Assembly: GCA_965231005.1 (NCBI GenBank)
Contig: OZ246405.1
Location: 167,204-231,203, forward strand
Source of the DNA: an uncultured Gammaproteobacteria bacterium
Lineage (GTDB): Bacteria; Patescibacteriota; Patescibacteriia; Magasanikbacterales; UBA922
Length of the DNA stretch: 64,000 bases
Direction of reading: 5' to 3'
In this document: piece by piece, positions 1 to 64,000 of the stretch
Numbering within the stretch: the stretch's first letter is position 1
Layout of the letters: each line of letters starts with the position of its first letter
Translations under genes and position numbers: made by a program
Notes under the pieces: model-generated
Told to the model about the DNA's origin: nothing
Seen by the model: the letters and a program-made list of their open reading frames with translations, nothing else
The model's database searches: none

Positions 1-12
1 GATCACACCATC

Positions 13-669
13 GTGACAAAAGTGGAGCCAAACATAATTATTAATAATATGAGTAAGGTAGTTGAAATTTTAACTAACGTAGGAGCAGTTCTTCCAAATG
101 ATCACTTTGTCGGAACTTCAGGCCGTCACTTTGATACATATATAAATAAAGATGCACTATTTCCACACACAAAAGAAACATCTGAAATTTGCAAAATGTT
201 CGCTGAAAAATTCAAAGACCTAAATATAGATGTAGTAGCAGCACCAGCAATGGGAGGCGTTATTCTTTCACAGTGGACTGCATTTCACTTATCTGAATTA
301 AAAGGAAAGGAAATATTGGGAATCTACGCAGAAAAAAAAGGAGATGAAATTTTGTTTACTCGTGGATATGATAAATTTTTACAGGGCGCAAACGTACTTG
401 TTGTTGAAGATTTGACTACAACAGGAGGTTCACTTAAGAAAGTCATTGATAGTGCAAAAGCAGCTGGAGCAAATGTTATAGCAAGTTCTGTAATGGTTAA
501 CAAAGATCCAGAAAGAGTAAACGAAGAATTTCTTGGAGCACCATTTTCGCCTCTTGGAATCTTAGAAGTTCAATCATATACAGCGGAAGAATGTGAACTT
601 TGCCAAAAAAATATTCCTGTAAATACAAAAATTGGACATGGTAAAAAATTTCTTGAATCAAAATCTTAA
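13..669 (+). CDS. pyrE: Type I phosphoribosyltransferase, probable orotate phosphoribosyltransferase. The frame is open to the window edge, so the start may be GTG 13, ATG 49, or upstream of the window.
   Basis: PRPP-binding motif VLVVEDLTTTGGS. Sits immediately upstream of pyrF. AT-rich host composition. Confidence 0.6.
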   Translation: MTKVEPNIIINNMSKVVEILTNVGAVLPNDHFVGTSGRHFDTYINKDALFPHTKETSEICKMFAEKFKDLNIDVVAAPAMGGVILSQWTAFHLSELKGKEILGIYAEKKGDEILFTRGYDKFLQGANVLVVEDLTTTGGSLKKVIDSAKAAGANVIASSVMVNKDPERVNEEFLGAPFSPLGILEVQSYTAEECELCQKNIPVNTKIGHGKKFLESKS

Positions 670-678
670 TTTAGGAGT

Positions 679-1446
679 ATGACATACGCAGAGCGCGCAC
701 AACAATGCGCAAATCCGGTTGCAAGACAATTGTTTGAACTCATGGAAGAGAAACAAACAAATCTTTCTATTGCCGCCGATGTTATTACAAAAAAGGAACT
801 ATTGAACCTCGCTGCAACAGTCGGTCCAGAAATTTGTGTATTCAAAACACATATTGATATTATTGAGGATTTTGATACTGAACTCATTACACAACTACAA
901 AGACTTTCTGAAGAACATAATTTTCTTATTTTTGAAGACAGAAAATTTGCAGATATTGGAAACACAGTAAAACACCAATATCAAAACGGAATTTATCATA
1001 TTGCAGACTGGGCACATATTACAAATGCACACACAGTTCCAGGAGCTGGAATTATCGAAGGATTGAAAGAAGTTGGCCTTCCAAAGAAGCGCGGCCTACT
1101 CCTTTTGGCAGAAATGAGTTCAAAAGGAAATCTTGCAACTGGCCAATATACAGAGGCATCATTAAAGATGGCTCAAGAACATAAAGACTTCGTCATTGGA
1201 TTTATCACAATGAAAAAACTTCTTGATGATCCATGCTTTATTAATATGACACCTGGTGTAAAGTTACAAAGCGGAGTAGACAGTCTTGGGCAACAGTACA
1301 AAACTCCAGAGCTTGTAATCACTCAAAATCAAAGTGATATAATCATTGTAGGAAGAGGAATTTATCAGGCTGACAATCCTGCTGAAGCAGCAAGAAAATA
1401 TCGAGAAGCTGGATGGGAAGCGTATCAAAAACGATTAGCATCTTAA
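679..1446 (+). CDS. pyrF: Orotidine-5'-phosphate decarboxylase of the eukaryote-like URA3 type
   Basis: Motifs [41 protein letters not shown] and AGWEAY align along the whole length with fungal URA3. SD is AGGAG. Confidence 0.9.
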
Positions 1447-1451
1447 GAATT

Positions 1452-1486
1452 AAAAAAACAGGGCGAAGGAAAGTCCTGTTTTTTAA
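1452..1486. terminator. Bidirectional rho-independent terminator after pyrF
   Basis: A-tract, hairpin ACAGGGC..GTCCTGT, then T-tract. Confidence 0.7.
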
Positions 1487-1492
1487 TTACTT

Positions 1493-2185
1493 TTACTCGA
1501 GTCCGCCAACAATCTTCTTAAAACTCTTATAATCAGTCTTTGAAATATTCCCTGACTTCCAATGCTTTTTCGCTTGCTTCCCCATTGCCCGTCTATCCTT
1601 ATATGTAAATCCAGATCCTGTTGACTTTCTTTTTGCAGCGTCTCCTATCACACCCTCGAGAATTTTTTTGTCTGAAGCAGACAAGTTTTTGTATGATGAA
1701 CGATTCTTTTTGATAAAACTTTTAAGATTTTTGTGCAACCCACCAAAGCCAGAAGATTTAAATGACTTTCCTTTCATAACTTTGACACCCTTTTCAACAG
1801 CAGCTGCAGCTGCCTCATCTGCTTCTCGCTGTTTCTTTTCTGCCATCATTTCCCGGATATGTGCATATCTTCGTCTGTCTGCTGCTTCTTGATCATATCC
1901 ATCATCGTTTGGATCAATTTGTCGTGCAGCACTGTTAATGGACGTTCTTGCTGCTTGTCGAACACCTCCAGGATGTGCTGCCGAGGTTGAAGGTGCACCT
2001 GATGCTTCTTTTCCAACATGGCCAATAGACGTTTTTGCATTTTCTCTATCCTTGTATTGATTCAATTTTGTTGTATTCAAATTTTGTGCACGACCAATAG
2101 ACGTACTAGGTCTAGTACTACCAGATGAGCCGGTTGGCAGTGTTGGTGGAAGATTTGCAGACATATCTCCACTAATTATTTTCAT
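1493..2185 (-). CDS. Hypothetical Ser/Ala/Lys-rich low-complexity protein
   Basis: 230-aa ORF that overlaps the miaA start by 14 nt on the same strand. No recognisable domain. Confidence 0.45.
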   Translation of the reverse strand: MKIISGDMSANLPPTLPTGSSGSTRPSTSIGRAQNLNTTKLNQYKDRENAKTSIGHVGKEASGAPSTSAAHPGGVRQAARTSINSAARQIDPNDDGYDQEAADRRRYAHIREMMAEKKQREADEAAAAAVEKGVKVMKGKSFKSSGFGGLHKNLKSFIKKNRSSYKNLSASDKKILEGVIGDAAKRKSTGSGFTYKDRRAMGKQAKKHWKSGNISKTDYKSFKKIVGGLE

Positions 2186-3122
2186 TATTTAAAAATTCTC
2201 TGACTAGCTTTTCTGCCTCTTCATATTCACTTATCCATGTAATACGATCATCGCGCTTAAACCAAGTCATTTGCCGACGTGCGAGACGGCGTGTGTCCCT
2301 TTTCAAGTTTTCAATAACTTCTTCAATTGTTTTCTCTCCGTCTAAATATTCTTTAAACTGTCGATATCCAATTCCTTGCATACTCGATCGTTCCCATCCA
2401 TATTTTTGATTCACCAAACCACGTACTTCCTCTTCTAGCCCAAGTTCAATCATTTCGTCAACTCTTTTATTAATTCTATCATATAATTCTTCGCGTGGCA
2501 CATCAACACCAATCATGAGTATATCAAATAAAGGATCACTTTTCTGTCGTTGAGCTGAAAAAGGAATTCCAGTAAATATACAAACCTCGAGCGCTCGAAT
2601 AAGTCGACGCTTATTCTTTTTATCAATCACTTTTAAAATATCAGGATCAAGTTGTCCAAGGAGATACAATAATTCATCATTTGTTTTCCCTTGCAAGCTT
2701 GCGCGTAACTCTTTGTTTGCAGGGACTCTTGGAATAACATAATTATCAACGACTGACTGAATATACAAACCAGTGCCTCCAGAAAGAATGGGGACACGAT
2801 TGTGTGAATGAATAAGTTTTGTAAATTTAATTGCACTATCACGAAATTGAGCAACAGTAAACTTCTTTCCTGGATCTAAAAAATCTATAAGATAATGTGC
2901 AATATCATCGATAAAAAAGGTCTTTCTCAGACGATTCCATTGCCATTTTCCTGCTGGTTTTGCCGTTCCAATATTCATTTTCTTGTAAATTTGTCTAGAA
3001 TCAGCATAAATAATCTCACCATCAAATTTTTTGGCAAGTTTAAGACTCCATGCTGTTTTTCCAGCTGCAGTTGGTCCAACTATGACAATGAGTTTTTGTA
3101 ATTTTGTATGTTCCTTACGCAT
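2172..3122 (-). CDS. miaA: tRNA dimethylallyltransferase
   Basis: P-loop GPTAAGKT at the N-terminus with IPPT-family motifs along the length. About 316 aa. Confidence 0.9.
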   Translation of the reverse strand: MRKEHTKLQKLIVIVGPTAAGKTAWSLKLAKKFDGEIIYADSRQIYKKMNIGTAKPAGKWQWNRLRKTFFIDDIAHYLIDFLDPGKKFTVAQFRDSAIKFTKLIHSHNRVPILSGGTGLYIQSVVDNYVIPRVPANKELRASLQGKTNDELLYLLGQLDPDILKVIDKKNKRRLIRALEVCIFTGIPFSAQRQKSDPLFDILMIGVDVPREELYDRINKRVDEMIELGLEEEVRGLVNQKYGWERSSMQGIGYRQFKEYLDGEKTIEEVIENLKRDTRRLARRQMTWFKRDDRITWISEYEEAEKLVREFLNNENN

Positions 3123-3189
3123 ATAATGAAGAATCGTCGGTAAGGTATACTACCGCAAGATGAAGTGCTGGTCAAGCTTGAAAGAGAAA

Positions 3190-3222
3190 AGAAAAACCTC
3201 GGCAGTGCGCCGAGATTTTTTA
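3190..3222. terminator. Hairpin terminator between miaA and thrS
   Basis: Hairpin CTCGGC-agtgc-GCCGAG flanked by A and T tracts. Confidence 0.7.
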
Positions 3223-5016
3223 TTAAGATGTTCGTTCTTTTACTTCTTTTTGCAATTTTTCTATAAATGCTTGCTTTTCAATAGTCTCTTGCTCTTCTTG
3301 TCCACGAATTCTTACTGTCCATGCTTCTCCACTTGCTTCTTTATCACCTATAACAACAATGTATGGAATTTTCTGTTTTGCAGCGCTTCGAATTTTCTTT
3401 CCAACACTTTCGTCAGAAATATCAACAGCAACACGCAAGCCAAGATCTGAAAATTCTTTTGCAAATGCCTGAGTTGCGTCTACATGTTTTTCTGAAACAG
3501 CAACAAATTGAACTTGCGTTGGTGAAAGCCACACAGGAAACGCTCCAGCATGATGCTCAATAAAGATAGACATAAATCTTTCAATCGAACCCATAATAGC
3601 AGCATGAACCATTACAATTCTTTCTTGTTCACCTTTCTCATTAATACAGCTAAGGTCAAAACGTTCGGGTAGGTTAATATCTAGCTGGATTGTTGCAACC
3701 TGCCACTCTCTGCCAATAGAATCTTTTGCAATAAAATCAACTTTTGGACCATAAAAAGCTGCTTCACCAATTTCCTCAATATAATCAACACCTCTTTCTT
3801 CTGCTAATTCCTTAATTGATGATTCTGCCTCTTTCCAAAGCTCTGGAGTTCCAAGATACGCATCAAAATTATCTGGATCATGAAGAGAAAGTCGGACAGA
3901 AAGTCCTTCAAAACCAACAGCTGGATAAAAAATATCAATTATATCCCAAACTTTCAAAAACTCTTCTTTGACTTGAGACTTTCTACAAAAAACATGCGCA
4001 TCATCTTGGCTAAATGCCCGAGTACGTGAAATTCCATGTAGTTCACCGGTCTGTTCGTCACGATAACATGTTGTGGTTTCTGCGAAACGTATAGGCATTT
4101 CACGATAACTTCTTGGAATCCGTGCAAAAATCTGCGTATGATGCGGACAGTTCATTGGTTTCATTGCAAATTCATGATCTTCGCGAGTAGTTATTTTAAA
4201 CAATTCATCTGAAAATTTCTGCCAATGTCCGCTTGTCTCATATAAGTCCTTTTTTGTAATGTGAGGAATTGTTACTTTCTCATAACCACGCTCGTGTCTT
4301 AGTTCCCATATAAAATCATCTAAAATATTTCTCAACAAAGTTCCCTTCGGTGTCCAAAGAGGAAGTCCTCCTCCTACAAGATCAGAAAAACAAAACAGAT
4401 CTAATTCCTTTCCCAGCTTTCTATGATCCCGCTTTTTTGCTTCCTCAAGCATGGCAAGATACTCATCTAATTCTTTCTTGTTTTCAAAACAAATTCCATA
4501 CACGCGCTGAAGCTGAGGATTGTTTTGGTCCCCGCGCCAATACGCTCCTGCTAACTTTGTTAGTTTAAACGCACCAATTTCTTTTGTACTTTCAACATGA
4601 GGTCCACGACAAAGATCAATAAAATCTCCTGTCTTGTATACAGAAACGTTTTCAACAGAATCACCAAGGTCTTGCAATTCTTCTTCACTCATCTTTGTTG
4701 TTCCACGTTCTTTCAAATCTTTTAACAAAGAAACCTTATAATCTTGATTGTGCTTTTCAAAAAACGTAATTGCATCATCAATAGGCATTTCTTCTCTTAC
4801 AAATTCAACATTGCGAGAAATAATTTTTTTTGCACGCTTTTCAATGCGTTTTAAATCTTCTTCTCCAATAGGTTCTGGTGTGTCAATGTCATAATAAAAT
4901 CCATAGTCAACAACAGGACCAACGCCAAATTTTGCTTCTGGATATAATTCTTGAATTGCTGCGGCTACCACATGTGCGCAAGAATGACGCATGCGTTCAA
5001 TTGCTTCTTTTTCCAT
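3223..5016 (-). CDS. thrS: Threonyl-tRNA synthetase with a shortened N-terminal region
   Basis: Class II core motifs RDHRKLG and HRD..GELHG, plus a C-terminal anticodon-binding region. 597 aa. Confidence 0.9.
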   Translation of the reverse strand: MEKEAIERMRHSCAHVVAAAIQELYPEAKFGVGPVVDYGFYYDIDTPEPIGEEDLKRIEKRAKKIISRNVEFVREEMPIDDAITFFEKHNQDYKVSLLKDLKERGTTKMSEEELQDLGDSVENVSVYKTGDFIDLCRGPHVESTKEIGAFKLTKLAGAYWRGDQNNPQLQRVYGICFENKKELDEYLAMLEEAKKRDHRKLGKELDLFCFSDLVGGGLPLWTPKGTLLRNILDDFIWELRHERGYEKVTIPHITKKDLYETSGHWQKFSDELFKITTREDHEFAMKPMNCPHHTQIFARIPRSYREMPIRFAETTTCYRDEQTGELHGISRTRAFSQDDAHVFCRKSQVKEEFLKVWDIIDIFYPAVGFEGLSVRLSLHDPDNFDAYLGTPELWKEAESSIKELAEERGVDYIEEIGEAAFYGPKVDFIAKDSIGREWQVATIQLDINLPERFDLSCINEKGEQERIVMVHAAIMGSIERFMSIFIEHHAGAFPVWLSPTQVQFVAVSEKHVDATQAFAKEFSDLGLRVAVDISDESVGKKIRSAAKQKIPYIVVIGDKEASGEAWTVRIRGQEEQETIEKQAFIEKLQKEVKERTS

Positions 5017-5021
5017 AAATA

Positions 5022-6743
5022 TTAATTACGTTTAATTCTTTTTGCCTGTTTTCTAGCATCTTTTATAACATCTTTTGCATACGCTAATGGACTTTTATCA
5101 CTCTTTTCAATCATTGTCTGACCATCTACCTTTTCAAACTCTATATTTACCACATGTCCCTTTCCTTCTAACGCTTCCATAAGTCGAAGATCATGAGTGG
5201 ATAGCACAACTGTCCCTGGAAAATCTTGGATCGCTTTTACAACTTCCTGAACAGTTGCCTCATCCATATGATTTGTTGGCTCATCTAGAAAAATGGCATC
5301 AGTTCCTTCGAATAAGCTTGCGGTAAGAAACCAAAGCAATCGCTGTTCACCTCCACTAAAGGAGGCAACAGGTTTTTCAAGAATACCTCTCTCGTCTTTT
5401 GAAAAACCAACACGTTTTAATTCTCTCTTAAACTGATTTATTGTTGCATCACTGTTTGGGCTTGTCTCTTGCTTTACCCAGCTAAAGAAGTCACCAAGAT
5501 TCCCTTCTGCAACATCATCTGGCCAAAACTGAGGCATGTACGCTACTTGAACGCCTTTTTCCTTTCGGATTTGCTTCTCACTTTTGTCAATAATTGCTTC
5601 TAAAAATTTTGTTTTCCCAGTTCCATTCTTTCCTGAAAATACGACGGTGTCACCACGATTGATATCTGGCATTTGTACTTCTTGCAACGGGGAATCTGGA
5701 ATTGTAATTGACTCATCAGCAGTAAACAATGCACCTGACTTTTTTGTAGGATCATAATACTGATCCCATTGAATTCCGCCCTTAATAATCGCACTCGAAC
5801 GTTTCTCCTTCTTCTTATACTTATTATACGAAGAATTAGATGCAACTAATTCACGACTATTTCTTCCCATTTCAATTTCCAATGTTCCATCTTGTCCTGC
5901 TTCTTGTAAAAACCATTCAACATGACTGACATTTACAATTCCCACGCCCGCTCTTTTGTACATTTCAAACAATCCTGTTAATTTTGCAATACTTTCCAAA
6001 TCCAAATGATTTGTTGGCTCATCTAAAAGCATCACATCTGGTTCACTTCCAAGGAGCATCAGTAAAGAAAGCTTTGTACGTTCACCACCAGAAAGTTCAC
6101 TTACCTTTCTATGTTTAAAATCATCAACCTCAAATAATTTTCCAACCTTTCCAACAAGTTCTTCAATACGTTGCTCTGCTTCTTGGTTAACCAAATTTCT
6201 ATCAAAGGCGTCATCGTCTGTTTGTGTCCAATCAACAGGAAAATCTTTTTTAAAGTGTTCAACAACTTGACCAAGTACTTCATCTACTGAAAGATTATCA
6301 ATATCTCCTAGAAGTTCTTCTTGATCTAAACGAGCAATGCGCAATGTTTCTTTTCCATGAACACCCTTTCCATACCCAAATCCACCTCGACCCATATCCC
6401 CAGAACGAAAATTTGCATTTCCTCTTTCCATGAATGCATCAAATACAGTACTTTTCCCTGAACCATTTGGTCCAATAAATGCAACGCTCTTTCCTCCTTC
6501 AATAGAAAGCTTAGGAACATTCACTGGAGGATCGCAACGCTCAACTTTTACGTCTACAGCACCAATAACACTACCACCAACATGACCACGAACATCTCTG
6601 TTCCCATGCCATTGTGGCTTTATATCTACAATATGCTTTTGTAGACATGCAATCAATCCTTCATGAATCTTTTCTTCTTCTTTATTTGGCTGACGAAGAT
6701 CAGGACTAATGCCATATTCTCCTCCCAAATAGCTTTCTCCCAT
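5022..6743 (-). CDS. ABC-F family ATPase with two ABC domains and no transmembrane domain
   Basis: Two copies each of GPNGSGKST/GKNGTGKT, the signature LSGGE/FSGGEQ and LDEPTNHLD. Confidence 0.85.
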   Translation of the reverse strand: MGESYLGGEYGISPDLRQPNKEEEKIHEGLIACLQKHIVDIKPQWHGNRDVRGHVGGSVIGAVDVKVERCDPPVNVPKLSIEGGKSVAFIGPNGSGKSTVFDAFMERGNANFRSGDMGRGGFGYGKGVHGKETLRIARLDQEELLGDIDNLSVDEVLGQVVEHFKKDFPVDWTQTDDDAFDRNLVNQEAEQRIEELVGKVGKLFEVDDFKHRKVSELSGGERTKLSLLMLLGSEPDVMLLDEPTNHLDLESIAKLTGLFEMYKRAGVGIVNVSHVEWFLQEAGQDGTLEIEMGRNSRELVASNSSYNKYKKKEKRSSAIIKGGIQWDQYYDPTKKSGALFTADESITIPDSPLQEVQMPDINRGDTVVFSGKNGTGKTKFLEAIIDKSEKQIRKEKGVQVAYMPQFWPDDVAEGNLGDFFSWVKQETSPNSDATINQFKRELKRVGFSKDERGILEKPVASFSGGEQRLLWFLTASLFEGTDAIFLDEPTNHMDEATVQEVVKAIQDFPGTVVLSTHDLRLMEALEGKGHVVNIEFEKVDGQTMIEKSDKSPLAYAKDVIKDARKQAKRIKRN

Positions 6744-6988
6744 ATAATTGGATTAGTTTATAAAAACAAAACCCCGACACCAAACCTTCTTTTGTAAGAA
6801 GATCTTGTGCCGGGGTCCTTCTCGACAAAATCGAGAGAGACGGTTCCACCCGCTGTTTAACTTTTGGTTGGTTGTCTTACCGCCAAGAGTGGTACCAACA
6901 CGTTTTTGTATAAAAGAGTTCTCAGTCATGACTCTTTTTTCCTGTATACCAAGTTCGTATGGGCTGGCTCTTTATCTATTACAACTCA
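6744..6988 (-). promoter_or_regulatory. Structured 245-nt leader of the ABC-F gene, a candidate attenuator
   Basis: Minus strand carries hairpin CTCGA..TCGAG, then hairpin ACCCCGGCAC..GTGTCGGGGT (6771-6817), then a T-tract. A 58-codon leader ORF (MTENSFIQKRVG...) reads through the hairpins. Confidence 0.4.
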
Positions 6989-7017
6989 ATAATACCTAGT
7001 GAAAGGAAAAATGTCAA
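6989..7017 (-). promoter_or_regulatory. Sigma70-type promoter for the ABC-F gene
   Basis: TTGACA, 17-bp spacer, TATTAT on the minus strand. Confidence 0.55.
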
Positions 7018-7021
7018 TGTC

Positions 7022-7056
7022 TAAAAAAGAAATGCCCCGTGCTTGTAACACGAGGA
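7022..7056 (-). terminator. Terminator of GC-rich cassette A
   Basis: Minus strand CCTCGTG-ttacaag-CACGGGG followed by CATTTCTTTTTT. Confidence 0.6.
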
Positions 7057-7090
7057 CTTGGTTTGAGAAGAATGTCAGAGTGTCTGAGAC

Positions 7091-7759
7091 TTAGCTGTCG
7101 ACGACCGCCAGAAAGAGGTTGTCCTTACCATCAAAGGCTATCTCATCCTTGCTCTCGCAGTTGAACACTGAACTCGTGACATAGCGATCTGCCGCGTACA
7201 GCACACAGGGACTCGTCCCACCAGCACTCACCTTCCAGCCGATCGAGCCTGTCGCACGAACAATCGTGCTTGGCGAGAGGAGTCGGAATACAGGGCTGAG
7301 ATGAACACAGGCGTGCGAGAACTCCCAGATGTTCGCAGGGCGCAGACCTCGTCGGGCCAGAATCTCATGCACTTCTGCGAGGGTGAACTTTCTTTGGAGC
7401 TCACCCCTTCTCCACACCTGACCGATACCCACGATCACCATCGTAGTCCACACAGGCTCACTGCTGGTTGCCACATGTGGAGGAAGAAATGCCTCAAAAC
7501 GCTTCTTGATCTCAGGGTAGGCTCTGACACCGACGTTCCCTTCGAAGAGCCTTGCCTCGCGCATGCGCTCGACTGGGCAGACGTCCATGGGGACTTCGTC
7601 AGGCAACCCCAAGTTGTGGTTCAGACATCCACCAACCAGCATGCGCCACGGCTCATCCAGGAACAGGTTGAACACCGTTGTAGTGCCTGGACCACGCTCG
7701 TGCTCCAGCTGTGCGAGCCGTCCGAATTCTGTATACCGCTTTTTTTTCTTACCACTCAT
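7091..7759 (-). CDS. GC-rich hypothetical protein (cassette A, 222 aa)
   Basis: GC-rich third codon positions against an AT-rich background. SD is GGAGTGAAAG directly before the ATG. No domain recognised. Confidence 0.6.
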   Translation of the reverse strand: MSGKKKKRYTEFGRLAQLEHERGPGTTTVFNLFLDEPWRMLVGGCLNHNLGLPDEVPMDVCPVERMREARLFEGNVGVRAYPEIKKRFEAFLPPHVATSSEPVWTTMVIVGIGQVWRRGELQRKFTLAEVHEILARRGLRPANIWEFSHACVHLSPVFRLLSPSTIVRATGSIGWKVSAGGTSPCVLYAADRYVTSSVFNCESKDEIAFDGKDNLFLAVVDS

Positions 7760-7875
7760 CTTTCACTCCATGCCAACTGACAGACCACACCAACCCTTGC
7801 TCCGTGCAAGGACCAATATAGATTCATCAGCCAACTCATTGACCAAGGGAATCATTCCCCCAACCATGTAGATAC

Positions 7876-7902
7876 ACTATAGAGAAATACTTGTGATGTC
7901 AA
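7876..7902 (-). promoter_or_regulatory. Promoter of cassette A
   Basis: TTGACA, 15-bp spacer, TATAGT, placed immediately after the T-tract of the upstream terminator. Confidence 0.5.
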
Positions 7903-7927
7903 GAAAAAACAAGCCTACACAGCTTGT
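7903..7927 (-). terminator. Terminator of the 7956-9095 gene
   Basis: Hairpin ACAAGC-ctgtgtag-GCTTGT followed by TTTTTTC on the minus strand. Confidence 0.55.
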
Positions 7928-7955
7928 TATTTGTTTCTTGTTATTTGTTAATTGC
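7923..7955. repeat. TTGTTAT/TTGTTAATTG repeat array
   Basis: Sequence GCTTGTTATTTGTTTCTTGTTATTTGTTAATTGC, a member of the dispersed TTGTTAATTG family. Confidence 0.6.
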
Positions 7956-9095
7956 TTACTGCACTGTCTTCACTATCACTTGCACATGATCTGGCACAAA
8001 CGGAACAGTTCGCACCCACACAGGTCTAAACTTCACATCAACACTATAGACATGATCGAGAGTCAACACGTGACGTCGAACTTCTTCTTTTGATTTTCCA
8101 AAGAATAATAATTTCTGTAACTGCTTACTTTCTGAATTCAATCGTTGTACGCCGTTATAAAATACTGCAAGCTCTGCTGTCCCAGCATCCAAATCATATC
8201 GTCGCAAACTGACCGTTGCAGCACCTTCACCTTCTCGCAAAATTGTTACATCGTCGATAACACGTTTCATTAATTTTTGACTTGCCAATTTTTGCACTTG
8301 CTGTGCATCGTATGCCACACCAAGTACTGTTGCGACTCCAGAAATTTCAAATTCAGAAACTTCTTTTCCTATATCACCTATTGTTTTTGTACTTTTTTCA
8401 AAAACCTCGTACACTGCTCGCTTTTCTCCAAATTTCTTTTGCAATTTTTCCTTTGCAAGCTCTTCAATTTCTGCAAGCAATTTTTTCTCAGCAGCATCAA
8501 CATCTGACTGACTAAGCACACCAACCGTTCTTACTCCACCAGTCATAGCATGTTTACTGCTTCCATAAATAAATTTTTGTTTTTCTTTTCGAAGTCCAGG
8601 AATAGTAAACCGATCGACCGCATCAATATTGCCGCTTTCCCCTTTTTTGTCAGCATACACTTCTGCCTCTACAGTACCATTTGCAGGAACCGTAGCTCGT
8701 TTCTTGAGTCGGAACAATGTTCCATCTGCTGTTTGCAATCGTGTTGTTGCAACAAGTGGTTGGGAAATATTTGATTCATTGTGCAAGATTACAATTCCAC
8801 CAGCAACACCTTCAATCTTCTTTTCTCCTGTTGGAGAAAAAGATTTTGTGAGCCGAACAGTTGAACTCGCAATCATTCCATCGACATCACCATCATTTGT
8901 CCCTATCATGACCGTTGACTCAACATCAACTGGATCTTCTTTTGTTGTAATAACAATGGTTGCTCGCTTACTCGACATGAATAAAATAATGCCAAGCAAT
9001 GCGATTGTTAAAAAAAGAAAAGATAAGGCAATCAGCTTGTAAAATCGAACTGGCTGCGCAATTGGTGGAGTTGTTGTTCTTCTACGTGGAGACAT
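7956..9095 (-). CDS. Hypothetical membrane-anchored protein co-transcribed with pilB
   Basis: N-terminal transmembrane helix. Start lies 6 nt after the pilB stop. AT-rich. Confidence 0.55.
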   Translation of the reverse strand: MSPRRRTTTPPIAQPVRFYKLIALSFLFLTIALLGIILFMSSKRATIVITTKEDPVDVESTVMIGTNDGDVDGMIASSTVRLTKSFSPTGEKKIEGVAGGIVILHNESNISQPLVATTRLQTADGTLFRLKKRATVPANGTVEAEVYADKKGESGNIDAVDRFTIPGLRKEKQKFIYGSSKHAMTGGVRTVGVLSQSDVDAAEKKLLAEIEELAKEKLQKKFGEKRAVYEVFEKSTKTIGDIGKEVSEFEISGVATVLGVAYDAQQVQKLASQKLMKRVIDDVTILREGEGAATVSLRRYDLDAGTAELAVFYNGVQRLNSESKQLQKLLFFGKSKEEVRRHVLTLDHVYSVDVKFRPVWVRTVPFVPDHVQVIVKTVQ

Positions 9096-9101
9096 AAAAA
9101 C

Positions 9102-10868
9102 CTATTCACTTACCCTAAATACCTCCTCTAAAGAGGTAATCCCATCTATTGCCTTTAGAATACCATCTTGAACCATAGTTGTCATCCCCTGGGCAATAGC
9201 TGCCTTTTCTATATCATATTCTGACACATGACCTTGAACAATCATCTGCTCAATTTCTTTGTTGATAAGGAGGGTCTCATATATACCAACACGCCCTTTA
9301 TACCCGAGTCCATTACATTCATCACACCCAGGTGCATCATAAAATGTAAGTGTTTTTGCAGCAACTTCTTGTTTTTCCTTTTCTGGCATTGCTTCTACAA
9401 TAGCCTGAATCTTTTGTTGTTCTTGTTCTGTTACTACATGCTCTTTTTTACATTTTTCACATAACTTTCTAACAAGTCGTTGTCCAACAACAGCATTGAG
9501 TGCTGGCGCAAGTAAAAATGGTTTTACTCCCATGGACAAAAATCGAGGAATTGCACCAGAAGCACTGTTTGTATGAAGTGTTGAAAGAATAAGATGACCA
9601 GTAAGTGCTGCTTGAATAGCAATTTCTGCTGTTTCTAAATCTCTAATTTCTCCAACCATGGCAATATCTGGATCTTGTCGGAGAATAGAGCGAAGTCCTT
9701 TTCCAAATGTATAATCTTTTGTTTTATCAATCTGACTTTGGTTGATCCCTTCCATTTTATATTCCACAGGATCTTCCAGTGTGATGATTTTCACGCCTGG
9801 CTTATTTAACATATGCATGACTGCATAGAGTGTTGTTGTTTTACCAGACCCTGTTGGACCAGTGGTAATAATCATACCGTTTGGTCGAGCAATTTCAGTG
9901 GAAATAATGTCGTATGACCATGGTTTAAATCCAAGTTTATCAAGTGTAAGACCTTCACGTGATTGACGGAGCAGACGCATAACAACACTCTCACCATAAA
10001 CTGTTGGCAATGTTGAAACACGAACATCTACATCGCCTTCTGGAATTTTAATTGTAAACCGTCCATCCTGTGGCTTGTCTGTAATATTTAATTTCAAACT
10101 TGAAACAAGTTTTATACGAGAAACCAATTTTCGAAATGTTTCTTTTGGTAGTGTAGCAACATCATGCAAAATACCATCAAGTCTAAACCGAACAGCAATA
10201 CCACTTTCTTCTGCTTCAATATGGACATCAGAGGATTCGAGTTTAAGAGAAGCACCTAAAATAAATGTAATAAGATCTGTTGTAGATGTTTTTTCAATAA
10301 GTGATTGCAATGATTTAAAATCATTCACATCTGCCTGCACTTTTTCCAAACCTTCTGCTTTTATTGAAATGTCTTTTGTAACTGCCTTAACTGTCGGAAG
10401 CTTTTTGTATAATTCAAGAACTCTATCATAACTACTTTGAGAAATAACATACATTCCTACTCTTGCACGTTCTTCTGATTCAAGACGAGTTACAATCTCT
10501 TGAACTGCTGGTGCCTTTGGATCAAGAGCACCAACACGAATTTCACTGTCATCTGCATAAAAACAAATAGCCTTTGCTTCTTTTGCTTCTTCAAGAGGTA
10601 CTTTCCGAAGAGCATGCTGGCTCACTGGAAATTTTCCAAGATCAATATGTGGCACACCAATCTGTGAAGAAAATCTCATTGCTTCTGTTTCTCTTTCCTT
10701 CAATGAAATCTGCCCCATCTTTTTTTCAAACTTTGCCTGAACAGATTCATCAACAACAGAAACAGCCTTCTTTTGTGAAGAAGGCGGTGGTGGTGCAGCA
10801 GCATCGTCTGTTTGTGGTGCTGCTGGTTTTTTCTTTAGTAAATCATCTATTGATGGAAGGTCAGACAT
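9102..10868 (-). CDS. pilB: Type IV pilus / type II secretion assembly ATPase
   Basis: GspE/PilB family with Walker A GPTGSGKTT, Asp box, His box, CxxC tetracysteine and an N-terminal GSPII-like domain. Confidence 0.85.
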   Translation of the reverse strand: MSDLPSIDDLLKKKPAAPQTDDAAAPPPPSSQKKAVSVVDESVQAKFEKKMGQISLKERETEAMRFSSQIGVPHIDLGKFPVSQHALRKVPLEEAKEAKAICFYADDSEIRVGALDPKAPAVQEIVTRLESEERARVGMYVISQSSYDRVLELYKKLPTVKAVTKDISIKAEGLEKVQADVNDFKSLQSLIEKTSTTDLITFILGASLKLESSDVHIEAEESGIAVRFRLDGILHDVATLPKETFRKLVSRIKLVSSLKLNITDKPQDGRFTIKIPEGDVDVRVSTLPTVYGESVVMRLLRQSREGLTLDKLGFKPWSYDIISTEIARPNGMIITTGPTGSGKTTTLYAVMHMLNKPGVKIITLEDPVEYKMEGINQSQIDKTKDYTFGKGLRSILRQDPDIAMVGEIRDLETAEIAIQAALTGHLILSTLHTNSASGAIPRFLSMGVKPFLLAPALNAVVGQRLVRKLCEKCKKEHVVTEQEQQKIQAIVEAMPEKEKQEVAAKTLTFYDAPGCDECNGLGYKGRVGIYETLLINKEIEQMIVQGHVSEYDIEKAAIAQGMTTMVQDGILKAIDGITSLEEVFRVSE

Positions 10869-10910
10869 ATGAAAATTTTATTTCCAAGGTATAGACGACA
10901 GGCGAAACGG

Positions 10911-11894
10911 CTACACTCCTAGCCAATGTGCTGTTCTGCTTTTTACTCCATCTTTGTGCATTTTCATAAACAAGTATGTCCATGTTGAAACACTAAAGAC
11001 TGTAAATAACGAACCAATGAAAATGATAAATAATGTAAATAATAGAAAGGCTACCATTGTGGCTGTTGCAAAGAGTGCACTACTTCCAAGTATTGCTGCT
11101 ACAACCCAGAGTAAGAGACTTGGAATGAAGAACACAAATAGTGAAAGAGCCGCAAAAATACCAAGTAAGAGATTCAACAAGAGAATAATCAAACCAACTT
11201 CAACTGAAACAAACCAATGACTGATGAATAAGTGCCATGCTGATTCCATTGCTTCCCAAAACGGTTTTTCTTCTACAACAACATAACATGCTGCATAAAT
11301 AACGTAGAATGAAACGAACAAACCAACAATTACTGCACTAGCAAATACTGCCAAAAATTGCATAATTTCCATCATTGAATTTCCACCGGCAGCACTAAGT
11401 GCAAGGGATCCAACACCAATTGAAAGTGCAAGGAGAATGAATTTTTTGAAAATATTAATGAAGAATAATCTCCAAAAATGATCAATACCAACATGCCATG
11501 ATTTGTTCGCCTTTGGCAGTTTCTTTTTTCCCACTGACTTTGATGATGCATGAATCAATGCGCCTTGTGATACTGTTGCAACAAAGGCAAAGAAAATAAA
11601 TATGCCAAGAAAGAAAACAAAAATCCAGAGCACGCCAACCCATCCTGTCAATGGCAGACCTGATAAAAATCCAAAGGAAAATCCTTGAAGATCTACGAGG
11701 ATGTCAAAAAAGATTTGTGACGGTGTTGCACTGTCTCGAACAAATCCAATTGTTGTAAGAAGTTCTAACACTCCCATTTGTCCAAGGAACGTTGCAAACA
11801 GTCCAAGTGGCCAAAGCCATTTGTGTTTCCATGCAAGATGCCAACTGTGTGTTAGCGCCTCACGATAAAGTGGTTTTTTCATACTGACAGGCAT
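10911..11894 (-). CDS. Polytopic integral membrane protein, hypothetical
   Basis: Multiple hydrophobic helices. Start chosen at the MPVSMKK methionine. Confidence 0.5.
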   Translation of the reverse strand: MPVSMKKPLYREALTHSWHLAWKHKWLWPLGLFATFLGQMGVLELLTTIGFVRDSATPSQIFFDILVDLQGFSFGFLSGLPLTGWVGVLWIFVFFLGIFIFFAFVATVSQGALIHASSKSVGKKKLPKANKSWHVGIDHFWRLFFINIFKKFILLALSIGVGSLALSAAGGNSMMEIMQFLAVFASAVIVGLFVSFYVIYAACYVVVEEKPFWEAMESAWHLFISHWFVSVEVGLIILLLNLLLGIFAALSLFVFFIPSLLLWVVAAILGSSALFATATMVAFLLFTLFIIFIGSLFTVFSVSTWTYLFMKMHKDGVKSRTAHWLGV

Positions 11895-12008
11895 TTTAAA
11901 ATATCTTAACGCCAGAAGAAAACCTCTTCTGGGCTTTGTGCGTAGTATAGCACAAATAAGTTGATTGGTTAATTTGTCAACTGGTTTATTGGGGATGAAA
12001 CACAAAAG

Positions 12009-12743
12009 TTAATCACGAAGAGACTCCCATACCATGTTCCAAACTGTTTTCATTGTAAGTGCAATTGCTGGGTCTTCAATTACAACGCCAGCATATGGCT
12101 TACGGAAACTAATCATTGAAACTTTGTTTCCATAAATGTGAACCTCAGTATCAAATTTAATATCTTTTGCAAGTTTTGTAACACGCATTTGCTTATGATC
12201 TAGTGATTTCACTTTGCGACCACCTTTTCCATCTCGCGCGATTCCTTTAAACGGAATTCCTCGCTTGACTCGTTCCTCCGGGACAAACCACGTCCAATCA
12301 CCGAACGACTCAAACATTTTTTCATAATCTGTGAAAGCAAATACTGGCTCTCCTGTTTCGAGTAAATCCATGTACACATTTCTGACACCTTCTTTTCCTT
12401 GATAATATCGAACTTTTGGTTTATTTCCCGGACGATTATAGAGTGCCTTTAATTCTGGCATAAACTTGCCAAGTTGCTTGAGTTGTTCCTTCCCTCTTTC
12501 CTCTAAAACAGTTGGGTCTTCTGCAACAATAAGGGTCTTACCATGATGTTGAATCTCTGAAAGAAACCCCATGGACTTCATTTCATCGAGAAAATTATAA
12601 ATACTGGTCCGTTTTACTTTTGATTTTTCTGCAAGTTCTTGGACAGTAGCACTCCCTAATTCTAAACAAGCCAAATATACTTGGGATTGCTTTTCGTTCA
12701 AGCCAAATTGTTTTATAAGGGTGGAAAGTTGTTTTTCTGCCAT
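12009..12743 (-). CDS. TrmB-family transcriptional regulator
   Basis: N-terminal winged HTH (QSQVYLACLELGSATVQELAEKSKVKRTSIYNFLDEMKSMGFL). Start at MAEKQ. Confidence 0.65.
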   Translation of the reverse strand: MAEKQLSTLIKQFGLNEKQSQVYLACLELGSATVQELAEKSKVKRTSIYNFLDEMKSMGFLSEIQHHGKTLIVAEDPTVLEERGKEQLKQLGKFMPELKALYNRPGNKPKVRYYQGKEGVRNVYMDLLETGEPVFAFTDYEKMFESFGDWTWFVPEERVKRGIPFKGIARDGKGGRKVKSLDHKQMRVTKLAKDIKFDTEVHIYGNKVSMISFRKPYAGVVIEDPAIALTMKTVWNMVWESLRD

Positions 12744-12745
12744 AT

Positions 12746-12812
12746 TATTGTCTATTTTATAGACAATATAATTTTTTTGCTGCGTTGTCAAGTTTTTGTA
12801 GACAAAAAATAT
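12746..12812. promoter_or_regulatory. Candidate operators in the divergent TrmB / binding-protein intergenic region
   Basis: Perfect palindrome TTGTCTAT-ttt-ATAGACAA (12748-12766) and a second related element GTTGTCAAGTTTTTGTAGACAA. Confidence 0.4.
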
Positions 12813-12912
12813 AGAGCAGCACATAAAATTTCTGTCTAAAGTGTGGACATATAAAATCCCCTCTGGTATGTTTTCCTCATATTGCAATAGATCGAAAATT
12901 AAATCATATGTT

Positions 12913-14028
12913 ATGAAAAACCAGACAAAATGGATTCTTGGAATTGCTCTTGGCATTATTATTATTGCCATAGGATTTTCAGGACCAAGCAAGAAAGAAG
13001 TTTCAAACACAACAGAGACAATTAAGGTTGGGCTTTCAGCACCAATGACAGGAGAGGCAGCGAGTTATGGTGATGCTTTATTTGGAGGAGTACATCTTGC
13101 TATATCAGAAATAAATGCAGCTGGAGGAATTAACGGACGCATGATGGAACTCATTGTTGCTGATGATAAGTGCTCCAAGGACGGTGCAAGCACATTTAAC
13201 AAACTCGTCCATGCTGACAAAGTAGACGTCATAATTGGACCAGTGTGTTCCGTAGCAGCAAGTCCGGGAATTCCAATCGCTCAGGCAGCTGGTGTTCCAA
13301 CAATCATTCATGCTACTGCAGCAGGGCTTCCTCGTGAAGGAAAGTACATCTTTAGAGACAATCCATCTGATGCATTTCAAGGAAAATTTGCAGCTGAATA
13401 TGTGAAAAATGAACTAAAAAAGAATAAAGTGGCAGTTCTCTACACAAAAAATCTGTGGGGTGAAGGAATTAGAGATGTGTTTATTAATCAATTTAAATCA
13501 CTTGGAGGAGAAATTGTGTATGAAGAAAGTGTATCTCAAGAGAGCACAGATGTTCGATCCCAAATCACAAAGATGAAGGCTACAAAACCAGAACTCGTAT
13601 ACATGCCAATGTATGCAAAAAGTGGCGGTGCAGCACTAAAACAAATGATTGAGCTTGGTCTTGATGTACCAATTCTTGCCGGGGATACATTTGACGGAGA
13701 AGAAATATGGAATCTCTCAGAGTCAGAGGGGGTCCTATACACAACCGCGAATGTAAATAATCCGCAAGAATTCCAGGACAAAGTAAAATTGATTTCTGGG
13801 AAAATACCTAACACGTTTACACCTTATGCGTACGACGCGGTAAATATTTTTGCAGAGGCTATTGAAAAAGTTGGGGACAACGGTGAAGATATCGCAAAAT
13901 ACATTGCAAAAACAACGTTTAATGCAGTATCTGGTCCAACCGTTTCTTTTGACAAAGACGGAGAGCTTACGAGTGCAGTATTCGACGTAAAGAAAATCCA
14001 GAATAAAAAAGGAGTTATTCTTGAATAA
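12913..14028 (+). CDS. ABC transporter substrate-binding protein, branched-chain amino acid (LivJ/LivK-like) family
   Basis: Signal anchor followed by a type-1 periplasmic binding fold (GLSAPMTGEAASYGD). Confidence 0.75.
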   Translation: MKNQTKWILGIALGIIIIAIGFSGPSKKEVSNTTETIKVGLSAPMTGEAASYGDALFGGVHLAISEINAAGGINGRMMELIVADDKCSKDGASTFNKLVHADKVDVIIGPVCSVAASPGIPIAQAAGVPTIIHATAAGLPREGKYIFRDNPSDAFQGKFAAEYVKNELKKNKVAVLYTKNLWGEGIRDVFINQFKSLGGEIVYEESVSQESTDVRSQITKMKATKPELVYMPMYAKSGGAALKQMIELGLDVPILAGDTFDGEEIWNLSESEGVLYTTANVNNPQEFQDKVKLISGKIPNTFTPYAYDAVNIFAEAIEKVGDNGEDIAKYIAKTTFNAVSGPTVSFDKDGELTSAVFDVKKIQNKKGVILE

Positions 14029-14041
14029 AAAATCACGAAAC

Positions 14042-14072
14042 AAAAAACCCCCGCATCAGCGGGGTTTTTTAA
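14042..14072. terminator. Bidirectional terminator
   Basis: AAAAAACCCCCGC-atca-GCGGGGTTTTTT. Confidence 0.8.
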
Positions 14073-14118
14073 TTATAGATGGCTCAATCTTGAACACCAG
14101 TAAAAGAAGTTGAAAAAA

Positions 14119-14340
14119 TTATGCATCAAGAAAATCACTTACAGAAATATCTAATTCTTTGAGAATCTCTTTTATTATTCTTGGATCAATATCTCCCTTG
14201 TGAGGATTGGGGACCCTAGAATACTTTCCAAAATAAAAAACTTTCTGGTGTTTTCTACCAAAATGAGGCCCTGTGCAGCCGAGCTTACGCAATTTTTGCA
14301 ATAGCTTTTTTCTTTTTAATGGCGTGATCCTCCTTTTCAT
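14119..14340 (-). CDS. hicA: HicA-family mRNA interferase toxin
   Basis: LRKLGCTGPHFGRKHQKVFY..RVPNPHKGDIDPRIIKEILKEL fits the HicA consensus. About 74 aa. Confidence 0.55.
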   Translation of the reverse strand: MKRRITPLKRKKLLQKLRKLGCTGPHFGRKHQKVFYFGKYSRVPNPHKGDIDPRIIKEILKELDISVSDFLDA

Positions 14341-14599
14341 GCCCTCCTTTAAATAAGTGAGAAAAAATTTTTCGAAGATGACTATCCAAATCTTTCCAAG
14401 AAACACCTTCATGCTCTGCATATGAGTCAACCAATTCCTCAATAACTTCTCTCATAACTTGTTTTGCCCTTTTCAATGTATATTCTTGGACATTTGCTCC
14501 AGGAAATGAATCACAAAAACCAACCCAACAATCAACAACTTCACCACGCACGTAGGTTGCTTTTTTATGATGGTAATCAATATATTCTTTCTTTGTCAT
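14285..14599 (-). CDS. hicB: HicB-family antitoxin
   Basis: N-terminal HicB-like fold (CWVGFCDSFPGANVQEYTLKRAKQVMREVIEE). Overlaps hicA by about 56 nt in a different frame. Confidence 0.5.
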   Translation of the reverse strand: MTKKEYIDYHHKKATYVRGEVVDCWVGFCDSFPGANVQEYTLKRAKQVMREVIEELVDSYAEHEGVSWKDLDSHLRKIFSHLFKGGHEKEDHAIKKKKAIAKIA

Positions 14600-14727
14600 A
14601 TAACATAAGTATATATTCTGATTCTATTTTGTCAAAAAATTGGGATATTTTATCTCACTTTTAAACAAATTGTTTAATTTAACAAAAAAACAAGACCCTT
14701 TCGAGCCTTGTTCATTATGTATACTTT

Positions 14728-16620
14728 TTACACCTCTGCTGAAAAAGAAGTTTCTGCTCCAGTACTCTCTTCCTTTTTCGCACCATCTCCCATGATATTT
14801 TTAAATTCATCTTGTTCAACAGTTTCTTTTTCAAGAAGTACTTTTACAAGTTCATCAACTTTTGCACGTTGAGTATCAAACACTTCTTGTGCACGACGTT
14901 TTGCAGTTTCAAGTAAGTCATTAATTTCAGCGTCAATGAGCTCTGCTGTTTTTTCTGAATAGTTTTTCTTTTCATGAATTTCTTGTGCCAAAAAAATAAG
15001 TTCGTCATTTTCTCCGTACATTCGTGGACCAAGTTTTTCACTCATTCCATAGCGCAGTACCATTGACTTTGCAGCATTTGTTGCCTGCTTCAAATCATTT
15101 GAAGGACCAGTTGTCTGATGGTCAGCACCATACACTGTTACTTCTGCAACAAGTCCACCCATCGCCATAGCAAGATCATCTTTAAACTGCGCAAGTGTCT
15201 TGTAGTTTGTATCTTTGTCTGGCATAGAAAGCGTGTATCCACCAGCCATACCACGACCAATAATAGATACTTTGCGAACAGGATCACAGTGTTTTAAGAA
15301 ATGAGCTACAACTGCATGACCAGCTTCGTGGTATGCTGTCATTTCACGTTCCTTCTCTGTAAGAATACGAGACTTTTTCTGTGGTCCAAGTAGCACCTTT
15401 TCAATACTTTCTAAGATATGCTCTTGTGTAATTTCTTTCTTTGTTTCACGAACAGCGAAAATAGCTGCTTCGTTCAAAAGATTTTCAAGATCTGCCCCGG
15501 TAAATCCAGGAGTTCTTTCTGCAAGACGTTTAAGATCAACATCTTTTGAAAGTGGTTTATTTTTTGCATGAACCTGTAAAATTTCTTCTCTATCATTGAT
15601 ATGTGGTTTATCAATAACAACTCGTCTGTCAAAACGACCAGGTCGAAGAAGAGCCTTATCAAGCACATCTGGACGGTTTGTTGCCGCAACAACAATCACA
15701 CCAGAGTTTGGTTCAAACCCATCCATTTCAACAAGGATTTGATTCAATGTTTGTTCACGCTCATCATGGCTTCCACCAAGTCCAGCACCACGCTTTCTTC
15801 CTACTGCATCAATCTCATCGATAAAAATAATTGATGGTGCAGACTTCTTTGCTTTGGTAAACAAGTCACGAACACGACTTGCACCAACACCCACAAACAT
15901 CTCTACAAATTCAGAACCAGAAATGTGATGGAATGGAACGTTTGCTTCTCCGGCAACAGCTTTTGCCAAAAGTGTTTTTCCTGTTCCAGGAGCACCCATG
16001 AGGAGTACACCTTTTGGAATTTTCGCTCCCATGTCTGCAAACTTTTTTGGATGTTTTAAGAAGTCAACAATTTCTTCTAATTCTTCCTTTGCTTCTTTTG
16101 CTCCTGCAACATCTTTGAATGTTTTTTTATCTTTTTGTTCTTCTGGTTTTACTTGCTTTGCTCCACTTTTACCAAATCCCATTGCACGGTTATTTACACC
16201 TTGCACTTGTCGACTCATAAAGAAAATAAGTCCACCAATAAATAAGAAAGGAATAATATATGGAGCAAGTGCACTGATCCAAAACTTCCAACCAGTTTCC
16301 TTTTTTACACTTAAGTCAACACCTCTGAGTTGTTCAGCAGTAACACCATAGTTGTTTAGTAATTCTGAAAGTGATTCACCAAATTCTTTTTTAATTTCTT
16401 GCTTTGTCTCACCTTCATCATTGAGTGTGACGTGAATTGTGTCGCCACGAACTTCAATGGTCTTTACTTTTTGTTCTTCAAGAGATTGAACCAAAGAACT
16501 AATACCAACTTCCTGTGGTTTTTCTTGCCCCACATCACCAAAACTGGCAAATCCAGCAATCAAAAACAAGACAATGAAAATGATACCAAAGTTCTTGATT
16601 AGTTGTTTAATGTTATTCAT
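14728..16620 (-). CDS. ftsH: ATP-dependent zinc metalloprotease FtsH
   Basis: AAA motifs GPPGTGKT, second region of homology and HEAGH zinc site. 630 aa. Confidence 0.95.
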
Positions 16621-16657
16621 AACAATGAATTAGCAATTAACAAATAACAATTAACAA
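16621..16657. repeat. TTGTTAATTG-type leader array immediately upstream of ftsH
   Basis: Sense strand reads TTGTTAATTGTTATTTGTTAATTGCTAATTCATTGTT then ATG. No SD. Confidence 0.6.
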
Positions 16658-16704
16658 ACTTTCCCCAACGTGTTATTTGCAATCCACTTATTTATTAAGC
16701 ACAC

Positions 16705-17967
16705 TTAAGCATTTTGTGAAGTTCCTGCAACAACCTCTTCCTTTGATTCTTCCTTCTTTGGAGAATTAACAGCCACATCTTCCGATGAAGTTTCTGAACC
16801 AGAACTTGTCTCTTCTACTGGAGCCTTTACGGCATTTACGGCCTCTTCAGCTTTTTCAACTTTTTGAGCAGACTTTCCCTTCACACCATGAACTTTCAAT
16901 CCAAGACGGTGTTCAGATGGCTCAATATTAATAATTTCAAATTTGTGTGTTGAACCGATTGCAAATTTTTCACGAACTTCTTGATCTGTCATTGGGCGAT
17001 CTGCAAGTTCTGAAATGTGCGCAAGTCCATGAATTGCATCATCAAGCTTTACCATAAGACCAAAATGTTCGATCTTATGAACAATACCGTCAACAGCTTG
17101 TCCAACTTTGTATGTATCTTTCACACTCTTCCAAGGATCATCTACAAGTCGTTTTACAGAAAGATAGATCTTTGATTTATTCAAATCAATAATTTGTGCT
17201 TTGATCTTTTGACCAACTTTAAGAACATCTTTTGGATGATCAATTCGTTGCCATGCAATTTCTGAAATATGAACAAGTCCTTCAAGACCTTGACCAAATC
17301 TCATGAACGCACCAAATGATGTAAGCGCACTTACTTCACCTTCGACCATGTCTCCAATCTTATACGATTCAAGAACAGCTTTTTGGTCGTCTTCCCAAAC
17401 AGCTTTTTCTGAAACAATCAATTTTTCTTCTTGACGATTTGTATCAATAACACGCACTTGGATTGTTTTTCCAATCATGCGTTGCAAGTGTTCTAAAATT
17501 TTATTTTTGTCTCCACCAGGAACACGTGGATAATTTTCAGGACTAAGTTGTGACACAGGCATAAATCCTTTTACTGCATCTACTTGCATCATAAGTCCAC
17601 CTTTGTTTGCAGCAAGAATTTTTGCTTCAATGGTAATACCGTCTTTCATGTATTTTTCCATTGAGTCCCAAACAAGTTGGTGTCCAGCGATACGGAATGA
17701 TAATTCCATTTCACCGTTTTCATTTTCCTGCTCAACAACTGTTGCTTCTACTGTATCTCCAATTTGGACGTTTCCATATTGTGCTGATTCAGCAAACAAT
17801 TCTGGTCCACGAACAACACCAGTGGTCATACCATCGATGTCAATACGAACAGCACCATTATCAATTGAGATAACAGTTCCTTTTACAATCTCTCCTACTT
17901 TTGGAATTTTTGTAAAAAAATCCTTCAGCAAATCTGCGAAGTCTTGTGTTTTTGCGTCTTGCGACAT
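16705..17967 (-). CDS. rpsA: 30S ribosomal protein S1 with four S1 domains
   Basis: Repeated S1 OB-fold motifs. 420 aa. Confidence 0.85.
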   Translation of the reverse strand: MSQDAKTQDFADLLKDFFTKIPKVGEIVKGTVISIDNGAVRIDIDGMTTGVVRGPELFAESAQYGNVQIGDTVEATVVEQENENGEMELSFRIAGHQLVWDSMEKYMKDGITIEAKILAANKGGLMMQVDAVKGFMPVSQLSPENYPRVPGGDKNKILEHLQRMIGKTIQVRVIDTNRQEEKLIVSEKAVWEDDQKAVLESYKIGDMVEGEVSALTSFGAFMRFGQGLEGLVHISEIAWQRIDHPKDVLKVGQKIKAQIIDLNKSKIYLSVKRLVDDPWKSVKDTYKVGQAVDGIVHKIEHFGLMVKLDDAIHGLAHISELADRPMTDQEVREKFAIGSTHKFEIINIEPSEHRLGLKVHGVKGKSAQKVEKAEEAVNAVKAPVEETSSGSETSSEDVAVNSPKKEESKEEVVAGTSQNA

Positions 17968-18101
17968 ATAAATTTGTAGAACCTATCTCAAAAATAATAA
18001 GGTACTTTTGGGATAGATTATGTTAACCTAGCAATTTTTTTGCCAAGTCAGCCCCGTTTAATGAATTAATAATGATTTGGGGCAATGAATAAGGTTGAAA
18101 T

Positions 18102-18130
18102 ACTATACCATTAATATAGAAAAAATGCAA
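18102..18130 (-). promoter_or_regulatory. rpsA promoter
   Basis: TTGCAT, 17-bp spacer, TATAGT. The 9-bp array abuts the -35. Confidence 0.6.
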
Positions 18131-18178
18131 GTAAAAAGCTTCAAAGGCTTTAAATGCCGTAAATGCCATAAAGGTTAA
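18131..18178. repeat. 9-bp tandem array (RGCNTTTAN x5) upstream of the rpsA promoter
   Basis: AAAGCTTCA AAGGCTTTA AATGCCGTA AATGCCATA AAGGTTAAG. Confidence 0.7.
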
Positions 18179-18247
18179 GGACATTTTTGGCTTATCTTAG
18201 CAAAAAAATCCCAAATTTCAGAAATTTTGAAACCCTTAAAGTTTACA

Positions 18248-18292
18248 GAGCCTTTAAGGCTTTTAAAGCTTTTACAGCATTTAAGGCCTTTC
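18248..18292. repeat. 9-bp tandem array x5 upstream of the cassette B promoter
   Basis: GAGCCTTTA AGGCTTTTA AAGCTTTTA CAGCATTTA AGGCCTTTC. Confidence 0.7.
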
Positions 18293-18295
18293 CTC

Positions 18296-18324
18296 TTGAC
18301 AAAACCGATTTTTTTTGCTATAGT
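18296..18324 (+). promoter_or_regulatory. Promoter of cassette B
   Basis: TTGACA, 17-bp spacer, TATAGT. Near-identical to the cassette F3 promoter. Confidence 0.6.
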
Positions 18325-18368
18325 GAGCAGTCCAAAATGTTCTTTAAAAAGGCTCTATTTGTCAAAAG

Positions 18369-18422
18369 CAGTAAGGTCTCACAGGATGTATCTATTCAGA
18401 TGCATCGTGTGAGACCTTACTG
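18369..18422 (+). other. Perfect 15-bp stem with 24-nt loop in the 260-nt leader of cassette B
   Basis: CAGTAAGGTCTCACA and TGTGAGACCTTACTG. No T-tract follows. Confidence 0.7.
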
Positions 18423-18583
18423 TAGTTCTCCCTGGTTGCTCTTGATGAGCTGCTAGGTTGTTTTTTGACCGTACTGAAAGAAGCCAACTGCCCGAGCGGC
18501 ATACAAGATAGATCCCCACAAGAGATCTGACAGGGCGATCCTGCCCAAACCAAAGGGCAGACTGCCCGACAACGGAGTAGACC

Positions 18584-19669
18584 ATGACTACGAACAACAA
18601 CGGAAGAAACCGAAACCGCCTCCTCGTCACCGACTGGGACGAAGTCGGTCGCGACATCGAGGGCAAGTTCACCCACCGCATCAGCCTGTTCGATGACCTC
18701 GGGCCGGCTCAGCTCCCCCAGGTCAGCGAGATCATCATCCGCGCCATCGAGACGGTCGCACCTGACCCCGAGACCGCTCACAAAGCCGTGGTACGCATCC
18801 AGACCCGCGAAATCCACGAGATCTTCGTGCGCGGTGACAGCTCGCGCGATGTGAAGCCGCGCATGGTCGCACGGGGCAAAGACAAGCACAACGAGATGAA
18901 GGCGAAGCTCGACTACAAGGGCAAGCTGCTCAGCGGCAAGCACAACCGCAAGAACCGGCATCTCCGCGAGAAGCTCGACGAGCTGGTCGAGCGTGTGTCC
19001 ACTGGCGACCTCGACCTCTTCATCGACCGCATCATCGGCAACATCGCCTGGCTCATGCGCGGCGATGGCATCTGGGTCGACGGCACCAAGATGTTCGAGG
19101 GCGAAAAGTTCTTCGCGTCCCAGATCGTGCTCCACAAGGACGACCTGGACGACGAGGAGCTGGAAGAACTGGAAGCCGAAGCCGAGGCCGACCGTGACGC
19201 GGCTGCCATCCGCGATGCCGAGAAGGAAAAGGGTGAGCCGCTGACCGACGAGGAGATCGAGCACGTCAAGGCCGAGCGTCGGCGCAAGTGGGCCGAGAAG
19301 GTCGCGGCGCGCGAGGCTCGCAAGGCCGAGCGTGATGGCAAGTCCGAGTCCGACGGCGAGAGCGGCGGTGAGTCCGGCGGCAAGGGTGACCTGGCCGACG
19401 ACGACAAGCTGAAGGCTCTCGACGGCAAGCTGCCGAGCAACCCCGACGAGGCCGAGCTGGCGCGCCTGCAGAAGAAGGACAAGTGGAGCGCCGCGGACTG
19501 GCGTGCGCACGCCGAGTGGAAGCTGGGCAAGCCGTTCAGCAAGGGCACCGAGGCCCAGGCCGCTCTGCGCGAAGCCAACTGGGACAAGGCCGTGGTCCTG
19601 AAGGGTCTGCAGCACAAGCTCGCCAACCTCGCCAACGGCAACGGTGAGGGCAAGTCCGACGCCAAGTAG
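18584..19669 (+). CDS. GC-rich hypothetical protein with a long charged C-terminal tail (cassette B, 361 aa)
   Basis: ATG with SD GGAG. GC-rich third codon positions. No domain recognised. Confidence 0.6.
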   Translation: MTTNNNGRNRNRLLVTDWDEVGRDIEGKFTHRISLFDDLGPAQLPQVSEIIIRAIETVAPDPETAHKAVVRIQTREIHEIFVRGDSSRDVKPRMVARGKDKHNEMKAKLDYKGKLLSGKHNRKNRHLREKLDELVERVSTGDLDLFIDRIIGNIAWLMRGDGIWVDGTKMFEGEKFFASQIVLHKDDLDDEELEELEAEAEADRDAAAIRDAEKEKGEPLTDEEIEHVKAERRRKWAEKVAAREARKAERDGKSESDGESGGESGGKGDLADDDKLKALDGKLPSNPDEAELARLQKKDKWSAADWRAHAEWKLGKPFSKGTEAQAALREANWDKAVVLKGLQHKLANLANGNGEGKSDAK

Positions 19670-19762
19670 ATTCGCCATCTACACCTGCCTGCCCAAAGGG
19701 TCGGGGGCCGCACGTAGTGATACGTTGTGGCCCCTGCCCCTGGCGGCGGGAACATAAGGAGT

Positions 19763-19790
19763 CACCCATTCTCTGGACAAAGAATGGGTG
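19763..19790 (+). other. 10-bp stem hairpin 3' of cassette B
   Basis: CACCCATTCT-ctggacaa-AGAATGGGTG. Confidence 0.5.
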
Positions 19791-19830
19791 AAGAAACAGT
19801 TCGTACAATAACTTGTACACACTGCATCAT

Positions 19831-19857
19831 AAAAAACTTCCTAACGGAAGTTTTTTA
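19831..19857. terminator. Bidirectional terminator after cassette B
   Basis: AAAAAACTTCC-taac-GGAAGTTTTTT. Confidence 0.8.
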
Positions 19858-19906
19858 TTGTCTAATATCTATTATTTAATAGACCTCGATTAAAGAACTA
19901 TTTTTT

Positions 19907-19942
19907 TGCCTTTAGAGCCTTTACAGCATTTATGGCCTTTTT
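19907..19942. repeat. 9-bp tandem array x4 upstream of the cassette C promoter
   Basis: TTGCCTTTA GAGCCTTTA CAGCATTTA TGGCCTTTT. Confidence 0.65.
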
Positions 19943-19974
19943 AGATTGACAATACAGTCAATCTAAGGTAACGT
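19943..19974 (+). promoter_or_regulatory. Promoter of cassette C with an overlapping perfect palindrome
   Basis: AGATTGAC-aataca-GTCAATCT spans the -35 TTGACA. The -10 is TAACGT at a 17-bp spacer. Confidence 0.5.
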
Positions 19975-20017
19975 CGTTTCACACACCCCAGACCGCACAG
20001 CGGTGGAGGAACAAACA

Positions 20018-20944
20018 ATGACTGGACCTTTCAAACTTCTCTTTCTCGACTTTGATGGAACTGCAACTGATGCTGAGCGCGAAGGCACTGAGCCTGGACC
20101 GCAAAGCCCTGGTGATCTGTCGTTTGTAGACGGATATCTCAAGGATATTGGGGTCATCTGTGACATTCCCTTGGCGCAAATGCAAAAGAGAAATGCAGCG
20201 CTTGTAGCCGAGATGCTTGCTGATCCAAGACGGCATTGTCTTGTCATTGATGGACAGAAGGTTGCACCAAGTTGTGTTGACCCCTTCCTCAGGACTGGTA
20301 TGGTTGTGAGACTGATTTTGGAAGAATCTGGTCTCATGTCCGAGACACCCGAAACAAGGGCAGCCCGAGACCGCATGATCACCAGTGTGATCTACCCATG
20401 GAACTACAGAGCAAGATCATCGATCTGCTTCCGTGCTGGAGCAAATGCGCTCTTTGCAGCGCTGCGCAACTCCAACATTCACATCATCAGCAACTCACAT
20501 ACAGACGGTGTGAATGGCAAGCTCGACCGTTTGAAGGATGGTCGATGGATCCTCAACGGAGATCAGGGCATTCCTCGTGTCCATGGTGATGCCAAGAAGT
20601 TCATCAACGACCCAAACTGGGAAGGCTCTGACCACATCGGCTGGCATCCGCCAACTGGACTGGAACTCCCAGGTCTTGATCGTGAAGTGCTGCTCCGACG
20701 ACGACTCTACTTCGCCAAGATGGATGCCATTCGCCGTCACTACGGACTCGAATGGGGACAGATCATGGTCGCAGGCGATATCTTCGAACTGGACCTGGCA
20801 GTGCCGTTGACACTGGGCTGCACTGTGGTGCTCATGGCCAACGAATTCACTCCGGGATACGAAATCGACTTCCTCCAGAGCCACCCCAATGGGCATGTGA
20901 TCGACAAGGTCATGGACATCGCAGATCTGTTCCTTGTCCCATAG
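20018..20944 (+). CDS. GC-rich HAD-superfamily hydrolase (cassette C)
   Basis: Motif I FLDFDGT, motif II ISNSHTD, motif IV VAGDIFELD. SD is GGAGGA. Confidence 0.7.
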   Translation: MTGPFKLLFLDFDGTATDAEREGTEPGPQSPGDLSFVDGYLKDIGVICDIPLAQMQKRNAALVAEMLADPRRHCLVIDGQKVAPSCVDPFLRTGMVVRLILEESGLMSETPETRAARDRMITSVIYPWNYRARSSICFRAGANALFAALRNSNIHIISNSHTDGVNGKLDRLKDGRWILNGDQGIPRVHGDAKKFINDPNWEGSDHIGWHPPTGLELPGLDREVLLRRRLYFAKMDAIRRHYGLEWGQIMVAGDIFELDLAVPLTLGCTVVLMANEFTPGYEIDFLQSHPNGHVIDKVMDIADLFLVP

Positions 20945-20966
20945 GAGCGGACATTCAACCCAAATT

Positions 20967-21013
20967 CCGAACTTACTCTTGTATACTGCTGAACGAGCAT
21001 GGAGTAAGTTCGG
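20967..21013 (+). other. Perfect 12-bp stem with 23-nt loop 3' of cassette C
   Basis: CCGAACTTACTC and GAGTAAGTTCGG. Confidence 0.65.
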
Positions 21014-21025
21014 CAGTATCAAAAG

Positions 21026-21050
21026 AATATCTCAAAAGAGATATTTTTTT
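21026..21050 (+). terminator. Terminator after cassette C
   Basis: ATATCTC-aaaa-GAGATAT followed by TTTTTTT. Confidence 0.75.
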
Positions 21051-21057
21051 GTTTTTT

Positions 21058-21100
21058 CCTTTAAAGCCTTTATAGCATTTAAGGCATTTATAGCCTTTTT
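21058..21100. repeat. 9-bp tandem array x5 upstream of the promoter of the MBL-fold gene
   Basis: TTTCCTTTA AAGCCTTTA TAGCATTTA AGGCATTTA TAGCCTTTT. Confidence 0.65.
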
Positions 21101-21107
21101 AAAAGCC

Positions 21108-21136
21108 TTGCAAATACTACAGAAATACGATATACT
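21108..21136 (+). promoter_or_regulatory. Promoter of the MBL-fold gene
   Basis: TTGCAA, 17-bp spacer, TATACT. Confidence 0.55.
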
Positions 21137-21171
21137 TGTTCTGTATTTTTATCATATATATAGTCTAAATT

Positions 21172-21786
21172 ATGCACATCTCTTGGCTTGGAAATACTGG
21201 TGTTAAACTGCAAGTAAAACCGTTTGACAAAGACATTACTGTTGTTATTGACCCATATAAACAGAAAAAAGGCTCATCTCCACGAAGTCTCTCTCCTGAC
21301 ATTGCACTATTCACACGTGGAAAAAAAGAAAGCATTACTCTTTCAGGAAATCCATTCACTCTTTCTTCCCCTGGAGAATGTGAAACAAAAGGTGTGCTTG
21401 TGACAGCTGTCCAAGGAAAGGAAAAGGACAATGTCCTCCTTCGTGTAGATGCAGAACATATGAGCCTGGGTCACTTAGGTTGCACAAATAAACAACCAAC
21501 TGACAAACAATTAGAAGTATTGTCTGGAGTTGATATCCTTTGTATCCCAGTTGGAAATGGTGTTTGTTACGATGCAGAGCAGGCAACAAAAGCAATCAAT
21601 ACAATTGAGCCACGGATTGTCATTCCTATTGCATTTAAAAGTGACAATGACCCACAAGCAAAACCTGTTGACTCATTTTTGAAAGAAATTGGAATAAAAG
21701 CAGACAAACCAGAAAAGAAAATAATTATTAAAAAGAAAGATTTACCTCAGGAAGACATGCAAGTAGTGGTATTAGCAAAAGACTAA
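21172..21786 (+). CDS. MBL-fold metal-dependent hydrolase (UPF0173-like)
   Basis: HLGHLG motif. AT-rich host composition. Confidence 0.6.
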   Translation: MHISWLGNTGVKLQVKPFDKDITVVIDPYKQKKGSSPRSLSPDIALFTRGKKESITLSGNPFTLSSPGECETKGVLVTAVQGKEKDNVLLRVDAEHMSLGHLGCTNKQPTDKQLEVLSGVDILCIPVGNGVCYDAEQATKAINTIEPRIVIPIAFKSDNDPQAKPVDSFLKEIGIKADKPEKKIIIKKKDLPQEDMQVVVLAKD

Positions 21787-21795
21787 CAAAATTAT

Positions 21796-22362
21796 ATGCC
21801 TGCAAAAAAATCAAAATCAAAAAAAGACACTGAACCAAAAAAGAAGAAAAAGAAAGTAACGAAAAAAGCAAAAAAACCTGCTGCTAAAAAGACACGAAAA
21901 AAGCATGCAAAGAAAGAGGTAAAGAAACATATTGAAAAGGCAGCAGAGCAAATTCCATCAATTATTTCAGAAGAGTTAAATAAAACACAACAGAAACGGT
22001 CTGTTAAGAAGGAAAAACAAATTGATCAGGAACATTTTATGTACGATCATGGAAGAGAAAGAAAAAAGAAACAGCTTGTACTGTTTGGTGTTCTCTGCCT
22101 TACTGCAGTTGTCCTTGCAATGTGGCTCTGGAACGCACGAATATTTATTTATCAAGTACAAGAACAGTCTGGTCAATCTTCAGCAGATAGTATTTGGAAA
22201 AATGTAAAAGATGATTTTCAAGAAGTACTCGATACGGTAAGAAAAGATGAAGAAGAGCGAGCTGCCACAATTGAAAAAGTAAAAGAACAAATAGAAACAG
22301 TAGAATCTGAACAAAAATTGCGAGATTCTCTGGAAAATATTGTAAAAGAAAAGAGCAATTAA
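21796..22362 (+). CDS. Lys-rich (histone H1-like N-terminus) single-pass membrane protein
   Basis: KKxKK-rich first 45 aa, one transmembrane helix, then a coiled C-terminus. Confidence 0.5.
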   Translation: MPAKKSKSKKDTEPKKKKKKVTKKAKKPAAKKTRKKHAKKEVKKHIEKAAEQIPSIISEELNKTQQKRSVKKEKQIDQEHFMYDHGRERKKKQLVLFGVLCLTAVVLAMWLWNARIFIYQVQEQSGQSSADSIWKNVKDDFQEVLDTVRKDEEERAATIEKVKEQIETVESEQKLRDSLENIVKEKSN

Positions 22363-22562
22363 CAAACTTGTATAGGGATATTCTTTAAGAGAAGAGTGGA
22401 ATCAATAGTTATTAGCTATTAGTTACTAGTTATTAGCAAACTAGGCTTAGATCTTTCTTAAATATTGTCTATTAACTATTAGCTAGTAACTAATTCCTTT
22501 CTTGCAAAGCCATCCTATACTAAGTTGTTAATTGCTAATTGTTAGTTGTTAATTGTTATTAA
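22355..22562. repeat. MITE-like structured intergenic element, copy A
   Basis: Bounded by GCAATTAACAAAC and the inverted TTGTTAATTG array. Carries the internal 12-bp inverted repeat ATTAGTTACTAG/CTAGTAACTAAT. Homologous to copy B at 40612-40836. Confidence 0.6.
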
Positions 22563-22565
22563 CGT

Positions 22566-25073
22566 ATGCCACGTAAGAAAAAAGCAGAACCAAAAAAAGA
22601 AAAAAAACTCCAAGAAGAAGCTCCTGCAGCTGGTAATATTGGAAAAGTAGAACCAATAGCACTTATAGACGAAATGCAAACGTCTTATTTGGATTATGCC
22701 ATGAGTGTTATTGTGTCACGTGCATTGCCAGATGTACGAGATGGACTCAAACCAGTTCATCGACGTATTTTATATGCAATGTGGAGAATTGGATTGAAGC
22801 ATAATACAAAATTCAGAAAATCAGCTCATGTTGTTGGTGAAGTGATGGCAAAATATCACCCTCACGGTGACGCTGCGATTTATGATTCTCTTGTACGTAT
22901 GGCACAAGATTTTAGCATGCGAGAAATGCTTGTTCATGGTCAAGGAAACTTTGGTTCTATGGACGGAGACCGTGCTGCTGCCATGCGTTATACAGAAACA
23001 AAACTTCGTGCAATTGCAGAACAGATGCTTCACGACATTGAAAAAAAGACTGTTGATTTTGCACCAACCTATGACTCAGCAACCGTTGAACCACGTGTGC
23101 TTCCAAGTAAACTTCCAAACCTCTTATTAAACGGAAGCATGGGTATTGCTGTGGGAATGGCAACCAATATTCCACCACACAATTTGAGCGAACTTTGTGA
23201 TGGTGTAACTCATTTGATTGAAAAACCAAAAGCAACTGTTGAAGATCTTACAGAATTCATAAAAGGACCAGACTTCCCTACTGGTGGAATTATTTATAAT
23301 AAAAAAGATATTTTGGCAGCCTATGCAACAGGCCGCGGCGGTATTGTTACAAGAGCAAAAACAGATATTCAAGAAACAAAAAATGGACGATTCCATATCG
23401 TTGTAACAGAAATTCCATACCAAGTGAATAAAGCAAACTTACTTGAAAAAATCGCTGGATTGGTTCAAGAAAAAAAGATTGAAGGAATTAAAGATTTGCG
23501 TGATGAATCTAATAAAGATGGAGTGCGCGTTGTTATTGAGTTGAAAAAAGATGCATATCCAAAAAAGATCTTGAACCGACTATTTAAATTGACACAACTA
23601 CAAACAACATTCCACGTAAACATGATTGCACTTGTCGATGGTATTCAGCCGCGTGTGTTAAACATGAAAAATGTATTGCAAGAATACATTAAACACAGAC
23701 AGGTGGTGATTCGTCGTCGAACTGAATTTGATTTGAAAAAAGCAAAAGACAGAGCTCATATTTTAGAAGGTTTGAAAAAGGCGCTTGATAAAATTGATGC
23801 AATTATTACAACCATTCGAAAATCAAAAGACAAAGAAGAGGCAAAGGTAAACTTGATGAAGAAATTCAAATTTACTGACTTGCAAGCAAGCGCAATTTTG
23901 GAAATGCGTTTGTCACAACTTGCAAACTTGGAACGAAAAAAGATTTTAGACGAATTAAAAGAAAAGAAAGAGTTAATCAAAGAACTTGAAGCAATCTTGG
24001 CAAGTGAGAAAAAAATTCTTTCTATCTTGAAAAAGGAAATTAAAGAAATCAAAGAAAAATTTGGAAACGAACGAAGAACAAGTATTATTGCGCATGGGGT
24101 AAAAGAATTTAGTATTGAAGACCTTGTTCCAAATGAACCAACACTTATCATGGCAACAGAAGATGGATATATCAAGAGAATGCCAACCACAACCTTTAAA
24201 ACACAAGGACGTGGAGGAAAAGGTGTTATTGGACTTACAACAAAAGAAACAGATGTTATCGAACATCTTATCTCAACAAATACACATGACAATATTCTTT
24301 TCTTCACAACACGAGGTCGTGTATTCCAATTGAGAGCCTATGACATTCCACAAGCATCACGAACTGCAAAAGGACAAGCACTTGTAAACTTCTTACAACT
24401 TGCACCAAACGAAAAAGTCGCAGCTATTCTTTCTATGGATGACATGGGCAAGTACAAATTCTTGGTCATGGTAACGAGCAAAGGTACAATTAAGAAAACA
24501 AAACTAGAAGACTTTAAAAATGTCCGTAAATCAGGAATTATTGCCTTGAAGTTAAAACAAGATGATATGCTTGAATGGGTCCGCCCAAGTAGTGGAAAAG
24601 AAGATATTATGATTGTGACTGCTGCTGGTCAAGCAATTCGATTTAAAGAAACTGGTATACGTGCAATGGGAAGAACGGCAAGTGGTGTACGAGGAATAAA
24701 ACTAAAAGGTGATGACGAAGTAGTTGGTATGGATGTTGTTCACCCTGACTTGGCAAAGAAAAAAGTTATTGAATTGCTTGTTGTTTCAGAAAATGGACTT
24801 GGGAAACGAACAGCCTTGAAAGAATATAAAGTCCAAGGACGCGGTGGAAGCGGAATTAAGACAATGTCTGTTACAGCAAAGACTGGAAAAATTGTTAGTG
24901 CACGTGTAATAAATAATACAGAAGAAAAAGATATCATGTTAATTTCTACAGAAGGACAGGTTGTGCGTACACCACTCAAGAGTATTTCAACACTCGGACG
25001 TGCAACACAAGGAGTTCGAATCATGCGATTCAAGAAAGATGGTGATTCTGTGGTAAGTATTGCACTCCTCTAA
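22566..25073 (+). CDS. gyrA: DNA gyrase subunit A
   Basis: AMSVIVSRALPDVRDGLKPVHRR with the active-site Tyr region, plus a C-terminal beta-pinwheel. 835 aa. Confidence 0.95.
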   Translation: MPRKKKAEPKKEKKLQEEAPAAGNIGKVEPIALIDEMQTSYLDYAMSVIVSRALPDVRDGLKPVHRRILYAMWRIGLKHNTKFRKSAHVVGEVMAKYHPHGDAAIYDSLVRMAQDFSMREMLVHGQGNFGSMDGDRAAAMRYTETKLRAIAEQMLHDIEKKTVDFAPTYDSATVEPRVLPSKLPNLLLNGSMGIAVGMATNIPPHNLSELCDGVTHLIEKPKATVEDLTEFIKGPDFPTGGIIYNKKDILAAYATGRGGIVTRAKTDIQETKNGRFHIVVTEIPYQVNKANLLEKIAGLVQEKKIEGIKDLRDESNKDGVRVVIELKKDAYPKKILNRLFKLTQLQTTFHVNMIALVDGIQPRVLNMKNVLQEYIKHRQVVIRRRTEFDLKKAKDRAHILEGLKKALDKIDAIITTIRKSKDKEEAKVNLMKKFKFTDLQASAILEMRLSQLANLERKKILDELKEKKELIKELEAILASEKKILSILKKEIKEIKEKFGNERRTSIIAHGVKEFSIEDLVPNEPTLIMATEDGYIKRMPTTTFKTQGRGGKGVIGLTTKETDVIEHLISTNTHDNILFFTTRGRVFQLRAYDIPQASRTAKGQALVNFLQLAPNEKVAAILSMDDMGKYKFLVMVTSKGTIKKTKLEDFKNVRKSGIIALKLKQDDMLEWVRPSSGKEDIMIVTAAGQAIRFKETGIRAMGRTASGVRGIKLKGDDEVVGMDVVHPDLAKKKVIELLVVSENGLGKRTALKEYKVQGRGGSGIKTMSVTAKTGKIVSARVINNTEEKDIMLISTEGQVVRTPLKSISTLGRATQGVRIMRFKKDGDSVVSIALL

Positions 25074-25092
25074 AAATATCAAATAAAACATA

Positions 25093-25124
25093 CAAGCCCG
25101 GCCTTTGGCCGGGTTGTTTTTATT
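25093..25124 (+). terminator. gyrA terminator
   Basis: CCCGGCC-ttt-GGCCGGG followed by TTGTTTTTATTT. Confidence 0.8.
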
Positions 25125-25204
25125 TACATAATAAGTTGTAGACTCCCCCCGACCTTGATCTTGCCAAGGCCGGGAGGGTCTGAGTGTTCTCCTTGTTGTT
25201 TTTG

Positions 25205-26464
25205 TCAGGCTACCTTGAAAACTGGTCTTGCTCTTACATCGTTTCGGTCAACTTTCAAGCAACCGAGGGCTTTACGTGCCTCTGCTGGGCTGATGAACTC
25301 GCGTAGCATGAGTCTGTAGATGTAGTTTACGCAAAGGATGTGCATGATGAAGTTGTACCCAACACGCTCCCCTGTGTAATACCGGTACTGATCGTGCCTT
25401 GAGATTTGTTCGTACAGCTGATCTCGAATGTACTGGATGTCATGTCCTTCTGCACGCAACTGTGCTTCTTGTCCTCTGTGGAACGTAAGCACATACAACA
25501 GCATGGGAGTCAGTTCGGGATGGAGTTGTGTTCCAATCCACCACGGACCTGCACTGAGCACCTCTACCATGTACTGATGTATTTCGTGCTTTCGCTTTGT
25601 TCTACCCACCCGGGCAAACCGACGATGACTCACAGCAAGTACTGAAGACCTCAGACTGGGATGATCTGGATCAAGATACATCGAATGCACTTCAAGCGCA
25701 AACGTATTATGTGTCATCCGAAGAACTGGGTGGCTCCGCTTCGTTCGAACGACTTGCAGTCGTTGTCTCCCGTAAATCATAAGGCGCTCGCCAGGAGAAA
25801 CTGGAAAAAAACGCCTGCTGGTCGCACCGGTTGATTCGACAAGTAAAGAAGCTTGTTCTGGAGCAATCAAATATTCTGGCATTACGCCGAAAAGCGCGTG
25901 TGCCATCATTTGGCATCCAAAACAAATGTTGAATCCTGGAATGCCAATCTCGTGACAAAACTGCATCAGTCTGATGGAATCTTGAATGACCGACGTGTCT
26001 TTGACCTGATCAAGCATCTTTGGTGAGCCACTGAAAATAATCCCAGCAGGTCGTGAATGCTCAACCATGATCTGGTGGCACAGGTCTGAAATGTGTGACT
26101 CGGCATGGACAATAAGCAGTTCGAGTGGTTTGGCACCACGTGCACTGAACGCACCAGAGTTGTTTGCCCAGCTCAGCCAACGACCGATCTTGTCAGTGTC
26201 TTTAAACCAACCATCATCAACACCACGCAGCAGCATCTTTCTGAGATCTTGACGGCCAACGCCTGTGTTGATGAAGAGATCAGTCCACTTATTCCCGTTC
26301 GCACTGTCCAACGTTTCTTGGATCATCTTGTGGTAGATGTGTTCCTGACCTGGACGCATGTCCACGTACACGACAGTGTTGCCCTTGATTCTGTCGCCTT
26401 TGCGGTAGATATAGGTTGGGCAAGGACGAGGCGTCCTGCCCGCAAATCTGCGGCTCATAGTCAC
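25205..26464 (-). CDS. GC-rich class I glutamine amidotransferase-like protein with extra N- and C-terminal regions (cassette D)
   Basis: GATase1 nucleophile elbow NICFGCQMMAHAL and HPE in IGTQLHPELT. SD is GGAGGTGA. Confidence 0.55.
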   Translation of the reverse strand: MTMSRRFAGRTPRPCPTYIYRKGDRIKGNTVVYVDMRPGQEHIYHKMIQETLDSANGNKWTDLFINTGVGRQDLRKMLLRGVDDGWFKDTDKIGRWLSWANNSGAFSARGAKPLELLIVHAESHISDLCHQIMVEHSRPAGIIFSGSPKMLDQVKDTSVIQDSIRLMQFCHEIGIPGFNICFGCQMMAHALFGVMPEYLIAPEQASLLVESTGATSRRFFPVSPGERLMIYGRQRLQVVRTKRSHPVLRMTHNTFALEVHSMYLDPDHPSLRSSVLAVSHRRFARVGRTKRKHEIHQYMVEVLSAGPWWIGTQLHPELTPMLLYVLTFHRGQEAQLRAEGHDIQYIRDQLYEQISRHDQYRYYTGERVGYNFIMHILCVNYIYRLMLREFISPAEARKALGCLKVDRNDVRARPVFKVA

Positions 26465-26523
26465 CTCCCCCGGTGGGTGTCACCGTATACCCATCTAGCC
26501 ATAGGTAGTTTATTTTGTCAATC

Positions 26524-26555
26524 AAAAAACCGACAGCATGTCAATTGTCGATTTT
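26524..26555 (-). terminator. ruvA terminator, overlapping the upstream region of cassette D
   Basis: Minus strand AAAATCGACA..TGTCGG followed by TTTTTT. Two TTGACA boxes follow. Confidence 0.5.
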
Positions 26556-26564
26556 CATCACTTT

Positions 26565-27149
26565 TTATTTGGACATTTGCTTTAGCGCCTCTCGCAATAA
26601 TTCTTCTGTTGTCTTTTCTCCTGCATCAAGCAACTGAACAACTTGCTTTGCCTCTTCTTTTCCATATCCCATAGCAACAAGTCCGTCTATTACTTCCCCT
26701 AAAATAACACCATCACCCTGCATCACCCCTTTGCTTCCTGAAGCACCTGCTTGAACTTTATTTTTTAATTCAACCACAATCCGTTCTGCTGTTTTCTTTC
26801 CCATTCCTTGTACAGCTGTAAGATATGCCACATCACCACGTGCAATTGCAGATTGAATTTCATGTATCGATCCGATTGATAAAATATGCATGGCACTTTT
26901 TGGCCCAACACTTTTTACAGACAAGAGCAAAGAGAAAAATTCTCTGTGCTGCTGAGATGCAAATCCAAATAATTCCATTCCAGAGTCACTCACTTTAAAA
27001 TATGTATTGATTTGGACGTCTTGTCCAATCTGATATTCTGCTGCCTGAAGTCGGGAAACTGTAATTTTGTATCCAACACCACCAGAAGTCTCAACAATCA
27101 CAAAATCAGCTCCTTTTTCACTAATTGTTCCTTTGATAAAAGAAATCAT
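26565..27149 (-). CDS. ruvA: Holliday junction DNA helicase RuvA
   Basis: OB fold, HhH pair (GVGPKSAM) and a C-terminal RuvB-interaction domain. Confidence 0.9.
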   Translation of the reverse strand: MISFIKGTISEKGADFVIVETSGGVGYKITVSRLQAAEYQIGQDVQINTYFKVSDSGMELFGFASQQHREFFSLLLSVKSVGPKSAMHILSIGSIHEIQSAIARGDVAYLTAVQGMGKKTAERIVVELKNKVQAGASGSKGVMQGDGVILGEVIDGLVAMGYGKEEAKQVVQLLDAGEKTTEELLREALKQMSK

Positions 27150-27236
27150 GCATCCGAATTACTAATGATACAAATGTACAAATAACATACCGATACTCAA
27201 ATTCGTATATTTGTACTATTTGTAATTTGTATGTAT

Positions 27237-28751
27237 TTAATTCCGAAGATATTCAACCATTGTTTGCACTCCAAATCCATTTGCACCAGAGCGAATATAC
27301 GACTTTCCTTTTCCACCATAGTAAGAGCAAGAAAGATCAATATGTGCCCATGGATATGCAGATTTTCCTTCTTTATCTTTTGTGAAAAATTCTAAAAATG
27401 CAGCAGCAGTGCTTGCACCACCGTACCCACGACCACCAACATTTCCTGTATTTTTAATATCTGCTATCTCACATTTCATTGCCTCACTAAATTCAGGACC
27501 AAGAGGAAGATGCCAGAGTTGTTCACCAACCTCTTTTGAACTTTTTTGTAATTTGCTAATCATTTTTTCTTCCTTGCTAAACAACCCTGAACGTTCATTC
27601 CCAACAGCAACAACACACGCACCAGTGAGTGTTGCAAAATCAATAACTTCCTTTGGTTTATACTTTTTTGCATAACTGAGTGCATCAGATAAAATCAACC
27701 GACCTTCTGCATCAGTATTATCAATCAATACACTTTTACCTTCCATATTAATAAGGATGTCATCTGGACGATATGAGCTTCCACTTGGCATGTTTTCACA
27801 ACTTGGCAAAAGACCAATAATATTTTTCTTCAGTCCAAGTGCTGCTGCAGCTTTTATTGAACCCAAGACTGTTGCTGCACCAAGCATATCAAATTTCATA
27901 TCAGGCATGTATGCACCCGGCTTAAGAGACAGACCACCAGAATCAAATGTAATTCCCTTTCCAACAAGAACTGTTGGTTTTTGTTTTTTTGCAGTACCAT
28001 TGTACTCAACAATAATAAATTTAGGCTCTTCTACTGATCCTTGAGAAACACCCAAGAAACACCCCATGCCAAGTTTTTTTATCTCTGGACGAGACAACAC
28101 TTTTGTCTTTACTTTTGTATATTCTTTTGACAATTCAGTTGCATACTTTGCAAGCAATGTCGGTGTCATGATAGATGGAGGAACATTCCCTAAATGACGC
28201 GTCAGTGTTACTGCAGAGGCAATACCCTTTCCTTCATTTTTTCCTTTTAGAATCGCACTTTTTGTTTTTGAATCAAAATCTCCAACAAATTGAACAGAAG
28301 AAACTGGCTTTACTTGTGATTTTTTGTCTTTGTTATCATCAAAAGAATAGTTGGCTGTTTCTACAGCAATAACAGTTTCTGATCCAATTTTTTTAGATCC
28401 TAATTTTTTGATTGCATCTTTTGGCAAAGCAAGAGCCAATTTTTTCCATTTTTTTGACTGCATAGCAAGCACAGCTGACCCTATCGTGTGTTTCCATGTT
28501 CGAATATTGAATTCTTTTTTCTTACCAAGACCAATTAAAAATAGTCGAGGAAGTTTTTTATCACTTGTATATAACAAACTTGTTTGCATTGCTTTTCCTT
28601 CAAAATCTTTTGCTTTTTTCACATGACTAAGCAAGCCATCATGTGCTGCATCAAGTGCTTTGGTATATGAATCAAAATTTTTGTCTTCCCAAACTGGGAC
28701 AATAAGGCAATCCACCTTTTCAGCCTGTTCTGGGCATGTATATGTAATCAT
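27237..28751 (-). CDS. pepA: Leucyl aminopeptidase, M17 family
   Basis: NTDAEGRL signature with Zn-binding residues. Confidence 0.85.
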   Translation of the reverse strand: MITYTCPEQAEKVDCLIVPVWEDKNFDSYTKALDAAHDGLLSHVKKAKDFEGKAMQTSLLYTSDKKLPRLFLIGLGKKKEFNIRTWKHTIGSAVLAMQSKKWKKLALALPKDAIKKLGSKKIGSETVIAVETANYSFDDNKDKKSQVKPVSSVQFVGDFDSKTKSAILKGKNEGKGIASAVTLTRHLGNVPPSIMTPTLLAKYATELSKEYTKVKTKVLSRPEIKKLGMGCFLGVSQGSVEEPKFIIVEYNGTAKKQKPTVLVGKGITFDSGGLSLKPGAYMPDMKFDMLGAATVLGSIKAAAALGLKKNIIGLLPSCENMPSGSSYRPDDILINMEGKSVLIDNTDAEGRLILSDALSYAKKYKPKEVIDFATLTGACVVAVGNERSGLFSKEEKMISKLQKSSKEVGEQLWHLPLGPEFSEAMKCEIADIKNTGNVGGRGYGGASTAAAFLEFFTKDKEGKSAYPWAHIDLSCSYYGGKGKSYIRSGANGFGVQTMVEYLRN

Positions 28752-28920
28752 ACGATCGTAATTAAGTAAGTATTATATCTTGACTAATCATACGACAAAT
28801 GTCAAGACTTTTCAAGCATAAGGTATGTTATGTATATGAAAAGCCCTGTCCTCATGTCTCGCACCGTGCGAAACTGAAGACAAGGCTGTGAATGTTCTTG
28901 GGTCAAACAAGGACCCGAGG

Positions 28921-29469
28921 CTATCGCCGGAAGCCTTTGGCAGGGAAACCGTACGTAATTCCAGACGAGGGTGGATGCAACAGAGAATTGAGTGCATCTT
29001 GGTACACTGAATACCAAGGAAGTCTCCCTGGAGCCCCCTCGAAGAGGGTGTGAGTCACAAGATGGACATGACTCTTTTTCACCGACCGAACATGTACTCG
29101 AATCCTGATCCGAAGATCTGGCATTTGAACCAATGAAACGACTTTCCGATTCGACGTCTTGATGCAAATAGGCTTGTCCTTGACCATGATGACAGGAAGT
29201 GGACTGCCGTTGTGGGCGCAAAACACATACCCACGTTTTTCATTGCACCGAAAGTAGGTCCGCACGCGATGTCGAGCAATGTGAAGCGGTGGAAACACCA
29301 TATCTCTTGGGCTAGAAAACAAATCCTCACCAGTCGCGTCGCACCGAAAGCGGAAAACAACACGACCACCACCCACACGAACAGGGTCAAAGCCTTCTCG
29401 TGCGATTTTTCTGAATACTTGCTGCGGCATCCGATTTACAACTCCCATGACTGCGATAAGCTGACTCAT
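28921..29469 (-). CDS. GC-rich hypothetical protein (cassette G, 182 aa)
   Basis: SD is GGGGGTGAAAG directly before the ATG, the same spacer as cassettes A and F3. Confidence 0.5.
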   Translation of the reverse strand: MSQLIAVMGVVNRMPQQVFRKIAREGFDPVRVGGGRVVFRFRCDATGEDLFSSPRDMVFPPLHIARHRVRTYFRCNEKRGYVFCAHNGSPLPVIMVKDKPICIKTSNRKVVSLVQMPDLRIRIRVHVRSVKKSHVHLVTHTLFEGAPGRLPWYSVYQDALNSLLHPPSSGITYGFPAKGFRR

Positions 29470-29538
29470 CTTTCACCCCCTGTGGAAGAATTTTCGTTTG
29501 CGTCATATATTTATAGTTACATTATTAAAATAATCTGT

Positions 29539-29570
29539 CAAAAAAACCAAGCAAATAGCTCGGTTTTTTA
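29539..29570 (-). terminator. ileS terminator, abutting the cassette G promoter TTGACAG
   Basis: Minus strand AACCGAGC-tattt-GCTTGGTT followed by TTTTTTT. Confidence 0.6.
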
Positions 29571-29589
29571 TTAACTTTTGTTTGAAACA

Positions 29590-32481
29590 CTATTCCTTAC
29601 TAACTTTCAATGAAAGGCTTGAGTCATGAATCGTAATATCTTCTCCAACACTCTTACCTGATTCTTCAACGCGCTGACTTCTTGTCGACTTTGCAATATC
29701 ATCTCTATATTCTGCAAAAACATCTTTCACCAACTTGTCAGAGGAGTTCCATGTCAGTACACCACCGTCGTTGAGTGTTAATTTTTCTTCTTTTCTCATT
29801 TGATTTACAGCACGAATAATCTCTCGAGCCATGCCTTCTTTTTTCAATTCAGGAGATAGTGTAACATTCAGACCAATTTCTAAATCGTTCTCTTTTCTCG
29901 TTTTCCATTCTCCTTCTTTTGACATTTTTTTCTGCAACGTTTTTACGTTTAACTCATCTAAAATAAGGGATGCAAGACTGCTTGAAATTTTTTCATTTAC
30001 TGACAACGTTGCCAGTGGCTGACGAACACGAATACCAACTTCTTTTCTAACAGACATTCCTAGTTCAACAACTTTTCTGACCTGTTCCATTTCACGAATA
30101 GACTTGGCATTTTTCCAAGATTTTTCTGCTTCTGGCCACATATCAAGATGAACTGATTGTTCTTGTCCACCAACTTTTCTGTAAACATATTCAGCAATAA
30201 AAGGAGTAAATGGTGCCATGACCTTTGAGAGTGTCAACAATACTTCTTCGAGTGTTCCGAGTGCAGCTGCTTTATCTTTTTGATCATCAGATTTGAGTCT
30301 ATTTCTTGATCGACGAACATACCATTGCGAAAGATCTAAAATAAAATCTTGAATTGGACGCGCTGCTTCTGCAAGTCTGTACGCCTTCATTTCCTTTGTA
30401 ACAATATCAACAAGTTCATAGAGGCGTGCACGAATCCATACATCAAGATCATGTTTTGATTTACTTTCCTTGTCACCATCTTTAAACATTTCATAAAATG
30501 TTACAACATTGGAAAGTGTATTCATGTTTTTGTTAAACACCTCTCTCACACCTGTCTCAGAAAAATTCATACTTTCCATTGCCATGACTGGAGAACTAAG
30601 CAAGTAATATCGGAGTGCATCTGCTCCATATGTTTCAATCATTTTCATTGGATCTGGATAGTTCTGTAACTTCTTACTCATTTTCTTTCCATCCTCTGCA
30701 AGAACAATCCCGTTCACAATAACATTTTTAAATGCATTTGATTTCTTTATTCCTGTTCCAATAATGTGCAGATAATAAAACCACGCACGTGTTTGGTCTT
30801 GCGCTTCTGCAATAAATTCTGCAGGAAAACCAGCATCAAATTTTTCTTTATCTTTAAATGGATAATGAACCTGCGCATATGGCATTGACCCAGAATCAAA
30901 CCATGTATCAAGCACATCTGGAATTCGTGACATTGTTTCATTACACGAAGGACATGAAAATGTAACCTTATCCATTGTATGTTTGTGTAAATCATCTATC
31001 TTCAAACCTGATAATGATTCTAGTTCTTTAACCGAACCTACAACAACATAGTCACATTCTTTTTCTTTCTTATTTGAACATTCCCAAACTGGCATGACAG
31101 ATGCCCAAAAACGCTGCCGAGAAATAGACCAATCTCGGGCGCCTTCTAACCAGTTTCCAAATCTGCCTTCTTTTACATGTGCTGGTGACCAGTTAATATT
31201 CTTTGCTTGTTTTAATGCTTCTTTTTTAATTTCTGTCACATGTACAAACCAAGAAGATGTTGCATAATTTAATAATGGTGTGTCACAACGCCAACAATGA
31301 GGATAGCTATGTTCATATTTTTTCTTTGCAAACAATTTTCCATTATGCGCAAGCCATTTAATAATTTTAACATCGGTCGCCATATGATCATCTGACGGTT
31401 TTACGTGGTCGCCAGCAAAATCTGTAACATCATCTGTAAATGTTCCATTCATTTTTACATGTTGGATAAATGGTACACCTTCTTGTTTAAAAATTTCATA
31501 ATCATCACTCCCAAAAGCAGGAGCAAGATGTACAACACCTGTTCCCTCTTCTGTTGTTACAAAGTCTGCATGCAGAATACGAAATGATTTTTCACTCTCT
31601 GCAAAATATGGAAATAATGGTTCGTATTCTAAATCGATGAGTTCTTTTCCTTTTTTGTTATCAATTACTTCAAATTCTTTACCCTCAAAATTTGCCATAA
31701 GCAAATCTTTTGCAAGAATATAATGTGCATTTTCAAATTTTACAATGACATAGTCTATATCTTTTCCAACAGCAAGAAGTACATTGCCAGGAAGTGTCCA
31801 CGGTGTTGTTGTCCATGCAAGAACATACACATCTCCTTCAACATCAAGTCCTTCTGGATTTGTGATTTTAAACTGAGCAGTAACTGAAATATCTTTTACA
31901 TCTTTATATCCTTCACTTACCTCTTGCTGAGAAAGTGTTGTCTCACAACGAGGACAAATATGCATTGGTTTGTATCCTTGATAAATCAAATCCTTTTCCC
32001 AAAGTTCTTTAAACACCCACCAAACTGATTCCATATAATCCTTGTCCATTGTCCAGTATGCATTTTCCATATCTACCCAACGACCATATCGCTTAATCAC
32101 CTTTGCCCATTCTGTTGCATATGCATCAACTTTTGAGCGACAAAGATTGTTGAACTTTTCAACACCCATTTTTTCAATATCTTGTTTACTTTTTGTTCCA
32201 AGTTCTTTTTCAACAATATTTTCAATTGGCAATCCATGACAATCCCAACCCCAAACACGTTCAACACGTTTTCCATTCATTGTCCAAAATCTTGGGACTG
32301 TATCTTTCATCACACTTGGAACAAGATGCCCATAATGAGGAAGACCTGTAGCAAATGGTGGACCATCATAAAAAACATACGGCTCATCTTCTGGACGTTG
32401 TTCAACTGATTTTTCAAATGCATGAATGTCTTCCCAATATTTGAGAATTTCTTTTTCATGCTTATCTGCTAAATACGGCAT
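29590..32481 (-). CDS. ileS: Isoleucyl-tRNA synthetase
   Basis: HYGH and KMSKK class I motifs, editing domain, and C-terminal zinc-binding cysteines. About 963 aa from the MPYLADK start. Confidence 0.95.
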   Translation of the reverse strand: MPYLADKHEKEILKYWEDIHAFEKSVEQRPEDEPYVFYDGPPFATGLPHYGHLVPSVMKDTVPRFWTMNGKRVERVWGWDCHGLPIENIVEKELGTKSKQDIEKMGVEKFNNLCRSKVDAYATEWAKVIKRYGRWVDMENAYWTMDKDYMESVWWVFKELWEKDLIYQGYKPMHICPRCETTLSQQEVSEGYKDVKDISVTAQFKITNPEGLDVEGDVYVLAWTTTPWTLPGNVLLAVGKDIDYVIVKFENAHYILAKDLLMANFEGKEFEVIDNKKGKELIDLEYEPLFPYFAESEKSFRILHADFVTTEEGTGVVHLAPAFGSDDYEIFKQEGVPFIQHVKMNGTFTDDVTDFAGDHVKPSDDHMATDVKIIKWLAHNGKLFAKKKYEHSYPHCWRCDTPLLNYATSSWFVHVTEIKKEALKQAKNINWSPAHVKEGRFGNWLEGARDWSISRQRFWASVMPVWECSNKKEKECDYVVVGSVKELESLSGLKIDDLHKHTMDKVTFSCPSCNETMSRIPDVLDTWFDSGSMPYAQVHYPFKDKEKFDAGFPAEFIAEAQDQTRAWFYYLHIIGTGIKKSNAFKNVIVNGIVLAEDGKKMSKKLQNYPDPMKMIETYGADALRYYLLSSPVMAMESMNFSETGVREVFNKNMNTLSNVVTFYEMFKDGDKESKSKHDLDVWIRARLYELVDIVTKEMKAYRLAEAARPIQDFILDLSQWYVRRSRNRLKSDDQKDKAAALGTLEEVLLTLSKVMAPFTPFIAEYVYRKVGGQEQSVHLDMWPEAEKSWKNAKSIREMEQVRKVVELGMSVRKEVGIRVRQPLATLSVNEKISSSLASLILDELNVKTLQKKMSKEGEWKTRKENDLEIGLNVTLSPELKKEGMAREIIRAVNQMRKEEKLTLNDGGVLTWNSSDKLVKDVFAEYRDDIAKSTRSQRVEESGKSVGEDITIHDSSLSLKVSKE

Positions 32482-32488
32482 AAATAAA

Positions 32489-32644
32489 AAACAATTAACA
32501 ATTAACAATTAACAATCCACCTAGGACTTGATAATCGTTAATTGCTGTTTGGTAATCGTTACCTATCGTATGTTTTTTTTGCTTAGTTGTCAAGTTTTTT
32601 TGATTCAAAAAATTTGTTAATTGTTTTTTGTTAATTGCTAATTG
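32489..32644. repeat. MITE-like element copy C, with inverted TTGTTAATTG arrays bounding about 100 bp
   Basis: Left arm is (AACAATT)x4 and right arm is TTTGTTAATTGTTTTTTGTTAATTGCTAATTG. It has an internal 9-bp direct repeat TAATCGTTA. The right arm abuts the island E terminator module. Confidence 0.55.
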
Positions 32645-32645
32645 T

Positions 32646-32689
32646 AAAAAGAAAAAGCCCCGTACGTAAACGCCGTGACTCTTCCTCCC
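32646..32689 (-). terminator. Repeated 44-bp terminator module, copy 1, 3' of the UPRT-like gene
   Basis: AAAAAGAAAAAGCCCCGTACGTAAACGCCGTGACTCTTCCTCC, near-identical to 34839-34882. Confidence 0.5.
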
Positions 32690-32721
32690 TTTTGTTTGTT
32701 ATAGACAGGTGGACACACAGC

Positions 32722-33570
32722 CTACTTCTTGGTTCCGTGCAGGCGCTCACCCACACCACCAGCACCAGGCACGATGTAGTGGATGTCGTTGAGTCCAGAC
32801 TCTTCGTCCCAGCGTTCACCGGGCACACAGTTGAGCACGTCTGTTGGGCTCATGCCACGGTCGATTCGACCGGCAAAGATGTGAACGTCTGGATGATCGG
32901 TCGACATCTTGCGGATGAACTCAGGCGTGACGATGAGACACATGACAACGAACGTGGCACCGAATCCACTATACTTCTGCTTGTACAGCGTGACCGCATC
33001 ACTCATGGACCCACCAGTTGCGCCCATGGGGTCTGGAATGAGAACGAGCTTGCCAGCCACATCACCGTCGATCTTGTCAGCCGGGCACTCAACATGCGTC
33101 ACAGCACCAGTTGTCTTGTGGGCCATGCGCTGCATCATGAGAACATCCATGCGCACGCACGCATCACCGAAAGTGGTCGTGAGGATCTCCTGCAGCCTGT
33201 AGCTTGGAATTCCACCAGCGCGCATCACATTTGCAATGACGATTCCACCGGCAGGCGGCTGGATGATCGGACAGGTGAACACTGCCTTGTCTCCAACCAA
33301 CTCATGCATCGGCGTAGTCACAGAAACCGACTTCTGATGAAAAATGGTACGGTCTTCAACCACTGCCTTCATGAGCTGAGAATAGGCTCCTCTCACCAAG
33401 TCGCCAAGCCGCGGCATGACCGCATCCTCACTGGACATTTCCGCGAGCATTCGGAACAGGTAGGGAGATGCAGGAACCCGCAACGAACCCCCACCTTCCC
33501 AATGGTACTGATGAGGGATGTCATCCAGATTGATGTCAAAATACAAATCCCAATGTGGATCTCTGTGCAT
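32722..33570 (-). CDS. GC-rich uracil phosphoribosyltransferase-like protein with a roughly 75-aa N-terminal extension (island E, gene 5)
   Basis: VLIPDPMGATGGSM aligns with Upp ALIVDPMLATGGS. YIVPGAGGVGERLHGTKK aligns with YIIPGLGDAGDKIFGTK. Confidence 0.7.
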   Translation of the reverse strand: MHRDPHWDLYFDINLDDIPHQYHWEGGGSLRVPASPYLFRMLAEMSSEDAVMPRLGDLVRGAYSQLMKAVVEDRTIFHQKSVSVTTPMHELVGDKAVFTCPIIQPPAGGIVIANVMRAGGIPSYRLQEILTTTFGDACVRMDVLMMQRMAHKTTGAVTHVECPADKIDGDVAGKLVLIPDPMGATGGSMSDAVTLYKQKYSGFGATFVVMCLIVTPEFIRKMSTDHPDVHIFAGRIDRGMSPTDVLNCVPGERWDEESGLNDIHYIVPGAGGVGERLHGTKK

Positions 33571-33614
33571 GTCTATCTCCCTACCACTGTTGAATGTGGT
33601 TTCGTTCTGGAAAG

Positions 33615-33643
33615 AGACTATCAAAAAAAATACATCACGTCAA
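33615..33643 (-). promoter_or_regulatory. Internal promoter for the UPRT-like gene
   Basis: TTGACG, 17-bp spacer, TAGTCT. Confidence 0.4.
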
Positions 33644-33653
33644 CGTATTCCTT

Positions 33654-33691
33654 AAAACAGAAAACCTCCACCCGACACTGTCGAATGGAGG
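33654..33691 (-). terminator. Attenuator-like hairpin between the MTAP-like and UPRT-like genes
   Basis: Minus strand CCTCCATTCGACA-gtg-TCGGGTGGAGG followed by TTTTCTGTTTT. Confidence 0.45.
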
Positions 33692-33721
33692 CTTCCTCCT
33701 TGTTGAGTTCTTGTGTTATGC

Positions 33722-34720
33722 CTACTTCCCCCCGAGCAGATGAAACAGCCAGGGCAGGAACCGTTGCAAATACACACGCTTGACCTTGCCGATCTTGGTG
33801 TGAAGACCGATCTGTGGTGCGTCTGCGCAGTAGCACGAAGCTTCGCTCTGAGCAGCCAGGTATGCAGCAGCTGCAGGACCTTGGAAGAACGCATCGAGAA
33901 GCAGGAACAAGGTCTTCTTGCACGTGCCCACGTTCTTGATGATCACAGTCAGATCGACTTCTTCATCAGACCATGCATCCTCATCGACAGGAAGCGCGAT
34001 CGGAACGTAGTGCAGCCCTGCATCACGTGAGAGCTTTGCCTCTGGAGCTGTGGTCATGCCGATGATGCCGATGTAACCGACAAGCTCGAGCAGCTTCTGA
34101 TGAAGGAGCGACTCCAACCTGGTCGAGAACTGCGGACCTTCCATGCAGACATAGCCAACAGGCAGGTCACCAGTGTAGAACAGGTCCTCGTACCCATCGA
34201 GTTGCTTGGCAGTCTCGAGAAGTGCAGCAGAGAGTGCATTGCAGAATGGATCTGCAAACTTCACATGAACAGCACACTCGCCCTCGTCGTAAAAGGTCGT
34301 CTTGCGTTTCGTGGTTTTGTCCCACAGTTGATGCGGCAAAACCGGCTTGCCCGGCTCGATGTCTCCGCTCAGTGAGCCCACGGTTGTTGGCGCGAGCACA
34401 TTCATCGTCAGCATGCGAAGTGCAAAGATGTTCGCCCGATTCGGGATCACAGTCGGAATCGTCTTGTGATAGTTGTCATGGCGCTCGATCACTGCGACAA
34501 TGATTTTTGAGCCTCGCCACGTACCAACGGAGATGTCAGAAGATGGCTTGCCAAACGGAGTGTCCGGATCGTTTAGAACAGTGACGTCCTCGAGCACCTC
34601 TGTGACATCGATGCCCGTTGGACAAAAAAGCGCAAAGTCTGCAGGCAGCAGTTCTTGCAGCTTGGGCCAGGGGAAAAACGTACCTTCGATCGTTGCTCCA
34701 CCGATAGATCTGAAAATCAT
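33722..34720 (-). CDS. GC-rich 5'-methylthioadenosine / purine nucleoside phosphorylase family protein (MTAP-like; island E, gene 4)
   Basis: DTPFGKPS, ANIFAL, PFC, LLETAKQL, CMEGPQFSTRLES, GMTTAPE and VDEDAW align with MTAP. Confidence 0.8.
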   Translation of the reverse strand: MIFRSIGGATIEGTFFPWPKLQELLPADFALFCPTGIDVTEVLEDVTVLNDPDTPFGKPSSDISVGTWRGSKIIVAVIERHDNYHKTIPTVIPNRANIFALRMLTMNVLAPTTVGSLSGDIEPGKPVLPHQLWDKTTKRKTTFYDEGECAVHVKFADPFCNALSAALLETAKQLDGYEDLFYTGDLPVGYVCMEGPQFSTRLESLLHQKLLELVGYIGIIGMTTAPEAKLSRDAGLHYVPIALPVDEDAWSDEEVDLTVIIKNVGTCKKTLFLLLDAFFQGPAAAAYLAAQSEASCYCADAPQIGLHTKIGKVKRVYLQRFLPWLFHLLGGK

Positions 34721-34802
34721 GTTGCCCTCCCAGCAGCATTTGCTGCAAATGAGCGTTCAAGTTCTTTAGACACAAAAAAAGCGTCCTAAACGACTGTAGC
34801 CG

Positions 34803-34831
34803 AGATTTAGATAAATGTCAACATTATTGAA
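34803..34831 (-). promoter_or_regulatory. Promoter for the MTAP-like gene
   Basis: TTGACA, 17-bp spacer, TACAGT. SD is GGGAGGG. Confidence 0.5.
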
Positions 34832-34838
34832 AAAGAAA

Positions 34839-34882
34839 AAGCCCCGTGCATAAACGCCGTGGCTCTTCCTCCTTGATTCTGT
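34839..34882 (-). terminator. Repeated 44-bp terminator module, copy 2
   Basis: GAAAAAGAAAAAGCCCCGTGCATAAACGCCGTGGCTCTTCCTCC. Confidence 0.5.
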
Positions 34883-34887
34883 AATTG

Positions 34888-36666
34888 TTATGCTGCAATG
34901 AGATCTGCTACTGTGACTGGCTTTGGCTCGCCAGGAGCAAGCAGCTTATGCCACTTACGCTCTATAGCTTCAGTCCAAGAAAAAATAAGCGGACACCCTT
35001 CTTCACTCGAGGCTCTAACTCCGATGACTAGACCGTCCTGCCTCATCCGAGAAAGAAACAGATCCAGTGCCAGTCTGGTCGGGAATTCTTTGGTCGGTCC
35101 GACAAACTCCTCTTCGAAATCACTTGCGAGAAAGTCTTTTCCTTCTGACCAGATGAAAATGAGCATCCTGCGGAACTCAACAAGTTCCTTGGGGTTCAGC
35201 TTGATGCAATGACTTATAACGTGTCGGACTTGGTGCTGCGGAAAATGCGGAAGACCTGGCAGCTTTTCTGCGAGCTTTGCTGTCCATGAGTAGGACTTAA
35301 CTTTTCTTTCGTTTTGTCTCACGTCTACTGACGTAAGGAATCCATACTCACAAGCCATATCAATGGATCTCTCCAGACTGACCACGGTTTTGAATTCCTT
35401 ATCCTCTCCAACCAAGTAGTCTTTGACATCACCTAGTGTGAACGGAAGTCCACACGAGCAGATGTACATAAGCCGGAGACGGGTAAGCCATGAATCGTAA
35501 TAGACTGTGTACTCAGGCAAAAGCCAGTTCGCAAGTTTTTGAACAAGTCTAGACTTTGTTTCGCCTTGCGAGCGAAAACTATCAAGCACATGTCCGTACA
35601 TCTTACGAGCTTTCTTCGTCCAATAGTAACGAAATGTACTGGAGTAGTTTTGTGCTTTCTTCGTTGTGACCATCCCACGTCTCTTCAGGAGATTGGTGAA
35701 ATTCTTGAGCTGGCTAAAGGTTCGGAACATCTTGTCCGGACCGACAACACAGTTAGCAATACCACGACGGAGAAATGGATTCCCGTACGAAGCCAAAAAG
35801 AGAAAGAGTCCTCGTCGGTACACCTGAGCTTCTGGCCCACCATGTACCAAATCTGAGTAAACATCGTCTCTGAGGCTTGCAGTGAGAATATCCCACGTCT
35901 CTCTTGAACTGAGCAGTGCTGCAAATGTTTCTAAGAGCTTGTTCTTTCCTGCTTCGGTCCAATCATATGTGGCCCTGGTCGAACTTTGAACAACTTCAAG
36001 CGAGCCATCGTAGACCATAAAATCAAGAAGCTCTCGGACAGGATGAGGGCCAATGAATTCGTCCCTGGTGCCAAAGAAAAATGTCTTGATTTCGTGACCG
36101 AAAAACCGGAGACCGAGCGTTCGAAGGAACACCACTGCTTGCTTCTGCTCAAGAGAAAGAGCGTTGAATGCATCTTCTCGAGCAGCTCTGTTTGCAAGTT
36201 CTGTTCTTCTTTGATTTCGCTCCCGCCTCTCACGAAGCCTTTCTCGGGCGAGAAATCGCTGACGAGCCCTTTCTTGTTCCTTCAGTTCAGCACGTGTAAG
36301 TCGACGCCTTTCTGGACGGCTTGATCTTGTCCGAACCTGACGTATACGCTTGCGCACCACCTTTGCTGGCTCAGGCTTTGACTGAGCGACAAAGTCAGCA
36401 TATCGCTGGAATTCACCTTCTTCCCAACTAGGAACCACGCGAGTGAAAGAGAAGAAGAACTCACGTCCTTTGTTCCGCGTCCCAATCCTACTCGCAAGCA
36501 TCTTCCCAGTTCCAGAATTTCTCAGTAAATGGGTTACAACATCGTCTTCGCACTCAAACGGACATCCGTCATCTTTGACGTGCGCGACCACAAACGACAG
36601 AGGAAATTCTTTCATCCCTCTGGTCAGCAGCCACACCCAGTGCAAATATGTAATTTGCCTTTGCAT
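34888..36666 (-). CDS. GC-rich hypothetical 592-aa protein with an Arg-rich coiled segment (island E, gene 3)
   Basis: Start at MQRQITYLH with SD GGAGGTG. No domain recognised. Confidence 0.55.
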   Translation of the reverse strand: MQRQITYLHWVWLLTRGMKEFPLSFVVAHVKDDGCPFECEDDVVTHLLRNSGTGKMLASRIGTRNKGREFFFSFTRVVPSWEEGEFQRYADFVAQSKPEPAKVVRKRIRQVRTRSSRPERRRLTRAELKEQERARQRFLARERLRERRERNQRRTELANRAAREDAFNALSLEQKQAVVFLRTLGLRFFGHEIKTFFFGTRDEFIGPHPVRELLDFMVYDGSLEVVQSSTRATYDWTEAGKNKLLETFAALLSSRETWDILTASLRDDVYSDLVHGGPEAQVYRRGLFLFLASYGNPFLRRGIANCVVGPDKMFRTFSQLKNFTNLLKRRGMVTTKKAQNYSSTFRYYWTKKARKMYGHVLDSFRSQGETKSRLVQKLANWLLPEYTVYYDSWLTRLRLMYICSCGLPFTLGDVKDYLVGEDKEFKTVVSLERSIDMACEYGFLTSVDVRQNERKVKSYSWTAKLAEKLPGLPHFPQHQVRHVISHCIKLNPKELVEFRRMLIFIWSEGKDFLASDFEEEFVGPTKEFPTRLALDLFLSRMRQDGLVIGVRASSEEGCPLIFSWTEAIERKWHKLLAPGEPKPVTVADLIAA

Positions 36667-36712
36667 GATCCACCTCCAATAGGATGGTTGGTTAATGTAG
36701 AGAGCAAGATAA

Positions 36713-36741
36713 AAATTACCAGAAAAATTGATAGTGGTCAA
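36713..36741 (-). promoter_or_regulatory. Candidate internal promoter for gene 3
   Basis: TTGACC, 17-bp spacer, TAATTT. Preceded by the hairpin CTCCCCCGAC/GTCGGAGGAG at 36769-36790. Confidence 0.35.
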
Positions 36742-36841
36742 CCTTTGATACTCTCACAAAGTTGAAACTCCCCCGACGATGTCGGAGGAGTGTCTTGTTG
36801 ACCAACCGCCGTCAAATGACAGAGATTGATACTTGAATTTT

Positions 36842-37300
36842 TCAGCTTGAATTAATTGGCTGATTTACCAACCAATCATAATGACCGCGACTGATGCGAA
36901 CGAACATCGGATTGTTTGAACGAGTTCGCCAACTGGCGTAAGCGATAGCACTTCTTCTTGTCTTGAATGGACAGTCTGGACTATCAATCAGGTGTTGAAG
37001 ACATGTATCTTTTATGGAAAATGGGCGGCCGCATGTCACATTCCAAAACCATTGGTCAGCTTCAGTCATTCCATCTGGCTCGGATCTGTTGAGCCAGTGA
37101 TAGAAGTTACCACCACGGATTTCGAGCAGTCTCATCCATTTGAGATCATCAATGACCTCCAGGACGATCCGCACTGACGGAAACTGCGTTCCTTTTCCAA
37201 CCTTCTCAACAACGTGCGCCGAGTGGAATCGAATTGGAAACGTTTCGCGTAGCCATTTCTGAATTTCAAGCTTTCTTGGAGTAATTGTTCTGTGTTCCAT
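36842..37300 (-). CDS. GC-rich hypothetical 152-aa protein with a possible Cys/His metal site (island E, gene 2)
   Basis: Start at MEHRTITPRK with SD AAGGGGGTG. The C/H spacing (CGRPF..CLQHLIDSPDC) hints at a metal site. Confidence 0.5.
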   Translation of the reverse strand: MEHRTITPRKLEIQKWLRETFPIRFHSAHVVEKVGKGTQFPSVRIVLEVIDDLKWMRLLEIRGGNFYHWLNRSEPDGMTEADQWFWNVTCGRPFSIKDTCLQHLIDSPDCPFKTRRSAIAYASWRTRSNNPMFVRISRGHYDWLVNQPINSS

Positions 37301-37488
37301 ACCAACACCCCCTTGTTTTGTTGGTGGTTGCAACAGACGTAGAGTCAAAGAGCGATAACTGACCCTATCATGATGCATCTTTCCTGTCAATGCAAATGAA
37401 AAAGCGCCTAGCGGTCTGTCGACCAGCTAAACGCTTTTTTTCCTTGCCCGGCTTGGAAACCGAACCCCTGTGTCTTGTGTTGTACTGA

Positions 37489-39297
37489 CTACGCTGCTTC
37501 ACTTGCATTCTGCGATTCCCGCTGCATCATGAGCTTGTCCACCCAACTACGAGGAACAACCCCAGGCACATAGCTGCCATAACGACTGTTGCGAGGTGTG
37601 TAGATGAAAACTCCTTGAACGATGAGTTCGCCCTGGACCTTTGCGTTTCTCCAGTCTTGTGAGGACATGTTAGAGCTGGTCTTTGCACGGAGAGCCTTGC
37701 AGTCTTCACTTCTGAACAGTTGTCCATCACTTGCAAGGAATATCTCCAAACCTCGATTGTAGCCCATTGGAGGGAGCCGGATGTACTCACGCGTCCAAAA
37801 GCCTTTGTACCAGACTGCGCCGTCTTCGCGGACTGTACCATCCGTTAGCTCAGTTGATGTAGCAGCTCGCTGTTCATAAAGTTCGTCGACCCACGAACGC
37901 AAAACCACTCCCGGTGTGTAGATTCCTCCACGTTTCCCTTCTTTCGAAGCGTATGAGTATGCTGCATCGAGCACACCACCCTGCTGTACAGCACTACGCC
38001 ACTGAGGGTAACTCATGGGAGGACTGATGACCTTGAGAAATTCCTTGATTGCCGATGACGGAAATGGTTGTCCGTCACTTTTGAGGAACATCTTCCTGAC
38101 TCGATCTTGAGCAAATGGACGAAGACCTGGAATCTCATCCATCACCCAAAAACCCCTGTACAGAACTGCACCATCTTCGCGGGCTGTACCGTCCTTCAGT
38201 TCAGTTGATGCTTTCTCGTCAGGCTTGTCTTCGGCCTGTTCTGGTTCTGCACCTTCTTCTTCGCTCGATTCATCATCAGCTTCGCTAGTTGCTGGCTCAG
38301 AATCTTCTGCTGCTGGTTCGTCCTCGACCTCTTCAGTCTCATCTGGATCTGCAGCTTCAGGTTCGATGGGTTCATCCGCATCTTGGATTTCAGGCTGAGA
38401 ATCTTCAGCTTGCGCCTGCTCAGTTTGATCTGCGGAATCAGCATCCGAATGAACCGGACCCTCACCCCAACCTGGTGGCGGACTTCCTTCCTGCCCGATC
38501 GGTGCAGCAAAAACCTTTGCAGCTCGTGCTGCAGCGGCAGCTTCTCGTGCTCTGACTTCTGCCTGAGCTTTCTCAGCAAGCGCAGCCCAGTTTCTGGAAC
38601 GGACAGACCAATCAACAGATCCAACCACCTCTACCATCCCATCTTCTCGGAACGTTGGCCTTGACCGGGGAAGAGTTGAAAGAGGCCATGAAGGAGCTGC
38701 TGGCTTTGCAGCTTGCTCACCCTCAACAGGCGTTTCGTCGTCAGCGTTTTGCTCTGGATGCAGCAGTGCAATGTTCAACTTCCAGCGACCTCTGCCAGCA
38801 TCGAGCAGCAGTTGGCATGCCACCAAATCAGAGAAAACAACATCACTTCCCTTCAGCCACTCAATGAGCCTGAAACGAGCAAAAACAGCACTGTTTGGAT
38901 CCTTGCCACCCTCGATCAGCTTGATTTCAATGAGCCGAGCTGCCTCAAAGTCAGCTTCCTCAGGATCTCGAAAAACGATTTTCTTCTTGATCGGTGGCGC
39001 TTTTTTACGACGCTTTGAAGATTTCGACTCCCCACCAGAAGGACGTTGAGAAAGGCAAGCACGCCCAGAATCTGTAAAGTACAGATGACCACTAGTGAGA
39101 CGCTTCAGGAACCCATGCCTGGTAGCATCTGAGATGAATGCAGCGAGATCGTCTTTTGCAATCCGCCCACTTACACGGAGAGCTTCTGGGAGAAGTCGCG
39201 CTCCATGCAATGTTTTGCTCATCCGTCCTAGTACTGTTGCCACCTCAGCAGCAACTGTTTTTTGACTCTTGACCATAGCCTTCTTTTTGCGAGCCAT
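37489..39297 (-). CDS. GC-rich 602-aa protein with a basic N-terminal region, a roughly 90-aa acidic low-complexity linker and two tandem roughly 110-aa C-terminal repeats (island E, gene 1)
   Basis: SD is GAGGAGGTCATC then ATG. The two repeat units begin ELKDGTAREDGAVLYRGFW and ELTDGTVREDGAVWYKGFW. Confidence 0.6.
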   Translation of the reverse strand: MARKKKAMVKSQKTVAAEVATVLGRMSKTLHGARLLPEALRVSGRIAKDDLAAFISDATRHGFLKRLTSGHLYFTDSGRACLSQRPSGGESKSSKRRKKAPPIKKKIVFRDPEEADFEAARLIEIKLIEGGKDPNSAVFARFRLIEWLKGSDVVFSDLVACQLLLDAGRGRWKLNIALLHPEQNADDETPVEGEQAAKPAAPSWPLSTLPRSRPTFREDGMVEVVGSVDWSVRSRNWAALAEKAQAEVRAREAAAAARAAKVFAAPIGQEGSPPPGWGEGPVHSDADSADQTEQAQAEDSQPEIQDADEPIEPEAADPDETEEVEDEPAAEDSEPATSEADDESSEEEGAEPEQAEDKPDEKASTELKDGTAREDGAVLYRGFWVMDEIPGLRPFAQDRVRKMFLKSDGQPFPSSAIKEFLKVISPPMSYPQWRSAVQQGGVLDAAYSYASKEGKRGGIYTPGVVLRSWVDELYEQRAATSTELTDGTVREDGAVWYKGFWTREYIRLPPMGYNRGLEIFLASDGQLFRSEDCKALRAKTSSNMSSQDWRNAKVQGELIVQGVFIYTPRNSRYGSYVPGVVPRSWVDKLMMQRESQNASEAA

Positions 39298-39515
39298 GAT
39301 GACCTCCTCTGATCCCTAGTCTGTCCCAAAATGGACAAAAACTGGTTTCAAAAATATTTTCTGCGTCTATTACAGATGGTATATAGTCCAAAATTCATTT
39401 TTGAGACCAGTTCTATATAAAACGTAACAAGAAATAGCATGCTCGTCAATTATTGCCGACAAAAATTCACCATGCTATAATCTGCTTGTATATTTAAGTC
39501 CTGACACACTATTAT

Positions 39516-39965
39516 ATGTACGAAGGAAACCTCTATATTGCCTCAGATCATGGTGGATACAAACTTAAAAAACGCCTTGTTCGGTATGTTGAAAATGAAC
39601 TAAAGCGAGAAATTACAGACTTAGGTCCACATGAGTATGACGAGGCTGATGATTATCCTGATTATGTAATCCCACTTGCGCAAAAAGTTGCAAAAGAAGA
39701 TGCACGTGGTATTGTAATATGTAGAAATGGCATTGGTGTGAATATTGCAGTAAATAAAGTTAAAAATATTCGTGCTGGAATTGGATACAATCTAAAAGTT
39801 GCTGAAAGTATGATGAAAGATGATAATACAAATATTCTTTCACTTGCAGGAGACTCACTTTCAGAAGATCATGCCATGGCAATTGTAAAACGATGGCTTG
39901 AAACAGAATTTAGTAGTGCAGAGCGTCATACCCGTCGATTAAAAAAAGTTGCTGAATTGGAATAA
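39516..39965 (+). CDS. rpiB: Ribose-5-phosphate isomerase B
   Basis: LacAB/RpiB family, 149 aa. Its promoter is TTGCCG, 17-bp spacer, TATAAT. Confidence 0.85.
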   Translation: MYEGNLYIASDHGGYKLKKRLVRYVENELKREITDLGPHEYDEADDYPDYVIPLAQKVAKEDARGIVICRNGIGVNIAVNKVKNIRAGIGYNLKVAESMMKDDNTNILSLAGDSLSEDHAMAIVKRWLETEFSSAERHTRRLKKVAELE

Positions 39966-39969
39966 TGTT

Positions 39970-40611
39970 ATGATAAAAATAATCCCATCAACTCTTGTTC
40001 AATCTGAACAAGAATTTCTTTCACAAATCAAAGGACTTGGTAAGAGTCTAGATATGATTCAATTAGATATTGCTGATGGAAAATTTGTAAATAATACGAC
40101 TTGGGCAGATCCTGATGTTGTGAGAACAATAGATCTTGCAGTTGAACTACATTTAATGGTTGAGAATCCACTGGAAGAGTTAGAGCGGTGGAAAGATGTA
40201 AAACAAGTGAATAGAGTTCTTGCACACTATGAATCAATAAAAGATAGAGCACACGAAGCAATTCACAAAATTCAAGATTCATATGAATGGGCAATTGGAA
40301 TTGCAGTAAATCCTGAAACAGATATTTCTGTTCTTGAACCACTACTGCCAGATATTCAACTTGTTATGTTTATGGGAGTGCATCCTGGAAAACAAGGACA
40401 AGGATTTTTACCGGAAACACTCGAAAGAATACGTCAATTTAAAAAACTAAATACTGAACATCTTGTTTCTGTAGATGGTGCAGTAAACGAACAAACAATA
40501 AAAGATATTCAAGAGGCAGGAGCAGACATTGTTTGCCCAGGAAGTGCGGTCTTTCACAGCGATAAAACTCCTGCTGAAAGTGTAGAATATTTACAATCAC
40601 TTGTATCATAG
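39970..40611 (+). CDS. rpe: Ribulose-phosphate 3-epimerase
   Basis: HLMVENP, GVHPG and DGAVN motifs. Confidence 0.75.
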   Translation: MIKIIPSTLVQSEQEFLSQIKGLGKSLDMIQLDIADGKFVNNTTWADPDVVRTIDLAVELHLMVENPLEELERWKDVKQVNRVLAHYESIKDRAHEAIHKIQDSYEWAIGIAVNPETDISVLEPLLPDIQLVMFMGVHPGKQGQGFLPETLERIRQFKKLNTEHLVSVDGAVNEQTIKDIQEAGADIVCPGSAVFHSDKTPAESVEYLQSLVS

Positions 40612-40836
40612 GCAATTAACAACTAACAATTAGCAATTAACAAGAATTTAGTATAGAATAACTTTCTTAGAAAAAAAGATTATTTATCAGCTAATAGTTA
40701 ATAGTTATTAGACAACTTGGCTTCTGCCTTTCTTATGTGGTCTATTAACTAGTAACTAATAGCTATTAATTCCGTACTCGTTATAAAGAATTTTTTCTAC
40801 TAAGCTTGTTAATTGTTTTTTGTTAATTGTTAATTG
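40612..40836. repeat. MITE-like structured intergenic element, copy B
   Basis: 33-bp terminal inverted repeats GCAATTAACAACTAACAATTAGCAATTAACAAG and CTTGTTAATTGTTTTTTGTTAATTGTTAATTG. The core is homologous to copy A. Confidence 0.65.
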
Positions 40837-40841
40837 ATTTT

Positions 40842-41810
40842 ATGAAAGAAGAACTACTTGATCTCGTTATTATAGGAGCTGCTGCTGCAGGAAGTGCTGC
40901 TGCAATTTATGCTGCGCGGCGACATCTAAATTTTATTGTTGTTGCAAAAGACACTGGTGGTGAAGTCGCACTCTCTGGTGAAGTGGAAAACTGGCCAGGA
41001 GTTATTCACACAACAGGATTTGAACTTGCAAAAAATTTCAATGACCATGTAAAAAGTTATGGTGTACAAATTGACGAAGGATTTGCTGCAACAAAAATTG
41101 AACAAGTAAAAAATTATCATATTGTTCATGCAGAAACTTCTACAGGAGAAAAAAGAACATACCAAACAAAATCTGTAATCATTGCAAGTGGTATTCATCC
41201 ACGACTCTTAGAAATTCCAGGAGAAACTGAATTAAAAGGAAGAGGAGTAACCTACTGTACAGTGTGTGATGGACCATTGTTTAAAGACAAAACAACTGCA
41301 ACAATTGGAGCTGGAAATTCAGCGGTTGAATCAGCACTTATGATGGCTGAAATTGCAAAAAAAGTTTATTTGATTACAAAATACCCTGACACACCAGAAC
41401 ACAAAGGTGGATTTCCAAAAGCAGAAGATATTCTTGTAAAAAAATTAAAGCAATTAAAAAATGTTGAAATTGTGTACAATGCTTTGACAAAGGAGATTCT
41501 TGGTGATGGCATGGTAAGTGGACTCAAGTATGATGATACAGAATCAAAAGAAGAAAAAGAATTAAAAGTTGATGGGGTTATGGTTCACATTGGTATGATT
41601 CCAAATTCTGACTTTGTAACATGTGGAAAGAAAACAAAAGAAGGAGAACTTATGGTAAATACACGCTGTGAAACTGATTGTCCTGGTATTTTTGCTGCTG
41701 GTGATGTTACCGATGTTCCATTTAAACAAATCAGTATTGCGGTTGGGCAAGGAGCGACCGCGGCTTTGAGTGCCATTGATTATCTGAACCATTGGGAGCC
41801 AGCAGAATAG
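40842..41810 (+). CDS. trxB: Thioredoxin-disulfide reductase
   Basis: FAD GxGxxG, redox-active CTVCDG, NADPH GAGNSA. Confidence 0.85.
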   Translation: MKEELLDLVIIGAAAAGSAAAIYAARRHLNFIVVAKDTGGEVALSGEVENWPGVIHTTGFELAKNFNDHVKSYGVQIDEGFAATKIEQVKNYHIVHAETSTGEKRTYQTKSVIIASGIHPRLLEIPGETELKGRGVTYCTVCDGPLFKDKTTATIGAGNSAVESALMMAEIAKKVYLITKYPDTPEHKGGFPKAEDILVKKLKQLKNVEIVYNALTKEILGDGMVSGLKYDDTESKEEKELKVDGVMVHIGMIPNSDFVTCGKKTKEGELMVNTRCETDCPGIFAAGDVTDVPFKQISIAVGQGATAALSAIDYLNHWEPAE

Positions 41811-41828
41811 GAATAAATGCAAAAACCG

Positions 41829-41858
41829 CCCTAGTACGGCGGTTTTATGATATTATTG
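41829..41858 (+). terminator. trxB terminator
   Basis: ACCGCC-ctagta-CGGCGGT followed by TTTAT. Confidence 0.7.
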
Positions 41859-41862
41859 AAAT

Positions 41863-43467
41863 ATGAAATTATTTAATAAACACAAATATCCCATCATTCT
41901 CATAGCATTATTCCTTTTTCAATTCCTCTTTATCTCACCAATAGGAGAATTTGCACTAAATGATGACTGGGTGCATACCGATACTATTCAACACTGGGCT
42001 GAAACTGGAGAATTTCGCATGCTTCCATTTGCAGGCCCAACCTTTTATGTTCCAATTTTATATGGAGCAGGATTAGTAAAAACATTTGGGTTTTCTTTTT
42101 CATTACTCCGAATATCTACTCTTGTTTTCATGCTTGCAACAATAGTGTTGTTCTTCTTGTTATTGAAAAAAATTACAAAAAATAATGTAATGAGTTTTAT
42201 TGGAACGCTTATCTTGTGGCTTAATCCAATGGTATATAATTTGTCATTCACATTTATGACAGACATTCCAGCACTGTTTTTATTAATGAGTGCAATGTAT
42301 TTATATTTGAAAGGATTTGAAGAACAAAAACCAATACATTTATTTTGGGCGTCACTTCTTTGTATTGCAGGAATGTTTACACGGCAAACAAATATCTTAC
42401 TCCTTGCCGCAGCAGGACTGTATAGTTTAACTCAATTGAAACATATTTCATTCAAAAATCTGCTCTGGAGTTTTGGAATTCCAATAATCTTTGGAGGTCT
42501 CATCTATGTATGGCTTGGCTTCAATGGATTGCTGCCACAAAATTTAAACAGTCATGGCATTGAAGGAATTGGAAGATTGCTTGGTCATATAAAATGGTGG
42601 CTATTTTATATTCCAATGTATTTAGGTCTCTTTCTTTTTCCAATTACTGCTGGATGGATTATAAAAAATAAAAAACAATGGAAATCAAAGCAACTTTGGA
42701 TATTGATTGGAGGTTTTGTACTGCTTGCGCTGTTTATACGTCAGACATATCATTTGCAATTGCCGTATGTCATTAATATGATCTCTCTGTTTGGTCTTGG
42801 CCCTATGCATGATGTGCTTGAAGGAGTGCTTACGCCAATATGGTCGAGTAAGATATGGGGATTGATAACTATTCTTGCTGCTGCCAGTGCTGGAGTACTT
42901 ATATATCTTTTAACCAAGAAAAAAATAAATGTCAATGACACTTCTTTTATAACAATATTTGGATTGTTGTATGCAATTCCACTCCTTGTTGTTGAAGGAT
43001 TTGACCGTTATCTTATTCCTTTGATTGTTGTAATGATTATTCTTCTATTTGAAAAAATACAGACAACTGAATTGTCAAAAATAATGACAATGCTAAGCAT
43101 TGGAGTATTTGCAATCTTTAGTATTAGTCAAACACAATTTTATATGAACTGGAATCAGGCCCGCTGGGAGCTGGCAAATGATCTGTTCAATAACCAAGGA
43201 ATTAAAGCAGCACAAATTGATGCTGGATATGAGTGGTTAGGATGGCATGACTATTGGAATGCGTACGAATCTGGAGAAAAACAACTTTCAAAATCACTCT
43301 CACCATGGATTCGAGCAGTATTTGGAAATAATACAAGGGAGTACATGGTAAGTTTTTCTGATATTGAGGGATATGACGTGATAACATCTAAAAATCTTAC
43401 TGGTTGGAATCCAAATAACACCCTTTTCGTACTTAAAAAACAAGAAAACCCAACTGCTGACAGATAA
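41863..43467 (+). CDS. GT-C superfamily glycosyltransferase (ArnT/PMT-like, GT39/GT83)
   Basis: About 12 transmembrane helices with an acidic motif in the first loop. 534 aa. Confidence 0.6.
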   Translation: MKLFNKHKYPIILIALFLFQFLFISPIGEFALNDDWVHTDTIQHWAETGEFRMLPFAGPTFYVPILYGAGLVKTFGFSFSLLRISTLVFMLATIVLFFLLLKKITKNNVMSFIGTLILWLNPMVYNLSFTFMTDIPALFLLMSAMYLYLKGFEEQKPIHLFWASLLCIAGMFTRQTNILLLAAAGLYSLTQLKHISFKNLLWSFGIPIIFGGLIYVWLGFNGLLPQNLNSHGIEGIGRLLGHIKWWLFYIPMYLGLFLFPITAGWIIKNKKQWKSKQLWILIGGFVLLALFIRQTYHLQLPYVINMISLFGLGPMHDVLEGVLTPIWSSKIWGLITILAAASAGVLIYLLTKKKINVNDTSFITIFGLLYAIPLLVVEGFDRYLIPLIVVMIILLFEKIQTTELSKIMTMLSIGVFAIFSISQTQFYMNWNQARWELANDLFNNQGIKAAQIDAGYEWLGWHDYWNAYESGEKQLSKSLSPWIRAVFGNNTREYMVSFSDIEGYDVITSKNLTGWNPNNTLFVLKKQENPTADR

Positions 43468-43499
43468 ACACAGTTTTGATATACTGTATACATATATAA

Positions 43500-43814
43500 T
43501 TGAAGAATATGGAGAACATCTGTTCAACATACATACCAAATTGTACAGAAACTGCTGTTATTATCGTAGCTATACTAGGAACTGTGCTTTTGATTTATTC
43601 ACAATTTGTCGAAGCTGAAAATAGAAGAGACCTGATTAGAATGGTCGGTGCTGCTATGCTATTTGTATATGCATTATATGTTGCAGACGGTATATTCATG
43701 ACAGTCACAGCTGGAATTTTCTTTGCCTCACTTATTGAATTTCTTGAAATATATTTAGGTATGCACAAGCATAACAAAGTTGATATCGATCGGTATAAAA
43801 AGATGAAATACTAA
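43500..43814 (+). CDS. Small three-helix membrane protein
   Basis: 104-aa hydrophobic ORF upstream of the sugar kinase gene. Confidence 0.4.
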   Translation: MKNMENICSTYIPNCTETAVIIVAILGTVLLIYSQFVEAENRRDLIRMVGAAMLFVYALYVADGIFMTVTAGIFFASLIEFLEIYLGMHKHNKVDIDRYKKMKY

Positions 43815-43831
43815 CTTACTAGATATTATTT

Positions 43832-44803
43832 ATGCTGGATGTAATCACAATTGGAGATTCTCTTATCGACATTTTTCTCATCCTTAGTGAAGAAGACGCT
43901 AACTGTATTATAAATAAACACACCAAAAAGTTGTGTTTTAATTATGCAGATAAAATTTGTATTCAGCACTCGACACACGACGTCGGAGGCAATGCACCAA
44001 ATGTTGCAATAGGTGCAAAACGTATAGGACTGAAAACAGGAATCATCACAGAACTCGGTGACGATATCAATGGACAAGCAATTGCACAGGAATTTGAAAA
44101 AAGAGGCATTGACACAAGTCTTGTTAAAATTCACAAAAATAAAGAAACTCGGTATTCTGTTGTTTTGAATTATCAAGCAGAACGAACAATTTTGAGTTAC
44201 CACGTTCCGCGAACATACCGTTTGCCAACTCTTCCAAAAACAAAATGGATTTACTACACATCGCTCGGAAGTTCATTTGAAAAATTGCAAGATAAATTAG
44301 TCTCATATCTTAAAAAACATCCAGATGTAAAACTCGCCATGAATCCTGGATCATACCAATTCCGAAACGGACTTAAAAAAATAAAACAAATCATCCCAAG
44401 AGTTGATCTTCTTCTTTTGAACAAAGAAGAAGCAGGAAAAATGGTTGGAAAAAAGAAGACAATAAAGGGATATATTCGATCACTACACAAACTTGGAGCC
44501 AGACATGTAGTCATTACAGATGGAATGAAAGGATCATACGCATCAAATGGAAATACAACCTTTTTCATGAAGCCATATCCTATTAAAGCTATTGCAAAAA
44601 CAGGTGCAGGCGATGCCTATACAAGTGGTTTTCTTTCTGCTATGATTGTTGGGCGAACACTCCCAGAAGCAATCCAATGGGGCACAGCAAACGCAGCTGG
44701 AGTGGTTCAGGAATTTGGAGCACAAAAAGGATTATCTACAAAAAAACAAATACAAAATATCATAAAAAAACATCCAAAAGTGCTTCCAAAAACATATAAA
44801 TAA
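43832..44803 (+). CDS. PfkB-family carbohydrate kinase (ribokinase-like)
   Basis: GG dipeptide region and GAGDAYTSGF anion hole. Confidence 0.8.
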   Translation: MLDVITIGDSLIDIFLILSEEDANCIINKHTKKLCFNYADKICIQHSTHDVGGNAPNVAIGAKRIGLKTGIITELGDDINGQAIAQEFEKRGIDTSLVKIHKNKETRYSVVLNYQAERTILSYHVPRTYRLPTLPKTKWIYYTSLGSSFEKLQDKLVSYLKKHPDVKLAMNPGSYQFRNGLKKIKQIIPRVDLLLLNKEEAGKMVGKKKTIKGYIRSLHKLGARHVVITDGMKGSYASNGNTTFFMKPYPIKAIAKTGAGDAYTSGFLSAMIVGRTLPEAIQWGTANAAGVVQEFGAQKGLSTKKQIQNIIKKHPKVLPKTYK

Positions 44804-44821
44804 ATACTATATAACCTAATT

Positions 44822-46234
44822 ATGTCTTCTTCAAAGGTAACAAAAAAAGTAACCCAAGGAGTAAAAAGAGGCGTCAAAGGAGTTACAAGTGTTGTACCAA
44901 TAAATCTCGTTGGGAAACTATACGACCAAGTTGTAAAAACAATAAGTAGCAGCGGTTCAAAACAGCACCGCGATATTATCTTATATGTTGGAGCCGTCTA
45001 TAATCATATGATAGACGCCATCAAACAGTACGAAAAATTGAAAAAAAGAAAATTTCGTATTGCCCTGTTGCATGATTCAAGACAGAAGTTAGATCAATAC
45101 ACACAAGCTGCACTAAATCGTGTGGATATTGTACTCTCTTGTGATACAAACCAAGTTACGGCTATTCAAAAAACACTTCTACCATATCAGCATGAATTGC
45201 TTACCGTAACATGTAGAAGTGAAAAACATATTCCAATGCTTTCACGTGTGATTCCAAATGTCCCTTATGTAAATACACCAACAACTGCTTCCCTTACATG
45301 GGCTTCAGACAAAATAACTATGCGAGAACGTATTGCTGCGTACAACAAAAAAATCTCTCCAGCATTTACACTCGTAAAAGACACAACAAAAGCATCTATT
45401 AAAAAAATTGAAGAAGAAATTGGTTATCCATTAATCGTCAAACCATCTGGGTTAGCAGCAAGTGTATTAGTGAGTATTTGTTATCACAGAGAAGAACTGG
45501 AGGAAGTATTAAAACGAGTGTTCAAAAAAATCGAATCGCTTTACAAAAAACACAATTTTCAACACGAGCCTCGTGTTCTTGTTGAAGAATTCATGGAAGG
45601 AGAAATGTATTCTGTTGATGCATACGTAAGTGCACACGGAAAAGTATTTTTCTGTCCAATGGTTTACATTCGAACTGGAAAACGAATAGGGTTTGATGAC
45701 TTTTTTGGCTACTTCCAAGTAACACCAACATTATTGAATAAAGAAAGTATTGCCAATGCACAACGCGCAGCAACAGAAGCAATTCTTGCTATTGGACTTC
45801 GCAGCACAACTGCACATGTTGAAATGATGAAGACAGAACAAGGATGGAAAATTATTGAACTTGGTGCACGCGTCGGTGGATTCCGACATATGCTCTATGA
45901 ATTTGCATATGGCATAAATCATACAGCAAATGACATAGCAATCCGACTTCCAGAAAAACCAATTATTACAAAAACTGTAAAAGGATATACGGCTGCAATG
46001 AAATTCTATGCAAAAAAAGAAGGAAAACTTACAAAACTGGTTGGGATAAAAAAGGCCCAGGAATTGAAATCATTCAAACGACTCTACGTAAACAAAAAAA
46101 TTGGAGATCAATGCAAATTTGCTAAACACGGTGGAGCAAGTGTATTTAATATCATTCTTCATCACAAAAATAGATCAGACCTTTTGGCCGATGTTCGACG
46201 ACTAGAGCAAATGATAAGTATAGATACTGCGTAA
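44822..46234 (+). CDS. ATP-grasp domain protein
   Basis: The C-terminal half carries an ATP-grasp fold (EEFMEGEMYSVDAYV). Confidence 0.55.
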   Translation: MSSSKVTKKVTQGVKRGVKGVTSVVPINLVGKLYDQVVKTISSSGSKQHRDIILYVGAVYNHMIDAIKQYEKLKKRKFRIALLHDSRQKLDQYTQAALNRVDIVLSCDTNQVTAIQKTLLPYQHELLTVTCRSEKHIPMLSRVIPNVPYVNTPTTASLTWASDKITMRERIAAYNKKISPAFTLVKDTTKASIKKIEEEIGYPLIVKPSGLAASVLVSICYHREELEEVLKRVFKKIESLYKKHNFQHEPRVLVEEFMEGEMYSVDAYVSAHGKVFFCPMVYIRTGKRIGFDDFFGYFQVTPTLLNKESIANAQRAATEAILAIGLRSTTAHVEMMKTEQGWKIIELGARVGGFRHMLYEFAYGINHTANDIAIRLPEKPIITKTVKGYTAAMKFYAKKEGKLTKLVGIKKAQELKSFKRLYVNKKIGDQCKFAKHGGASVFNIILHHKNRSDLLADVRRLEQMISIDTA

Positions 46235-46244
46235 TCACAAAAAC

Positions 46245-46276
46245 AAAAAAATGTAGGGAATACCTACATTTTTTTA
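46245..46276. terminator. Bidirectional terminator
   Basis: ATGTAGG-gaata-CCTACAT followed by TTTTTTT. Confidence 0.75.
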
Positions 46277-46284
46277 TATTCATA

Positions 46285-46995
46285 TTATTTGTGTATAGGC
46301 CGTTTCTTTTTCAAATGGACCTTTCTTCCCTCAAAATGCTCTGGAGCGCTACACAGAGCCTCATAGCTTATCTCTGGGCCAAGAGCACACATACCAAGCT
46401 CAAATCCACGAACTTGATCTCGAATCTCCCCTGCAAGCTGTGGATGTTCTTGTTCTGCATCAGCCATAATACGAAGGCTATCTAGCCGATGTTCTAAATC
46501 TTCTAAAATATCTGAAAATTCAAGAACTCTATCCATAAATTCTTTTTTTCTTGTACTATGAACGTCATGAACCACTTGTGCGCGAATTGCTTGAGCTAAT
46601 TCAACCAATGCCTCACAAAGATGTGACCGTTCTTCTGATGTAAAAAAATTAACAGATCGACCTGCATGCAACTCACGAAGTGATCCACCATCTTTTATAA
46701 AATCATCAAATCTTTTTTTCATTTTTGAAGATAAATGACTTCGTAGTAACTTTTCACCAACCTTTCCTTCTTGAAGTAATGCAAATTCAACAAACGCCTT
46801 TCTATATGGCCAAACTTTTTTTCCAAAAACAATCATGGTGTCTTCTAATTCTTCAAGCGTAAGAGAATAATTATTTTCAAGTTGATCAAGTGCTTCTTGC
46901 ATTTCTTCTTGAACATCTTTTGGTACGACAAGACAGACTAAATCGTATAGTCGACGGAAAATTAACAATGTATGTTCCACGGCTGCATCATGCAT
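46285..46995 (-). CDS. Hypothetical protein
   Basis: AT-rich 236-aa ORF. A TTGTTAATTG leader overlaps its 5' end. Confidence 0.45.
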   Translation of the reverse strand: MHDAAVEHTLLIFRRLYDLVCLVVPKDVQEEMQEALDQLENNYSLTLEELEDTMIVFGKKVWPYRKAFVEFALLQEGKVGEKLLRSHLSSKMKKRFDDFIKDGGSLRELHAGRSVNFFTSEERSHLCEALVELAQAIRAQVVHDVHSTRKKEFMDRVLEFSDILEDLEHRLDSLRIMADAEQEHPQLAGEIRDQVRGFELGMCALGPEISYEALCSAPEHFEGRKVHLKKKRPIHK

Positions 46996-47028
46996 AGCAA
47001 TTAACAAATATCAATATAAATCAAGACC

Positions 47029-47337
47029 TTACCACTCAAACAAAGGAGGGAGCCCTGCCTTAGATCTTTTATACGAATTCCATGGTGTTTTTTTATCAAG
47101 ACCTTGTTCACCAGCATCAAACAACTCCTTTTCAAGGAATAATTTTACATCTTCATCATCAAATTTATCCGCATCATTTATGCAAAAGCGCCTCGCACCT
47201 GCATCACCATTTGCTCTCCAAAAACGCAAAAGACGCTTGTAAAAAATGTCGTCTACTCGGTCACCTAAAAAACGTTCAAATGCATCTGCAGATGCTGAAC
47301 CAACTTTCATATCTGGATTTGATCTTGTTTCACCCAT
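47029..47337 (-). CDS. Hypothetical protein (102 aa)
   Basis: ORF with host composition. Confidence 0.4.
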   Translation of the reverse strand: MGETRSNPDMKVGSASADAFERFLGDRVDDIFYKRLLRFWRANGDAGARRFCINDADKFDDEDVKLFLEKELFDAGEQGLDKKTPWNSYKRSKAGLPPLFEW

Positions 47338-47380
47338 AGTTTGTAATTAATGATAGTATATCAAAGCTTCTAACTAATAT

Positions 47381-47854
47381 CTATTCTTGGTCAATTTTCT
47401 TCTTGATTTCATACATGGCAATTCCAGCTGCAATACTTACATTAAGACTTCTTTTTGTGCCATACATTGGAATATGAATAATACTGTCACAATGAGGTAA
47501 AATGTCTGGATCAATGCCTTTCACCTCATTTCCTACAATAAGTGCCAAAGGCGTGGAAAATGTTGTCTCAGCAATGTCAGTACTTGTCTCTGTTTTTTCT
47601 AATCCAACAATAGAAAAACCCTCTGACTTTAATTTTTGAATTAACTCAAGCAAATCTTCATGTTTTTCCCACTTCATCCAAAGTTCAGCACCAAGAGATA
47701 CTTTGTCGATCTGTGGTTTTGGTGGCGTCGCTGTATAACCAACTAAATGGAGTTTTGAAAATCCACACGCATCAGCAGTACGAAACATCGCACCAACATT
47801 ATGGCACGATCTCATACTCGGAAGGATTATATGTAGTTCATTTTTCATACACAC
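47381..47854 (-). CDS. SpoU/TrmH-family RNA 2'-O-methyltransferase (TrmL-like)
   Basis: SPOUT motifs LIVGNEVKGI and IPMYG..SLNVS. Confidence 0.8.
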   Translation of the reverse strand: MCMKNELHIILPSMRSCHNVGAMFRTADACGFSKLHLVGYTATPPKPQIDKVSLGAELWMKWEKHEDLLELIQKLKSEGFSIVGLEKTETSTDIAETTFSTPLALIVGNEVKGIDPDILPHCDSIIHIPMYGTKRSLNVSIAAGIAMYEIKKKIDQE

Positions 47855-47871
47855 ACTCTAACATAAAAAAA

Positions 47872-47905
47872 TAAAAAAACAACCCCGGGAAACAGGGTTG
47901 TTTTA
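47872..47905 (-). terminator. Terminator
   Basis: CAACCC-cgggaaaca-GGGTTG followed by TTTT. Confidence 0.65.
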
Positions 47906-47913
47906 AATAATTC

Positions 47914-49362
47914 CTAGCTATCTGCCTTTTTCATTTCAATTTTTTTCTTCAATACTGGTTTTTTAGCAGGTACCTTTGTAGCCTCATTTACCTTCTTCAA
48001 AATGGGCTTTTTCGCTGGTGCAACATCTTTTTTAATCTTCTTTTCTTTAAGATCCTTTAAAATTTGGTCTGCCTTTTTTGTAGGTTGAATCTTTTTCATT
48101 TCTCTTTTTGCTTCATCTCGTGTTACATCTTTATGAACAGCATCTTTCACAGCTTCTTTTTTCTTGTTCAACTGGATTGCTTTTTTAATAACTGGCTTTG
48201 GCTTTCTATTTGAGTCCAACGCTTTCTTTTCATCTCCAGCATTTTCTTTTCTTTTTTCAATTCGATCTTCTCGCTTCTTCTCTACACGAGCTTTTAATGT
48301 ACCTTTTCTCTTTTCTAATTTTTCTTTTGAATTGTCAATAAGACTTTTTACCCTTTCTTGTCCTGCATTTATTCTTTTCAATTTCTTTGCAGCTTCTTCG
48401 TCACCGTCACTTGCTGCAGCACGAAGTTCTTTTTTCTTTTCAATCAATTCTTTGTGAACCTCTTTTACTCGTTCACGCTTATCAGCAGCTTTTTCTTTAC
48501 GATTTTCACGCAATTCTTTAATTTTTGCTGCAGCTTCTTCTGATCCTTCTCGTGCGTCTTTAAACAATGTAGCTTTTGCCTTCTTAAATTCCTTTAAATC
48601 CTTTGTGTGATTTTCAATTCTCTTTTTTACATGTCTAAGATGCTTAACAACATTTTCTGGAATGTTATCGTTCTTAATTGCGTTCAGCAAACGACCATTT
48701 TTCTCTAGCATTTGCTCACGACGTTCTTGAAATTTTTCCAAAGCATCTTCTGGAAGTCTTTCCTCTATTCTATCAAGTACTTTTTCTCTACGAACTTGAT
48801 GATTTGCAATATTCTTTAACAATTTTTGTACTTTCTCATCTTTCTTTTCAATCCATTTTGCCTTTTTCTCCTCCATGTTTTCCAACATTGTATTTGCTCG
48901 TTCAATAACTTTCTGAGCTTTTTCTTGTGCTTTTGGATTGTCACTGTTTGCTGCAATTTTTTCTGCAATTCGCATGCGTTCTTCTGCAAATTTTACTTGC
49001 TTTTCAGCTTTCTTAACAGGATCAAATGTAACAATCAATGAAAGTCGCTCACGAAGTCCACGAAACCACAAACCTGTACCACTTGGCTCTTCTTCTGGGA
49101 CATCAATATCAACATCTTCGAGAGATGTATCTACAACTTCACCAGTTTCCTCGTCAACGTCTACATCTAATTCTGTAATTTCTTCATCTTCATTAGCATC
49201 TTCTGCGTCATCCTCTACAACTTCTGTTGTTTCTGCTTCATCTGCAGAAGTATCGTCTGACTGAGCATGTGCTGCAACTATTCCAATATAAAAAAACAGC
49301 AAAATAGCTGCAAAAAACACGACCATGTAGCGTGTAAGTGATTGAAAAAAGGCCTTATTCAT
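47914..49362 (-). CDS. Membrane-anchored acidic and Lys/Glu-rich coiled-coil protein
   Basis: N-terminal transmembrane/signal segment, a DE-rich region, then a roughly 350-aa KE-rich coiled coil. Confidence 0.5.
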   Translation of the reverse strand: MNKAFFQSLTRYMVVFFAAILLFFYIGIVAAHAQSDDTSADEAETTEVVEDDAEDANEDEEITELDVDVDEETGEVVDTSLEDVDIDVPEEEPSGTGLWFRGLRERLSLIVTFDPVKKAEKQVKFAEERMRIAEKIAANSDNPKAQEKAQKVIERANTMLENMEEKKAKWIEKKDEKVQKLLKNIANHQVRREKVLDRIEERLPEDALEKFQERREQMLEKNGRLLNAIKNDNIPENVVKHLRHVKKRIENHTKDLKEFKKAKATLFKDAREGSEEAAAKIKELRENRKEKAADKRERVKEVHKELIEKKKELRAAASDGDEEAAKKLKRINAGQERVKSLIDNSKEKLEKRKGTLKARVEKKREDRIEKRKENAGDEKKALDSNRKPKPVIKKAIQLNKKKEAVKDAVHKDVTRDEAKREMKKIQPTKKADQILKDLKEKKIKKDVAPAKKPILKKVNEATKVPAKKPVLKKKIEMKKADS

Positions 49363-49428
49363 ATAAATATGTTAGAAATAAGCCTTTTGATTATAACACA
49401 CCACTACATATTTGGGGAAATAATAAAT

Positions 49429-50022
49429 TTATGGTTTTTTTACTTTATCAAACATGTCCATATGAACCATATGTTCAAACATACCACGAAGGATAATCTC
49501 TTCATTTTTCATTTGTTCTATTTCTTCTTCGTCTAACGTGGATTGACCTGCTTCTATATCTTGCTGAAGTTCGCTCCTTCTTAGAGCGACCCAATCATAT
49601 GGACTTCTAGTAGTTCTTTTAACCCGTACAACATGTGTAATCTGAATAAGAGCAGAACCCTCTTCTCTAAATTTTCCTTCTTTATACAGCCGAGAAACCT
49701 CTTTTAGAATACCCTCCTGTACTCGTAGACTTTTTATATCAAACTCATAATTATGATCTCCTGTACTCCGAAAACGAGCTTCTGCTTCTGCAAGCATTTC
49801 ATCATTCATTTCTTTAAGACGAGAAAAATACAAAATACCATCCTTATATTTTCTTTCTGAATCCCTTCCAGTCAAATCCCTTCTGTCAGGATCTTCATGA
49901 TCTTTTTTCAAGTCTTGCTCAAGCCACTTGCCAGAATCACTCGTAATGGCATCCTTTTTCCTAGGGAGAGCTGCTAATAGCTCTGGAGGAACAGGTGTTT
50001 TCCTTATTCTGCTTCGAGACAT
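49429..50022 (-). CDS. Hypothetical charged protein
   Basis: 197-aa ORF with host composition. Confidence 0.4.
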   Translation of the reverse strand: MSRSRIRKTPVPPELLAALPRKKDAITSDSGKWLEQDLKKDHEDPDRRDLTGRDSERKYKDGILYFSRLKEMNDEMLAEAEARFRSTGDHNYEFDIKSLRVQEGILKEVSRLYKEGKFREEGSALIQITHVVRVKRTTRSPYDWVALRRSELQQDIEAGQSTLDEEEIEQMKNEEIILRGMFEHMVHMDMFDKVKKP

Positions 50023-50435
50023 AGGAATACTATTACCCTATTGAAACGCGTGGCAAAAATAAAAAAACAGCTACCAACAAACTGATACCTGCAAGCAAAT
50101 AATAGTAAACAAGGTGAAATTCTTCTCTTTCTTGGGTATTAAAAAGACCCTTATGTTTATGTTGCATAGATTTTGTGTTTGTTTTGATGTTTATGTTTGT
50201 TTGGGGCGCATTGTCCCCTGTCTTTGTGTCCCAACTGGCGTGTGAGATCACACGTTATGATACAAAAGCACTACACACCTACATTATTCTCCGATAAAAC
50301 AACAACCGGATGAAAAATATAAATATCTGCTACTTTTATATAACTATTATAGCAGAAAAAAGGGCGTTTGTCAATAGCAATTTTTTGCAAAAAACCTTTA
50401 CTTTGCGATTCAAGTGTCGTAAAATAGTTACATAT

Positions 50436-51413
50436 ATGAAAAAAAATCTTGCAAAACTTCTCAGAGAATTTCTTGAACATTTAGAAATTGAAAAAAATCG
50501 AAGCAGCAAAACTGTTCAAAACTATACCTTCTATCTTTTTAGATTTTTAGAGTGGCATGGAGAAGATAAAGGGGCAAAAAGTATTGATGGTGAGGCTGTA
50601 CGCCAATATCGTCTTTGGTTAAATAGGCTTGTTGATGTTCACGGGGAACCCTTGAAAAAAAATACACAAAATTATCATCTTATTGCATTGCGTTCTTTTC
50701 TAAAATACCTAGCAAAACGTGATATCACGAGTTTGGCAGCAGAAAAAATTGAATTAATGAAAATGCCAGACCGCCAAGTAACATTTTTAGAAGGCACAGA
50801 TCTTAGTCGCCTACTCGAAGCACCAGTAGAAGAATTAAAAAATACAAAAGACCAAAAAAACGCATCAACAAATAGACTGATCGGTCTTAGAGACAAATGT
50901 ATTTTAGAAATGTTGTTTTCAACCGGTCTACGTGTTTCAGAATTGGCAAAATTAAAAATTGAAGATGTAAATGTTGAAAAGGATGAATTTACTATTCAAG
51001 GGAAGGGAAAGAAAACAAGAATTGTATTTTTATCTGAGCAGGCAAAATACTGGTTAAAAGAATACACAAAAGCAAGAAAAGACATGAATCCTCATTTATT
51101 TGTATCTCATGACAAGAACAAAAAGGCAAGAGACAAAAAAGCAGAAACTCTCGAGTCAATTAGTCCAAGGACGATTCAACGAATTGTTCAAAAATATGCA
51201 AAAATAGCTGGAATTACAAAACCAGTAACTCCTCATACCTTGCGACATTCATTTGCAACAGATCTTTTGCAAAATGGAGCAGATATTAGGAGTGTTCAGA
51301 GCATGCTAGGTCATTCTTCTATAACAACAACACAAATTTACACCCATATTACAGATAAGGAGCTTCGAAAGATACACAAAAAATTCCATGGGAAAAAGCG
51401 AAGTGGCGATTGA
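50436..51413 (+). CDS. Tyrosine site-specific recombinase, XerC/XerD-like
   Basis: Catalytic R..K..HxxR..Y (LRHSFATDLL, GHSSITTTQIYTH). AT-rich. Confidence 0.8.
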   Translation: MKKNLAKLLREFLEHLEIEKNRSSKTVQNYTFYLFRFLEWHGEDKGAKSIDGEAVRQYRLWLNRLVDVHGEPLKKNTQNYHLIALRSFLKYLAKRDITSLAAEKIELMKMPDRQVTFLEGTDLSRLLEAPVEELKNTKDQKNASTNRLIGLRDKCILEMLFSTGLRVSELAKLKIEDVNVEKDEFTIQGKGKKTRIVFLSEQAKYWLKEYTKARKDMNPHLFVSHDKNKKARDKKAETLESISPRTIQRIVQKYAKIAGITKPVTPHTLRHSFATDLLQNGADIRSVQSMLGHSSITTTQIYTHITDKELRKIHKKFHGKKRSGD

Positions 51414-51438
51414 CAAATCGTTGTTTTAGCGTTACTAT
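51410..51438 (+). promoter_or_regulatory. Promoter of tRNA-Arg
   Basis: TTGACA, 17-bp spacer, TACTAT, 12 nt before the tRNA. Confidence 0.55.
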
Positions 51439-51450
51439 AGCCCTCATTAC

Positions 51451-51522
51451 GCCCTGATAGTTCAATGGATAGAACACCGGCCTTCTAAGCCGGGAATGTA
51501 GGTTCGATCCCTACTCGGGGCA
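51451..51522 (+). tRNA. tRNA-Arg (anticodon TCT)
   Basis: Hand-folded cloverleaf with a 7-bp acceptor stem containing one G-U pair, D-arm GTTC/GAAC, anticodon loop CTTCTAA and T-arm GTAGG-TTCGATC-CCTAC. Confidence 0.8.
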
Positions 51523-51562
51523 CAATACAAACACCAACCTTTAACTATTAATATAAAAAGGT

Positions 51563-52306
51563 ATGGAAATCACATCACTTTTTACATTCATCATAATCGT
51601 GCTGCTTATCAGCATTCGCCAGGTGAATGAATATCAACGGGGGGTTAAATTTCAGCTCGGAAAATTTACACGAGTAGTAAATCCAGGTTGGAGATTGGTC
51701 ATTCCAATTTTCCAAAGCATGGTAAAAGTAGACATCCGTGTTAAGGCAGTCGATGTTCCTTTTCAAGAAGCAATTACAAAGGACAATATTTCTGCAAAAA
51801 TCAATGCGGTTATTTACTACCGAGTAGCAGATGCAAAAAGAGCAATTATTGAAGTGGAACGATTTAGACATGCAGTCAGTCAGCTTGCACAAACAACAAT
51901 GAGAAATGTTGTAGGTGAAATGGAATTGGATCAATTACTTTCTAATCGTTTAGCTGCTGCACAAAAAATAAAAGAAATTGTTGACGCTGCAAGTGATCCA
52001 TGGGGAATTGAAGTTGAAAGTGTTGAACTGAAAGACGTTATTCTTCCAGACGATATGCAACGTGTTATTGCAAAACAAGCAGAAGCAGAACGTGAAAGAC
52101 GTGCAGTTGTTATTAAATCTGGTGGTGAAGTTGAAGCAGCAGAAAACTTGCGAAGAGCTGCAGAAATGTTGCACAGTCAGACTGGTGCGCTTCACTTGCG
52201 TACATTGAATACACTGAATGATTTGAGTTCAGATCAAAGTAATACTGTGATTTTTGCTCTTCCACTCGAGGTCTTGAGAGCGTTTGAGAAAATGGGAAGC
52301 AGATAA
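51563..52306 (+). CDS. SPFH/band-7 (stomatin/HflK-like) protein
   Basis: N-terminal transmembrane helix then an SPFH domain (RVVNPGWRLVIP...). Confidence 0.8.
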   Translation: MEITSLFTFIIIVLLISIRQVNEYQRGVKFQLGKFTRVVNPGWRLVIPIFQSMVKVDIRVKAVDVPFQEAITKDNISAKINAVIYYRVADAKRAIIEVERFRHAVSQLAQTTMRNVVGEMELDQLLSNRLAAAQKIKEIVDAASDPWGIEVESVELKDVILPDDMQRVIAKQAEAERERRAVVIKSGGEVEAAENLRRAAEMLHSQTGALHLRTLNTLNDLSSDQSNTVIFALPLEVLRAFEKMGSR

Positions 52307-52319
52307 AAAAATTACAAAA

Positions 52320-52351
52320 TAAAAAACCTGGCCTAAGGCCAGGTTTTTTGC
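52320..52351. terminator. Bidirectional terminator
   Basis: AACCTGGCC-taa-GGCCAGGTT flanked by A and T tracts. Confidence 0.8.
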
Positions 52352-52367
52352 TATTCGCAAAACTAAT

Positions 52368-52898
52368 TTATTTTATGATCCAAGGACTTACATCACTTTC
52401 AGATAAGTACTCCCCACTTTCTCCACAAAAAGATCCAGAAAACTCACAATAAGAACCGCTGAGTTTATTATCTTCTGTCCATTCAAAATTGATTGGATTA
52501 ATATCCTTACCAACAACATCATATGTCTTTCTGTCTGCAACAGAATATATTTTTACATACACACTTTCCCACCCATCAGCAAGCATTGCAACAAACTTTT
52601 TATCTGGTGAAAATTCAGCTTTTGAATATCTGTACTGAGAAAAATGAGAACTTACATCTCCATCAACCTCCTTTTTCTGCTCGGCTACTAGCGTAGATTG
52701 ACCTTCCTCGTCTGCAATATAAACATCACCGTTCTTTATATGAACCTGACTTATCTTTTTTTGAGACTGATCTTTTTGCTCAACTATGTTGCTGCCGTCA
52801 TTATAATCACCTTCAGGCGTAACATGTAACTTCACAGACGCGCAACCGGCACCAAATAAAATTGTTATAAAGCAAAGAAAAATTATTCTTTTATACAT
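52368..52898 (-). CDS. Lipoprotein
   Basis: Lipobox LFGAGC after a hydrophobic signal. About 176 aa. Confidence 0.6.
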   Translation of the reverse strand: MYKRIIFLCFITILFGAGCASVKLHVTPEGDYNDGSNIVEQKDQSQKKISQVHIKNGDVYIADEEGQSTLVAEQKKEVDGDVSSHFSQYRYSKAEFSPDKKFVAMLADGWESVYVKIYSVADRKTYDVVGKDINPINFEWTEDNKLSGSYCEFSGSFCGESGEYLSESDVSPWIIK

Positions 52899-52970
52899 AA
52901 TATATTTATTAGCAATACTCAAAAACCTTAACAAGAAGCCATTGACCTGTCAAATCAAAAAACAGAGATC

Positions 52971-52999
52971 TTGACACAGGTGGCAGATTGAAGTATAAT
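52971..52999 (+). promoter_or_regulatory. Promoter of tRNA-His
   Basis: TTGACA, 17-bp spacer, TATAAT. Confidence 0.6.
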
Positions 53000-53023
53000 T
53001 GTCTTCGACAAAGCCCCTAGCGG

Positions 53024-53097
53024 GGTGGCTATGGTGTAGTGGTAACACAGAGGCTTGTGGTGCCTTTATCACGGGTTCGATCCCCGTTAGCCACCCC
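53024..53097 (+). tRNA. tRNA-His (anticodon GTG) with an encoded G-1
   Basis: Hand-folded. G-1 pairs with discriminator C. Acceptor GTGGCTA/TAGCCAC. Anticodon loop TTGTGGT. T-arm ACGGG-TTCGATC-CCCGT. Confidence 0.8.
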
Positions 53098-53116
53098 TTT
53101 GGGGGTTTTTTATTTG
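53089..53116 (+). repeat. tRNA-His 3' end plus terminator, repeat copy i
   Basis: AGCCACCCCTTTGGGGGTTTTTTATTTG. An identical 28-mer recurs at 54081-54108 and a diverged copy at 53569-53606. Confidence 0.8.
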
Positions 53117-53120
53117 GATC

Positions 53121-53149
53121 AAAAAAACACCAGAGTTGGTGTTCTTTTG
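53121..53149. repeat. Cassette-boundary hairpin module 1
   Basis: AAAAAAACACCA-gagt-TGGTGTTCTTTTG. Confidence 0.75.
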
Positions 53150-53182
53150 TTATAGGAAAAGCCGTATAGGTCTAGTCATGAT

Positions 53183-53500
53183 CTACCCCCCTGCCTCAAA
53201 TATCGTTGCCAGATCTTCAATTTCCTCTCTTGTCCATCCATCATAATATTCGCTCCAAAAAGGATGTTCTTTATCCTCAAGCATCGCTCTATAGTCGTAG
53301 GACAGACTCTTAAACGAGACTGGGGATGGGTTTTCAGACTCCAGCACACTACGCTCTTTCTCAAATTCACGCTGGAATATTTTCATCACCCTGTCTGTAG
53401 GTGCCAACTGCTTGGCTTTTTCACTGACCCTGTTTAGTATCTCCTCACCCATCTCCTTTACATACGCAATTTCCCTATATGGGCTCAATTCACTATCCAT
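53183..53500 (-). CDS. Hypothetical 105-aa acidic protein (cassette F6)
   Basis: ORF between boundary modules. Its promoter TTGTTC, 16-bp spacer, TATAAT lies at 53528-53555. Confidence 0.5.
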   Translation of the reverse strand: MDSELSPYREIAYVKEMGEEILNRVSEKAKQLAPTDRVMKIFQREFEKERSVLESENPSPVSFKSLSYDYRAMLEDKEHPFWSEYYDGWTREEIEDLATIFEAGG

Positions 53501-53568
53501 ATGAAAATATTAATAATAATCTCCCTCATTATAGCACCAATCAGAGAATGAACAAAGTTCTAATACCG

Positions 53569-53606
53569 CCCACTAACCCACCCCAGTGGGGGTTTCTTTT
53601 TTTACG
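53569..53606 (+). repeat. Diverged copy ii of the tRNA-His 3' end plus terminator module
   Basis: CCCACTAACCCACCCCAGTGGGGGTTTCTTTTTTTACG compared with CCCACTGAGCCACCCCTTTGGGGGTTTTTTATTTGCAC. Confidence 0.6.
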
Positions 53607-53653
53607 CTAATTTTCTTGTTTTTGTTGAGGGAAATATCTTGGCTCTAACCAAA

Positions 53654-53683
53654 CAAAAAAACACCATGGTTGGTGTTCTTTTG
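53654..53683. repeat. Cassette-boundary hairpin module 2
   Basis: AAAAAAACACCA-tggt-TGGTGTTCTTTTG, followed by a second hairpin GCGGTTT..AAACCGC. Confidence 0.75.
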
Positions 53684-53740
53684 TGCTCGCGGTTTTTTGG
53701 GAAACCGCGAAAACCTTTGGCCTTTCCTCTCACGTAAGGA

Positions 53741-53974
53741 TTACCGACGAGAGCAGGAATCGCGAGGCAAGGAAAGCACTGTTCCCCGGCCACCGCACCG
53801 AGAACAGCGGGATCTTGCAGCGCGCCTGCTGCACCCTCCTCCGCCACATGCGGGACATGTCGGGCAGGTCATCGTGAACCCGTGCCCTCCACATCTTGTG
53901 CACGTTGAAGAGAACGTAACTTCGCCACTTCCATCACACCTGGGGCAAGTGACTCTAATTTCCTTCTCATTCAT
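53741..53974 (-). CDS. GC-rich 77-aa DnaJ-type zinc-finger miniprotein with four CxxCxGxG repeats (cassette F5)
   Basis: CPRCDGSG, CTRCGGHG, CPTCPACGGGG, CSRCGGRG. SD is AAGGAGG. The promoter TTGACA, 17-bp spacer, TATATA lies at 54008-54036. Confidence 0.6.
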   Translation of the reverse strand: MNEKEIRVTCPRCDGSGEVTFSSTCTRCGGHGFTMTCPTCPACGGGGCSRRAARSRCSRCGGRGTVLSLPRDSCSRR

Positions 53975-54071
53975 ACAACCCTCCTTGGTTGTTGAAACAC
54001 ACATTCATATATAGCATGGCAGTTCTTTCTTGTCAACTGTACAACACTCTTTATATCGAGGATACTAATAT

Positions 54072-54108
54072 CCCCCACTGAGCCACCCCTTTGGGGGTTT
54101 TTTATTTG
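54072..54108 (+). repeat. tRNA-His 3' end plus terminator, repeat copy iii (identical 28-mer)
   Basis: CCCCCACTGAGCCACCCCTTTGGGGGTTTTTTATTTG. Confidence 0.8.
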
Positions 54109-54163
54109 CACTGTGTCTCGCCGAAGCCCTGTCTGCCGACAGGCAGGTTTAGTGAAGGCGGAT

Positions 54164-54192
54164 CAAAAAAACACCATTACTGGTGTTCTTTT
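54164..54192. repeat. Cassette-boundary hairpin module 3
   Basis: AAAAAAACACCA-ttac-TGGTGTTCTTTTG. Confidence 0.75.
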
Positions 54193-54303
54193 GTTATCGG
54201 GCGATTCGTATTGAATCACCCATCTCCTTCAGCCCGATATAGCTCGGGCCAGGCCTCTGCAAAAAGCAGGAGTGAAAGGTGGCTTTCTCAGCCACTACGT
54301 TTT

Positions 54304-55476
54304 TCATCGGCTTTTCCGACGGCGTCTATTCCTTGGGCTAGGTTTTCTTCGCGGTCTTCTCAGTCGGATAAAGGACAAACCCTCGAGTGCACGAATGGCA
54401 GACTGCTCTTTGGATTTTTCCGCACTGGATCCAACACCAATCCCAATTCGCTGCTCTCCGACGAACACTTGTCCGACGAACCAAGTCTGCGAACCTGACC
54501 TTTGCTCAACCTCATAGGTTGGCAACACGCCGAGCTGCTCTAGTAACCTGCGCTGCAATTTCTCGACTGCGCTGTTTGGGGTCCCTTCAGCATACTTCTG
54601 GACCTCGAGCTCGACTTGTGGAGTAGAGGCCGGAGGTGGTTCAGGTTCAACGTTACTTGGAGCCCGAGACGTTGTTGCTGGAGAAGTTCGTTTGTTTGTG
54701 GAAGATAGGGTTCGTGAAGGTTCGCTGCGAGGAGCTGTTGGCTCAACTCGAGTGAACAACTGTGGATGCATTCTGGCGAGCTTTATCAGTGCGCGCCTTG
54801 CAGCTTCTTCCATGGACGCAGGCTTAGTACTGCCCATGCCAGATGCGAAATCCTGTCCATCGATGAGAGCAACAGACCGGACTCTGCCGGTTGGAATCTT
54901 CCCGTTCTGCTTCACAGTCCTCATGCCAGGCTTTTTGCCAAGCCGAGTAACCAGAAGCCGAAACCTCACAAAAGGAGTGTTGAGATGTCTCTGTCTGACT
55001 TCTGGGAGCCGAGAACAAACAAGTCTGTGAACAAACGACCTTGCTTCTCCATACCCGACATCAAGGTTAATCGCCTGAATGATTGCTTCCATTGCACAAG
55101 CAACCTTCATGTAGCTGCGACCAATACGGAGGCTCTTCTTTTGGTACACAGTCCCGCGGATGTCGAGATGCAAGCCAAGACTGATTCCAATATCAGCAAG
55201 ACATCGGTTGCTAACCAGCTCTCGGCAGTATCGAGTCAGTTCGACTAACGTCTCCCCTGGTGCTCGATGGCTGACAAGATATCCTCTGACAATACCTTCG
55301 AGAAGTCCGTCACCGATCCACTCGAATTCTCTGTTGTCGCCGAGCTCGCTTGCTTCGGGATTCTCCCAGACAAATTCCTTGGTAGTCAGTGCAACGAGAA
55401 GAACTCGCTTGTCTTCGAACGTCACACCGATCTTTTTCTCAACTCGCGAAACAAGTTCGCGGTCAGATTGGTGCAT
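54304..55476 (-). CDS. GC-rich RNase III-like protein with two C-terminal dsRBDs, a Pro/Ser/Thr-rich linker and an Arg-rich tail (cassette F4)
   Basis: The signature NREFEWIGDGLLEGIV parallels ERLEFLGDSILS. Two dsRBD C-terminal halves are present (GSTKPASMEEAARRALIKL and GSSAEKSKEQSAIRALEGL). The second catalytic Asp appears replaced by Cys in hand alignment (ACAMEAI versus ADTVEAL). The promoter lies at 55565-55593. Confidence 0.7.
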   Translation of the reverse strand: MHQSDRELVSRVEKKIGVTFEDKRVLLVALTTKEFVWENPEASELGDNREFEWIGDGLLEGIVRGYLVSHRAPGETLVELTRYCRELVSNRCLADIGISLGLHLDIRGTVYQKKSLRIGRSYMKVACAMEAIIQAINLDVGYGEARSFVHRLVCSRLPEVRQRHLNTPFVRFRLLVTRLGKKPGMRTVKQNGKIPTGRVRSVALIDGQDFASGMGSTKPASMEEAARRALIKLARMHPQLFTRVEPTAPRSEPSRTLSSTNKRTSPATTSRAPSNVEPEPPPASTPQVELEVQKYAEGTPNSAVEKLQRRLLEQLGVLPTYEVEQRSGSQTWFVGQVFVGEQRIGIGVGSSAEKSKEQSAIRALEGLSFIRLRRPRRKPSPRNRRRRKSR

Positions 55477-55617
55477 GTGCACCTCCCAATATGCTATGAA
55501 GCTCTACCCTTCTTGTGCGAAGAGGAGCTTAGTTTTTATATGCCCATGTTTTGTGGGACGTATAAACATATCATAACACAGTTTTTTTGTCAATAAAGCG
55601 AACTTTTTAATGAAATA

Positions 55618-55649
55618 TCAAAAAAACACCATTTTCTGGTGTTCTTTTG
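55618..55649. repeat. Cassette-boundary hairpin module 4
   Basis: ATCAAAAAAACACCA-tttt-CTGGTGTTCTTTTG. Confidence 0.75.
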
Positions 55650-55800
55650 ATTGGCCCCAACAATGATGTTCGTCATGTCAGAGCGGTGTTTGGTCAACTG
55701 CAAGCAGCTGCCTAAGTAGGGAGCATTCGTCAACGAGTGACAAATGATTCCAAGGGCCAAAGGCCAGAATCTGGAGGACTATGATTTTTTTTGCTGGCGA

Positions 55801-56214
55801 CTAGCTCAGCAGTTCGCGGATGCTCGTGCTAAGCGACTCGCTCAGGTGTTGATCGACAACGAGCTTGCCATCGACCTTGTTCATGATGACGACATGGGTC
55901 ATGCCATTCGAGGACATTTCTGCCTCGAGCAACAGCTGATACATGTCGATGAGTTTGACAGGAATCTTCTTGAGCATCTCTGGGTTTCTCGCAAACGATT
56001 GAATCGACACGATGTTGCCAGTGAGATCAGGAAAAAGCGCGTCTCCATTCTCGTCCCACAGAGGGGAATCTTCAGGTTCGCTCACAGTGACCACTGCGAC
56101 GCGTCCATCGGACCAAATCCTTCTCAGCTTCTCCTCCTCTCGTCGAGTGAAGGAGCATCCGAAATGATCTGCAAGAACCCAACAGGCCCTATCATACTTA
56201 TCATACCTATCCAT
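55801..56214 (-). CDS. GC-rich hypothetical 137-aa protein (cassette F3)
   Basis: The promoter TTGACA, 16-bp spacer, TATATT is at 56248-56275. The leader carries the inverted repeat GTCCA-caaaa-TGGAC. SD is AAGGAGGTGAAAG. Confidence 0.55.
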   Translation of the reverse strand: MDRYDKYDRACWVLADHFGCSFTRREEEKLRRIWSDGRVAVVTVSEPEDSPLWDENGDALFPDLTGNIVSIQSFARNPEMLKKIPVKLIDMYQLLLEAEMSSNGMTHVVIMNKVDGKLVVDQHLSESLSTSIRELLS

Positions 56215-56328
56215 CTTTCACCTCCTTGTCCATTTTGTGGACGCTTTAATATAGCATAAAAAAAGCTTTTTGTCAAGGGGGAATCCTGAATATTTATTTA
56301 AAATAAAGCATTTTTTTGCAAATTTAAT

Positions 56329-56347
56329 ATCAAAAAAACACCATTTT
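56329..56347. repeat. Cassette-boundary module 5 (truncated, 5' arm only)
   Basis: ATCAAAAAAACACCATTTT then AACAATGATG. The 3' arm present in module 4 is deleted. Confidence 0.6.
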
Positions 56348-56398
56348 AACAATGATGCCTTTTTGGTTTAGGGCAATGCTCCAAGATTGCCCCTCCCC

Positions 56399-56761
56399 CT
56401 ATGAATGTTCTTGTTCGAGTCGACGGAGAATCCGCAGCGCAGACTCTGCGAATTCGTGATCCTGGTCAAACCGATCTGGTATGTTTCGCTGTGTGTTACC
56501 GATAGACGTACGAGAAAACTGTGGGAACGCCACATGAGTCGCTGGAACATCCATGTGGCTGAACCAGTAAAGAAAGTAGATGCACAGCTTTTGCGCTCGA
56601 CTCAGTGGCTCACCACTCTTGTGAAAACCGATCTTGTCAAGATCGACTCCGCATACGTCAGCACAAACTGCAATCACACGCTCTGTTTTGTATCGCCGCC
56701 GCTCCATTGCAGCACTTCGCAGCACCTGTCCGGGTGGATCTGTACTATAGATGCACCTCAT
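56399..56761 (-). CDS. GC-rich 120-aa protein with a possible DnaA-C-terminal-like HTH (cassette F2)
   Basis: Translationally coupled to F1 through an ATGA overlap. LSRAQKLCIYFLYWFS..HVAFPQFSRTSIGNTQ loosely parallels the DnaA domain IV pattern. Confidence 0.45.
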   Translation of the reverse strand: MRCIYSTDPPGQVLRSAAMERRRYKTERVIAVCADVCGVDLDKIGFHKSGEPLSRAQKLCIYFLYWFSHMDVPATHVAFPQFSRTSIGNTQRNIPDRFDQDHEFAESALRILRRLEQEHS

Positions 56762-57222
56762 GCCAGGTGTGGACGCGTCTTGCGCGCACAGGCCAGGAAG
56801 CAGCGCGCAATCGGACCGTGCCAGTACGAGTAGAGGATGAACTGCAGTGGCTGGCTCGTGTCAGGAAACATCCGAGTGATCATCCTTCCTCCAGGCCGAT
56901 CAAACCGATCACGCTCTGGCTCGACACGAACAGGAATCCGCGGGTGATCCACGCGGATCCATGCCGGACCAGCTTGTGTGTGGATCGAAGCGCAGAAAGG
57001 CCCGTCGGTCGAACCTTCCTTGACCATGCAGCCAGTGACGTACTCTCCGGTCTCGAGAAGATGTCGAGCCTGCTCATCGGTGATGGTGTGCTGCACCACT
57101 CGCCGTCCTTCTTCGTCGCGCGGCACCGTACGTGCGGCCGGCGTGCGATCCCACAGACCGTCGTGCCACTTGCGATCACGACGCCTGCCAAAACCAATAT
57201 CTCTGCCGAGTCCCATAGTCAT
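56758..57222 (-). CDS. GC-rich hypothetical 154-aa protein (cassette F1)
   Basis: Start at MTMGLGRD with SD GGAGGTCATC then ATG, identical to the island E gene 1 SD. The promoter TTGACA, 17-bp spacer, TATAAC lies at 57257-57285. Confidence 0.5.
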   Translation of the reverse strand: MTMGLGRDIGFGRRRDRKWHDGLWDRTPAARTVPRDEEGRRVVQHTITDEQARHLLETGEYVTGCMVKEGSTDGPFCASIHTQAGPAWIRVDHPRIPVRVEPERDRFDRPGGRMITRMFPDTSQPLQFILYSYWHGPIARCFLACARKTRPHLA

Positions 57223-57346
57223 GATGACCTCCGTGTTGTAGGAACGTTGCCATAGGGTTATACATGAAAAAGATGAAGATGTCAATTAGGAAAACAAAAA
57301 AACCTTTTTTAAGGTTTACAATATATTTAAATATGAATTTTTGAAT

Positions 57347-57392
57347 GCGCCTTTTAAGCCTTTAAGGCCTCTACGGCTTTTAAAGCCTTTTT
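57347..57392. repeat. 9-bp tandem array x5 at the outer edge of island F
   Basis: GCGCCTTTT AAGCCTTTA AGGCCTCTA CGGCTTTTA AAGCCTTTT. Confidence 0.65.
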
Positions 57393-57517
57393 ATCGTCTC
57401 CTCAACCACATCCCCGGAAACCCGGGGCTGTGATATTTGGAAGGATAGACATACGTCCATCTATTCCCCCTTAATAGAGCAAAAAGACTATATGAGTGGC
57501 TTGCTTCTACAGCAAAA

Positions 57518-57568
57518 CCATGATCCATTCAAGAATCATGATTTGTATAGAATCATGACATATCATAA
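57518..57568 (+). promoter_or_regulatory. Direct repeats of ATCATGA upstream of the response regulator gene
   Basis: CCATGATC, AATCATGAT, AATCATGAC and ATATCATA at spacings of about 17-18 bp within a 420-bp non-coding gap. Confidence 0.3.
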
Positions 57569-57818
57569 ATCCTGAGGTGTGGGGTCAGGTATTCATCTAT
57601 GTATAGAGAAATATAACCCTCTACCCTAGACAGAATCCACACAATCTCACAAATATCGTATTTTTACTCTAAGTACGTGTAAAAAGAACAATTGCCCACA
57701 AGAAAATACTACAATAAGGCAATTAATGAAAAAATAAAGAGTTCTTAAAATTAAATATGACGCTCCTTGCACACCAAAACAGTATAGGCTATACTTTTAG
57801 AATATACCTAAACCGAGT

Positions 57819-58490
57819 ATGCGAATTTTACTTGTTGAAGATGAGAAAGATATTGTCCAATTTTTAAAGCCAAGCCTTGAATCTGAGTGTTTTGTAGTTG
57901 ATGTTGCAACAGATGGAGAGCAAGGATCTTTTCTTGGACCTACAAACAACTACGATCTCATTATTCTGGACAACATGCTTCCAAAGAAAAATGGAAGAGA
58001 AGTGTGCACAGAAATTAGAGAAGCTGGAAAGACAACACCTATCCTTGTTTTGTCTGTAGTAGAAGAAACAGATCAGAAAGTTGGCCTTCTCAATGCAGGA
58101 GCAGATGACTACATGACAAAGCCATTTTCCCTAGGGGAATTGCTTGCCAGAATGCATGCACTCCTTCGACGACCAAAGAAAATAGAAAGCCAAATTCTGC
58201 AAATCGCTGATCTTACTTTGGATACACGAAAACACCTTGTAAAAAGAGGTGGAAAGGAAATTTACCTAACACGAAAAGAATTTATTTTCCTTGAATACCT
58301 TATGAAAAATCCTGGTGTTGTCTTGTCCAGAGGAATGATAATGGAACATGTCTGGGATATGAATGCTGACCCTTTTTCAAATACAATTGAATCACATGTA
58401 TTAACATTGAGAAAGAAAATTGATACAAAGGGAAAGAAAAAATTGATACGGACTGTTCCAGGAAGGGGTTACAAAATTGAAGCAAGCTAA
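57819..58490 (+). CDS. OmpR-family response regulator
   Basis: Receiver domain (D..D..K) followed by a winged-helix trans_reg_C domain. Confidence 0.85.
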   Translation: MRILLVEDEKDIVQFLKPSLESECFVVDVATDGEQGSFLGPTNNYDLIILDNMLPKKNGREVCTEIREAGKTTPILVLSVVEETDQKVGLLNAGADDYMTKPFSLGELLARMHALLRRPKKIESQILQIADLTLDTRKHLVKRGGKEIYLTRKEFIFLEYLMKNPGVVLSRGMIMEHVWDMNADPFSNTIESHVLTLRKKIDTKGKKKLIRTVPGRGYKIEAS

Positions 58491-58684
58491 AAAATTCAAG
58501 AAAAAAATAATAAAAGTCTGTTCAAGGCTTTTTTTGTTTGTTAAAAGTGAAAATGTTGTGACTTTATATGGAATTTATATTTAATAAATAAAAAATCGAA
58601 ACCGAATTTATCTTTACAAAGATTTAAAGACATATAATTAATACAAAAGACAACTTTCTATCAAAAAAAATAAATACAGACAAC

Positions 58685-59386
58685 ATGAATATCCCAAGAA
58701 CTGAGGGGAAACGTGTTTGGAGGGATTTTCGCGAGACAACATTTAACGAGAGGCTGAAAATCGGATATAGCCAAGTGAAACAACGTTGGGCCAACGCTCC
58801 TGCTCATTTTACTAATAAGTCATTACAAATTTGTGGACATCCAGTTATGAATAGTTGGGAAAAAAACTACATGAAATTACTTGCAAACATTGCCACAAGT
58901 AATGGTGGCGATATTGTGGAAGTCGGATATGGGATGGGAATCTCTGCAAAATTCATCCAGACAAACATAAATATTCAATCTCACATAATAATAGAGGCAA
59001 ACAAAGATGTTTTTGAGAAAGCAGTTGAGTTTGCACAGCAAGATTCAAAAAAAATAAAACCCGTATTTGGATTTTGGGAAGAAATTATACCAGAAATGGA
59101 AGATAACTCTATTTCTGGTATTTTGTTTGACACATATCCACTTTCAGAAGATGAAATCCACAGAAATCACTTTCCATTTTTCAAGCATGCATACCGAATA
59201 TTAAAACCAGGAGGTGTCCTTACATATTATTCTGATGAAGCAACAGATTTTTCAGACGACCACGTTCAAGAGCTGGTCGATGCAGGATTTAGCAGAATTA
59301 ATAGTTTTCTTTGTGAAGTTAACCCACCTCCAGACTGCAAATATTGGAAGAGCAATACGATCCTTGCGCCCATCATTGTTAAATAA
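58685..59386 (+). CDS. Guanidinoacetate N-methyltransferase (GAMT/RMT2) family SAM-dependent methyltransferase
   Basis: Matches vertebrate GAMT along its length: ICGHPVMNSWEKNYM, VEVGYGMG, ILFDTYPLSEDE, LKPGGVLTYYS and NPPPDCKYW. Confidence 0.7.
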   Translation: MNIPRTEGKRVWRDFRETTFNERLKIGYSQVKQRWANAPAHFTNKSLQICGHPVMNSWEKNYMKLLANIATSNGGDIVEVGYGMGISAKFIQTNINIQSHIIIEANKDVFEKAVEFAQQDSKKIKPVFGFWEEIIPEMEDNSISGILFDTYPLSEDEIHRNHFPFFKHAYRILKPGGVLTYYSDEATDFSDDHVQELVDAGFSRINSFLCEVNPPPDCKYWKSNTILAPIIVK

Positions 59387-59486
59387 TAAGACACAAGACA
59401 CAAACCAACATATCAAATCGCAAAGTTTGTATCTTGCATCTTAAGATTTAATCCGAGGCTCTTTCACAACCCTAAGGAGGGAAAAT

Positions 59487-59894
59487 ATGAGCACACAAAC
59501 ACAAACATTTGGAACGCACCTCATACTGGATTGCTATGGTGCAGATCCCAAAAAACTTCAAGACGTTGGTCTCATCTTTCGCTTTCTGGATGAATTGCCT
59601 GCACTCATTGGAATGCAGAAAATTGGCCCTCCCCAGATGGCAAATTTCGATGACGAAGCAATTGCTGGTGTGACTGGCGTCATCCAGATTGTTACGTCAC
59701 ACATAAGCATCCACACATATGCGCTCAAGCATTGTTTTTTTATGGATGTCTTCTCGTGTAGCGAATTTGACCCACAAACGGTCATTGACCACGTCAAAAA
59801 GGCATTTTCCGTCGATACAATCGAACATACCGTAGTCTCACGTGGAAAACACTTTCCAGTCAACAACCTCAGCCAACCGGAGCAGAAGCAATGA
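59487..59894 (+). CDS. S-adenosylmethionine decarboxylase-like pyruvoyl enzyme of the small SpeH/class 1a type
   Basis: GTHLILDCYG and the TSHISIHTY Ser-cleavage motif. SD is AAGGAGGG. GC above the host level. Confidence 0.65.
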   Translation: MSTQTQTFGTHLILDCYGADPKKLQDVGLIFRFLDELPALIGMQKIGPPQMANFDDEAIAGVTGVIQIVTSHISIHTYALKHCFFMDVFSCSEFDPQTVIDHVKKAFSVDTIEHTVVSRGKHFPVNNLSQPEQKQ

Positions 59895-60613
59895 ATCCGT
59901 TCAAAGCAAGAGCTGGAACACGAAATGACATCGACGCAATCATTGCGATTGAAAAACAGGCTTTCAAAGACTCGGGAGCACCAACATTCGGCCGCAAAGA
60001 GATTGAATCTTGGTTCGATGTTCACCCCGAAGGTGTCCTTTTGGCAGAGAAAGACGGAAGAGTCGTCGCATTTACGTACATGCAACTGATTCACCTAGAT
60101 CCAGAAAACCTGCCCCCATTCAAAACGCATGATGAGCTGTCTGACAATAGCTCGAGTCGAGCAACGCATACGCCTGATGGCAACTGTTTTCACGGATTCA
60201 CTCTTGATTCGATTAGTCCTGGTGCTGGACTTTTTTTGCTTGAAAAGGCAAAAGAGTTTGTTAAACAAAAAGGAAAACCCTATTTGTTTGGCACATCCCG
60301 AATCGTTGGGTTCAACAATGTCATGCGTGCTGTAGCACTCATGAACCCAGAAATCACGCTGACAAAAGAGCTTGAACAGAGCATTGCCGTATGGTATGCT
60401 AGAAAAACTGCAGCGATGGTAAATGGATGGATCGGGAAACTCATACCAGACACGCCCAACACAGCAGACCTCGTCCTCCCTGAACTCGACTCTCCAGATC
60501 CAATCCTTGGGTTCTACCTCATGAATGAGTGTGAAATGCACTCGTTTCTACCAGACTTCATTCATGATCCGCCCAGCCGTGGCCATGCCTTCCTCTGCCT
60601 TTGGCATATTTAG
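59891..60613 (+). CDS. GNAT-family N-acetyltransferase-like protein
   Basis: ATGA overlap with the preceding gene. GNAT-like core. GC above the host level. Confidence 0.5.
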   Translation: MNPFKARAGTRNDIDAIIAIEKQAFKDSGAPTFGRKEIESWFDVHPEGVLLAEKDGRVVAFTYMQLIHLDPENLPPFKTHDELSDNSSSRATHTPDGNCFHGFTLDSISPGAGLFLLEKAKEFVKQKGKPYLFGTSRIVGFNNVMRAVALMNPEITLTKELEQSIAVWYARKTAAMVNGWIGKLIPDTPNTADLVLPELDSPDPILGFYLMNECEMHSFLPDFIHDPPSRGHAFLCLWHI

Positions 60614-60625
60614 GCAAAAACATCT

Positions 60626-62773
60626 TTGTGTCCCTATATGTTCATCTTTACCTACACGGCCGCAACCTTAGCACTCATTTGCACTGGGTTCGCGGCTGTT
60701 GTCTTTTATAAAAAGAAACAGGATAAGTTAGCTCAATTTCTTGTCCTTATTATGATATTCACTGCTTGTTGGCTTTCTAGCAATAGTTTGGCAGATATAG
60801 CAAAGACAGAATCTTCGCTTATATTATTTAGCGGATTAGCAGTGATTTCTGGATTTTTTCTACATAGCTTTTATCTGTGCTTTGTAGAATTCTTCATTGA
60901 TAAATCACTCTCTTTACGAAAGAAAATTTTTTATGTTGCACCAAGTATTCTTGCTGTGCCATTCGCGTTTTCCAAATATAGTACAGCGGCTATATATTTT
61001 CCAGAAGGACAACCTGCGCAAATTGAACCTGGAATACTTTACTACTTCTTTATTCTTTTTAGTTGGTTTGTATTTATATATAGTATAAATCGACTCAGAA
61101 TTGAACATAAAAAATCAAATTACCAACGAAAAGCACAAATTGCCTATATCCAACTTGGCTTCCTTATCATGGCACTTTTTGGTCAATTGTTTTCTGTCAT
61201 ACTCCCACTATTTGGAACAATCCATCTTTTTAACCTTGGACCACAATTTTCACTTTTCTTAATAGTACTCATCGCATACGCAATCTTTAAACACAAACTG
61301 TTTGATATTAAAATTGTTATCCAGTTGGGTATTATTTATTCAATACTTTTGGCTGGAATTGTCTCGGTCTATCTTGCAGTACTCTATGTGTTACTCTTCC
61401 TTCTAAAAGAAACCGATAGTCATATTATTTTCTTAATCAGCTCGCTTATCACGACTATCATTGGTATTTTTGGTGTCCCTCCAATTCAATTGTATTTCCA
61501 AAAAATTACAGATAAAATTTTCTTTAAAAACAAATACAATTATTCAAAATCTTTACGCAGATTAAGTGAAATTGTTTCTAGAAATATTAATCTAAAAGAC
61601 ATCCTTGCAAAGGCAGAAGATGCTTTGAAAGATATATTCAAGGTTGAAAACGTTTGTTATCTTCTTATCAGTGAAAATGCAAAATTGATTAAACATGAAA
61701 AATTCAAAAAGATAGACAAAAAACATGCAAAATATCTTGCAAAGGCATTGAGTGGAAAAAAGAAATATATCATTACATCTGAAATCCCGTATATCCTAAA
61801 AAACAATAAAAGATTAGGAGAAGAACAGACCGAAGCTTTGGACAAAATTGAAAAACTCTGCAAATCAAGAAAGCTTGAAATTGTTATTCCGCTTTTTGCA
61901 AATGACAAGTTGATCGGTGCATTTTCTTTATCGAAAAAATTATCTGGAGATGCATATACTGACAGAGATATTCACCTTTTGCAAACATTTTCTCACCAAG
62001 CTGCGCTTGCACTTGAAAAATCCAAATTGTATGAACAAGTTATTGACCATACAAAGAATCTTGAAAGACGTGTTTTAGAAAGGACCTCAGAGATTAAAGA
62101 ATTGCAGGAAAATCAGGCACAAGTTATGATGGATATTTCACATGGATTGCAAACACCACTGACAATTGTCAAAGGAGAACTAGATCTTCTTCAAAATAGA
62201 ATCCAAGATACACATGTTTTTGGGCGCTTAGAAAAATCTATTGATCGCATTTCAAAATTTATTGCTGCAATGCTTAATTTGTCTCGTCTTGAAACAGAAG
62301 CAAACACCGACAAAAAAGAAAAAATAAATATAAGTCTTCTTTTGGAAGAATTGCTCGAATACTTTACAACATTGGCAGAACAAAAAAGTATTTCAATAAC
62401 CTCTGAAGTCGCAAAAAATATCTTTGTGCTTGGCTCACGCAACAGACTAGAAGAACTTATTACAAATCTAGTCAGCAATGCTGTAAAATATATTGCGAAT
62501 GAAAGGAAAATTACAGTAACACTTGAAAAAGAAGAAAAAAATGCTGTCTTGCGTATTTCTGACACGGGAATTGGTATTCATAAAGAAGAATTGCCAAACC
62601 TATTTAAACGTTACTACCGATCAGAAGAAGAGCATAATACTATCCAAGGAACAGGATTAGGGCTTGCAATTTGTAATAAGATAGTCCAAAATCATCATGG
62701 TCGTATTTCTATTACAAGTACTCTTGGAGAGGGCACAACCGTAGAAGTCATGCTTCCTCTTATAAAGCGATAA
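60626..62773 (+). CDS. Sensor histidine kinase with a polytopic N-terminal membrane domain
   Basis: About 8 transmembrane helices, a GAF-like segment, HisKA H-box MMDISHGLQTPLT and HATPase_c boxes (ISDTGIGI, GTGLGLAI). Confidence 0.8.
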   Translation: MCPYMFIFTYTAATLALICTGFAAVVFYKKKQDKLAQFLVLIMIFTACWLSSNSLADIAKTESSLILFSGLAVISGFFLHSFYLCFVEFFIDKSLSLRKKIFYVAPSILAVPFAFSKYSTAAIYFPEGQPAQIEPGILYYFFILFSWFVFIYSINRLRIEHKKSNYQRKAQIAYIQLGFLIMALFGQLFSVILPLFGTIHLFNLGPQFSLFLIVLIAYAIFKHKLFDIKIVIQLGIIYSILLAGIVSVYLAVLYVLLFLLKETDSHIIFLISSLITTIIGIFGVPPIQLYFQKITDKIFFKNKYNYSKSLRRLSEIVSRNINLKDILAKAEDALKDIFKVENVCYLLISENAKLIKHEKFKKIDKKHAKYLAKALSGKKKYIITSEIPYILKNNKRLGEEQTEALDKIEKLCKSRKLEIVIPLFANDKLIGAFSLSKKLSGDAYTDRDIHLLQTFSHQAALALEKSKLYEQVIDHTKNLERRVLERTSEIKELQENQAQVMMDISHGLQTPLTIVKGELDLLQNRIQDTHVFGRLEKSIDRISKFIAAMLNLSRLETEANTDKKEKINISLLLEELLEYFTTLAEQKSISITSEVAKNIFVLGSRNRLEELITNLVSNAVKYIANERKITVTLEKEEKNAVLRISDTGIGIHKEELPNLFKRYYRSEEEHNTIQGTGLGLAICNKIVQNHHGRISITSTLGEGTTVEVMLPLIKR

Positions 62774-62780
62774 TCATACT

Positions 62781-63863
62781 GTGAAAAACATACTAATAAT
62801 CTCAGCGTCTGCAGGTGCAGGTCATGTACGAGCTGCAGAAGCTATCAAAAAGACTGCTGGAACAACATATCCAAACCTGAATGTACGCCATATTGATCTC
62901 ATGGATTATATTAGCTTACCTGTAAAAAAAATGGTTGGGACATACAATATTCTTGTTAAGCAAGCCCCTGAGCTCTGGGGATTTATGTATGAAAAGACAA
63001 ATGCTCCTGGCATTACAAAGCAGCTGAAAAAAATGAGCAAAAAAATGAGAAAACTTAATGCTCAAAAGTTAAATGAATATATTAAAAAACAAACACCTGA
63101 TTATATTTTATTCACTCACTTCCTTCCCCCAGATTTAATTGACCAAGAATTGTTTGGACACATTCCAACAGGAACACTCATTACTGATTATGATTTACAT
63201 GAACTTTGGATAAATAACAAAGAAAGTCATTACTTTGTGGGATCTAAAAAAATTTCTTGGAAACTAGAAAAAAGAGGGATTAATAAAAATAAAATCACTG
63301 TTAGTGGACTTCCTGTTGATCTAATTTTTTATCAAGAAAAAAATAAAAAAGCACTATTAGAAAAATACAATATTAGTAACAGCAAACCAATTATTCTTGT
63401 GCTGTCTGGTGGGCATGGACTTGGACATAGTGATAAAATAGTAAAAGCACTTTTTAAGAAAAAAGAAGAAGTGACAATAATAGCAATTGCAGGTCAAAAT
63501 GAAGATCTTTATAAAAAATTGCAACATCTGACTCCTCCAAAATATATAGACTACACTGTATTGAATTGGACAGATTCAATTGATGAGTATATGCGCATTG
63601 CTGACATCATCGTAAGCAAGCCAGGTGGAATGACAACAACTGAATGTTCAATCCTAGAAAAATATATGATTGCTGTTGACCCAATTCCAGGACAAGAAGA
63701 GCAGAATTCAAGATACATTATGGAAAAAGGATTTGGTGCAATTGCAAATAATGCTGAAGATTTACTATTTCTTATTGAAGAGGAGTTAGAAAAACCTCAT
63801 ATTATAAAAAAGAAAGAACAAGTATCGGCTGCAGAAATTATCTTGGAACAAATCCAAAAATAA
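62781..63863 (+). CDS. GT28-family glycosyltransferase (MGDG synthase / MurG-like)
   Basis: N-terminal ISASAGAGHVRAAEAI and a C-terminal GT-B half. Confidence 0.65.
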   Translation: MKNILIISASAGAGHVRAAEAIKKTAGTTYPNLNVRHIDLMDYISLPVKKMVGTYNILVKQAPELWGFMYEKTNAPGITKQLKKMSKKMRKLNAQKLNEYIKKQTPDYILFTHFLPPDLIDQELFGHIPTGTLITDYDLHELWINNKESHYFVGSKKISWKLEKRGINKNKITVSGLPVDLIFYQEKNKKALLEKYNISNSKPIILVLSGGHGLGHSDKIVKALFKKKEEVTIIAIAGQNEDLYKKLQHLTPPKYIDYTVLNWTDSIDEYMRIADIIVSKPGGMTTTECSILEKYMIAVDPIPGQEEQNSRYIMEKGFGAIANNAEDLLFLIEEELEKPHIIKKKEQVSAAEIILEQIQK

Positions 63864-63904
63864 AAAAAGGCACAATTGCCTTTTTTCTATACTGTCATTG
63901 CGAG

Positions 63905-63945
63905 GATAGCCTTTATGGCTTTTAAGGCATTTTAAGCTTTTACTC
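63905..63945. repeat. 9-bp tandem array x4 at the window end
   Basis: ATAGCCTTTA TGGCTTTTA AGGCATTTT AAGCTTTTA. Confidence 0.6.
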
Positions 63946-64000
63946 AGTAATACAATCCTGATACACAGTTGATCCATCATTATATCCACCTTGAGGATCA

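Follow-up and report, generated by a model that had tools for sequence, protein, structure and literature searches.

A GC-rich five-gene island between ileS and rpiB in a Patescibacteriota genome, probably a layered accessory island with a putative salvage gene pair

The window analyzed here (64,000 nt of contig OZ246405.1, assembly GCA_965231005.1) carries five genes (g1–g5) between ileS and rpiB, all on the minus strand at 32722–39297, in a segment of foreign composition, with a GC content of 0.46–0.55 compared with about 0.36 in the backbone, and of 0.44–0.56 per 500 nt compared with about 0.35 in the flanks. These are g1 (37489–39297; 602 aa), an orphan ORF preceded by the SD sequence GGAGG; g2 (36842–37300; 152 aa from an SD-preceded ATG that is also called on the ENA contig, within an ORF of 182 aa); g3 (34888–36666; 592 aa); g4 (33722–34720; 332 aa), an MTAP-family (NP-I) nucleoside phosphorylase gene; and g5 (32722–33570; 282 aa from an SD-preceded ATG, within an ORF of 300 aa), a long-form UPRT-family gene. 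An earlier note on this DNA had described a GC-rich locus of five genes in one orientation, each with a strong SD, and both points were confirmed, an SD being found at each of g1–g5. The island has two compositional layers: GC3 was 0.42–0.46 in g1–g3 and 0.62 in both g4 and g5, compared with 0.17–0.28 in eight backbone genes.

A pattern scan for TTGACN-17-TANNNT retrieved six minus-strand sites against 0.34 expected, each located 73–152 nt upstream of the start of g1–g5 or ileS, and the island genes and ileS share this one promoter format. The promoter-like sites of g2 (TTGACA-17-TAGGGT, 37362–37390), g3 (TTGACC-17-TAATTT, 36713–36741), g4 (TTGACA-17-TACAGT, 34793–34821), and g5 (TTGACG-17-TAGTCT, 33615–33643) are followed by that of ileS (TTGACA-17-TACGAT, 32565–32593), where the island borders on the backbone. 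A candidate TTGACA promoter had been described for every gene; a promoter-like site is indeed present at each, but of the five island genes only g2 and g4 have the exact TTGACA, the others having TTGACG or TTGACC. A stringent promoter scan picked up the g4 promoter alone inside the island.

RNA folding gave a stable minus-strand hairpin 3′ of every gene (z −4.4 to −5.9). g1 is followed by a long hairpin and a U-tract (37399–37439; −34.6 kcal/mol, z −5.0), and g4 by an intrinsic terminator (33655–33701; −29.1 kcal/mol, z −5.9) that runs into UUUUCUGUUU. The hairpin after g2 (36770–36788) has no clean T-tract, as had been described previously. A 43-nt terminator module, reported earlier as a 44-bp duplication, follows g3 (copy A, 34830–34872; −20.8 kcal/mol, z −5.4) and g5 (copy B, 32646–32688; −17.2 kcal/mol, z −4.4). 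The two copies differ at three positions, where no match was expected by chance, and bracket g4–g5 exactly, copy A forming the upstream and copy B the downstream bound of this cassette. The order gene, hairpin, promoter, next gene holds for all five genes. Since the hairpins lie upstream of the promoter of the next gene, they are better read as terminators of the preceding gene than as the attenuator-like elements described earlier. This layout indicates five monocistronic units, and g1–g5 are therefore predicted to be five separate transcription units, one per gene, each of which would run from a sigma-70-type promoter of its own to its own intrinsic terminator.

The sharp GC change at both island edges would fit an assembly chimera or binning artefact joining the DNA of two organisms. 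However, the island genes have the promoter format of ileS, two independent assemblies of the sample both contain the rpiB–g1 junction, and a 28.5-kb contig carries the g5–ileS junction. The island proteins also occur on a 1.23-Mb NCBI contig, and comparable GC-rich inserts occupy the same slot in relatives from other samples. An artefact is thus so improbable as to be negligible.

In Pfam, g4 shows a full-length PNP_UDP_1 domain (2.6e-22), and it resembles the MTAPs in PDB (1cb0, 1wta, and 4glf; 1e-36 to 1e-32); its score against TIGR01694 was 181 bits, under the equivalog cut-off of 275. The protein has a 26-aa N-terminal extension, a C-terminal extension of ~50 aa, and two short insertions. 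The alignment showed that equivalents of T18, R60, H61, H65, T93, F177, S178, M196, T197, D220, and D222 of human MTAP are kept, so that the phosphate-site T, RH, T, and MT, the ribose-site His, and the base-site FS and DxD are all conserved. FRSIGGATIEG had been regarded as an altered phosphate loop; this segment was misplaced, because FRSIGG falls in the 26-aa N-terminal extension. The true loop consists of residues 32–36 (FCPTG), which align with the GGTG loop of MTAP (GGTG or GGSG in MTAPs) and retain the conserved Thr. g4 would convert MTA or purine nucleosides and phosphate to the free base and (methylthio)ribose-1-phosphate. A SAM decarboxylase gene is located at 59487–59894 of the window. 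The decarboxylated SAM formed by its product is consumed in polyamine synthesis, a process that liberates MTA, and we count this gene in favor of an MTAP-type g4 as a physiological fit.

g5 matches UPRTase in Pfam (PF14681, 1.3e-14) and belongs to a family with 1835 relatives of ~270 aa (38–44% identity over 93–99% of the length), the alignment covering the PRPP loop and a family-specific insert. g5 shares with this long-form family, annotated as UPRT in Myxococcota and Bdellovibrionota-type genomes, the N-terminal H..Y segment, the LRAG-type Arg, DPMGATGGS (the PRPP loop), the insert of ~20 aa (RGxSPxDVL..PGxRWDEExGL), and YIVPGAGGVGE; GAGGVGE in g5 and the whole family stands in place of GLGDAGD in canonical UPRT. 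The additional N-terminal region of ~75 aa, previously described as an extension in g5, is accordingly a trait common to the family of 1835. Unlike the family, g5 has four residues inserted close to its N-terminus, and its C-terminal HGTKK is canonical-like. We know of no biochemically characterised member of this subfamily. g5 would form UMP from uracil and PRPP. In all three family neighborhoods examined, the UPRT gene had a separate PRTase gene adjacent or close by, and two of the three also had a thymidine kinase gene immediately upstream, whereas g5 stands by itself beside an MTAP-like gene.

An altered substrate or regulation had been suggested for g4 and g5. The catalytic residues checked are kept, and the extra segments of g5 are subfamily traits; when aligned, both active sites are essentially canonical except for CPTG in place of GGTG in g4 and GAGGVGE in place of GLGDAGD in g5. 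With both proteins under their NCBIfam equivalog cut-offs, their substrates could nevertheless differ from the textbook ones. The closest relatives of g4 (35–46% identity) are from methanogen-related archaea and Planctomycetota, and those of g5 (38–44% identity) are from Myxococcota and Bdellovibrionota-type genomes; at such low identities, no donor can be named.

g3 encodes a protein of 592 aa with 10.5% Arg, in agreement with its earlier description as Arg-rich. It has an R/K-rich helix at about residues 101–170 followed by four tandem PadR/MarR-like winged-helix repeats of ~90 aa (about 171–254, 280–365, 391–477, and 493–579). No match was obtained in Pfam, and the best PDB profile E-value was 0.18. 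Compared with PadR/MarR winged-helix regulators (PDB 3elk, 5x11, and 3vod), g3 has no sequence-family membership. These regulators have one domain and a dimerisation helix, whereas g3 has four tandem copies, putatively DNA-binding, behind an Arg-rich helix in a single chain. A search of 1.84 billion proteins gave a single relative of g3, P0126 (28% identity), which is encoded on a syntenic 146-kb contig in the same rpiB–ileS slot and orientation, about 380 bp from ileS; neither a phosphorylase nor a UPRT was found at that locus.

In g1, a basic N-terminus precedes an acidic linker (36 D/E in 80 residues, 283–362) and two tandem repeats of ~117 aa (361–596; 46% identical, z about 38), so that the linker and repeats described in the earlier note were borne out. 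Searches of Pfam, PDB, and PADLOC gave no match to g1, and the only match among 5.8 billion proteins was g1 itself. g2 also had no match in Pfam, PDB, or PADLOC and is an orphan. Its product is basic (pI 9.6) and Trp-rich (seven Trp); with just three Cys and six His, it is not notably Cys/His-rich, contrary to what had been claimed. hhalign gave a weak link between the g1 and g3 repeats (probability 52%) and a weaker one between g2 and the g3 repeat (11%), and we suspect that g1 and g2 have a winged-helix build like that of g3. When profiles of the N-terminal regions of g1 and g3 were compared with the winged-helix domain, the outcome was negative. As judged from the fold of one domain, g1–g3 would most likely bind nucleic acids as regulators, nucleoid-associated proteins, or mobile-element-derived DNA-binding proteins. 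They are not housekeeping families but near-orphans, lineage-restricted and fast-evolving, and are probably DNA-binding proteins.

Nine RpiB-anchored loci reaching ileS (eight distinct sequences; RpiB 68–77% identical) were compared, and no homolog of g1–g5 was found in them. The rpiB–ileS slot was empty in three relatives (0.3–0.4 kb) and held 0.9–4.5 kb of unrelated, GC-richer cargo in five, including a DGR (RT plus bAvd), a RhuM/Fic protein, an ECF sigma factor, and other orphans. This variability argues against g1–g3 being old lineage-specific genes that were inherited vertically and evolve very fast, with g4–g5 alone foreign. The position and orientation of the g3 homolog in the syntenic relative would suit vertical inheritance, and the intermediate GC3 of g1–g3 is compatible with long residence. 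A GC-rich gene of 182 aa between ileS and M17 is likewise matched in position by a gene of 189 aa in the P0126-bearing relative. However, the GC3 of g1–g3 is still about twice that of the backbone, and the 28% identity of g3 and P0126 is far below that of RpiB in the nine relatives. We consider purely vertical descent of g1–g3 improbable.

Genomic islands and integration hot-spots have been described in Patescibacteria/CPR genomes (PMC12455944). The present island has in common with them a foreign composition, the variable occupancy of a syntenic slot, and a cargo of orphans, mobile-type, and metabolic genes, including those of nucleotide metabolism; it differs in having no recognizable mobility gene or att site. 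It could also be a decayed plasmid, virus, or ICE that targeted ileS–rpiB, with g1–g3 serving in replication, partition, or regulation and g4–g5 as auxiliary metabolic genes. Against this, the island showed no integrase, transposase, relaxase, capsid, terminase, or replication-initiator signature, no att-like direct repeats were found flanking it, and g1–g3 had no PHROG match. In addition, neither relatives of g1, g3, or g5 nor the terminator module were found in 2.9 million viral contigs. A tyrosine recombinase gene at 50310–51413 belongs to the AT-rich backbone and is kept in the P0126-bearing relative. A decayed mobile element is therefore unlikely.

We favor, with a probability of roughly two in three, a layered accessory island in a variable ileS–rpiB slot of a small (1.23 Mb), AT-rich genome, composed of lineage-restricted g1–g3 and a later-inserted, separately transcribed salvage pair, g4–g5. 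The first layer would be the fast-evolving g1–g3; the second would be the 2.2-kb g4–g5 cassette, which would have entered later, between ileS and the terminator of g3, such that this terminator now lies on both sides of it. Points against this reading are that no integrase, transposase, or att-like repeat was found to mark the island and that no donor can be named for either enzyme. The earlier suggestion of an acquired, host-derived salvage set suits g4 and g5.

The same variable slot bears on whether g1–g5 together constitute a new anti-phage defence or toxin system, with winged helices as sensors or binders of foreign nucleic acid and with enzymes that would deplete or modify nucleotides. 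PNP-fold and PRTase-fold domains are effectors in some known defence systems. In relatives, the slot acts like a defence or accessory hot-spot with typical defence-island cargo (DGR, Fic/RhuM), which makes a defence role for g1–g3 possible, and g1–g3 are orphans, as are many defence genes. However, none of the proteins g1–g5 was matched by a PADLOC model (E ≤ 0.1), each gene is predicted to be its own transcription unit, and g4–g5, unlike g1–g3 in composition, make up a cassette with a repeat on either side. P0126 occurs without the enzymes, g4 retains the phosphate-site residues of true phosphorylases, and the g5 family is found in salvage neighborhoods with a second PRTase near and, in two of three, thymidine kinase adjoining. 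None of 80 MTAP loci had a relative of g1, g2, g3, or g5 within 10 kb, and the five families were found together nowhere else (80 MTAP loci, nine RpiB loci, and the locus of the g3 relative). The novel five-gene nucleoside-modifying, toxin, or defence module proposed in the earlier note is thus very improbable; as to the outcomes it had named as counting against such a module, co-occurrence elsewhere is lacking and the g4 and g5 active sites are essentially canonical, while g1–g3 did not prove to be housekeeping genes.

In the layered accessory island, g4 and g5 would be independent enzymes that add to the recycling of nucleotides and MTA in a reduced genome and would not act together with g1–g3. 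In a related genome, the neighboring GC-rich ileS–M17 slot contains a bona fide HGPRT gene (177.6 bits for TIGR01203, whose cut-off is 150), so that salvage PRTases are a repeated feature of the variable slots in this lineage.

The gap of 7 kb between ileS (29590-32508, minus strand) and rpiB (39516-39965, plus strand) is filled by five minus-strand genes, as the earlier note had largely correctly observed. These are g1 (37489-39297; 602 aa), an acidic-linker repeat protein; g2 (36842-37300; 152 aa), a small basic protein; g3 (34888-36666; 592 aa), an Arg-rich protein with four repeats; g4 (33722-34720; 332 aa), an MTAP-like phosphorylase; and g5 (32722-33570; 282 aa), a long-form UPRT-like protein, with the lengths of g2 and g5 counted from SD-preceded ATG codons. 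The GC content of this region is 0.44-0.56 per 500 nt against ca. 0.35 in its flanks, and that of the genes themselves is 0.46-0.55 against ca. 0.36 for the backbone, a composition characteristic of a genomic island. GC3 has the same value of 0.62 in g4 and g5, lies at 0.42-0.46 in g1-g3, and amounts to 0.17-0.28 in eight backbone genes. No mobility genes or att-type flanking repeats were found within 32509-39515, where the only direct repeat is internal, namely a duplicated 43-nt terminator. All-against-all BLAST and phmmer comparisons of this island with the window's other GC-rich islands revealed no significant paralogy, and no credible RNA family came out of an Rfam scan of the island. Two independent assemblies of one sample (ERR2281801) contain exact copies of g1, and the island proteins are also recorded on a 1,232,850-bp NCBI contig. 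Therefore, the island junctions are not assembly artefacts. The ENA contig calls a 382-aa ORF antisense to g5 (32635-33783, plus strand) as the gene in place of g5, while the 282-aa UPRT-like gene is the call in the NCBI and Logan records. The antisense ORF has no family match; the best explanation is that GC-rich DNA has given rise to a long spurious ORF here.

Six TTGACN-17-TANNNT sites were found on the minus strand of 32401-39600 (0.34 expected from shuffled sequences), and each of them precedes the start of g1, g2, g3, g4, g5, or ileS by 73-152 nt. A stable hairpin (z -4.4 to -5.9) follows each of the five genes, with a U-tract after g1, g3, g4, and g5 and without one after g2. The order of elements is constant: gene, hairpin, promoter-like site, next gene. 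Since each hairpin ends the preceding gene and stands before the promoter of the next one, the hairpins are read as terminators of the upstream gene and not as leader attenuators, as had been proposed earlier. The same arrangement speaks against transcription as a single operon or co-transcribed module, and each of g1-g5 is predicted to form a monocistronic unit of its own. The 43-nt module is itself a terminator, in which an upstream purine tract (AAGGAGGAAGAG) pairs with the U-tract and lengthens the stem. Its copies after g3 (34830-34872) and after g5 (32646-32688) differ by 3 mismatches, and no flanking homology extends past about 45 nt.

g4 contains a full-length PNP_UDP_1 domain (PF01048; E 2.6e-22), with residues 29-279 aligned to profile positions 2-232 of 233. 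It matched all MTAP equivalog models, every one below its cut-off (for TIGR01694, 181.4 bits against 274.85), and matched solved MTAPs with E values of 1e-36 to 1e-32. We aligned g4 with human MTAP and four prokaryotic relatives and compared the phosphate-, ribose-, and base-site residues. Thr-18, Arg-60, His-61, His-65, Thr-93, Phe-177, Ser-178, Met-196, Thr-197, Asp-220, and Asp-222 of the human enzyme are kept in g4 as T35, R80, H81, H85, T112/T113, F198, S199, M222, T223, D246, and D248, respectively. The only change at the sites checked is the replacement of the two Gly residues before Thr-18 by Cys-Pro, so that the glycine-rich loop reads FCPTG (residues 32-36 of g4). The motif FRSIGGATIEG, previously taken for an altered phosphate loop, belongs to a 26-residue N-terminal extension. 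The closest genomic relatives of g4, which are 35-46% identical, come from Methanoperedens, Methanolobus, and Planctomycetota, and no relative of g1, g2, g3, or g5 was found within 10 kb in 80 loci around the closest MTAP relatives. g4 would serve in MTA removal and/or purine-nucleoside cleavage. Elsewhere in the window, a SAM decarboxylase gene (AdoMet_dc; 59487-59894; slightly under the TIGR03330 cut-off) opens a patch with a GC content of 0.46 (59500-60500) and is followed by a 240-aa protein without family match (the pair spanning 59487-60613). This enzyme makes decarboxylated SAM, and polyamine synthesis from decarboxylated SAM yields MTA. No spermidine synthase was seen within the window.

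g5 scored above the Pfam gathering cut-off for UPRTase (PF14681; E 1.3e-14; 54.6 bits against 27) and under the NCBIfam upp equivalog cut-offs (67.6 against 114 for NF001097 and 61.1 against 208 for TIGR01091). The search for relatives returned 1835 matches of about 270 aa, 38-44% identical over 93-99% of the length of g5 and annotated by their sources as uracil phosphoribosyltransferase. Eight members of this subfamily aligned with g5 from end to end at 39-43% identity, including the PRPP loop and a subfamily insert. R117, G119, R140, R148, D180-P181-M182, A184-T185-G186, S188, Y265, I266, P268, and G269 were among the invariant residues. The N-terminal segment, the insert of ca. 20 residues (RGxSPxDVL..PGxRWDEExGL), and YIVPGAGGVGE are all common to g5 and the family. 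Therefore, the N-terminal extension that had been singled out as a special feature of g5 is a trait of the subfamily. In contrast to the canonical UPRT uracil-site motif GLGDAGD, g5 and the whole long-form family carry GAGGVGE. In all three family neighbourhoods examined, a separate PRTase gene lies next to or near the UPRT gene, and in two of them (metagenome loci L085 and L086) a thymidine kinase gene is directly upstream of it. No thymidine kinase was present among the called genes of the third (L083). The setting of these three is plain salvage, and g5 would convert uracil and PRPP to UMP. The evidence of mobility of this subfamily between phyla is a modest new item. A PyrE-like orotate phosphoribosyltransferase and PyrF (OMP decarboxylase) are encoded at 13-1446, so that UMP synthesis is represented in this genome by its last two steps at least, beside the acquired UPRT.

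One true relative of g3, P0126, lies on a 146-kb contig with the same gene order as the window (SpoU, ATP-grasp, PfkB, TrxR, Rpe, RpiB, slot, IleS, M17, RuvA, and GyrA). Like g3, it is located in the rpiB-ileS slot and has the same orientation. It lies ca. 380 bp from ileS, with one unassigned 177-aa protein beside it and with neither a phosphorylase nor a UPRT. We also collected 19 RpiB-anchored metagenome loci (RpiB 62-77% identical), nine of which reach ileS (eight distinct sequences; RpiB 68-77% identical). Occupancy of the slot proved variable. It is empty (0.3-0.4 kb) in three relatives (four loci: L088, L090/L091, and L106) and holds other cargo in five relatives (six loci) and on the P0126 contig. 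The cargo consists of a diversity-generating retroelement (RVT_1 and bAvd) with a 255-aa protein in L092 (3.2 kb), a 361-aa orphan in L093/L096 (1.8 kb), a RhuM/Fic protein, an ECF-type sigma factor, and a 559-aa orphan in L099 (4.5 kb), a 258-aa coiled-coil orphan in L101 (1.2 kb), and a 112-aa protein in L102 (0.9 kb). Every occupied slot is GC-richer than its own backbone, and no homologs of g1-g5 were found in the nine syntenic loci reaching ileS. In L092, the reverse transcriptase and bAvd genes span 7163-8543, and the adjoining GC-rich 255-aa protein is a candidate target of the retroelement. The orphans of L093 (1626-2711; 361 aa) and L099 (7129-8808; 559 aa) form a second slot-specific family, sharing a region of ca. 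150 aa (E 4e-12) followed by a coiled coil, and have no sequence kinship to g1-g3.

The two copies of the 43-nt terminator bracket exactly the g4-g5 segment. Together with the GC3 split between g1-g3 and g4-g5 and the g3-like gene abutting ileS in a relative, this suggests that the g1-g3 layer is the older one, an order of events that we infer. A 2.2-kb g4-g5 cassette would then have been inserted later, between the g3 terminator and ileS. In relatives, a conserved element of ca. 120 nt lies directly upstream of ileS (L088, 2463-2580) and recurs in L090, L101, L102, and L106 at the end of the slot next to ileS. It contains AGUA...CGGGUAAGCCCG...GGGUGGUACCGUCC, and Rfam gave it a weak score as a compact T-box leader (19.4 bits and E 0.035, with a gathering score of 93). 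No such element is present upstream of ileS at 32509-32645 of the window, where only a TTGACA-17-TACGAT promoter was found between TTAACAA-type inverted repeats (32491-32516 and 32620-32645). This genome apparently lost its ileS leader or had it replaced, perhaps at the time of island insertion.

A word-indexed search of 5.8 billion proteins with g1 and g3 returned the queries themselves only, and a full HMMER pass with g3 over 1.84 billion representatives yielded P0126 (330 aa; E 1.6e-8) as the one true relative. A second candidate, P0127, was judged spurious on inspection, being a repeat protein of unrelated composition. For g2, the search covered the fetched loci as well as Pfam, NCBIfam, PADLOC, PHROGs, and PDB. 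None of g1, g2, and g3 had a match in Pfam, NCBIfam, PADLOC, or PDB, and none has a transmembrane-like segment. The g3 repeats have the topology H1-b1-H2-H3-b2-b3 and are structurally similar to solved PadR/MarR-like winged-helix regulators, while g3 gave no Pfam match to the PadR/MarR families at E ≤ 0.1. The best match of the repeat profile in PDB was the TFE winged helix (E 0.18); 3elk matched with an E value of 1.5. An AF2 model of full-length g3 made without an alignment had a pLDDT of 41 and was usable at helix 125-168 only. The repeat HMM, run against the other GC-rich islands of the window, matched g3 alone. In g1, a basic N-terminus is followed by an acidic linker, in which 36 of 80 residues are D/E, and by two repeats of ca. 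117 aa that are 46% identical. Profile comparison linked the g1 repeats weakly (hhalign probability 52%) and g2 more weakly (11%) to the g3 repeat, and the N-terminal regions of g1 and g3 showed no link to it (about 0). A shared origin of the g3 repeat with g1 or g2 is a suspicion only. g1-g3 are most likely nucleic-acid-binding proteins. Since the slot holds such cargo in relatives, they may have a role in defence or mobile-element control. New but modest are the orphan architecture of g3, in which an Arg-rich helix precedes four tandem winged helices of PadR-like type, and a second orphan, g1, with an acidic linker and a duplicated domain of ca. 117 aa.

A bolder reading would make g1-g3 a new multi-winged-helix family that forms a lineage-specific system for sensing nucleic acids in defence or mobile-element control, sited in a hot-spot of defence type and with the neighbouring g4 and g5 as nucleotide-depleting or nucleobase-modifying effectors. 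If true, the ultra-small bacterium would possess a defence island of a new kind. No match for g1-g5 was found in PADLOC-DB 2.0 at E ≤ 0.1, and nothing supports a functional tie between g1-g3 and g4 or g5. The five-gene combination is absent from the 80 MTAP loci, the three UPRT neighbourhoods, and the nine syntenic loci reaching ileS; g1 has no relatives, and the one relative of g3 lacks g4 and g5 beside it. The suggestion of five co-functioning genes is not supported, and we consider the sensor-effector reading very improbable. Unless new evidence appears, it is better not to regard g1-g5 as a candidate system for defence or nucleoside modification. To look for a viral origin, we searched IMG/VR with the terminator module and with g1, g3, and g5 and found nothing, and the only PHROG match was that of g5 to an unannotated PHROG.

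On the most economical reading, g4 and g5 would be salvage enzymes expressed independently, and the fallback proposal of an acquired salvage set fits these two genes. What is new does not go beyond two divergent representatives of known enzyme families and one orphan multi-winged-helix architecture. If the salvage reading is right, the locus is a small, clean example of a reduced AT-rich genome patching nucleotide and MTA recycling through the acquisition of single genes that are self-contained, having a promoter and a terminator of their own, and that enter a recurrent variable slot by ileS. Such a reading helps annotate genomes of this kind, yet it matches Patescibacteria islands already described. 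Judging from its size, composition, and gene content, the present genome may itself be that of a Patescibacterium. A published study reports hundreds of genomic islands in Patescibacteria and horizontal transfer of nucleotide-metabolism genes (PMC12455944). The slot between ileS and M17, on the other side of ileS, is also GC-rich, and in L090 it encodes a bona fide HGPRT (5911-6558; 177.6 bits for TIGR01203, whose cut-off is 150). Salvage PRTases are therefore a recurring theme in the variable slots of the lineage, which fits that study.

The ileS-M17 slot is likewise variable. In the window (28921-29469), it holds a 182-aa orphan, whose counterpart on the P0126 contig is a 189-aa gene, and in L101 (4280-5818) a PP2C phosphatase together with a fragment of a NadR-like kinase. 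Among the GC islands of the window, the one at 18500-21000 is the most extreme (GC up to 0.66). It contains a 361-aa low-complexity orphan (18584-19669), whose GC3 of 0.88 contrasts strikingly with about 0.2 in the backbone, and a 313-aa orphan (20003-20944); neither had a Pfam match. A 4.4-kb GC-rich island (53100-57500) starts right after tRNA-His (53025-53097) and encodes several small orphans and a divergent RNase III that combines a dsRBD with a Pro-rich linker (54304-55482; 88 bits for TIGR02191, under the cut-off of 166). Its position next to a tRNA gene suggests integration, and no integrase was found inside it. Finally, a GC-rich gene (25205-26464) encodes a 419-aa protein with a weak match to the class-I glutamine amidotransferase domain and lies between ruvA and gyrA. 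Since these two genes adjoin on the P0126 contig, it is regarded as another insertion.

Follow-up and report, generated by a model that had tools for sequence, protein, structure and literature searches.

A tandem array of miniature integrase-less gene cassettes at the 3' end of a tRNA-His gene in Magasanikbacteria

The 3' flank of the tRNA-His gene in the 64-kb window (the whole stretch of DNA analysed here) carries five transcription units with six ORFs (53183–57222), all on the minus strand. We consider it rather probable that this array grew by serial site-specific accretion of miniature (0.34–1.7 kb) integrase-less cassettes at the tRNA 3' end; since the units encode no recombinase, the enzyme would have to come in trans. 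The array is best read as a variant of tRNA-site tandem accretion that is integron-like in outcome.

Anatomy of the array

The tRNA-His(GTG) gene (plus strand; 53025–53097 according to ARAGORN, 53025–53095 according to Rfam) is the integration target, on the attB/attL side of the array. A promoter scan places a perfect σ70-type promoter (TTGACA-17-TATAAT) at 52971–52999 on the same strand, and the gene belongs to a conserved block in the order Xer, tRNA-Arg, SPFH, tRNA-His, within which tRNA-Arg(TCT) occupies 51451–51523 (plus strand). A second, independent assembly of the locus (ENA ERZ930065; 99.96% identity) and Logan contigs that span the right junction of the array show that the locus is not an assembly artefact; the two assemblies do not differ in structure and so provide no population variant of the array.

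The exact 28-mer AGCCACCCCTTTGGGGGTTTTTTATTTG, in which 7 nt from the 3' strand of the tRNA acceptor precede 21 nt of the tRNA terminator, occurs at 53089 and 54081 (none expected in shuffles), and a diverged copy lies at 53575–53605 (AACCCACCCCAGTGGGGGTTTCTTTTTTTA), as the earlier sequence-only reading had reported. These cores follow the pattern CCACCCC-loop-GGGGG-T run, which is that of the tRNA 3' end plus a plus-strand terminator. Core copy 0 (53089–53116, plus strand) combines the last 7 nt of tRNA-His with the terminator CCCCTTTGGGGG-T6 and is an attL-like junction. In junction 1 (53554–53605, plus strand), a pseudo tRNA-His 3' half (the P arm, AAAGTTCTAATACCGCCCACTAACCCA) is joined to the diverged core CCCCAGTGGGGGTTTCTTTTTTTA; this P arm recurs in the related genomes L028 (at 13244) and L036 (at 4563, 5521 and 6322). 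Junction 2 (54060–54108, plus strand) joins the P arm GGATACTAATATCCCCCACTG to the exact 28-mer. The displaced copies agree among themselves in derived states (GTTCTAATACCnCCCACTAnCCCA), unlike the tRNA (GGTTCGATCCCCGTTAGCCA), as would be expected if the P arms came with the elements and were joined to a core common to all. The loop is AGT in core 1 and TTT in cores 0 and 2, a mismatch that is awkward for a tyrosine recombinase needing overlap identity. Such att-like copies are confined to the first three boundaries, the c3/c4 and c4/c5 boundaries having none. At the distal edge, CAACCACATCCCCGGAAACCCGGGGCTGTGATATTTGG (57404–57441, plus strand) can be set beside GCCACCCCAGTGGGGATCTGTAAAATAT from the empty site of the relative L049; the similarity is weak and judged by eye only, and we tentatively regard this stretch as a possible relic of the original tRNA end, or attR.

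Read along the plus strand, a unit opens with a P' arm that finishes in a terminator for the minus strand. One or two foreign, GC-rich ORFs on the minus strand follow, then a strong σ70-type promoter with its SD, and lastly a P arm in which the tRNA-His T-arm and acceptor 3' half are copied in degenerate form. Each cassette carries a promoter of its own, and all lie on the minus strand, in agreement with the sequence-only reading: four of the five units combine a TTGACA-N17-TATAxx promoter with a GGAGG-type SD, the promoters of c3 and c4 being called by scan and the others read from the sequence. The exception is c1 (53183–53500; 105 aa, GC3 0.47), with an extended −10 (TGCTATAAT) and a weak −35 (53525–53556), as read from the sequence, and a GAGGGAG about 20 nt from its ATG; the protein matches no family, and at 90% identity it clusters solely with the variant that the second assembly of the locus encodes. 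The second cassette, c2 (53741–54004; 87 aa; promoter TTGACA-N17-TATATA, 54008–54036), encodes a CxxCxGxG zinc-finger protein with weak matches to the DnaJ central domain and to anti-TRAP-like proteins, and c3 (54304–55476; 390 aa; promoter TTGACA-17-TATGTT, 55565–55593) encodes a divergent RNase III domain, with Cys at the catalytic Asp-114 position, and two dsRNA-binding domains. The c4 ORF (55801–56214; 137 aa) is an ORFan, whose promoter module (TTGACA-17-TATATT, 56248–56276), including the spacer, is common to cassettes in L036, L004, L010 and L019. Finally, c5 is a two-gene operon (promoter TTGACA-N17-TATAAC, 57257–57285) in which c5a (56758–57222; 154 aa) and c5b (56399–56761; 120 aa) overlap by 4 nt. 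The sole match of c5a is to the repeat of one repetitive 2,495-aa protein, which itself matches DUF6527; the E-value of 1.4e-32 is summed over 24 near-identical repeats, and the alignment to a single repeat is weak (33% identity over 52 residues).

The cassette ORFs are of foreign composition: GC3 is 0.47–0.63 versus 0.23–0.28 in host genes, and overall GC is 50–60% versus about 35%. Public protein collections hold no close homologues of those searched, and the only PHROG match among the cassettes is that of c3 to an uncharacterized family; there are no phage genes.

Each unit also has a hairpin, CAAAAAAACACCA-N4/5-TGGTGTTCTTTTG, found at 53120, 53654, 54164 and about 55617–55619, with a diverged fifth copy at 56331–56365; the half-sites give 10 matches versus 0.44 expected, and the five copies fall within 3.3 kb, with none elsewhere in the window. 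On the minus strand, these are the terminator hairpins of c1 (53120–53150), c2 (53654–53684), c3 (54164–54194), c4 (55617–55651, at a boundary that has no tRNA-end copy) and the c5 operon (56331–56365). The earlier count of five was right, although the last copy, then described as truncated, is full and pairs via G·U wobbles in minus-strand RNA; nor does a hairpin always lie within 50 bp of a core, the distances being 4, about 55 and 55 nt. Pairing is 92% on the minus strand versus 81% on the plus strand, the substitutions include 13 G·U versus 1 A·C, and a U7 tail follows. Since the substitutions preserve pairing in minus-strand RNA only, the hairpin serves the cassette mRNAs as intrinsic terminator; the notion that it is an att-type boundary element, or a recombination site, was rejected on the same pattern of one-strand RNA structure. 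It is also present at loci other than demonstrated tRNA-His arrays, and near-identical hairpins are the rRNA-operon and tRNA terminators of other, unrelated bacteria. A second 3'-UTR hairpin (53686–53709, minus strand; CGCGGTTTCCCAAAAAACCGCG on the mRNA) is common to the L036 units at 4647 and 7375.

Occupied and empty sites in related genomes

A search of related Magasanikbacteria genomes found both the modules and empty sites. The same pseudo tRNA-His 3' half, core and hairpin modules are present in L028, L036 and L004; the L028 and L036 arrays are placed at tRNA-His, and the L004 fragment stops short of any tRNA. No cargo ORF is common to different arrays, the shared modules enclosing unrelated genes in each. 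In L049 and L045, the tRNA-His site is empty, and the 518-aa gene that follows the array in L028 has its orthologue directly after the empty site in L049. As relatives hold either other units or none at the same position, the tRNA-His site of this tiny-genome member of the Magasanikbacteria (CPR) looks like an integron-like, gene-collecting hotspot founded on a tRNA attachment site, much as the sequence-only reading had envisaged. On another contig, L019, the same design appears at tRNA-Asp, with three pseudo-tRNA-Asp copies and the same hairpin and promoter module. The 12 units with a core on both sides, from five contigs, measure 336–1688 bp, and in those read in detail the P arm directly adjoins the promoter and the P' arm the terminator. 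GC-rich units with the hairpin and promoter also occur in L010, L005 and L007 at loci where tRNA-end repeats were not detected, which indicates that the expression backbone is not tied to the tRNA-His att site and counts against the accretion reading.

One comparison bears on the order of arrival. Unit E2, at position 2 of the window array, has a spacer (P' arm; 53606–53653, plus strand) with ~90% identity to its counterpart in unit 1 of L036, which stands at position 1; both units carry a zinc-finger type of ORF, yet the ORFs are barely alignable. That this type of unit stands first in one array and second in the other would fit the entry of new units beside the tRNA.

Origin of the array

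In the mechanism that we propose, a unit would enter by conservative site-specific recombination between the attP-like core that it brings and the resident one at the 3' end of tRNA-His. Crossover in the core would leave the tRNA intact (attL) and push a pseudo-tRNA copy (attR), together with the older units, distally, so that the newest unit would be the one beside the tRNA. The reaction would be catalysed in trans by a tyrosine-type integrase, either from a helper element or, less probably, in the form of the host Xer. At each junction, a convergent pair of terminators insulates the units, the core halting tRNA read-through on the plus strand and the hairpin halting cassette mRNA on the minus strand. 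Serial insertion, as originally suggested, accords with the att-like copies at the first three boundaries and need not extend to the distal units: c3–c5 (54109–57300) may have come as one 3.2-kb composite, or their att copies could have been lost later.

The Xer-type tyrosine recombinase gene (50436–51413, plus strand; Pfam Phage_integrase and SAM-like N domain) remains, by tblastn, the only gene of its kind in the window. Its NCBIfam scores for XerD (240 bits) and XerC (238 bits) are both under cut-off, that for the XerA type (226.7) passes the cut-off of 220, and the integron integrase profile gives 141, with its cut-off set at 265. Among the called genes, no further recombinase Pfam family is listed over about 6.6–19.5 kb and 27.5–63.5 kb of the window, and none at all over the L028 and L036 arrays; no Xer-type homologue is detectable in any of the 12 core-to-core units, and no integrase was found in or adjoining any array examined, as had been claimed for the window. 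It speaks against the accretion reading that neither a circular intermediate nor an excision scar nor an acting recombinase was observed. Orthologues of the Xer gene (70–74% identity) are located likewise in L028 and L036 and in L049, where the site is empty; being conserved and syntenic beside occupied and empty sites alike, it is a chromosomal gene rather than the integrase of an island, and at most a candidate for the enzyme acting in trans.

Modules driven by this host Xer, IMEX-like or pdif-module-like, with the core or the 11-6-11-like hairpin serving as a dif-like site, are quite improbable. The CTX/TLC IMEX arrays and the Acinetobacter pdif modules are precedents for tandem arrays of elements that lack an integrase and make use of Xer, and the gene is the only recombinase within 64 kb. 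It is also syntenic with the hotspot in each of the three genomes that show both (window, L028 and L036), as it is in L049. However, the L049 copy stands equally beside an empty site, the protein is without an arm-binding domain, the window yielded no dif-like consensus, and the hairpin substitutions are not those of a protein-bound duplex palindrome. Moreover, a single dif-specific enzyme would not also serve the different, tRNA-Asp-derived core of L019, and L004 and L019 hint at arrays with Xer elsewhere, unlinked. Barely credible, and essentially refuted, is the idea of ordinary duplicated terminators or an assembly artefact: the hairpin alone does recur as a terminator in unrelated genomes, but it is clustered in the array, two independent assemblies agree, and the pseudo-tRNA P arms and the polymorphism between occupied and empty sites are not what terminators would give.

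Cassette exchange by homologous recombination is unlikely, if worth serious attention. Junction modules are 90% identical between genomes over about 100 bp, so DNA uptake and a double crossover within them could move units with no site-specific recombinase, arrays growing and shrinking by unequal crossing-over. The conservation of these modules far beyond that of the cargo, the sharing of promoter and hairpin modules by units at different loci and the failure to find an integrase all agree with this; what it leaves unexplained is the first gain, by unrelated ORFs, of a pseudo-tRNA half that matches the tRNA on site (tRNA-His in four genomes, tRNA-Asp in L019) and insertion exactly at the 3' end of an intact tRNA, which is the signature of integrase attP/attB recombination. 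Distinctly unlikely, too, is the decay of ordinary integrase-bearing islands or prophages, inserted time and again at tRNA-His and later reduced by deletion to single genes. This is the classic CIME route to integrase-less tandem elements (PMC5704250), tycheposon islands hold fragmented integrases and scattered partial tRNAs (bioRxiv 10.1101/2020.12.28.424599), and c3–c5 have no att copies, as decay would give; against it, all 12 core-to-core units are only 0.34–1.7 kb long and free of detectable Xer-like fragments, and independent deletions would not repeatedly end at the same module edges, where promoter meets P arm and terminator meets P' arm.

Relation to known systems

Phage morons are likewise autonomous promoter-gene-terminator units of atypical composition set between other genes, but lie inside prophages and have no att repeats, whereas the array has such repeats and no phage genes. 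IMEX elements and the pdif modules of Acinetobacter are likewise small, integrase-less and able to form arrays; host-encoded Xer moves them, and dif-like XerC/XerD sites mark their ends. Here, in contrast, a core derived from a tRNA forms the junction, and the palindromic hairpin acts as an RNA terminator. Integron cassette arrays, above all those of sedentary chromosomal integrons with their lineage-homogeneous attC sites, resemble the present one in several ways: an ordered array of mostly ORFan, same-orientation, single-gene cassettes of foreign composition, lineage-specific conserved non-coding modules flanking unrelated ORFs, a Xer-related tyrosine recombinase gene nearby and, on the proposed order of arrival, the youngest cassette nearest the point of insertion. 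However, there is no IntI, and no attI or attC was recognized; promoter and terminator are individual to each cassette, a tRNA 3' end provides the attachment site, and transcription of the cassettes runs towards the anchor instead of leading away from one common promoter.

The sequence-only reading held that no capture mechanism for such cassettes had been described, which is too strong given two precedents. The CIMEs (cis-mobilizable elements) of the Streptococcus ICESt1/St3 family accrete in tandem, without an integrase, at the 3' end of tRNA and other target genes (PMC5704250), and they too stack units with att-type repeats at one target, with a copy of the target end at each junction. They are, however, kilobases-long decay products of ICEs or IMEs that rely on a neighbouring functional element, whereas the units described here, in a CPR host, measure 0.34–1.7 kb, hold one or two genes in a uniform promoter-ORF-terminator layout and have no visible parent element. 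In tycheposon islands, integrase-less elements again accrete in tandem at tRNA 3' ends (bioRxiv 10.1101/2020.12.28.424599). These, and the tRNA-linked islands of Prochlorococcus, resemble the array in their scattered partial tRNAs and in a streamlined host with few classical mobile elements; tycheposons differ in having their own tyrosine recombinase and replication module, which the array lacks, whereas the window units are single expression cassettes built on common promoter and terminator modules.

A tandem array of promoter-bearing units at tRNA-His

The tRNA-His(GTG) gene occupies 53025–53097 on the plus strand, behind a perfect TTGACA-17-TATAAT promoter. An exact 28-mer, to which the tRNA contributes its final 7 nt and its plus-strand terminator (CCCCTTTGGGGG-T6) the other 21 nt, is present in two copies in the window, at 53089 and 54081, where 0 would be expected, and a diverged copy of this core lies at 53575–53605. 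The second recurrent element, the hairpin CAAAAAAACACCA-N4/5-TGGTGTTCTTTTG, is found at 53120, 53654, 54164 and 55619, with a fifth, diverged yet complete copy at 56331–56365; elsewhere in the 64-kb window there is neither a full nor a half copy, and a lone 1-mismatch half-site match at 47083 is not within any hairpin. Between the hairpins are five minus-strand transcription units containing six ORFs: c1 (53183–53500; 105 aa, without a family match), c2 (53741–54004; 87 aa, a CxxCxGxG zinc finger), c3 (54304–55476; 390 aa, RNase III-like with two dsRNA-binding domains), c4 (55801–56214; 137 aa, an ORFan) and the overlapping two-gene operon c5a/c5b (56758–57222 and 56399–56761; 154 and 120 aa, respectively). 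Four of the five units have a TTGACA-N17-TATAxx promoter and a GGAGG-type ribosome-binding site, and c1 has an extended -10 in its place. The sequence-only reading had reported the repeated tRNA ends, the five hairpins and the minus-strand cassettes with their own promoters, and all of these stand, except that it took the fifth hairpin to be truncated. The observation is confirmed by a second, independent assembly of the locus (ENA ERZ930065; 99.96% identity) and by Logan contigs that cross the right junction of the array. A search for population variants of the array found only identical assemblies, and the only Rfam families within the island are tRNAs.

Judged by composition, the cargo is foreign, and it has few or no known relatives. 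The coding parts of the island have 50–60% GC in a genome of ~35% GC, and GC3 is 0.47–0.63 for the cassette ORFs versus 0.23–0.28 for the Xer-type recombinase gene, the SPFH gene, the lipoprotein gene and the response regulator gene. Among 5.8 billion protein clusters, c3 has a single weak homologue (30% identity); no homologue was found for c4. The sole match to c5a is a repeat in one repetitive protein, and this match is summed over 24 near-identical repeats, a single one of which aligns weakly. That protein (P0131; 2,495 aa) is built from ~24 near-identical copies of a unit of roughly 107 aa, shows weak similarity to DUF6527, and may be either a tandem-repeat gene product or an assembly artefact. 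For the five cassette ORFs on record, clustering at 90% identity groups none with a protein from any other genome (the exact sequence of c2 is not in the collection). Searches of the cargo against PHROGs, PADLOC and NCBIfam returned nothing besides RNase III (c3) and the zinc finger (c2), and no defence-system or phage families were recognized; single-sequence AlphaFold models were unusable (pLDDT 52 and 35 for c4 and c5a, respectively). In c3, the RNase III signature is kept at the equivalents of E41, D45 and E117, with Cys at the D114 position and Arg at that of Glu-38 (E. coli numbering), and there are also a second dsRNA-binding domain and an Arg/Pro-rich tail; its product may bind dsRNA rather than cut it.

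The array is one of several stretches of unusual composition in the window, of which about one fifth seems to be foreign. Further GC-rich patches (47–59%, against roughly 35% for the genome) lie at 7101–7801, 18401–21001, 25101–26601, 28801–29501, 32701–39301 and 60301–60701; several encode proteins without a Pfam match, including ORFs of 602 and 592 aa at 34.9–39.3 kb, and no Rfam family accounts for them. Additionally, a periodic motif (GCCTTTAAAGC / GCCTTTAnAGC; 4–5 copies with a period of ~10 bp) is found at 18250–18296, 19910–19947 and 21050–21110, directly upstream of TTGACA promoters beside such patches, and at 57340–57392, at the distal margin of the tRNA-His array. The motif copies could form an UP-element-like or regulator-binding array linked to the foreign islands.

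Junction anatomy, relatives and empty sites

Aligned on the core, the displaced copies read (A/T)AGTTCTAATACCnnCCACTAnCCCA / CCCC-loop-GGGGG / TTTCTTTTTTTA, the corresponding sequence at the genuine tRNA being GGGTTCGATCCCCGTTAGCCA / CCCC-loop-GGGGG / TTTTTTATTT. To the left of the core, each displaced copy has a degenerate T-arm and acceptor half of tRNA-His, the derived states of which are common to units and genomes and are not those of the local tRNA, as would be expected had every unit carried in an attP of its own. Such an attP, consisting of a P arm, the core and a P' arm, would recombine with the tRNA 3' end to give attL (tRNA, core and P') and attR (P, core and older material). The core loop varies with the host, being GCTG in all copies of one relative (L028) and TTT in the window and in another (L036); this co-variation fits a need for identity in the exchanged region. 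The cores flank units as direct repeats of the target 3' end (53089, 53575 and 54081 in the window, and likewise in L028, L036 and L004, a fragment of a GTDB MAG, and at tRNA-Asp in a further locus, L019), and the 12 core-to-core units (two in the window, four in L036, two in L028, one in L004 and three in L019) measure 336–1688 bp. That tRNA-end copies bound the cassettes holds for the proximal units, but not at the c3/c4 and c4/c5 boundaries nor in the distal parts of the L036 and L028 arrays, where hairpins occur without cores; either these coreless stretches are composites, or their att copies have been lost.

One pair of units bears on the probable order of arrival. The window unit E2, which holds c2, and the first unit of L036 have a ~90% identical arm (spacer and hairpin), and both encode CxxCxGxG zinc-finger proteins, the ORF DNA being barely alignable. 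In L036 this unit adjoins the real tRNA, and in the window it adjoins the P arm of E1, the unit that holds c1; the shift in position fits a later entry of E1 next to the tRNA.

Relatives were reached via the neighbouring SPFH gene, whose product finds its nearest named homologues in Candidatus Magasanikbacteria (CPR/Patescibacteria), the group to which the window belongs. In two other Magasanikbacteria, the order Xer, tRNA-Arg, SPFH, tRNA-His is kept and the same junction modules recur around unrelated genes: L028 (SPFH 91% identical) has cores at 10914 (tRNA), 12456 and 13271 and hairpins at 12481, 13299 and 13933, and L036 (SPFH 86% identical) has cores at 4076 (tRNA), 4589, 5212, 5548 and 6349 and six hairpin copies, some of them variants changed on both arms. 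L004 adds two more cores and one hairpin. No cargo is shared between the arrays, as an all-against-all ORF comparison recovers only translated junction modules. Moreover, two relatives present an unoccupied site: in L049 (SPFH 79% and Xer 70% identical), tRNA-His is followed by ~95 nt and then a 522-aa membrane-protein gene, the orthologue of which sits after the 3.1-kb array in L028, and in L045 a chemotaxis operon comes directly after tRNA-His. Thus, no relative was found to have the window's cassette genes while lacking the repeats, a pattern that would have spoken against insertion; their cargo differs (L028, L036 and L004) or their site is empty.

The part of L011 that was compared, including the junction modules and a 518-aa gene, matches the L028 array. 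This locus, together with L004, L005, L007 and L010 (GTDB CAYPPF01, CAZCAB01 and CAZTEU01), is of Magasanikbacteria type in MAGs titled 'uncultured Gammaproteobacteria bacterium'; the titles of these records are probably wrong. The tRNA-Arg side of the block is also variable, since a HigB/HTH toxin–antitoxin pair and a 243–257-aa ORF lie between Xer and tRNA-Arg in L028 (8548–9922) and in L039, L040, L041 and L055 (SPFH 90–92%), and are absent from the window. A 176-aa lipoprotein-like gene of host-like composition (52368–52898, minus strand) separates SPFH from the tRNA-His promoter in the window and is without a counterpart in L028, L036 and L049, where tRNA-His directly follows SPFH.

The units are not confined to tRNA-His. 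A promoter module that extends beyond the hexamers, cccTTGACAAAAGGGGTTTTTTGTGnTATAaT, is common to window c4, the fifth L036 unit, L004, L010 and L019, and in L019 it occurs with the hairpin in an array anchored at tRNA-Asp(GTC), where three displaced pseudo-tRNA-Asp halves (GTTCGAACCAAGTCCCATCTGTCCCGCAAAATTAA) are spaced by 1.2 and 1.7 kb; therefore, one cassette backbone is paired with att sites that correspond to more than one tRNA. In L010, from an L028-type relative, a group I intron (3573–3777; Rfam RF00028, 68 bits) splits a tRNA gene (3518–3790, minus strand) for which ARAGORN makes no call, and GC-rich cassettes bearing the same hairpin terminator are found immediately beyond the 3' end of this gene. 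L007 has a different, 47-nt boundary repeat, TTTTnCGATGAGCTGGCTGGTGTATGACGTTAGAACTAGGAT, at 1746–1792, 2200–2246 and 3233–3279, with a terminator hairpin before each copy; the repeats separate three units of 0.45–1.0 kb beside tRNA-Met/tRNA-Gly, and may constitute a third type of att module within this cassette system.

The boundary hairpin and the candidate recombinase

The sequence-only reading had described the hairpin as a conserved boundary element, one between every cassette; its pairing pattern indicates a predicted mRNA terminator and not a recombination site. On the minus strand, each copy forms a 13–15-bp stem with a U7 tract behind it; folding of the 3' regions in which these stems lie gives minimum free energies of -17.7 to -58.5 kcal/mol (z-scores -3.0 to -6.9), and a terminator scan also calls these sites, whose predicted structure is that of an intrinsic terminator. 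The 20 copies compared, drawn from nine loci, are paired at 92% of cells on the minus-strand RNA versus 81% on the plus strand and, with one conserved G.U set aside, the substitutions comprise 13 G.U, valid only in minus-strand RNA, versus 1 A.C. There is one double compensatory change among the 20 copies, and covariation is not significant by a shuffle test because hairpin variation is low. The hairpin is unlikely to be a Xer/dif-like 11-6-11 site, as the substitutions keep pairing only on the minus-strand RNA, an asymmetry that argues against a duplex binding site.

Repeats that proved to be ordinary terminators, spread genome-wide over unrelated loci, would have spoken against insertion. 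Near-identical hairpins do act as presumed terminators elsewhere, behind a 5S/23S rRNA operon in a Parcubacterium and behind tRNA genes of unrelated bacteria, and others follow GC-rich promoter-bearing units at further loci of relatives (L010, L007 and L005); however, the pseudo-tRNA halves and the cores are specific to the arrays. Nor is it a widespread module: exact-pattern scans gave single matches only, 15 in GTDB genomes, 9 in metagenomes and 2 in viral contigs, of which several are related arrays (L004, L011 and L019) or the same terminator at other loci, and the remainder are chance or ordinary rRNA-operon/tRNA terminators. At the empty L049 site, tRNA-His is separated from the gene after it by a terminator of the same shape (A7-TCACTC...GAGTGA-T6), so that an origin of the hairpin in the ancestral attB region is possible. 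The two terminators of each junction would stand face to face, an arrangement in which the core halts plus-strand read-through from the tRNA and the hairpin halts the cassette mRNA.

The Xer-type gene (50436–51413) lies 1.6 kb upstream of the array, beyond tRNA-Arg and the SPFH gene. Its product scores highest on the XerD and XerC models, passes only the XerA-type cut-off, reaches 141 bits on the integron-integrase model TIGR02249 (cut-off 265) and has at its N-terminus only a SAM-like core-binding domain. It had been named as the only recombinase in the window, and indeed tblastn finds no other tyrosine recombinase in the window or any fetched locus, and no Xer-like homologue inside any array; recombinase Pfam families are absent from the called genes over most of the window and in the L028 and L036 arrays. 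In L028, in L036 and in L049, the last with an empty site, orthologues are found at the equivalent position, and the gene is a conserved chromosomal neighbour, not island cargo. The window has no match to the proteobacterial, firmicute, XerS or XerH dif consensuses, which may not be those of this lineage. Since the att sites are tRNA-specific (His and Asp), we infer that dedicated integrases acting in trans are favoured over a single dif-specific Xer. As for a parent element, P-arm, core and tRNA-end patterns gave 0 matches in viral contigs, and the whole island has no match in phage and plasmid collections.

Significance and relation to known systems

Serial site-specific insertion of mini-cassettes at tRNA-His, as proposed from the sequence, is the best-supported explanation of these data and we consider it reasonably probable, the recombination step and its enzyme being postulated. 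A wider proposal is much more speculative, and we think it rather unlikely: that CPR genomes (Magasanikbacteria and related) possess a dedicated cassette platform, integron-analogous yet mechanistically distinct, in which unrelated foreign ORFs are set between lineage-specific promoter and terminator modules, receive a pseudo-tRNA att site and enter singly, one after another, at the 3' ends of tRNA genes (His and Asp) through a trans-acting recombinase, possibly the neighbouring Xer. If true, the platform would be an expression-ready accessory gene library for streamlined symbionts. How CPR/Patescibacteria gain accessory genes is poorly understood, because their genomes are tiny and contain few recognized mobile elements, and the findings should be of considerable interest in this respect. 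The window locus and its counterparts on four other contigs present a compact, recurrent gene-gain format, namely single expression-ready foreign cassettes with common promoter/terminator modules and tRNA-derived att sites, stacking without a resident integrase. The joining of unrelated ORFs to lineage-specific non-coding modules parallels the unsolved genesis of integron cassettes, for which the arrays offer a second, independent study system. In practice, a pseudo-tRNA half, a core and the ATCAAAAAAACACCA hairpin together mark hypervariable islands in CPR metagenome bins.

The array fails the defining tests of an integron. Integrons have an IntI-type integrase beside the array, attC sites and promoterless cassettes read from a common Pc, whereas here there is no IntI, no recognizable attC is present, and each unit bears its own promoter and ends in a hairpin that is a U-tailed predicted RNA terminator. 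Tycheposons carry an element-encoded tyrosine recombinase and a replication/packaging module by the tRNA; neither is found in the arrays of the window, L028 and L036. Mechanistically, the nearest known system is tandem accretion at the tRNA 3' end, including integrase-less CIMEs (PMC5704250). Accretion at tRNA sites is a known process, contrary to the statement that no capture mechanism for such mini-cassettes had been described. As in such elements, repeats of the target 3' end flank the units, the units lack integration and transfer genes, and target sites are occupied in some relatives and empty in others (L049 and L045). Neither PMC5704250 nor a limited literature search describes units so small and uniform that are ready for expression, with one or two ORFs between common promoter/terminator modules, the complete lack of a parent element or a CPR host for such arrays. 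The end product looks like a sedentary chromosomal integron: ORFan, compositionally foreign cassettes are flanked by lineage-homogeneous non-coding modules.

Follow-up and report, generated by a model that had tools for sequence, protein, structure and literature searches.

A divergent RNase III-like protein with two dsRNA-binding domains, encoded in a GC-rich cassette array beside a tRNA-His gene

The window analysed here, a stretch of 64,000 nucleotides of contig OZ246405.1, contains a GC-rich array of single-gene cassettes, one of which encodes an RNase III-like protein of 390 aa (Table 1). The identical 390-aa protein (P0001) is present in NCBI/ENA. All of the peptides quoted in a first-pass annotation, which had been made from the letters of this DNA alone, occur in the open reading frame, on the minus strand.

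Table 1. Coordinates of the RNase III-like gene, its protein domains and the surrounding array (positions are those of the window)
Feature	Position	Strand	Remarks
CDS, 390-aa RNase III-like protein	54304..55476	-	ATG 55476, TGA 54304-54306
Ribosome-binding site GGGAGG, 5 nt 5' of ATG	55482..55487	-	read from sequence
Sigma-70-type promoter TTGACA-17-TATGTT, extended -10 TG	55565..55593	-	homologous to the promoters of both neighbouring cassettes
Short GC-rich hairpin immediately past the stop codon	54278..54296	.	
RNase III catalytic domain, residues 1-165	54982..55476	-	PF14622, alignments, AlphaFold2, Foldseek
dsRBD1, residues 168-236	54769..54975	-	fold intact; phmmer, AlphaFold2
Disordered linker, residues 237-302 (66 aa; 12 Pro, 9 Ser, 9 Thr)	54571..54768	-	AlphaFold2, composition
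dsRBD2, residues 303-369	54370..54570	-	dsrm best stretch 306-368, AlphaFold2, homologue matches
Basic tail IRLRRPRRKPSPRNRRRRKSR, 13/21 Arg/Lys	54307..54369	-	composition; low pLDDT
tRNA-His(GTG)	53025..53097	+	3' end and T-run copied at 53560-53602 and 54065-54107
GC-rich array of five single-gene cassettes, RNase III-like gene third	53098..57300	-	directly downstream of tRNA-His
Junction hairpin 'H' (CAAAAAAACACCA-loop-TGGTGTTCTTTTG), bidirectional terminator-like	54164..54193	.	downstream of the RNase III-like gene
Further copies of hairpin 'H'	53120-53149, 53654-53683, 55619-55649		half copy at 56331-56343

A GTG at position 55482 would open a longer frame; it overlaps the ribosome-binding site, so the downstream ATG is taken as the start. 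The putative expression signals of the gene, as read from the sequence, comprise a near-consensus promoter, a strong ribosome-binding site and a terminator, and the gene is a self-contained transcription unit with predicted signals of its own. Its 5' UTR contains only a 12-bp hairpin, and thus no long stem of the type involved in rnc-style autoregulation. Flanking host proteins trace the same strain to two ENA assemblies (ERZ930065 and ERZ930061), which at 99.96-100% identity offer no population variation to compare.

From the N-terminus, the protein consists of an RNase III domain, a dsRBD, a 66-aa disordered linker rich in Pro, Ser and Thr, a further dsRBD and a basic tail of 21 aa. The annotation as an RNase III-like protein with two dsRBDs, a linker and an Arg-rich tail is thus borne out by Pfam, by PDB searches and by an AlphaFold model. 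In profile searches, PF14622 (Ribonucleas_3_3) matches residues 24-156 (E = 3e-11; 44 bits against a cut-off of 35), and the dsrm family (PF00035) matches in two stretches (E = 7.7e-12; 46 bits against a cut-off of 23). The PF00636 score is below its cut-off (24.2 against 27), as is that of the TIGR02191 equivalog (88.1 bits against 166.25). A Mini-III, which has an RNase III domain without any dsRBD, is rejected given the two dsRBDs present. Structure prediction with AlphaFold2 (pLDDT 80.7) likewise supports an RNase III domain and two dsRBD folds. The RNase III domain (residues 1-165) and dsRBD1 (168-236, with an alpha-beta-beta-beta-alpha fold) both have pLDDT values above 90, residues 241-301 are predicted to be disordered, with pLDDT below 50 in the linker, and dsRBD2 (303-369) adopts a clean alpha-beta-beta-beta-alpha fold at a pLDDT of about 75. 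The best structural matches found by Foldseek are 1o0w (T. maritima; E = 1e-12), 7r97 and 2ez6, and the TM-score to the C. jejuni nuclease domain 3o2r is 0.87-0.89 on the target. Among PDB sequences, phmmer retrieved the RNases III of C. jejuni (4.7e-14) and T. maritima (3.5e-11) and aligned TARBP2, a two-dsRBD protein, with residues 169-365, a region that spans both dsRBDs. The second dsRBD also matches the dsRBDs of Staufen and Drosha.

Three of the six acidic active-site residues known from E. coli RNase III (E38, E41, D45, E65, D114 and E117) are replaced. R49 (55330-55332) stands at the position of E38, L77-V78 (55243-55248) at that of E65-G66, and C127 (55096-55098) at that of D114; in addition, R72 is replaced by C84 and G121 by Gln. 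Retained in the catalytic domain are E52 (55321-55323), G55, D56 (55309-55311) and E130 (55087-55089), which correspond to E41, G44, D45 and E117. The earlier statement that the acidic residues of the first metal site are kept therefore holds for the equivalents of E41 and D45 and fails for that of E38, which is an Arg because NRE replaces NER. The hand alignment of ACAMEAI with the E. coli segment ADTVEAL was reproduced by phmmer, by a MAFFT alignment of 151 sequences and by adding the E. coli sequence. The Asp-to-Cys change that follows from these alignments is real, yet it is weak evidence for the special catalytic alteration that had been read into it, because the column is naturally occupied by Asp, Asn or Cys (59, 40 and 28 of the 150 nearest homologues in the MAFFT alignment) and because D114 is the sole mutation-tolerant active-site position in a deep mutational scan of E. 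coli RNase III, where D114G and D114R have near wild-type fitness (PMC10037077). In the same scan, E41, D45 and E117 tolerate no substitution, and E38A/V and most substitutions of E65 are deleterious (PMC10037077). Among the 150 nearest homologues, the E38 column is conserved in 135 and the E65 column in 145. Counting columns at least 85% conserved among homologues, the protein departs from 15 of 37, against a median of 2 in the homologues themselves.

The dsRBDs are also altered. In dsRBD1 the RNA-contact residues are mostly replaced (K168P, Q172F, E173R, Q176V, P193K, H195P, K219P), and the consensus residues G192 and K218 are kept. In dsRBD2 the L-Q of helix 1 and the PxY motif are kept, SGSQT replaces GPxH, and the KK motif sought at the start of helix 2 is absent. 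The changes of E38 to Arg, of E65-G66 to Leu-Val and of R72 to Cys had been overlooked in the first-pass annotation, as had the loss of the dsRBD1 contacts.

No protein among 1.84 billion representative proteins exceeds 35% identity to this orphan, and the best 150 matches among them are bacterial-type enzymes of 220-250 aa. Identity is about 30% both to named RNases III of Patescibacteria and to the best matches overall. Its best matches, in sequence (E = 1e-11 to 1e-14) and in structure (Foldseek E = 1e-11 to 1e-12), are class-1 RNases III, such as those of T. maritima (1O0W), C. jejuni (3N3W), E. coli (7R97) and A. aeolicus (2EZ6), with which it has in common the order of RNase III domain and dsRBD and the E41/G44/D45/E117 core. 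It differs from them in its low identity (only 20-35%), in the additional 66-aa linker, second dsRBD and Arg-rich tail, and in its degenerate dsRBD1 contacts. As judged by reading the sequences, it has a long N-terminal region like that of the top-ranking homologues P0003, P0004, P0005 and P0009; the bacterial-type homologue P0003 also carries a basic tail.

That bacterial RNase III has a single dsRBD, as had been taken for established, is correct as a rule and has exceptions. Of the ten longer proteins that were tested out of the top 150 homologues, only P0009 has a second dsRBD; it is a metagenomic RNase III of 327 aa in a bacterial genomic context, and its nearest relatives are RNases III of Patescibacteria. 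Both proteins have the domain order RIIID, dsRBD, dsRBD, their alignment is collinear over the whole length, and the dsRBD2 studied here finds its best match in that of P0009 (36% identity), both domains lacking the KK motif. Unlike in the protein studied here, the active site of P0009 is canonical (NERLEFLGD, EG, and N at the D114 position), the linker is short and an Arg-rich tail is absent; P0009 is 58-64% identical to ordinary 230-aa enzymes. The two are only about 26-32% identical, so the common architecture may be convergent. Two eukaryotic proteins are also comparable. Arabidopsis RTL2 has one RNase III domain and two dsRBDs and acts as a homodimer (PMC5714217); on the basis of its description its architecture is alike, but it is eukaryotic and retains the essential catalytic residues. 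Mucorales R3B2 has an atypical RIIID with one or two dsRBDs and cuts single-stranded RNA (PMC8136814). It resembles our protein in that a RIIID and two dsRBDs occur together and canonical catalytic positions carry unusual substitutions (PMC8136814). It is, however, a fungal protein in which the family signature is entirely missing; our protein keeps E..GD and E117. With R3B2 there is already a case of a degenerate RNase III domain gaining a new specificity; at E <= 1, the PDB sequence matches include no protein of that name.

The island in which the gene resides is foreign-looking in its composition, in its repeats of the tRNA 3' end and in its absence from syntenic relatives. GC3 is 0.47-0.63 across the array and 0.49 in the RNase III-like gene, compared with 0.20-0.28 in host genes. 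The repeat of the tRNA-His 3' end, CCACCCC(TTT/AGT)GGGGGTTT, occurs in three direct copies where none is expected; these repeats bound only the first two cassettes, and the RNase III cassette is flanked by the hairpin module alone. A block of int, tRNAArg, Band7 and tRNAHis is kept in 17 metagenomic relatives, and the array and its cassette proteins are absent from all 17. There is no recombinase within 53098-57300, and the tyrosine recombinase nearby is a conserved core gene, syntenic in the 17 relatives without the array. The neighbouring cassette proteins are all orphans without family matches, and Rfam identified nothing over the array besides tRNA-His. TTGACA/-10 promoters are present in all three cassettes with a recognisable promoter module. 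The junction hairpin, for which 14 matches were found against 4.2 expected, has a perfect A/U-rich stem of 13-15 bp followed by a T-run, and the hairpins of the array thus look like terminators. A scan for it across a collection of genomes other than the source genome gave 18 matches, all unrelated terminators and some of them in CPR genomes; three of the loci (L010, L016 and L017) were inspected and hold nothing comparable to the array. Like tRNA-linked islands and tandem arrays of integrative elements, the array starts at a tRNA 3' end, directly repeats that end and has a foreign composition. It is unlike them in that its units measure only 0.5-1.5 kb and comprise one gene each, together with a promoter and terminator module, and in that no integrase lies inside. 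Integron cassettes, which are promoterless, end in imperfect attC sites and lie next to an integron integrase, are ruled out by the promoters, the perfect hairpin stems and the synteny of the recombinase in genomes without the array. A prophage remnant with its own integrase was likewise rejected.

The explanation that we favour, with moderate confidence, is that the gene encodes a paralogue of bacterial class-1 RNase III that was acquired horizontally and has diverged fast, with an accessory role and an altered or weakened activity. By analogy with other class-1 enzymes, the protein would dimerise via its RNase III domain and bind double-stranded RNA; the latter is suggested by the modelled fold alone, since both dsRBDs are without much of the canonical RNA-contact set. 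Because the three residues that tolerate no substitution are kept (E52, D56 and E130), Mg2+-dependent cleavage may still be possible, and Cys127 at the D114 position would be a natural variant of the family that does not inactivate the enzyme. The lost E65-G66 equivalents lie in RNA-binding motif 3, and together with the loss of the E38 equivalent and of most dsRBD1 contacts this probably alters substrate positioning and specificity and probably reduces activity. Compensation, through affinity for RNA or through binding of a partner, would come from the second dsRBD and the Arg-rich tail. Most likely the protein would be an accessory dsRNA-processing or dsRNA-binding factor beside a canonical host Rnc, and not the housekeeping enzyme; CPR bacteria generally retain rnc (PMC12641178), which supports the reading as a second, accessory copy. 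The protein is a rare variant of a well-known enzyme and not a new kind of system.

As E38A/V and most changes of E65 are harmful in E. coli, the protein may lack activity. A pseudo-nuclease that has lost cleavage and only binds dsRNA or a partner, sequestering dsRNA or forming inactive heterodimers with host Rnc, has in our view a minor though appreciable probability. It is consistent with the loss of E38 and E65-G66 equivalents that nearly all homologues conserve, with the many changed columns, with the PF00636 and TIGR02191 scores and with a dsRBD2 that, in lacking the KK motif, is like protein-binding type-B dsRBDs. However, drift in a dead enzyme is not expected to spare the equivalents of E41, D45, E117 and G44 together, and another natural RNase III, P0043, has the pattern R49/A77/C127 yet keeps E52, D56 and E130, which hints at a tolerated variant of the active site. 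The retained catalytic triad also counts against a decaying passenger, that is, an intact-looking ORF under relaxed selection and without function on a junk island. Such a gene would account for the extreme divergence, the lack of any close relative and the orphan neighbours, but we consider it improbable, with 390 codons uninterrupted, all three domains predicted to fold confidently, the promoter, ribosome-binding site and terminator in place, and two independent metagenome assemblies carrying an identical or almost identical sequence.

The foreign origin proposed in the first-pass annotation agrees with the composition of the gene and with the absence of the island from syntenic relatives, and a eukaryotic or viral origin is not indicated, as it is bacterial class-1 RNases III that match best, in sequence as in structure. 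An effector taken from a eukaryotic host or directed against one, similar to RTL2, R3B2 or a viral RNase III and with the Arg-rich tail as a nuclear or nucleolar targeting signal, would have the same RIIID and two dsRBDs, a tail resembling a nuclear localisation signal and a foreign composition, but it is very improbable. RNases III of giant viruses and plant viruses match less well in Foldseek than the bacterial structures, the viral contigs searched encode no relative of the protein and carry no copy of the junction hairpin, and no secretion signal or secretion system was identified beside the gene. In PHROGs the sole match is to a generic phage RNase III family (1e-12), and PADLOC has no match for the protein or for any cassette neighbour. 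A two-dsRBD form arose within Patescibacteria-type enzymes, as P0009 illustrates, and a basic tail occurs on the bacterial-type P0003. It had also been suggested that the protein processes long hairpins next to other cassettes, among them one at 18369-18422 that was described as a 15-bp stem. Folding gives a stem of about 25 bp with one mismatch (-43 kcal/mol, z = -12), and such a stem is long enough for a class-1 RNase III. Nonetheless, we found no evidence of a link, and a dedicated hairpin processor is extremely improbable: 36 kb separate the hairpin from the gene, its island is another one whose junction repeats also differ, the hairpins of the gene's own array are short and terminator-like, and any RNase III, host Rnc included, could cut a long hairpin.

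An active protein would mean that a bacterial RNase III can function with the E38 and E65 equivalents missing and a Cys at the D114 position; the family would also gain a rare two-dsRBD, basic-tailed form, of use for understanding how substrates are selected and perhaps for engineering. An inactive one would provide a bacterial example of a pseudo-enzyme derived from RNase III. A bolder proposal, which we regard as doubtful, is that the tRNA-His array represents an undescribed gene-capture platform of a small-genome, probably CPR, bacterium, in which foreign ORFs are placed between conserved, host-like promoter and terminator modules, that the RNase III-like protein is a conflict effector (e.g. 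for dsRNA-directed anti-phage or anti-host activity), and that R49/L77/C127, the type-B-like dsRBD and the Arg tail mark a new functional subclass of RNase III. The genomic context may outweigh the protein itself in interest, as the host genome of 1.23 Mb is low in GC and is dotted with GC-rich single-gene cassettes that have common promoter and terminator modules.

The RNase III-like gene is the third cassette of the array downstream of tRNA-His, and an identical 390-aa product is recorded in NCBI and ENA, on a 1,232,850-bp contig. We take ATG 55476 as the start because an in-frame GTG at 55482 overlaps the GGGAGG ribosome-binding site, 5 nt upstream of that ATG. In Pfam, residues 24-156 score 44 bits with Ribonucleas_3_3, whose cut-off is 35 (E 3e-11), and two stretches match dsrm (E 7.7e-12). 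The best PDB sequence matches by phmmer are the RNases III of C. jejuni (4.7e-14) and T. maritima (3.5e-11), and TARBP2, a two-dsRBD protein, aligns over residues 169-365. An AlphaFold2 model resting on 57 sequences (mean pLDDT 80.7) places the RNase III domain and dsRBD1 (168-236) above 90, leaves residues 241-301 disordered, and folds residues 303-369 into a second alpha-beta-beta-beta-alpha domain (pLDDT about 75), followed by a tail without structure. The 66-residue linker is rich in Pro (12), Ser (9) and Thr (9), and 13 of the 21 tail residues are Arg or Lys. The first-pass annotation of an RNase III with two dsRBDs, a low-complexity linker and an Arg-rich tail is thus borne out by profiles, predicted structure and composition.

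That annotation had also proposed, from a hand alignment, that a catalytic Asp is replaced by Cys. The hand alignment was correct, because Cys127 falls at E. coli D114 in three independent alignments (phmmer, a 151-sequence MAFFT alignment, and one with the E. coli sequence added). The E. coli sequence used has 226 aa, with all six acidic residues at the published positions. However, the significance of the change is small: the column is naturally variable (Asp in 59, Asn in 40, Cys in 28, Gly in 9 and Ala in 8 of the 150 nearest cluster representatives), and when E. coli rnc was subjected to deep mutational scanning, D114 was the sole active-site position to tolerate mutation, D114G and D114R having near wild-type fitness (PMC10037077). 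In the same work E41, D45 and E117 tolerated no mutation, and E38A/V and most E65 substitutions were deleterious (PMC10037077). The three intolerant residues are retained as E52, D56 and E130, as is G55. Judged from the alignments, the larger changes are others that had been overlooked. E38, Glu in 135 of 150 homologues, is Arg49 (NRE replaces NER), and E65-G66, conserved in 145 and 143 of the 150, is Leu77-Val78. R72, G121 and F124 are likewise replaced, by Cys84, Gln134 and Asn137. Among its neighbours, 37 alignment columns reach 85% conservation or more; the protein departs from 15 of these and the median homologue from 2. Consensus RNA-contact residues of dsRBD1 are mostly lost (K168P, Q172F, E173R, Q176V, P193K, H195P, K219P), and dsRBD2, which retains PxY and the L-Q of helix 1, has neither GPxH nor KK. 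A 235-aa metagenomic RNase III, P0043 (locus L106, SRR22387xxx runs), is 28% identical and shows the same R49/A77/C127 pattern (E38 to R, E65 to A, D114 to C) with the E/D/E core intact.

On these features the protein is a member of the RNase III superfamily and would function most like bacterial class 1 enzymes. It scores below the threshold of the class 1 equivalog TIGR02191 (88 against 166), retains only three of the usual six acidic residues at the active site and departs from the one-dsRBD architecture. Plant RTL2 (PMC5714217) and Mucor R3B2 (PMC8136814), compared by architecture, share its layout, with no specific relationship detected.

The second dsRBD had suggested a foreign origin, as a eukaryotic or viral type of protein. 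When 5.8 billion proteins were searched through a word index, nothing but the protein itself and a single weak match came back, and an exhaustive phmmer search of 1.84 billion representatives gave no match better than 3e-19 (30-35% identity), almost all matches being ordinary RNases III of 220-250 aa. The top Foldseek matches in the PDB are the T. maritima, E. coli and A. aeolicus enzymes; viral RNases III (giant-virus, iridovirus, SPCSV) are poorer matches, and none of the viral contigs searched encodes a relative. Among ten longer homologues tested, one, the 327-aa metagenomic P0009, combines an RNase III domain with two dsRBDs; others have KH fusions or a tandem of RNase III domains. The 119 proteins closest to P0009 (58-64% identity) are all single-dsRBD enzymes of roughly 230 aa, the named ones from Patescibacteria, Uhrbacteria, Kerfeldbacteria, Buchananbacteria or Parcubacteria, and a sigma-70 gene adjoins the P0009 gene. 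Apart from the duplicated dsRBD, P0009 (locus L025, SRR22387xxx runs) is a canonical enzyme of the Patescibacteria type. Its dsRBD2 is also the best match of our dsRBD2 (36% over 55 residues), weak evidence either way. Two-dsRBD RNases III thus appear to be a rare, sporadic bacterial variant and no marker of eukaryotic or viral ancestry, and an effector derived from a eukaryote or virus is very improbable.

We favour, with somewhat better than even confidence, an acquired accessory RNase III paralogue. The window holds no second RNase III. Genome size, type IV pilus genes and relatives from groundwater metagenomes suggest that the organism is probably a Patescibacteria/CPR bacterium, and since CPR genomes generally keep rnc (PMC12641178), the gene is probably a second copy in its genome. 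The protein would dimerise through its RNase III domain, is predicted to bind dsRNA and to retain two-metal chemistry via E52, D56 and E130, and may gain affinity or partner binding from the second dsRBD and Arg-rich tail. With the E38/E65 region (RNA-binding motif 3) and the dsRBD1 contacts changed, it would position substrates differently and would probably be less active. That the protein is instead a pseudo-nuclease or dsRNA binder has perhaps one chance in four, and that the gene is a decaying passenger is improbable. Dedicated processing of distant hairpins, which the first-pass annotation had raised for the long hairpins beside other cassettes, is scarcely credible: the hairpin at 18369-18422 (about 25 bp rather than the 15 bp claimed, one mismatch, -43.3 kcal/mol, z = -12) could be cleaved by any RNase III, and lies 36 kb off, in another island whose junction repeats differ, and nothing links it to the gene.

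Coordinates of features in the window
Feature	Position	Strand	Description
GC-rich block	about 53098-57300	minus-strand genes	five tandem single-gene cassettes, directly after tRNA-His
tRNA-His	53025-53097		adjoins start of GC-rich array
Direct repeats	53560-53602, 54065-54107		tRNA-His 3' end plus T-run; 3 matches vs 0 expected
Zinc-finger cassette	53741-53974	minus	77 aa, DnaJ-type CXXCXGXG repeats, Arg/Ser-rich C-terminus
RNase III-like CDS	54304-55476	minus	390-codon ORF, ATG 55476, TGA 54304-54306
Conserved block	50310-53097		tyrosine recombinase, tRNA-Arg, Band-7/SPFH gene, tRNA-His
9-bp tandem runs	16822-16868, 18138-18295, 19898-19944, 21047-21102, 57348-57403, 63899-63954
7-bp-period repeats	7924-7957, 16633-16657, 22525-22558, 32477-32644, 40612-40643, 40806-40839, 46997-47021
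Further GC-rich islands	7000-8000, 18300-21050, 25000-26500, 29000-29500, 32500-39500		46-66% GC
Promoter, then hairpin	18297-18422	plus (promoter)	consensus TTGACA-17-TATAGT

The cassette array around the gene, together with the other GC-rich islands that share junction modules, is more unusual than the protein itself. The host genome has about 36% GC; GC3 is 0.20-0.28 in host genes of the window, including ileS, gyrA, ftsH, pilB and thrS, and 0.49 in the RNase III-like gene. Array units are only 0.5-1.5 kb long, and each is closed by a common terminator-like hairpin, CAAAAAAACACCA-loop-TGGTGTTCTTTTG (present as four complete copies and a half copy, with 14 pattern matches where 4.2 were expected). 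Homologous TTGACA/extended -10 promoters precede the zinc-finger gene, the RNase III-like gene (5' UTR with a 12-bp stem only) and the following gene, and copies of the tRNA-His 3' end bound the first two cassettes. No integrase lies inside the array, and the remaining cassette proteins are orphans in Pfam, PHROG and PADLOC, except the small zinc-finger protein, which probably starts at the second ATG, preceded by AAGGAGG. Two ENA assemblies contain this strain (identity at least 99.96%). Logan contigs L020, L021, L023 and L024, independent short-read assemblies from the same samples, end at 53037-53047 (inside tRNA-His) and 56677-57006 (last cassette), breaks that could reflect repeats or strain heterogeneity.

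The upstream block is kept in at least 17 metagenomic relatives (Band-7 66-86%, recombinase 60-70% identity; among them L026, L034, L038, L039, L041, L045, L048, L053, L054, L061, L067, L072 and L077). The array, extra tRNA 3'-end copies downstream of tRNA-His and the cassette proteins are absent from all of these, so the array is a lineage-specific insertion and the recombinase a core gene. A 188-aa lipoprotein-like gene (52368-52934) between Band-7 and tRNA-His is also absent from all relatives. In L045 (Ga0100379_10000197) the spacer downstream of tRNA-His resembles that of the window and GC beside the tRNA is host-like (about 37%), changing to a block of about 60% GC about 4.5 kb downstream.

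Proteins of the further islands mostly lack Pfam matches, GATase-like and PNP_UDP_1 proteins excepted. A GCNTTTAAG-like 9-bp unit, matched 15 times where 0.29 matches would be expected, forms short tandem runs at island edges, among them the outer one of the tRNA-His array, and a second intergenic repeat of 7-bp period (TTGTTAA/CAATTAA) has several copies at island borders. A 43-nt junction sequence occurs at 32646 and 34830 in copies 93% identical. The stop codon of a putative minus-strand ORF (18392-19678) falls within the 18369-18422 hairpin, and in 18500-19500 GC rises to 66% and A is strongly in excess of T.
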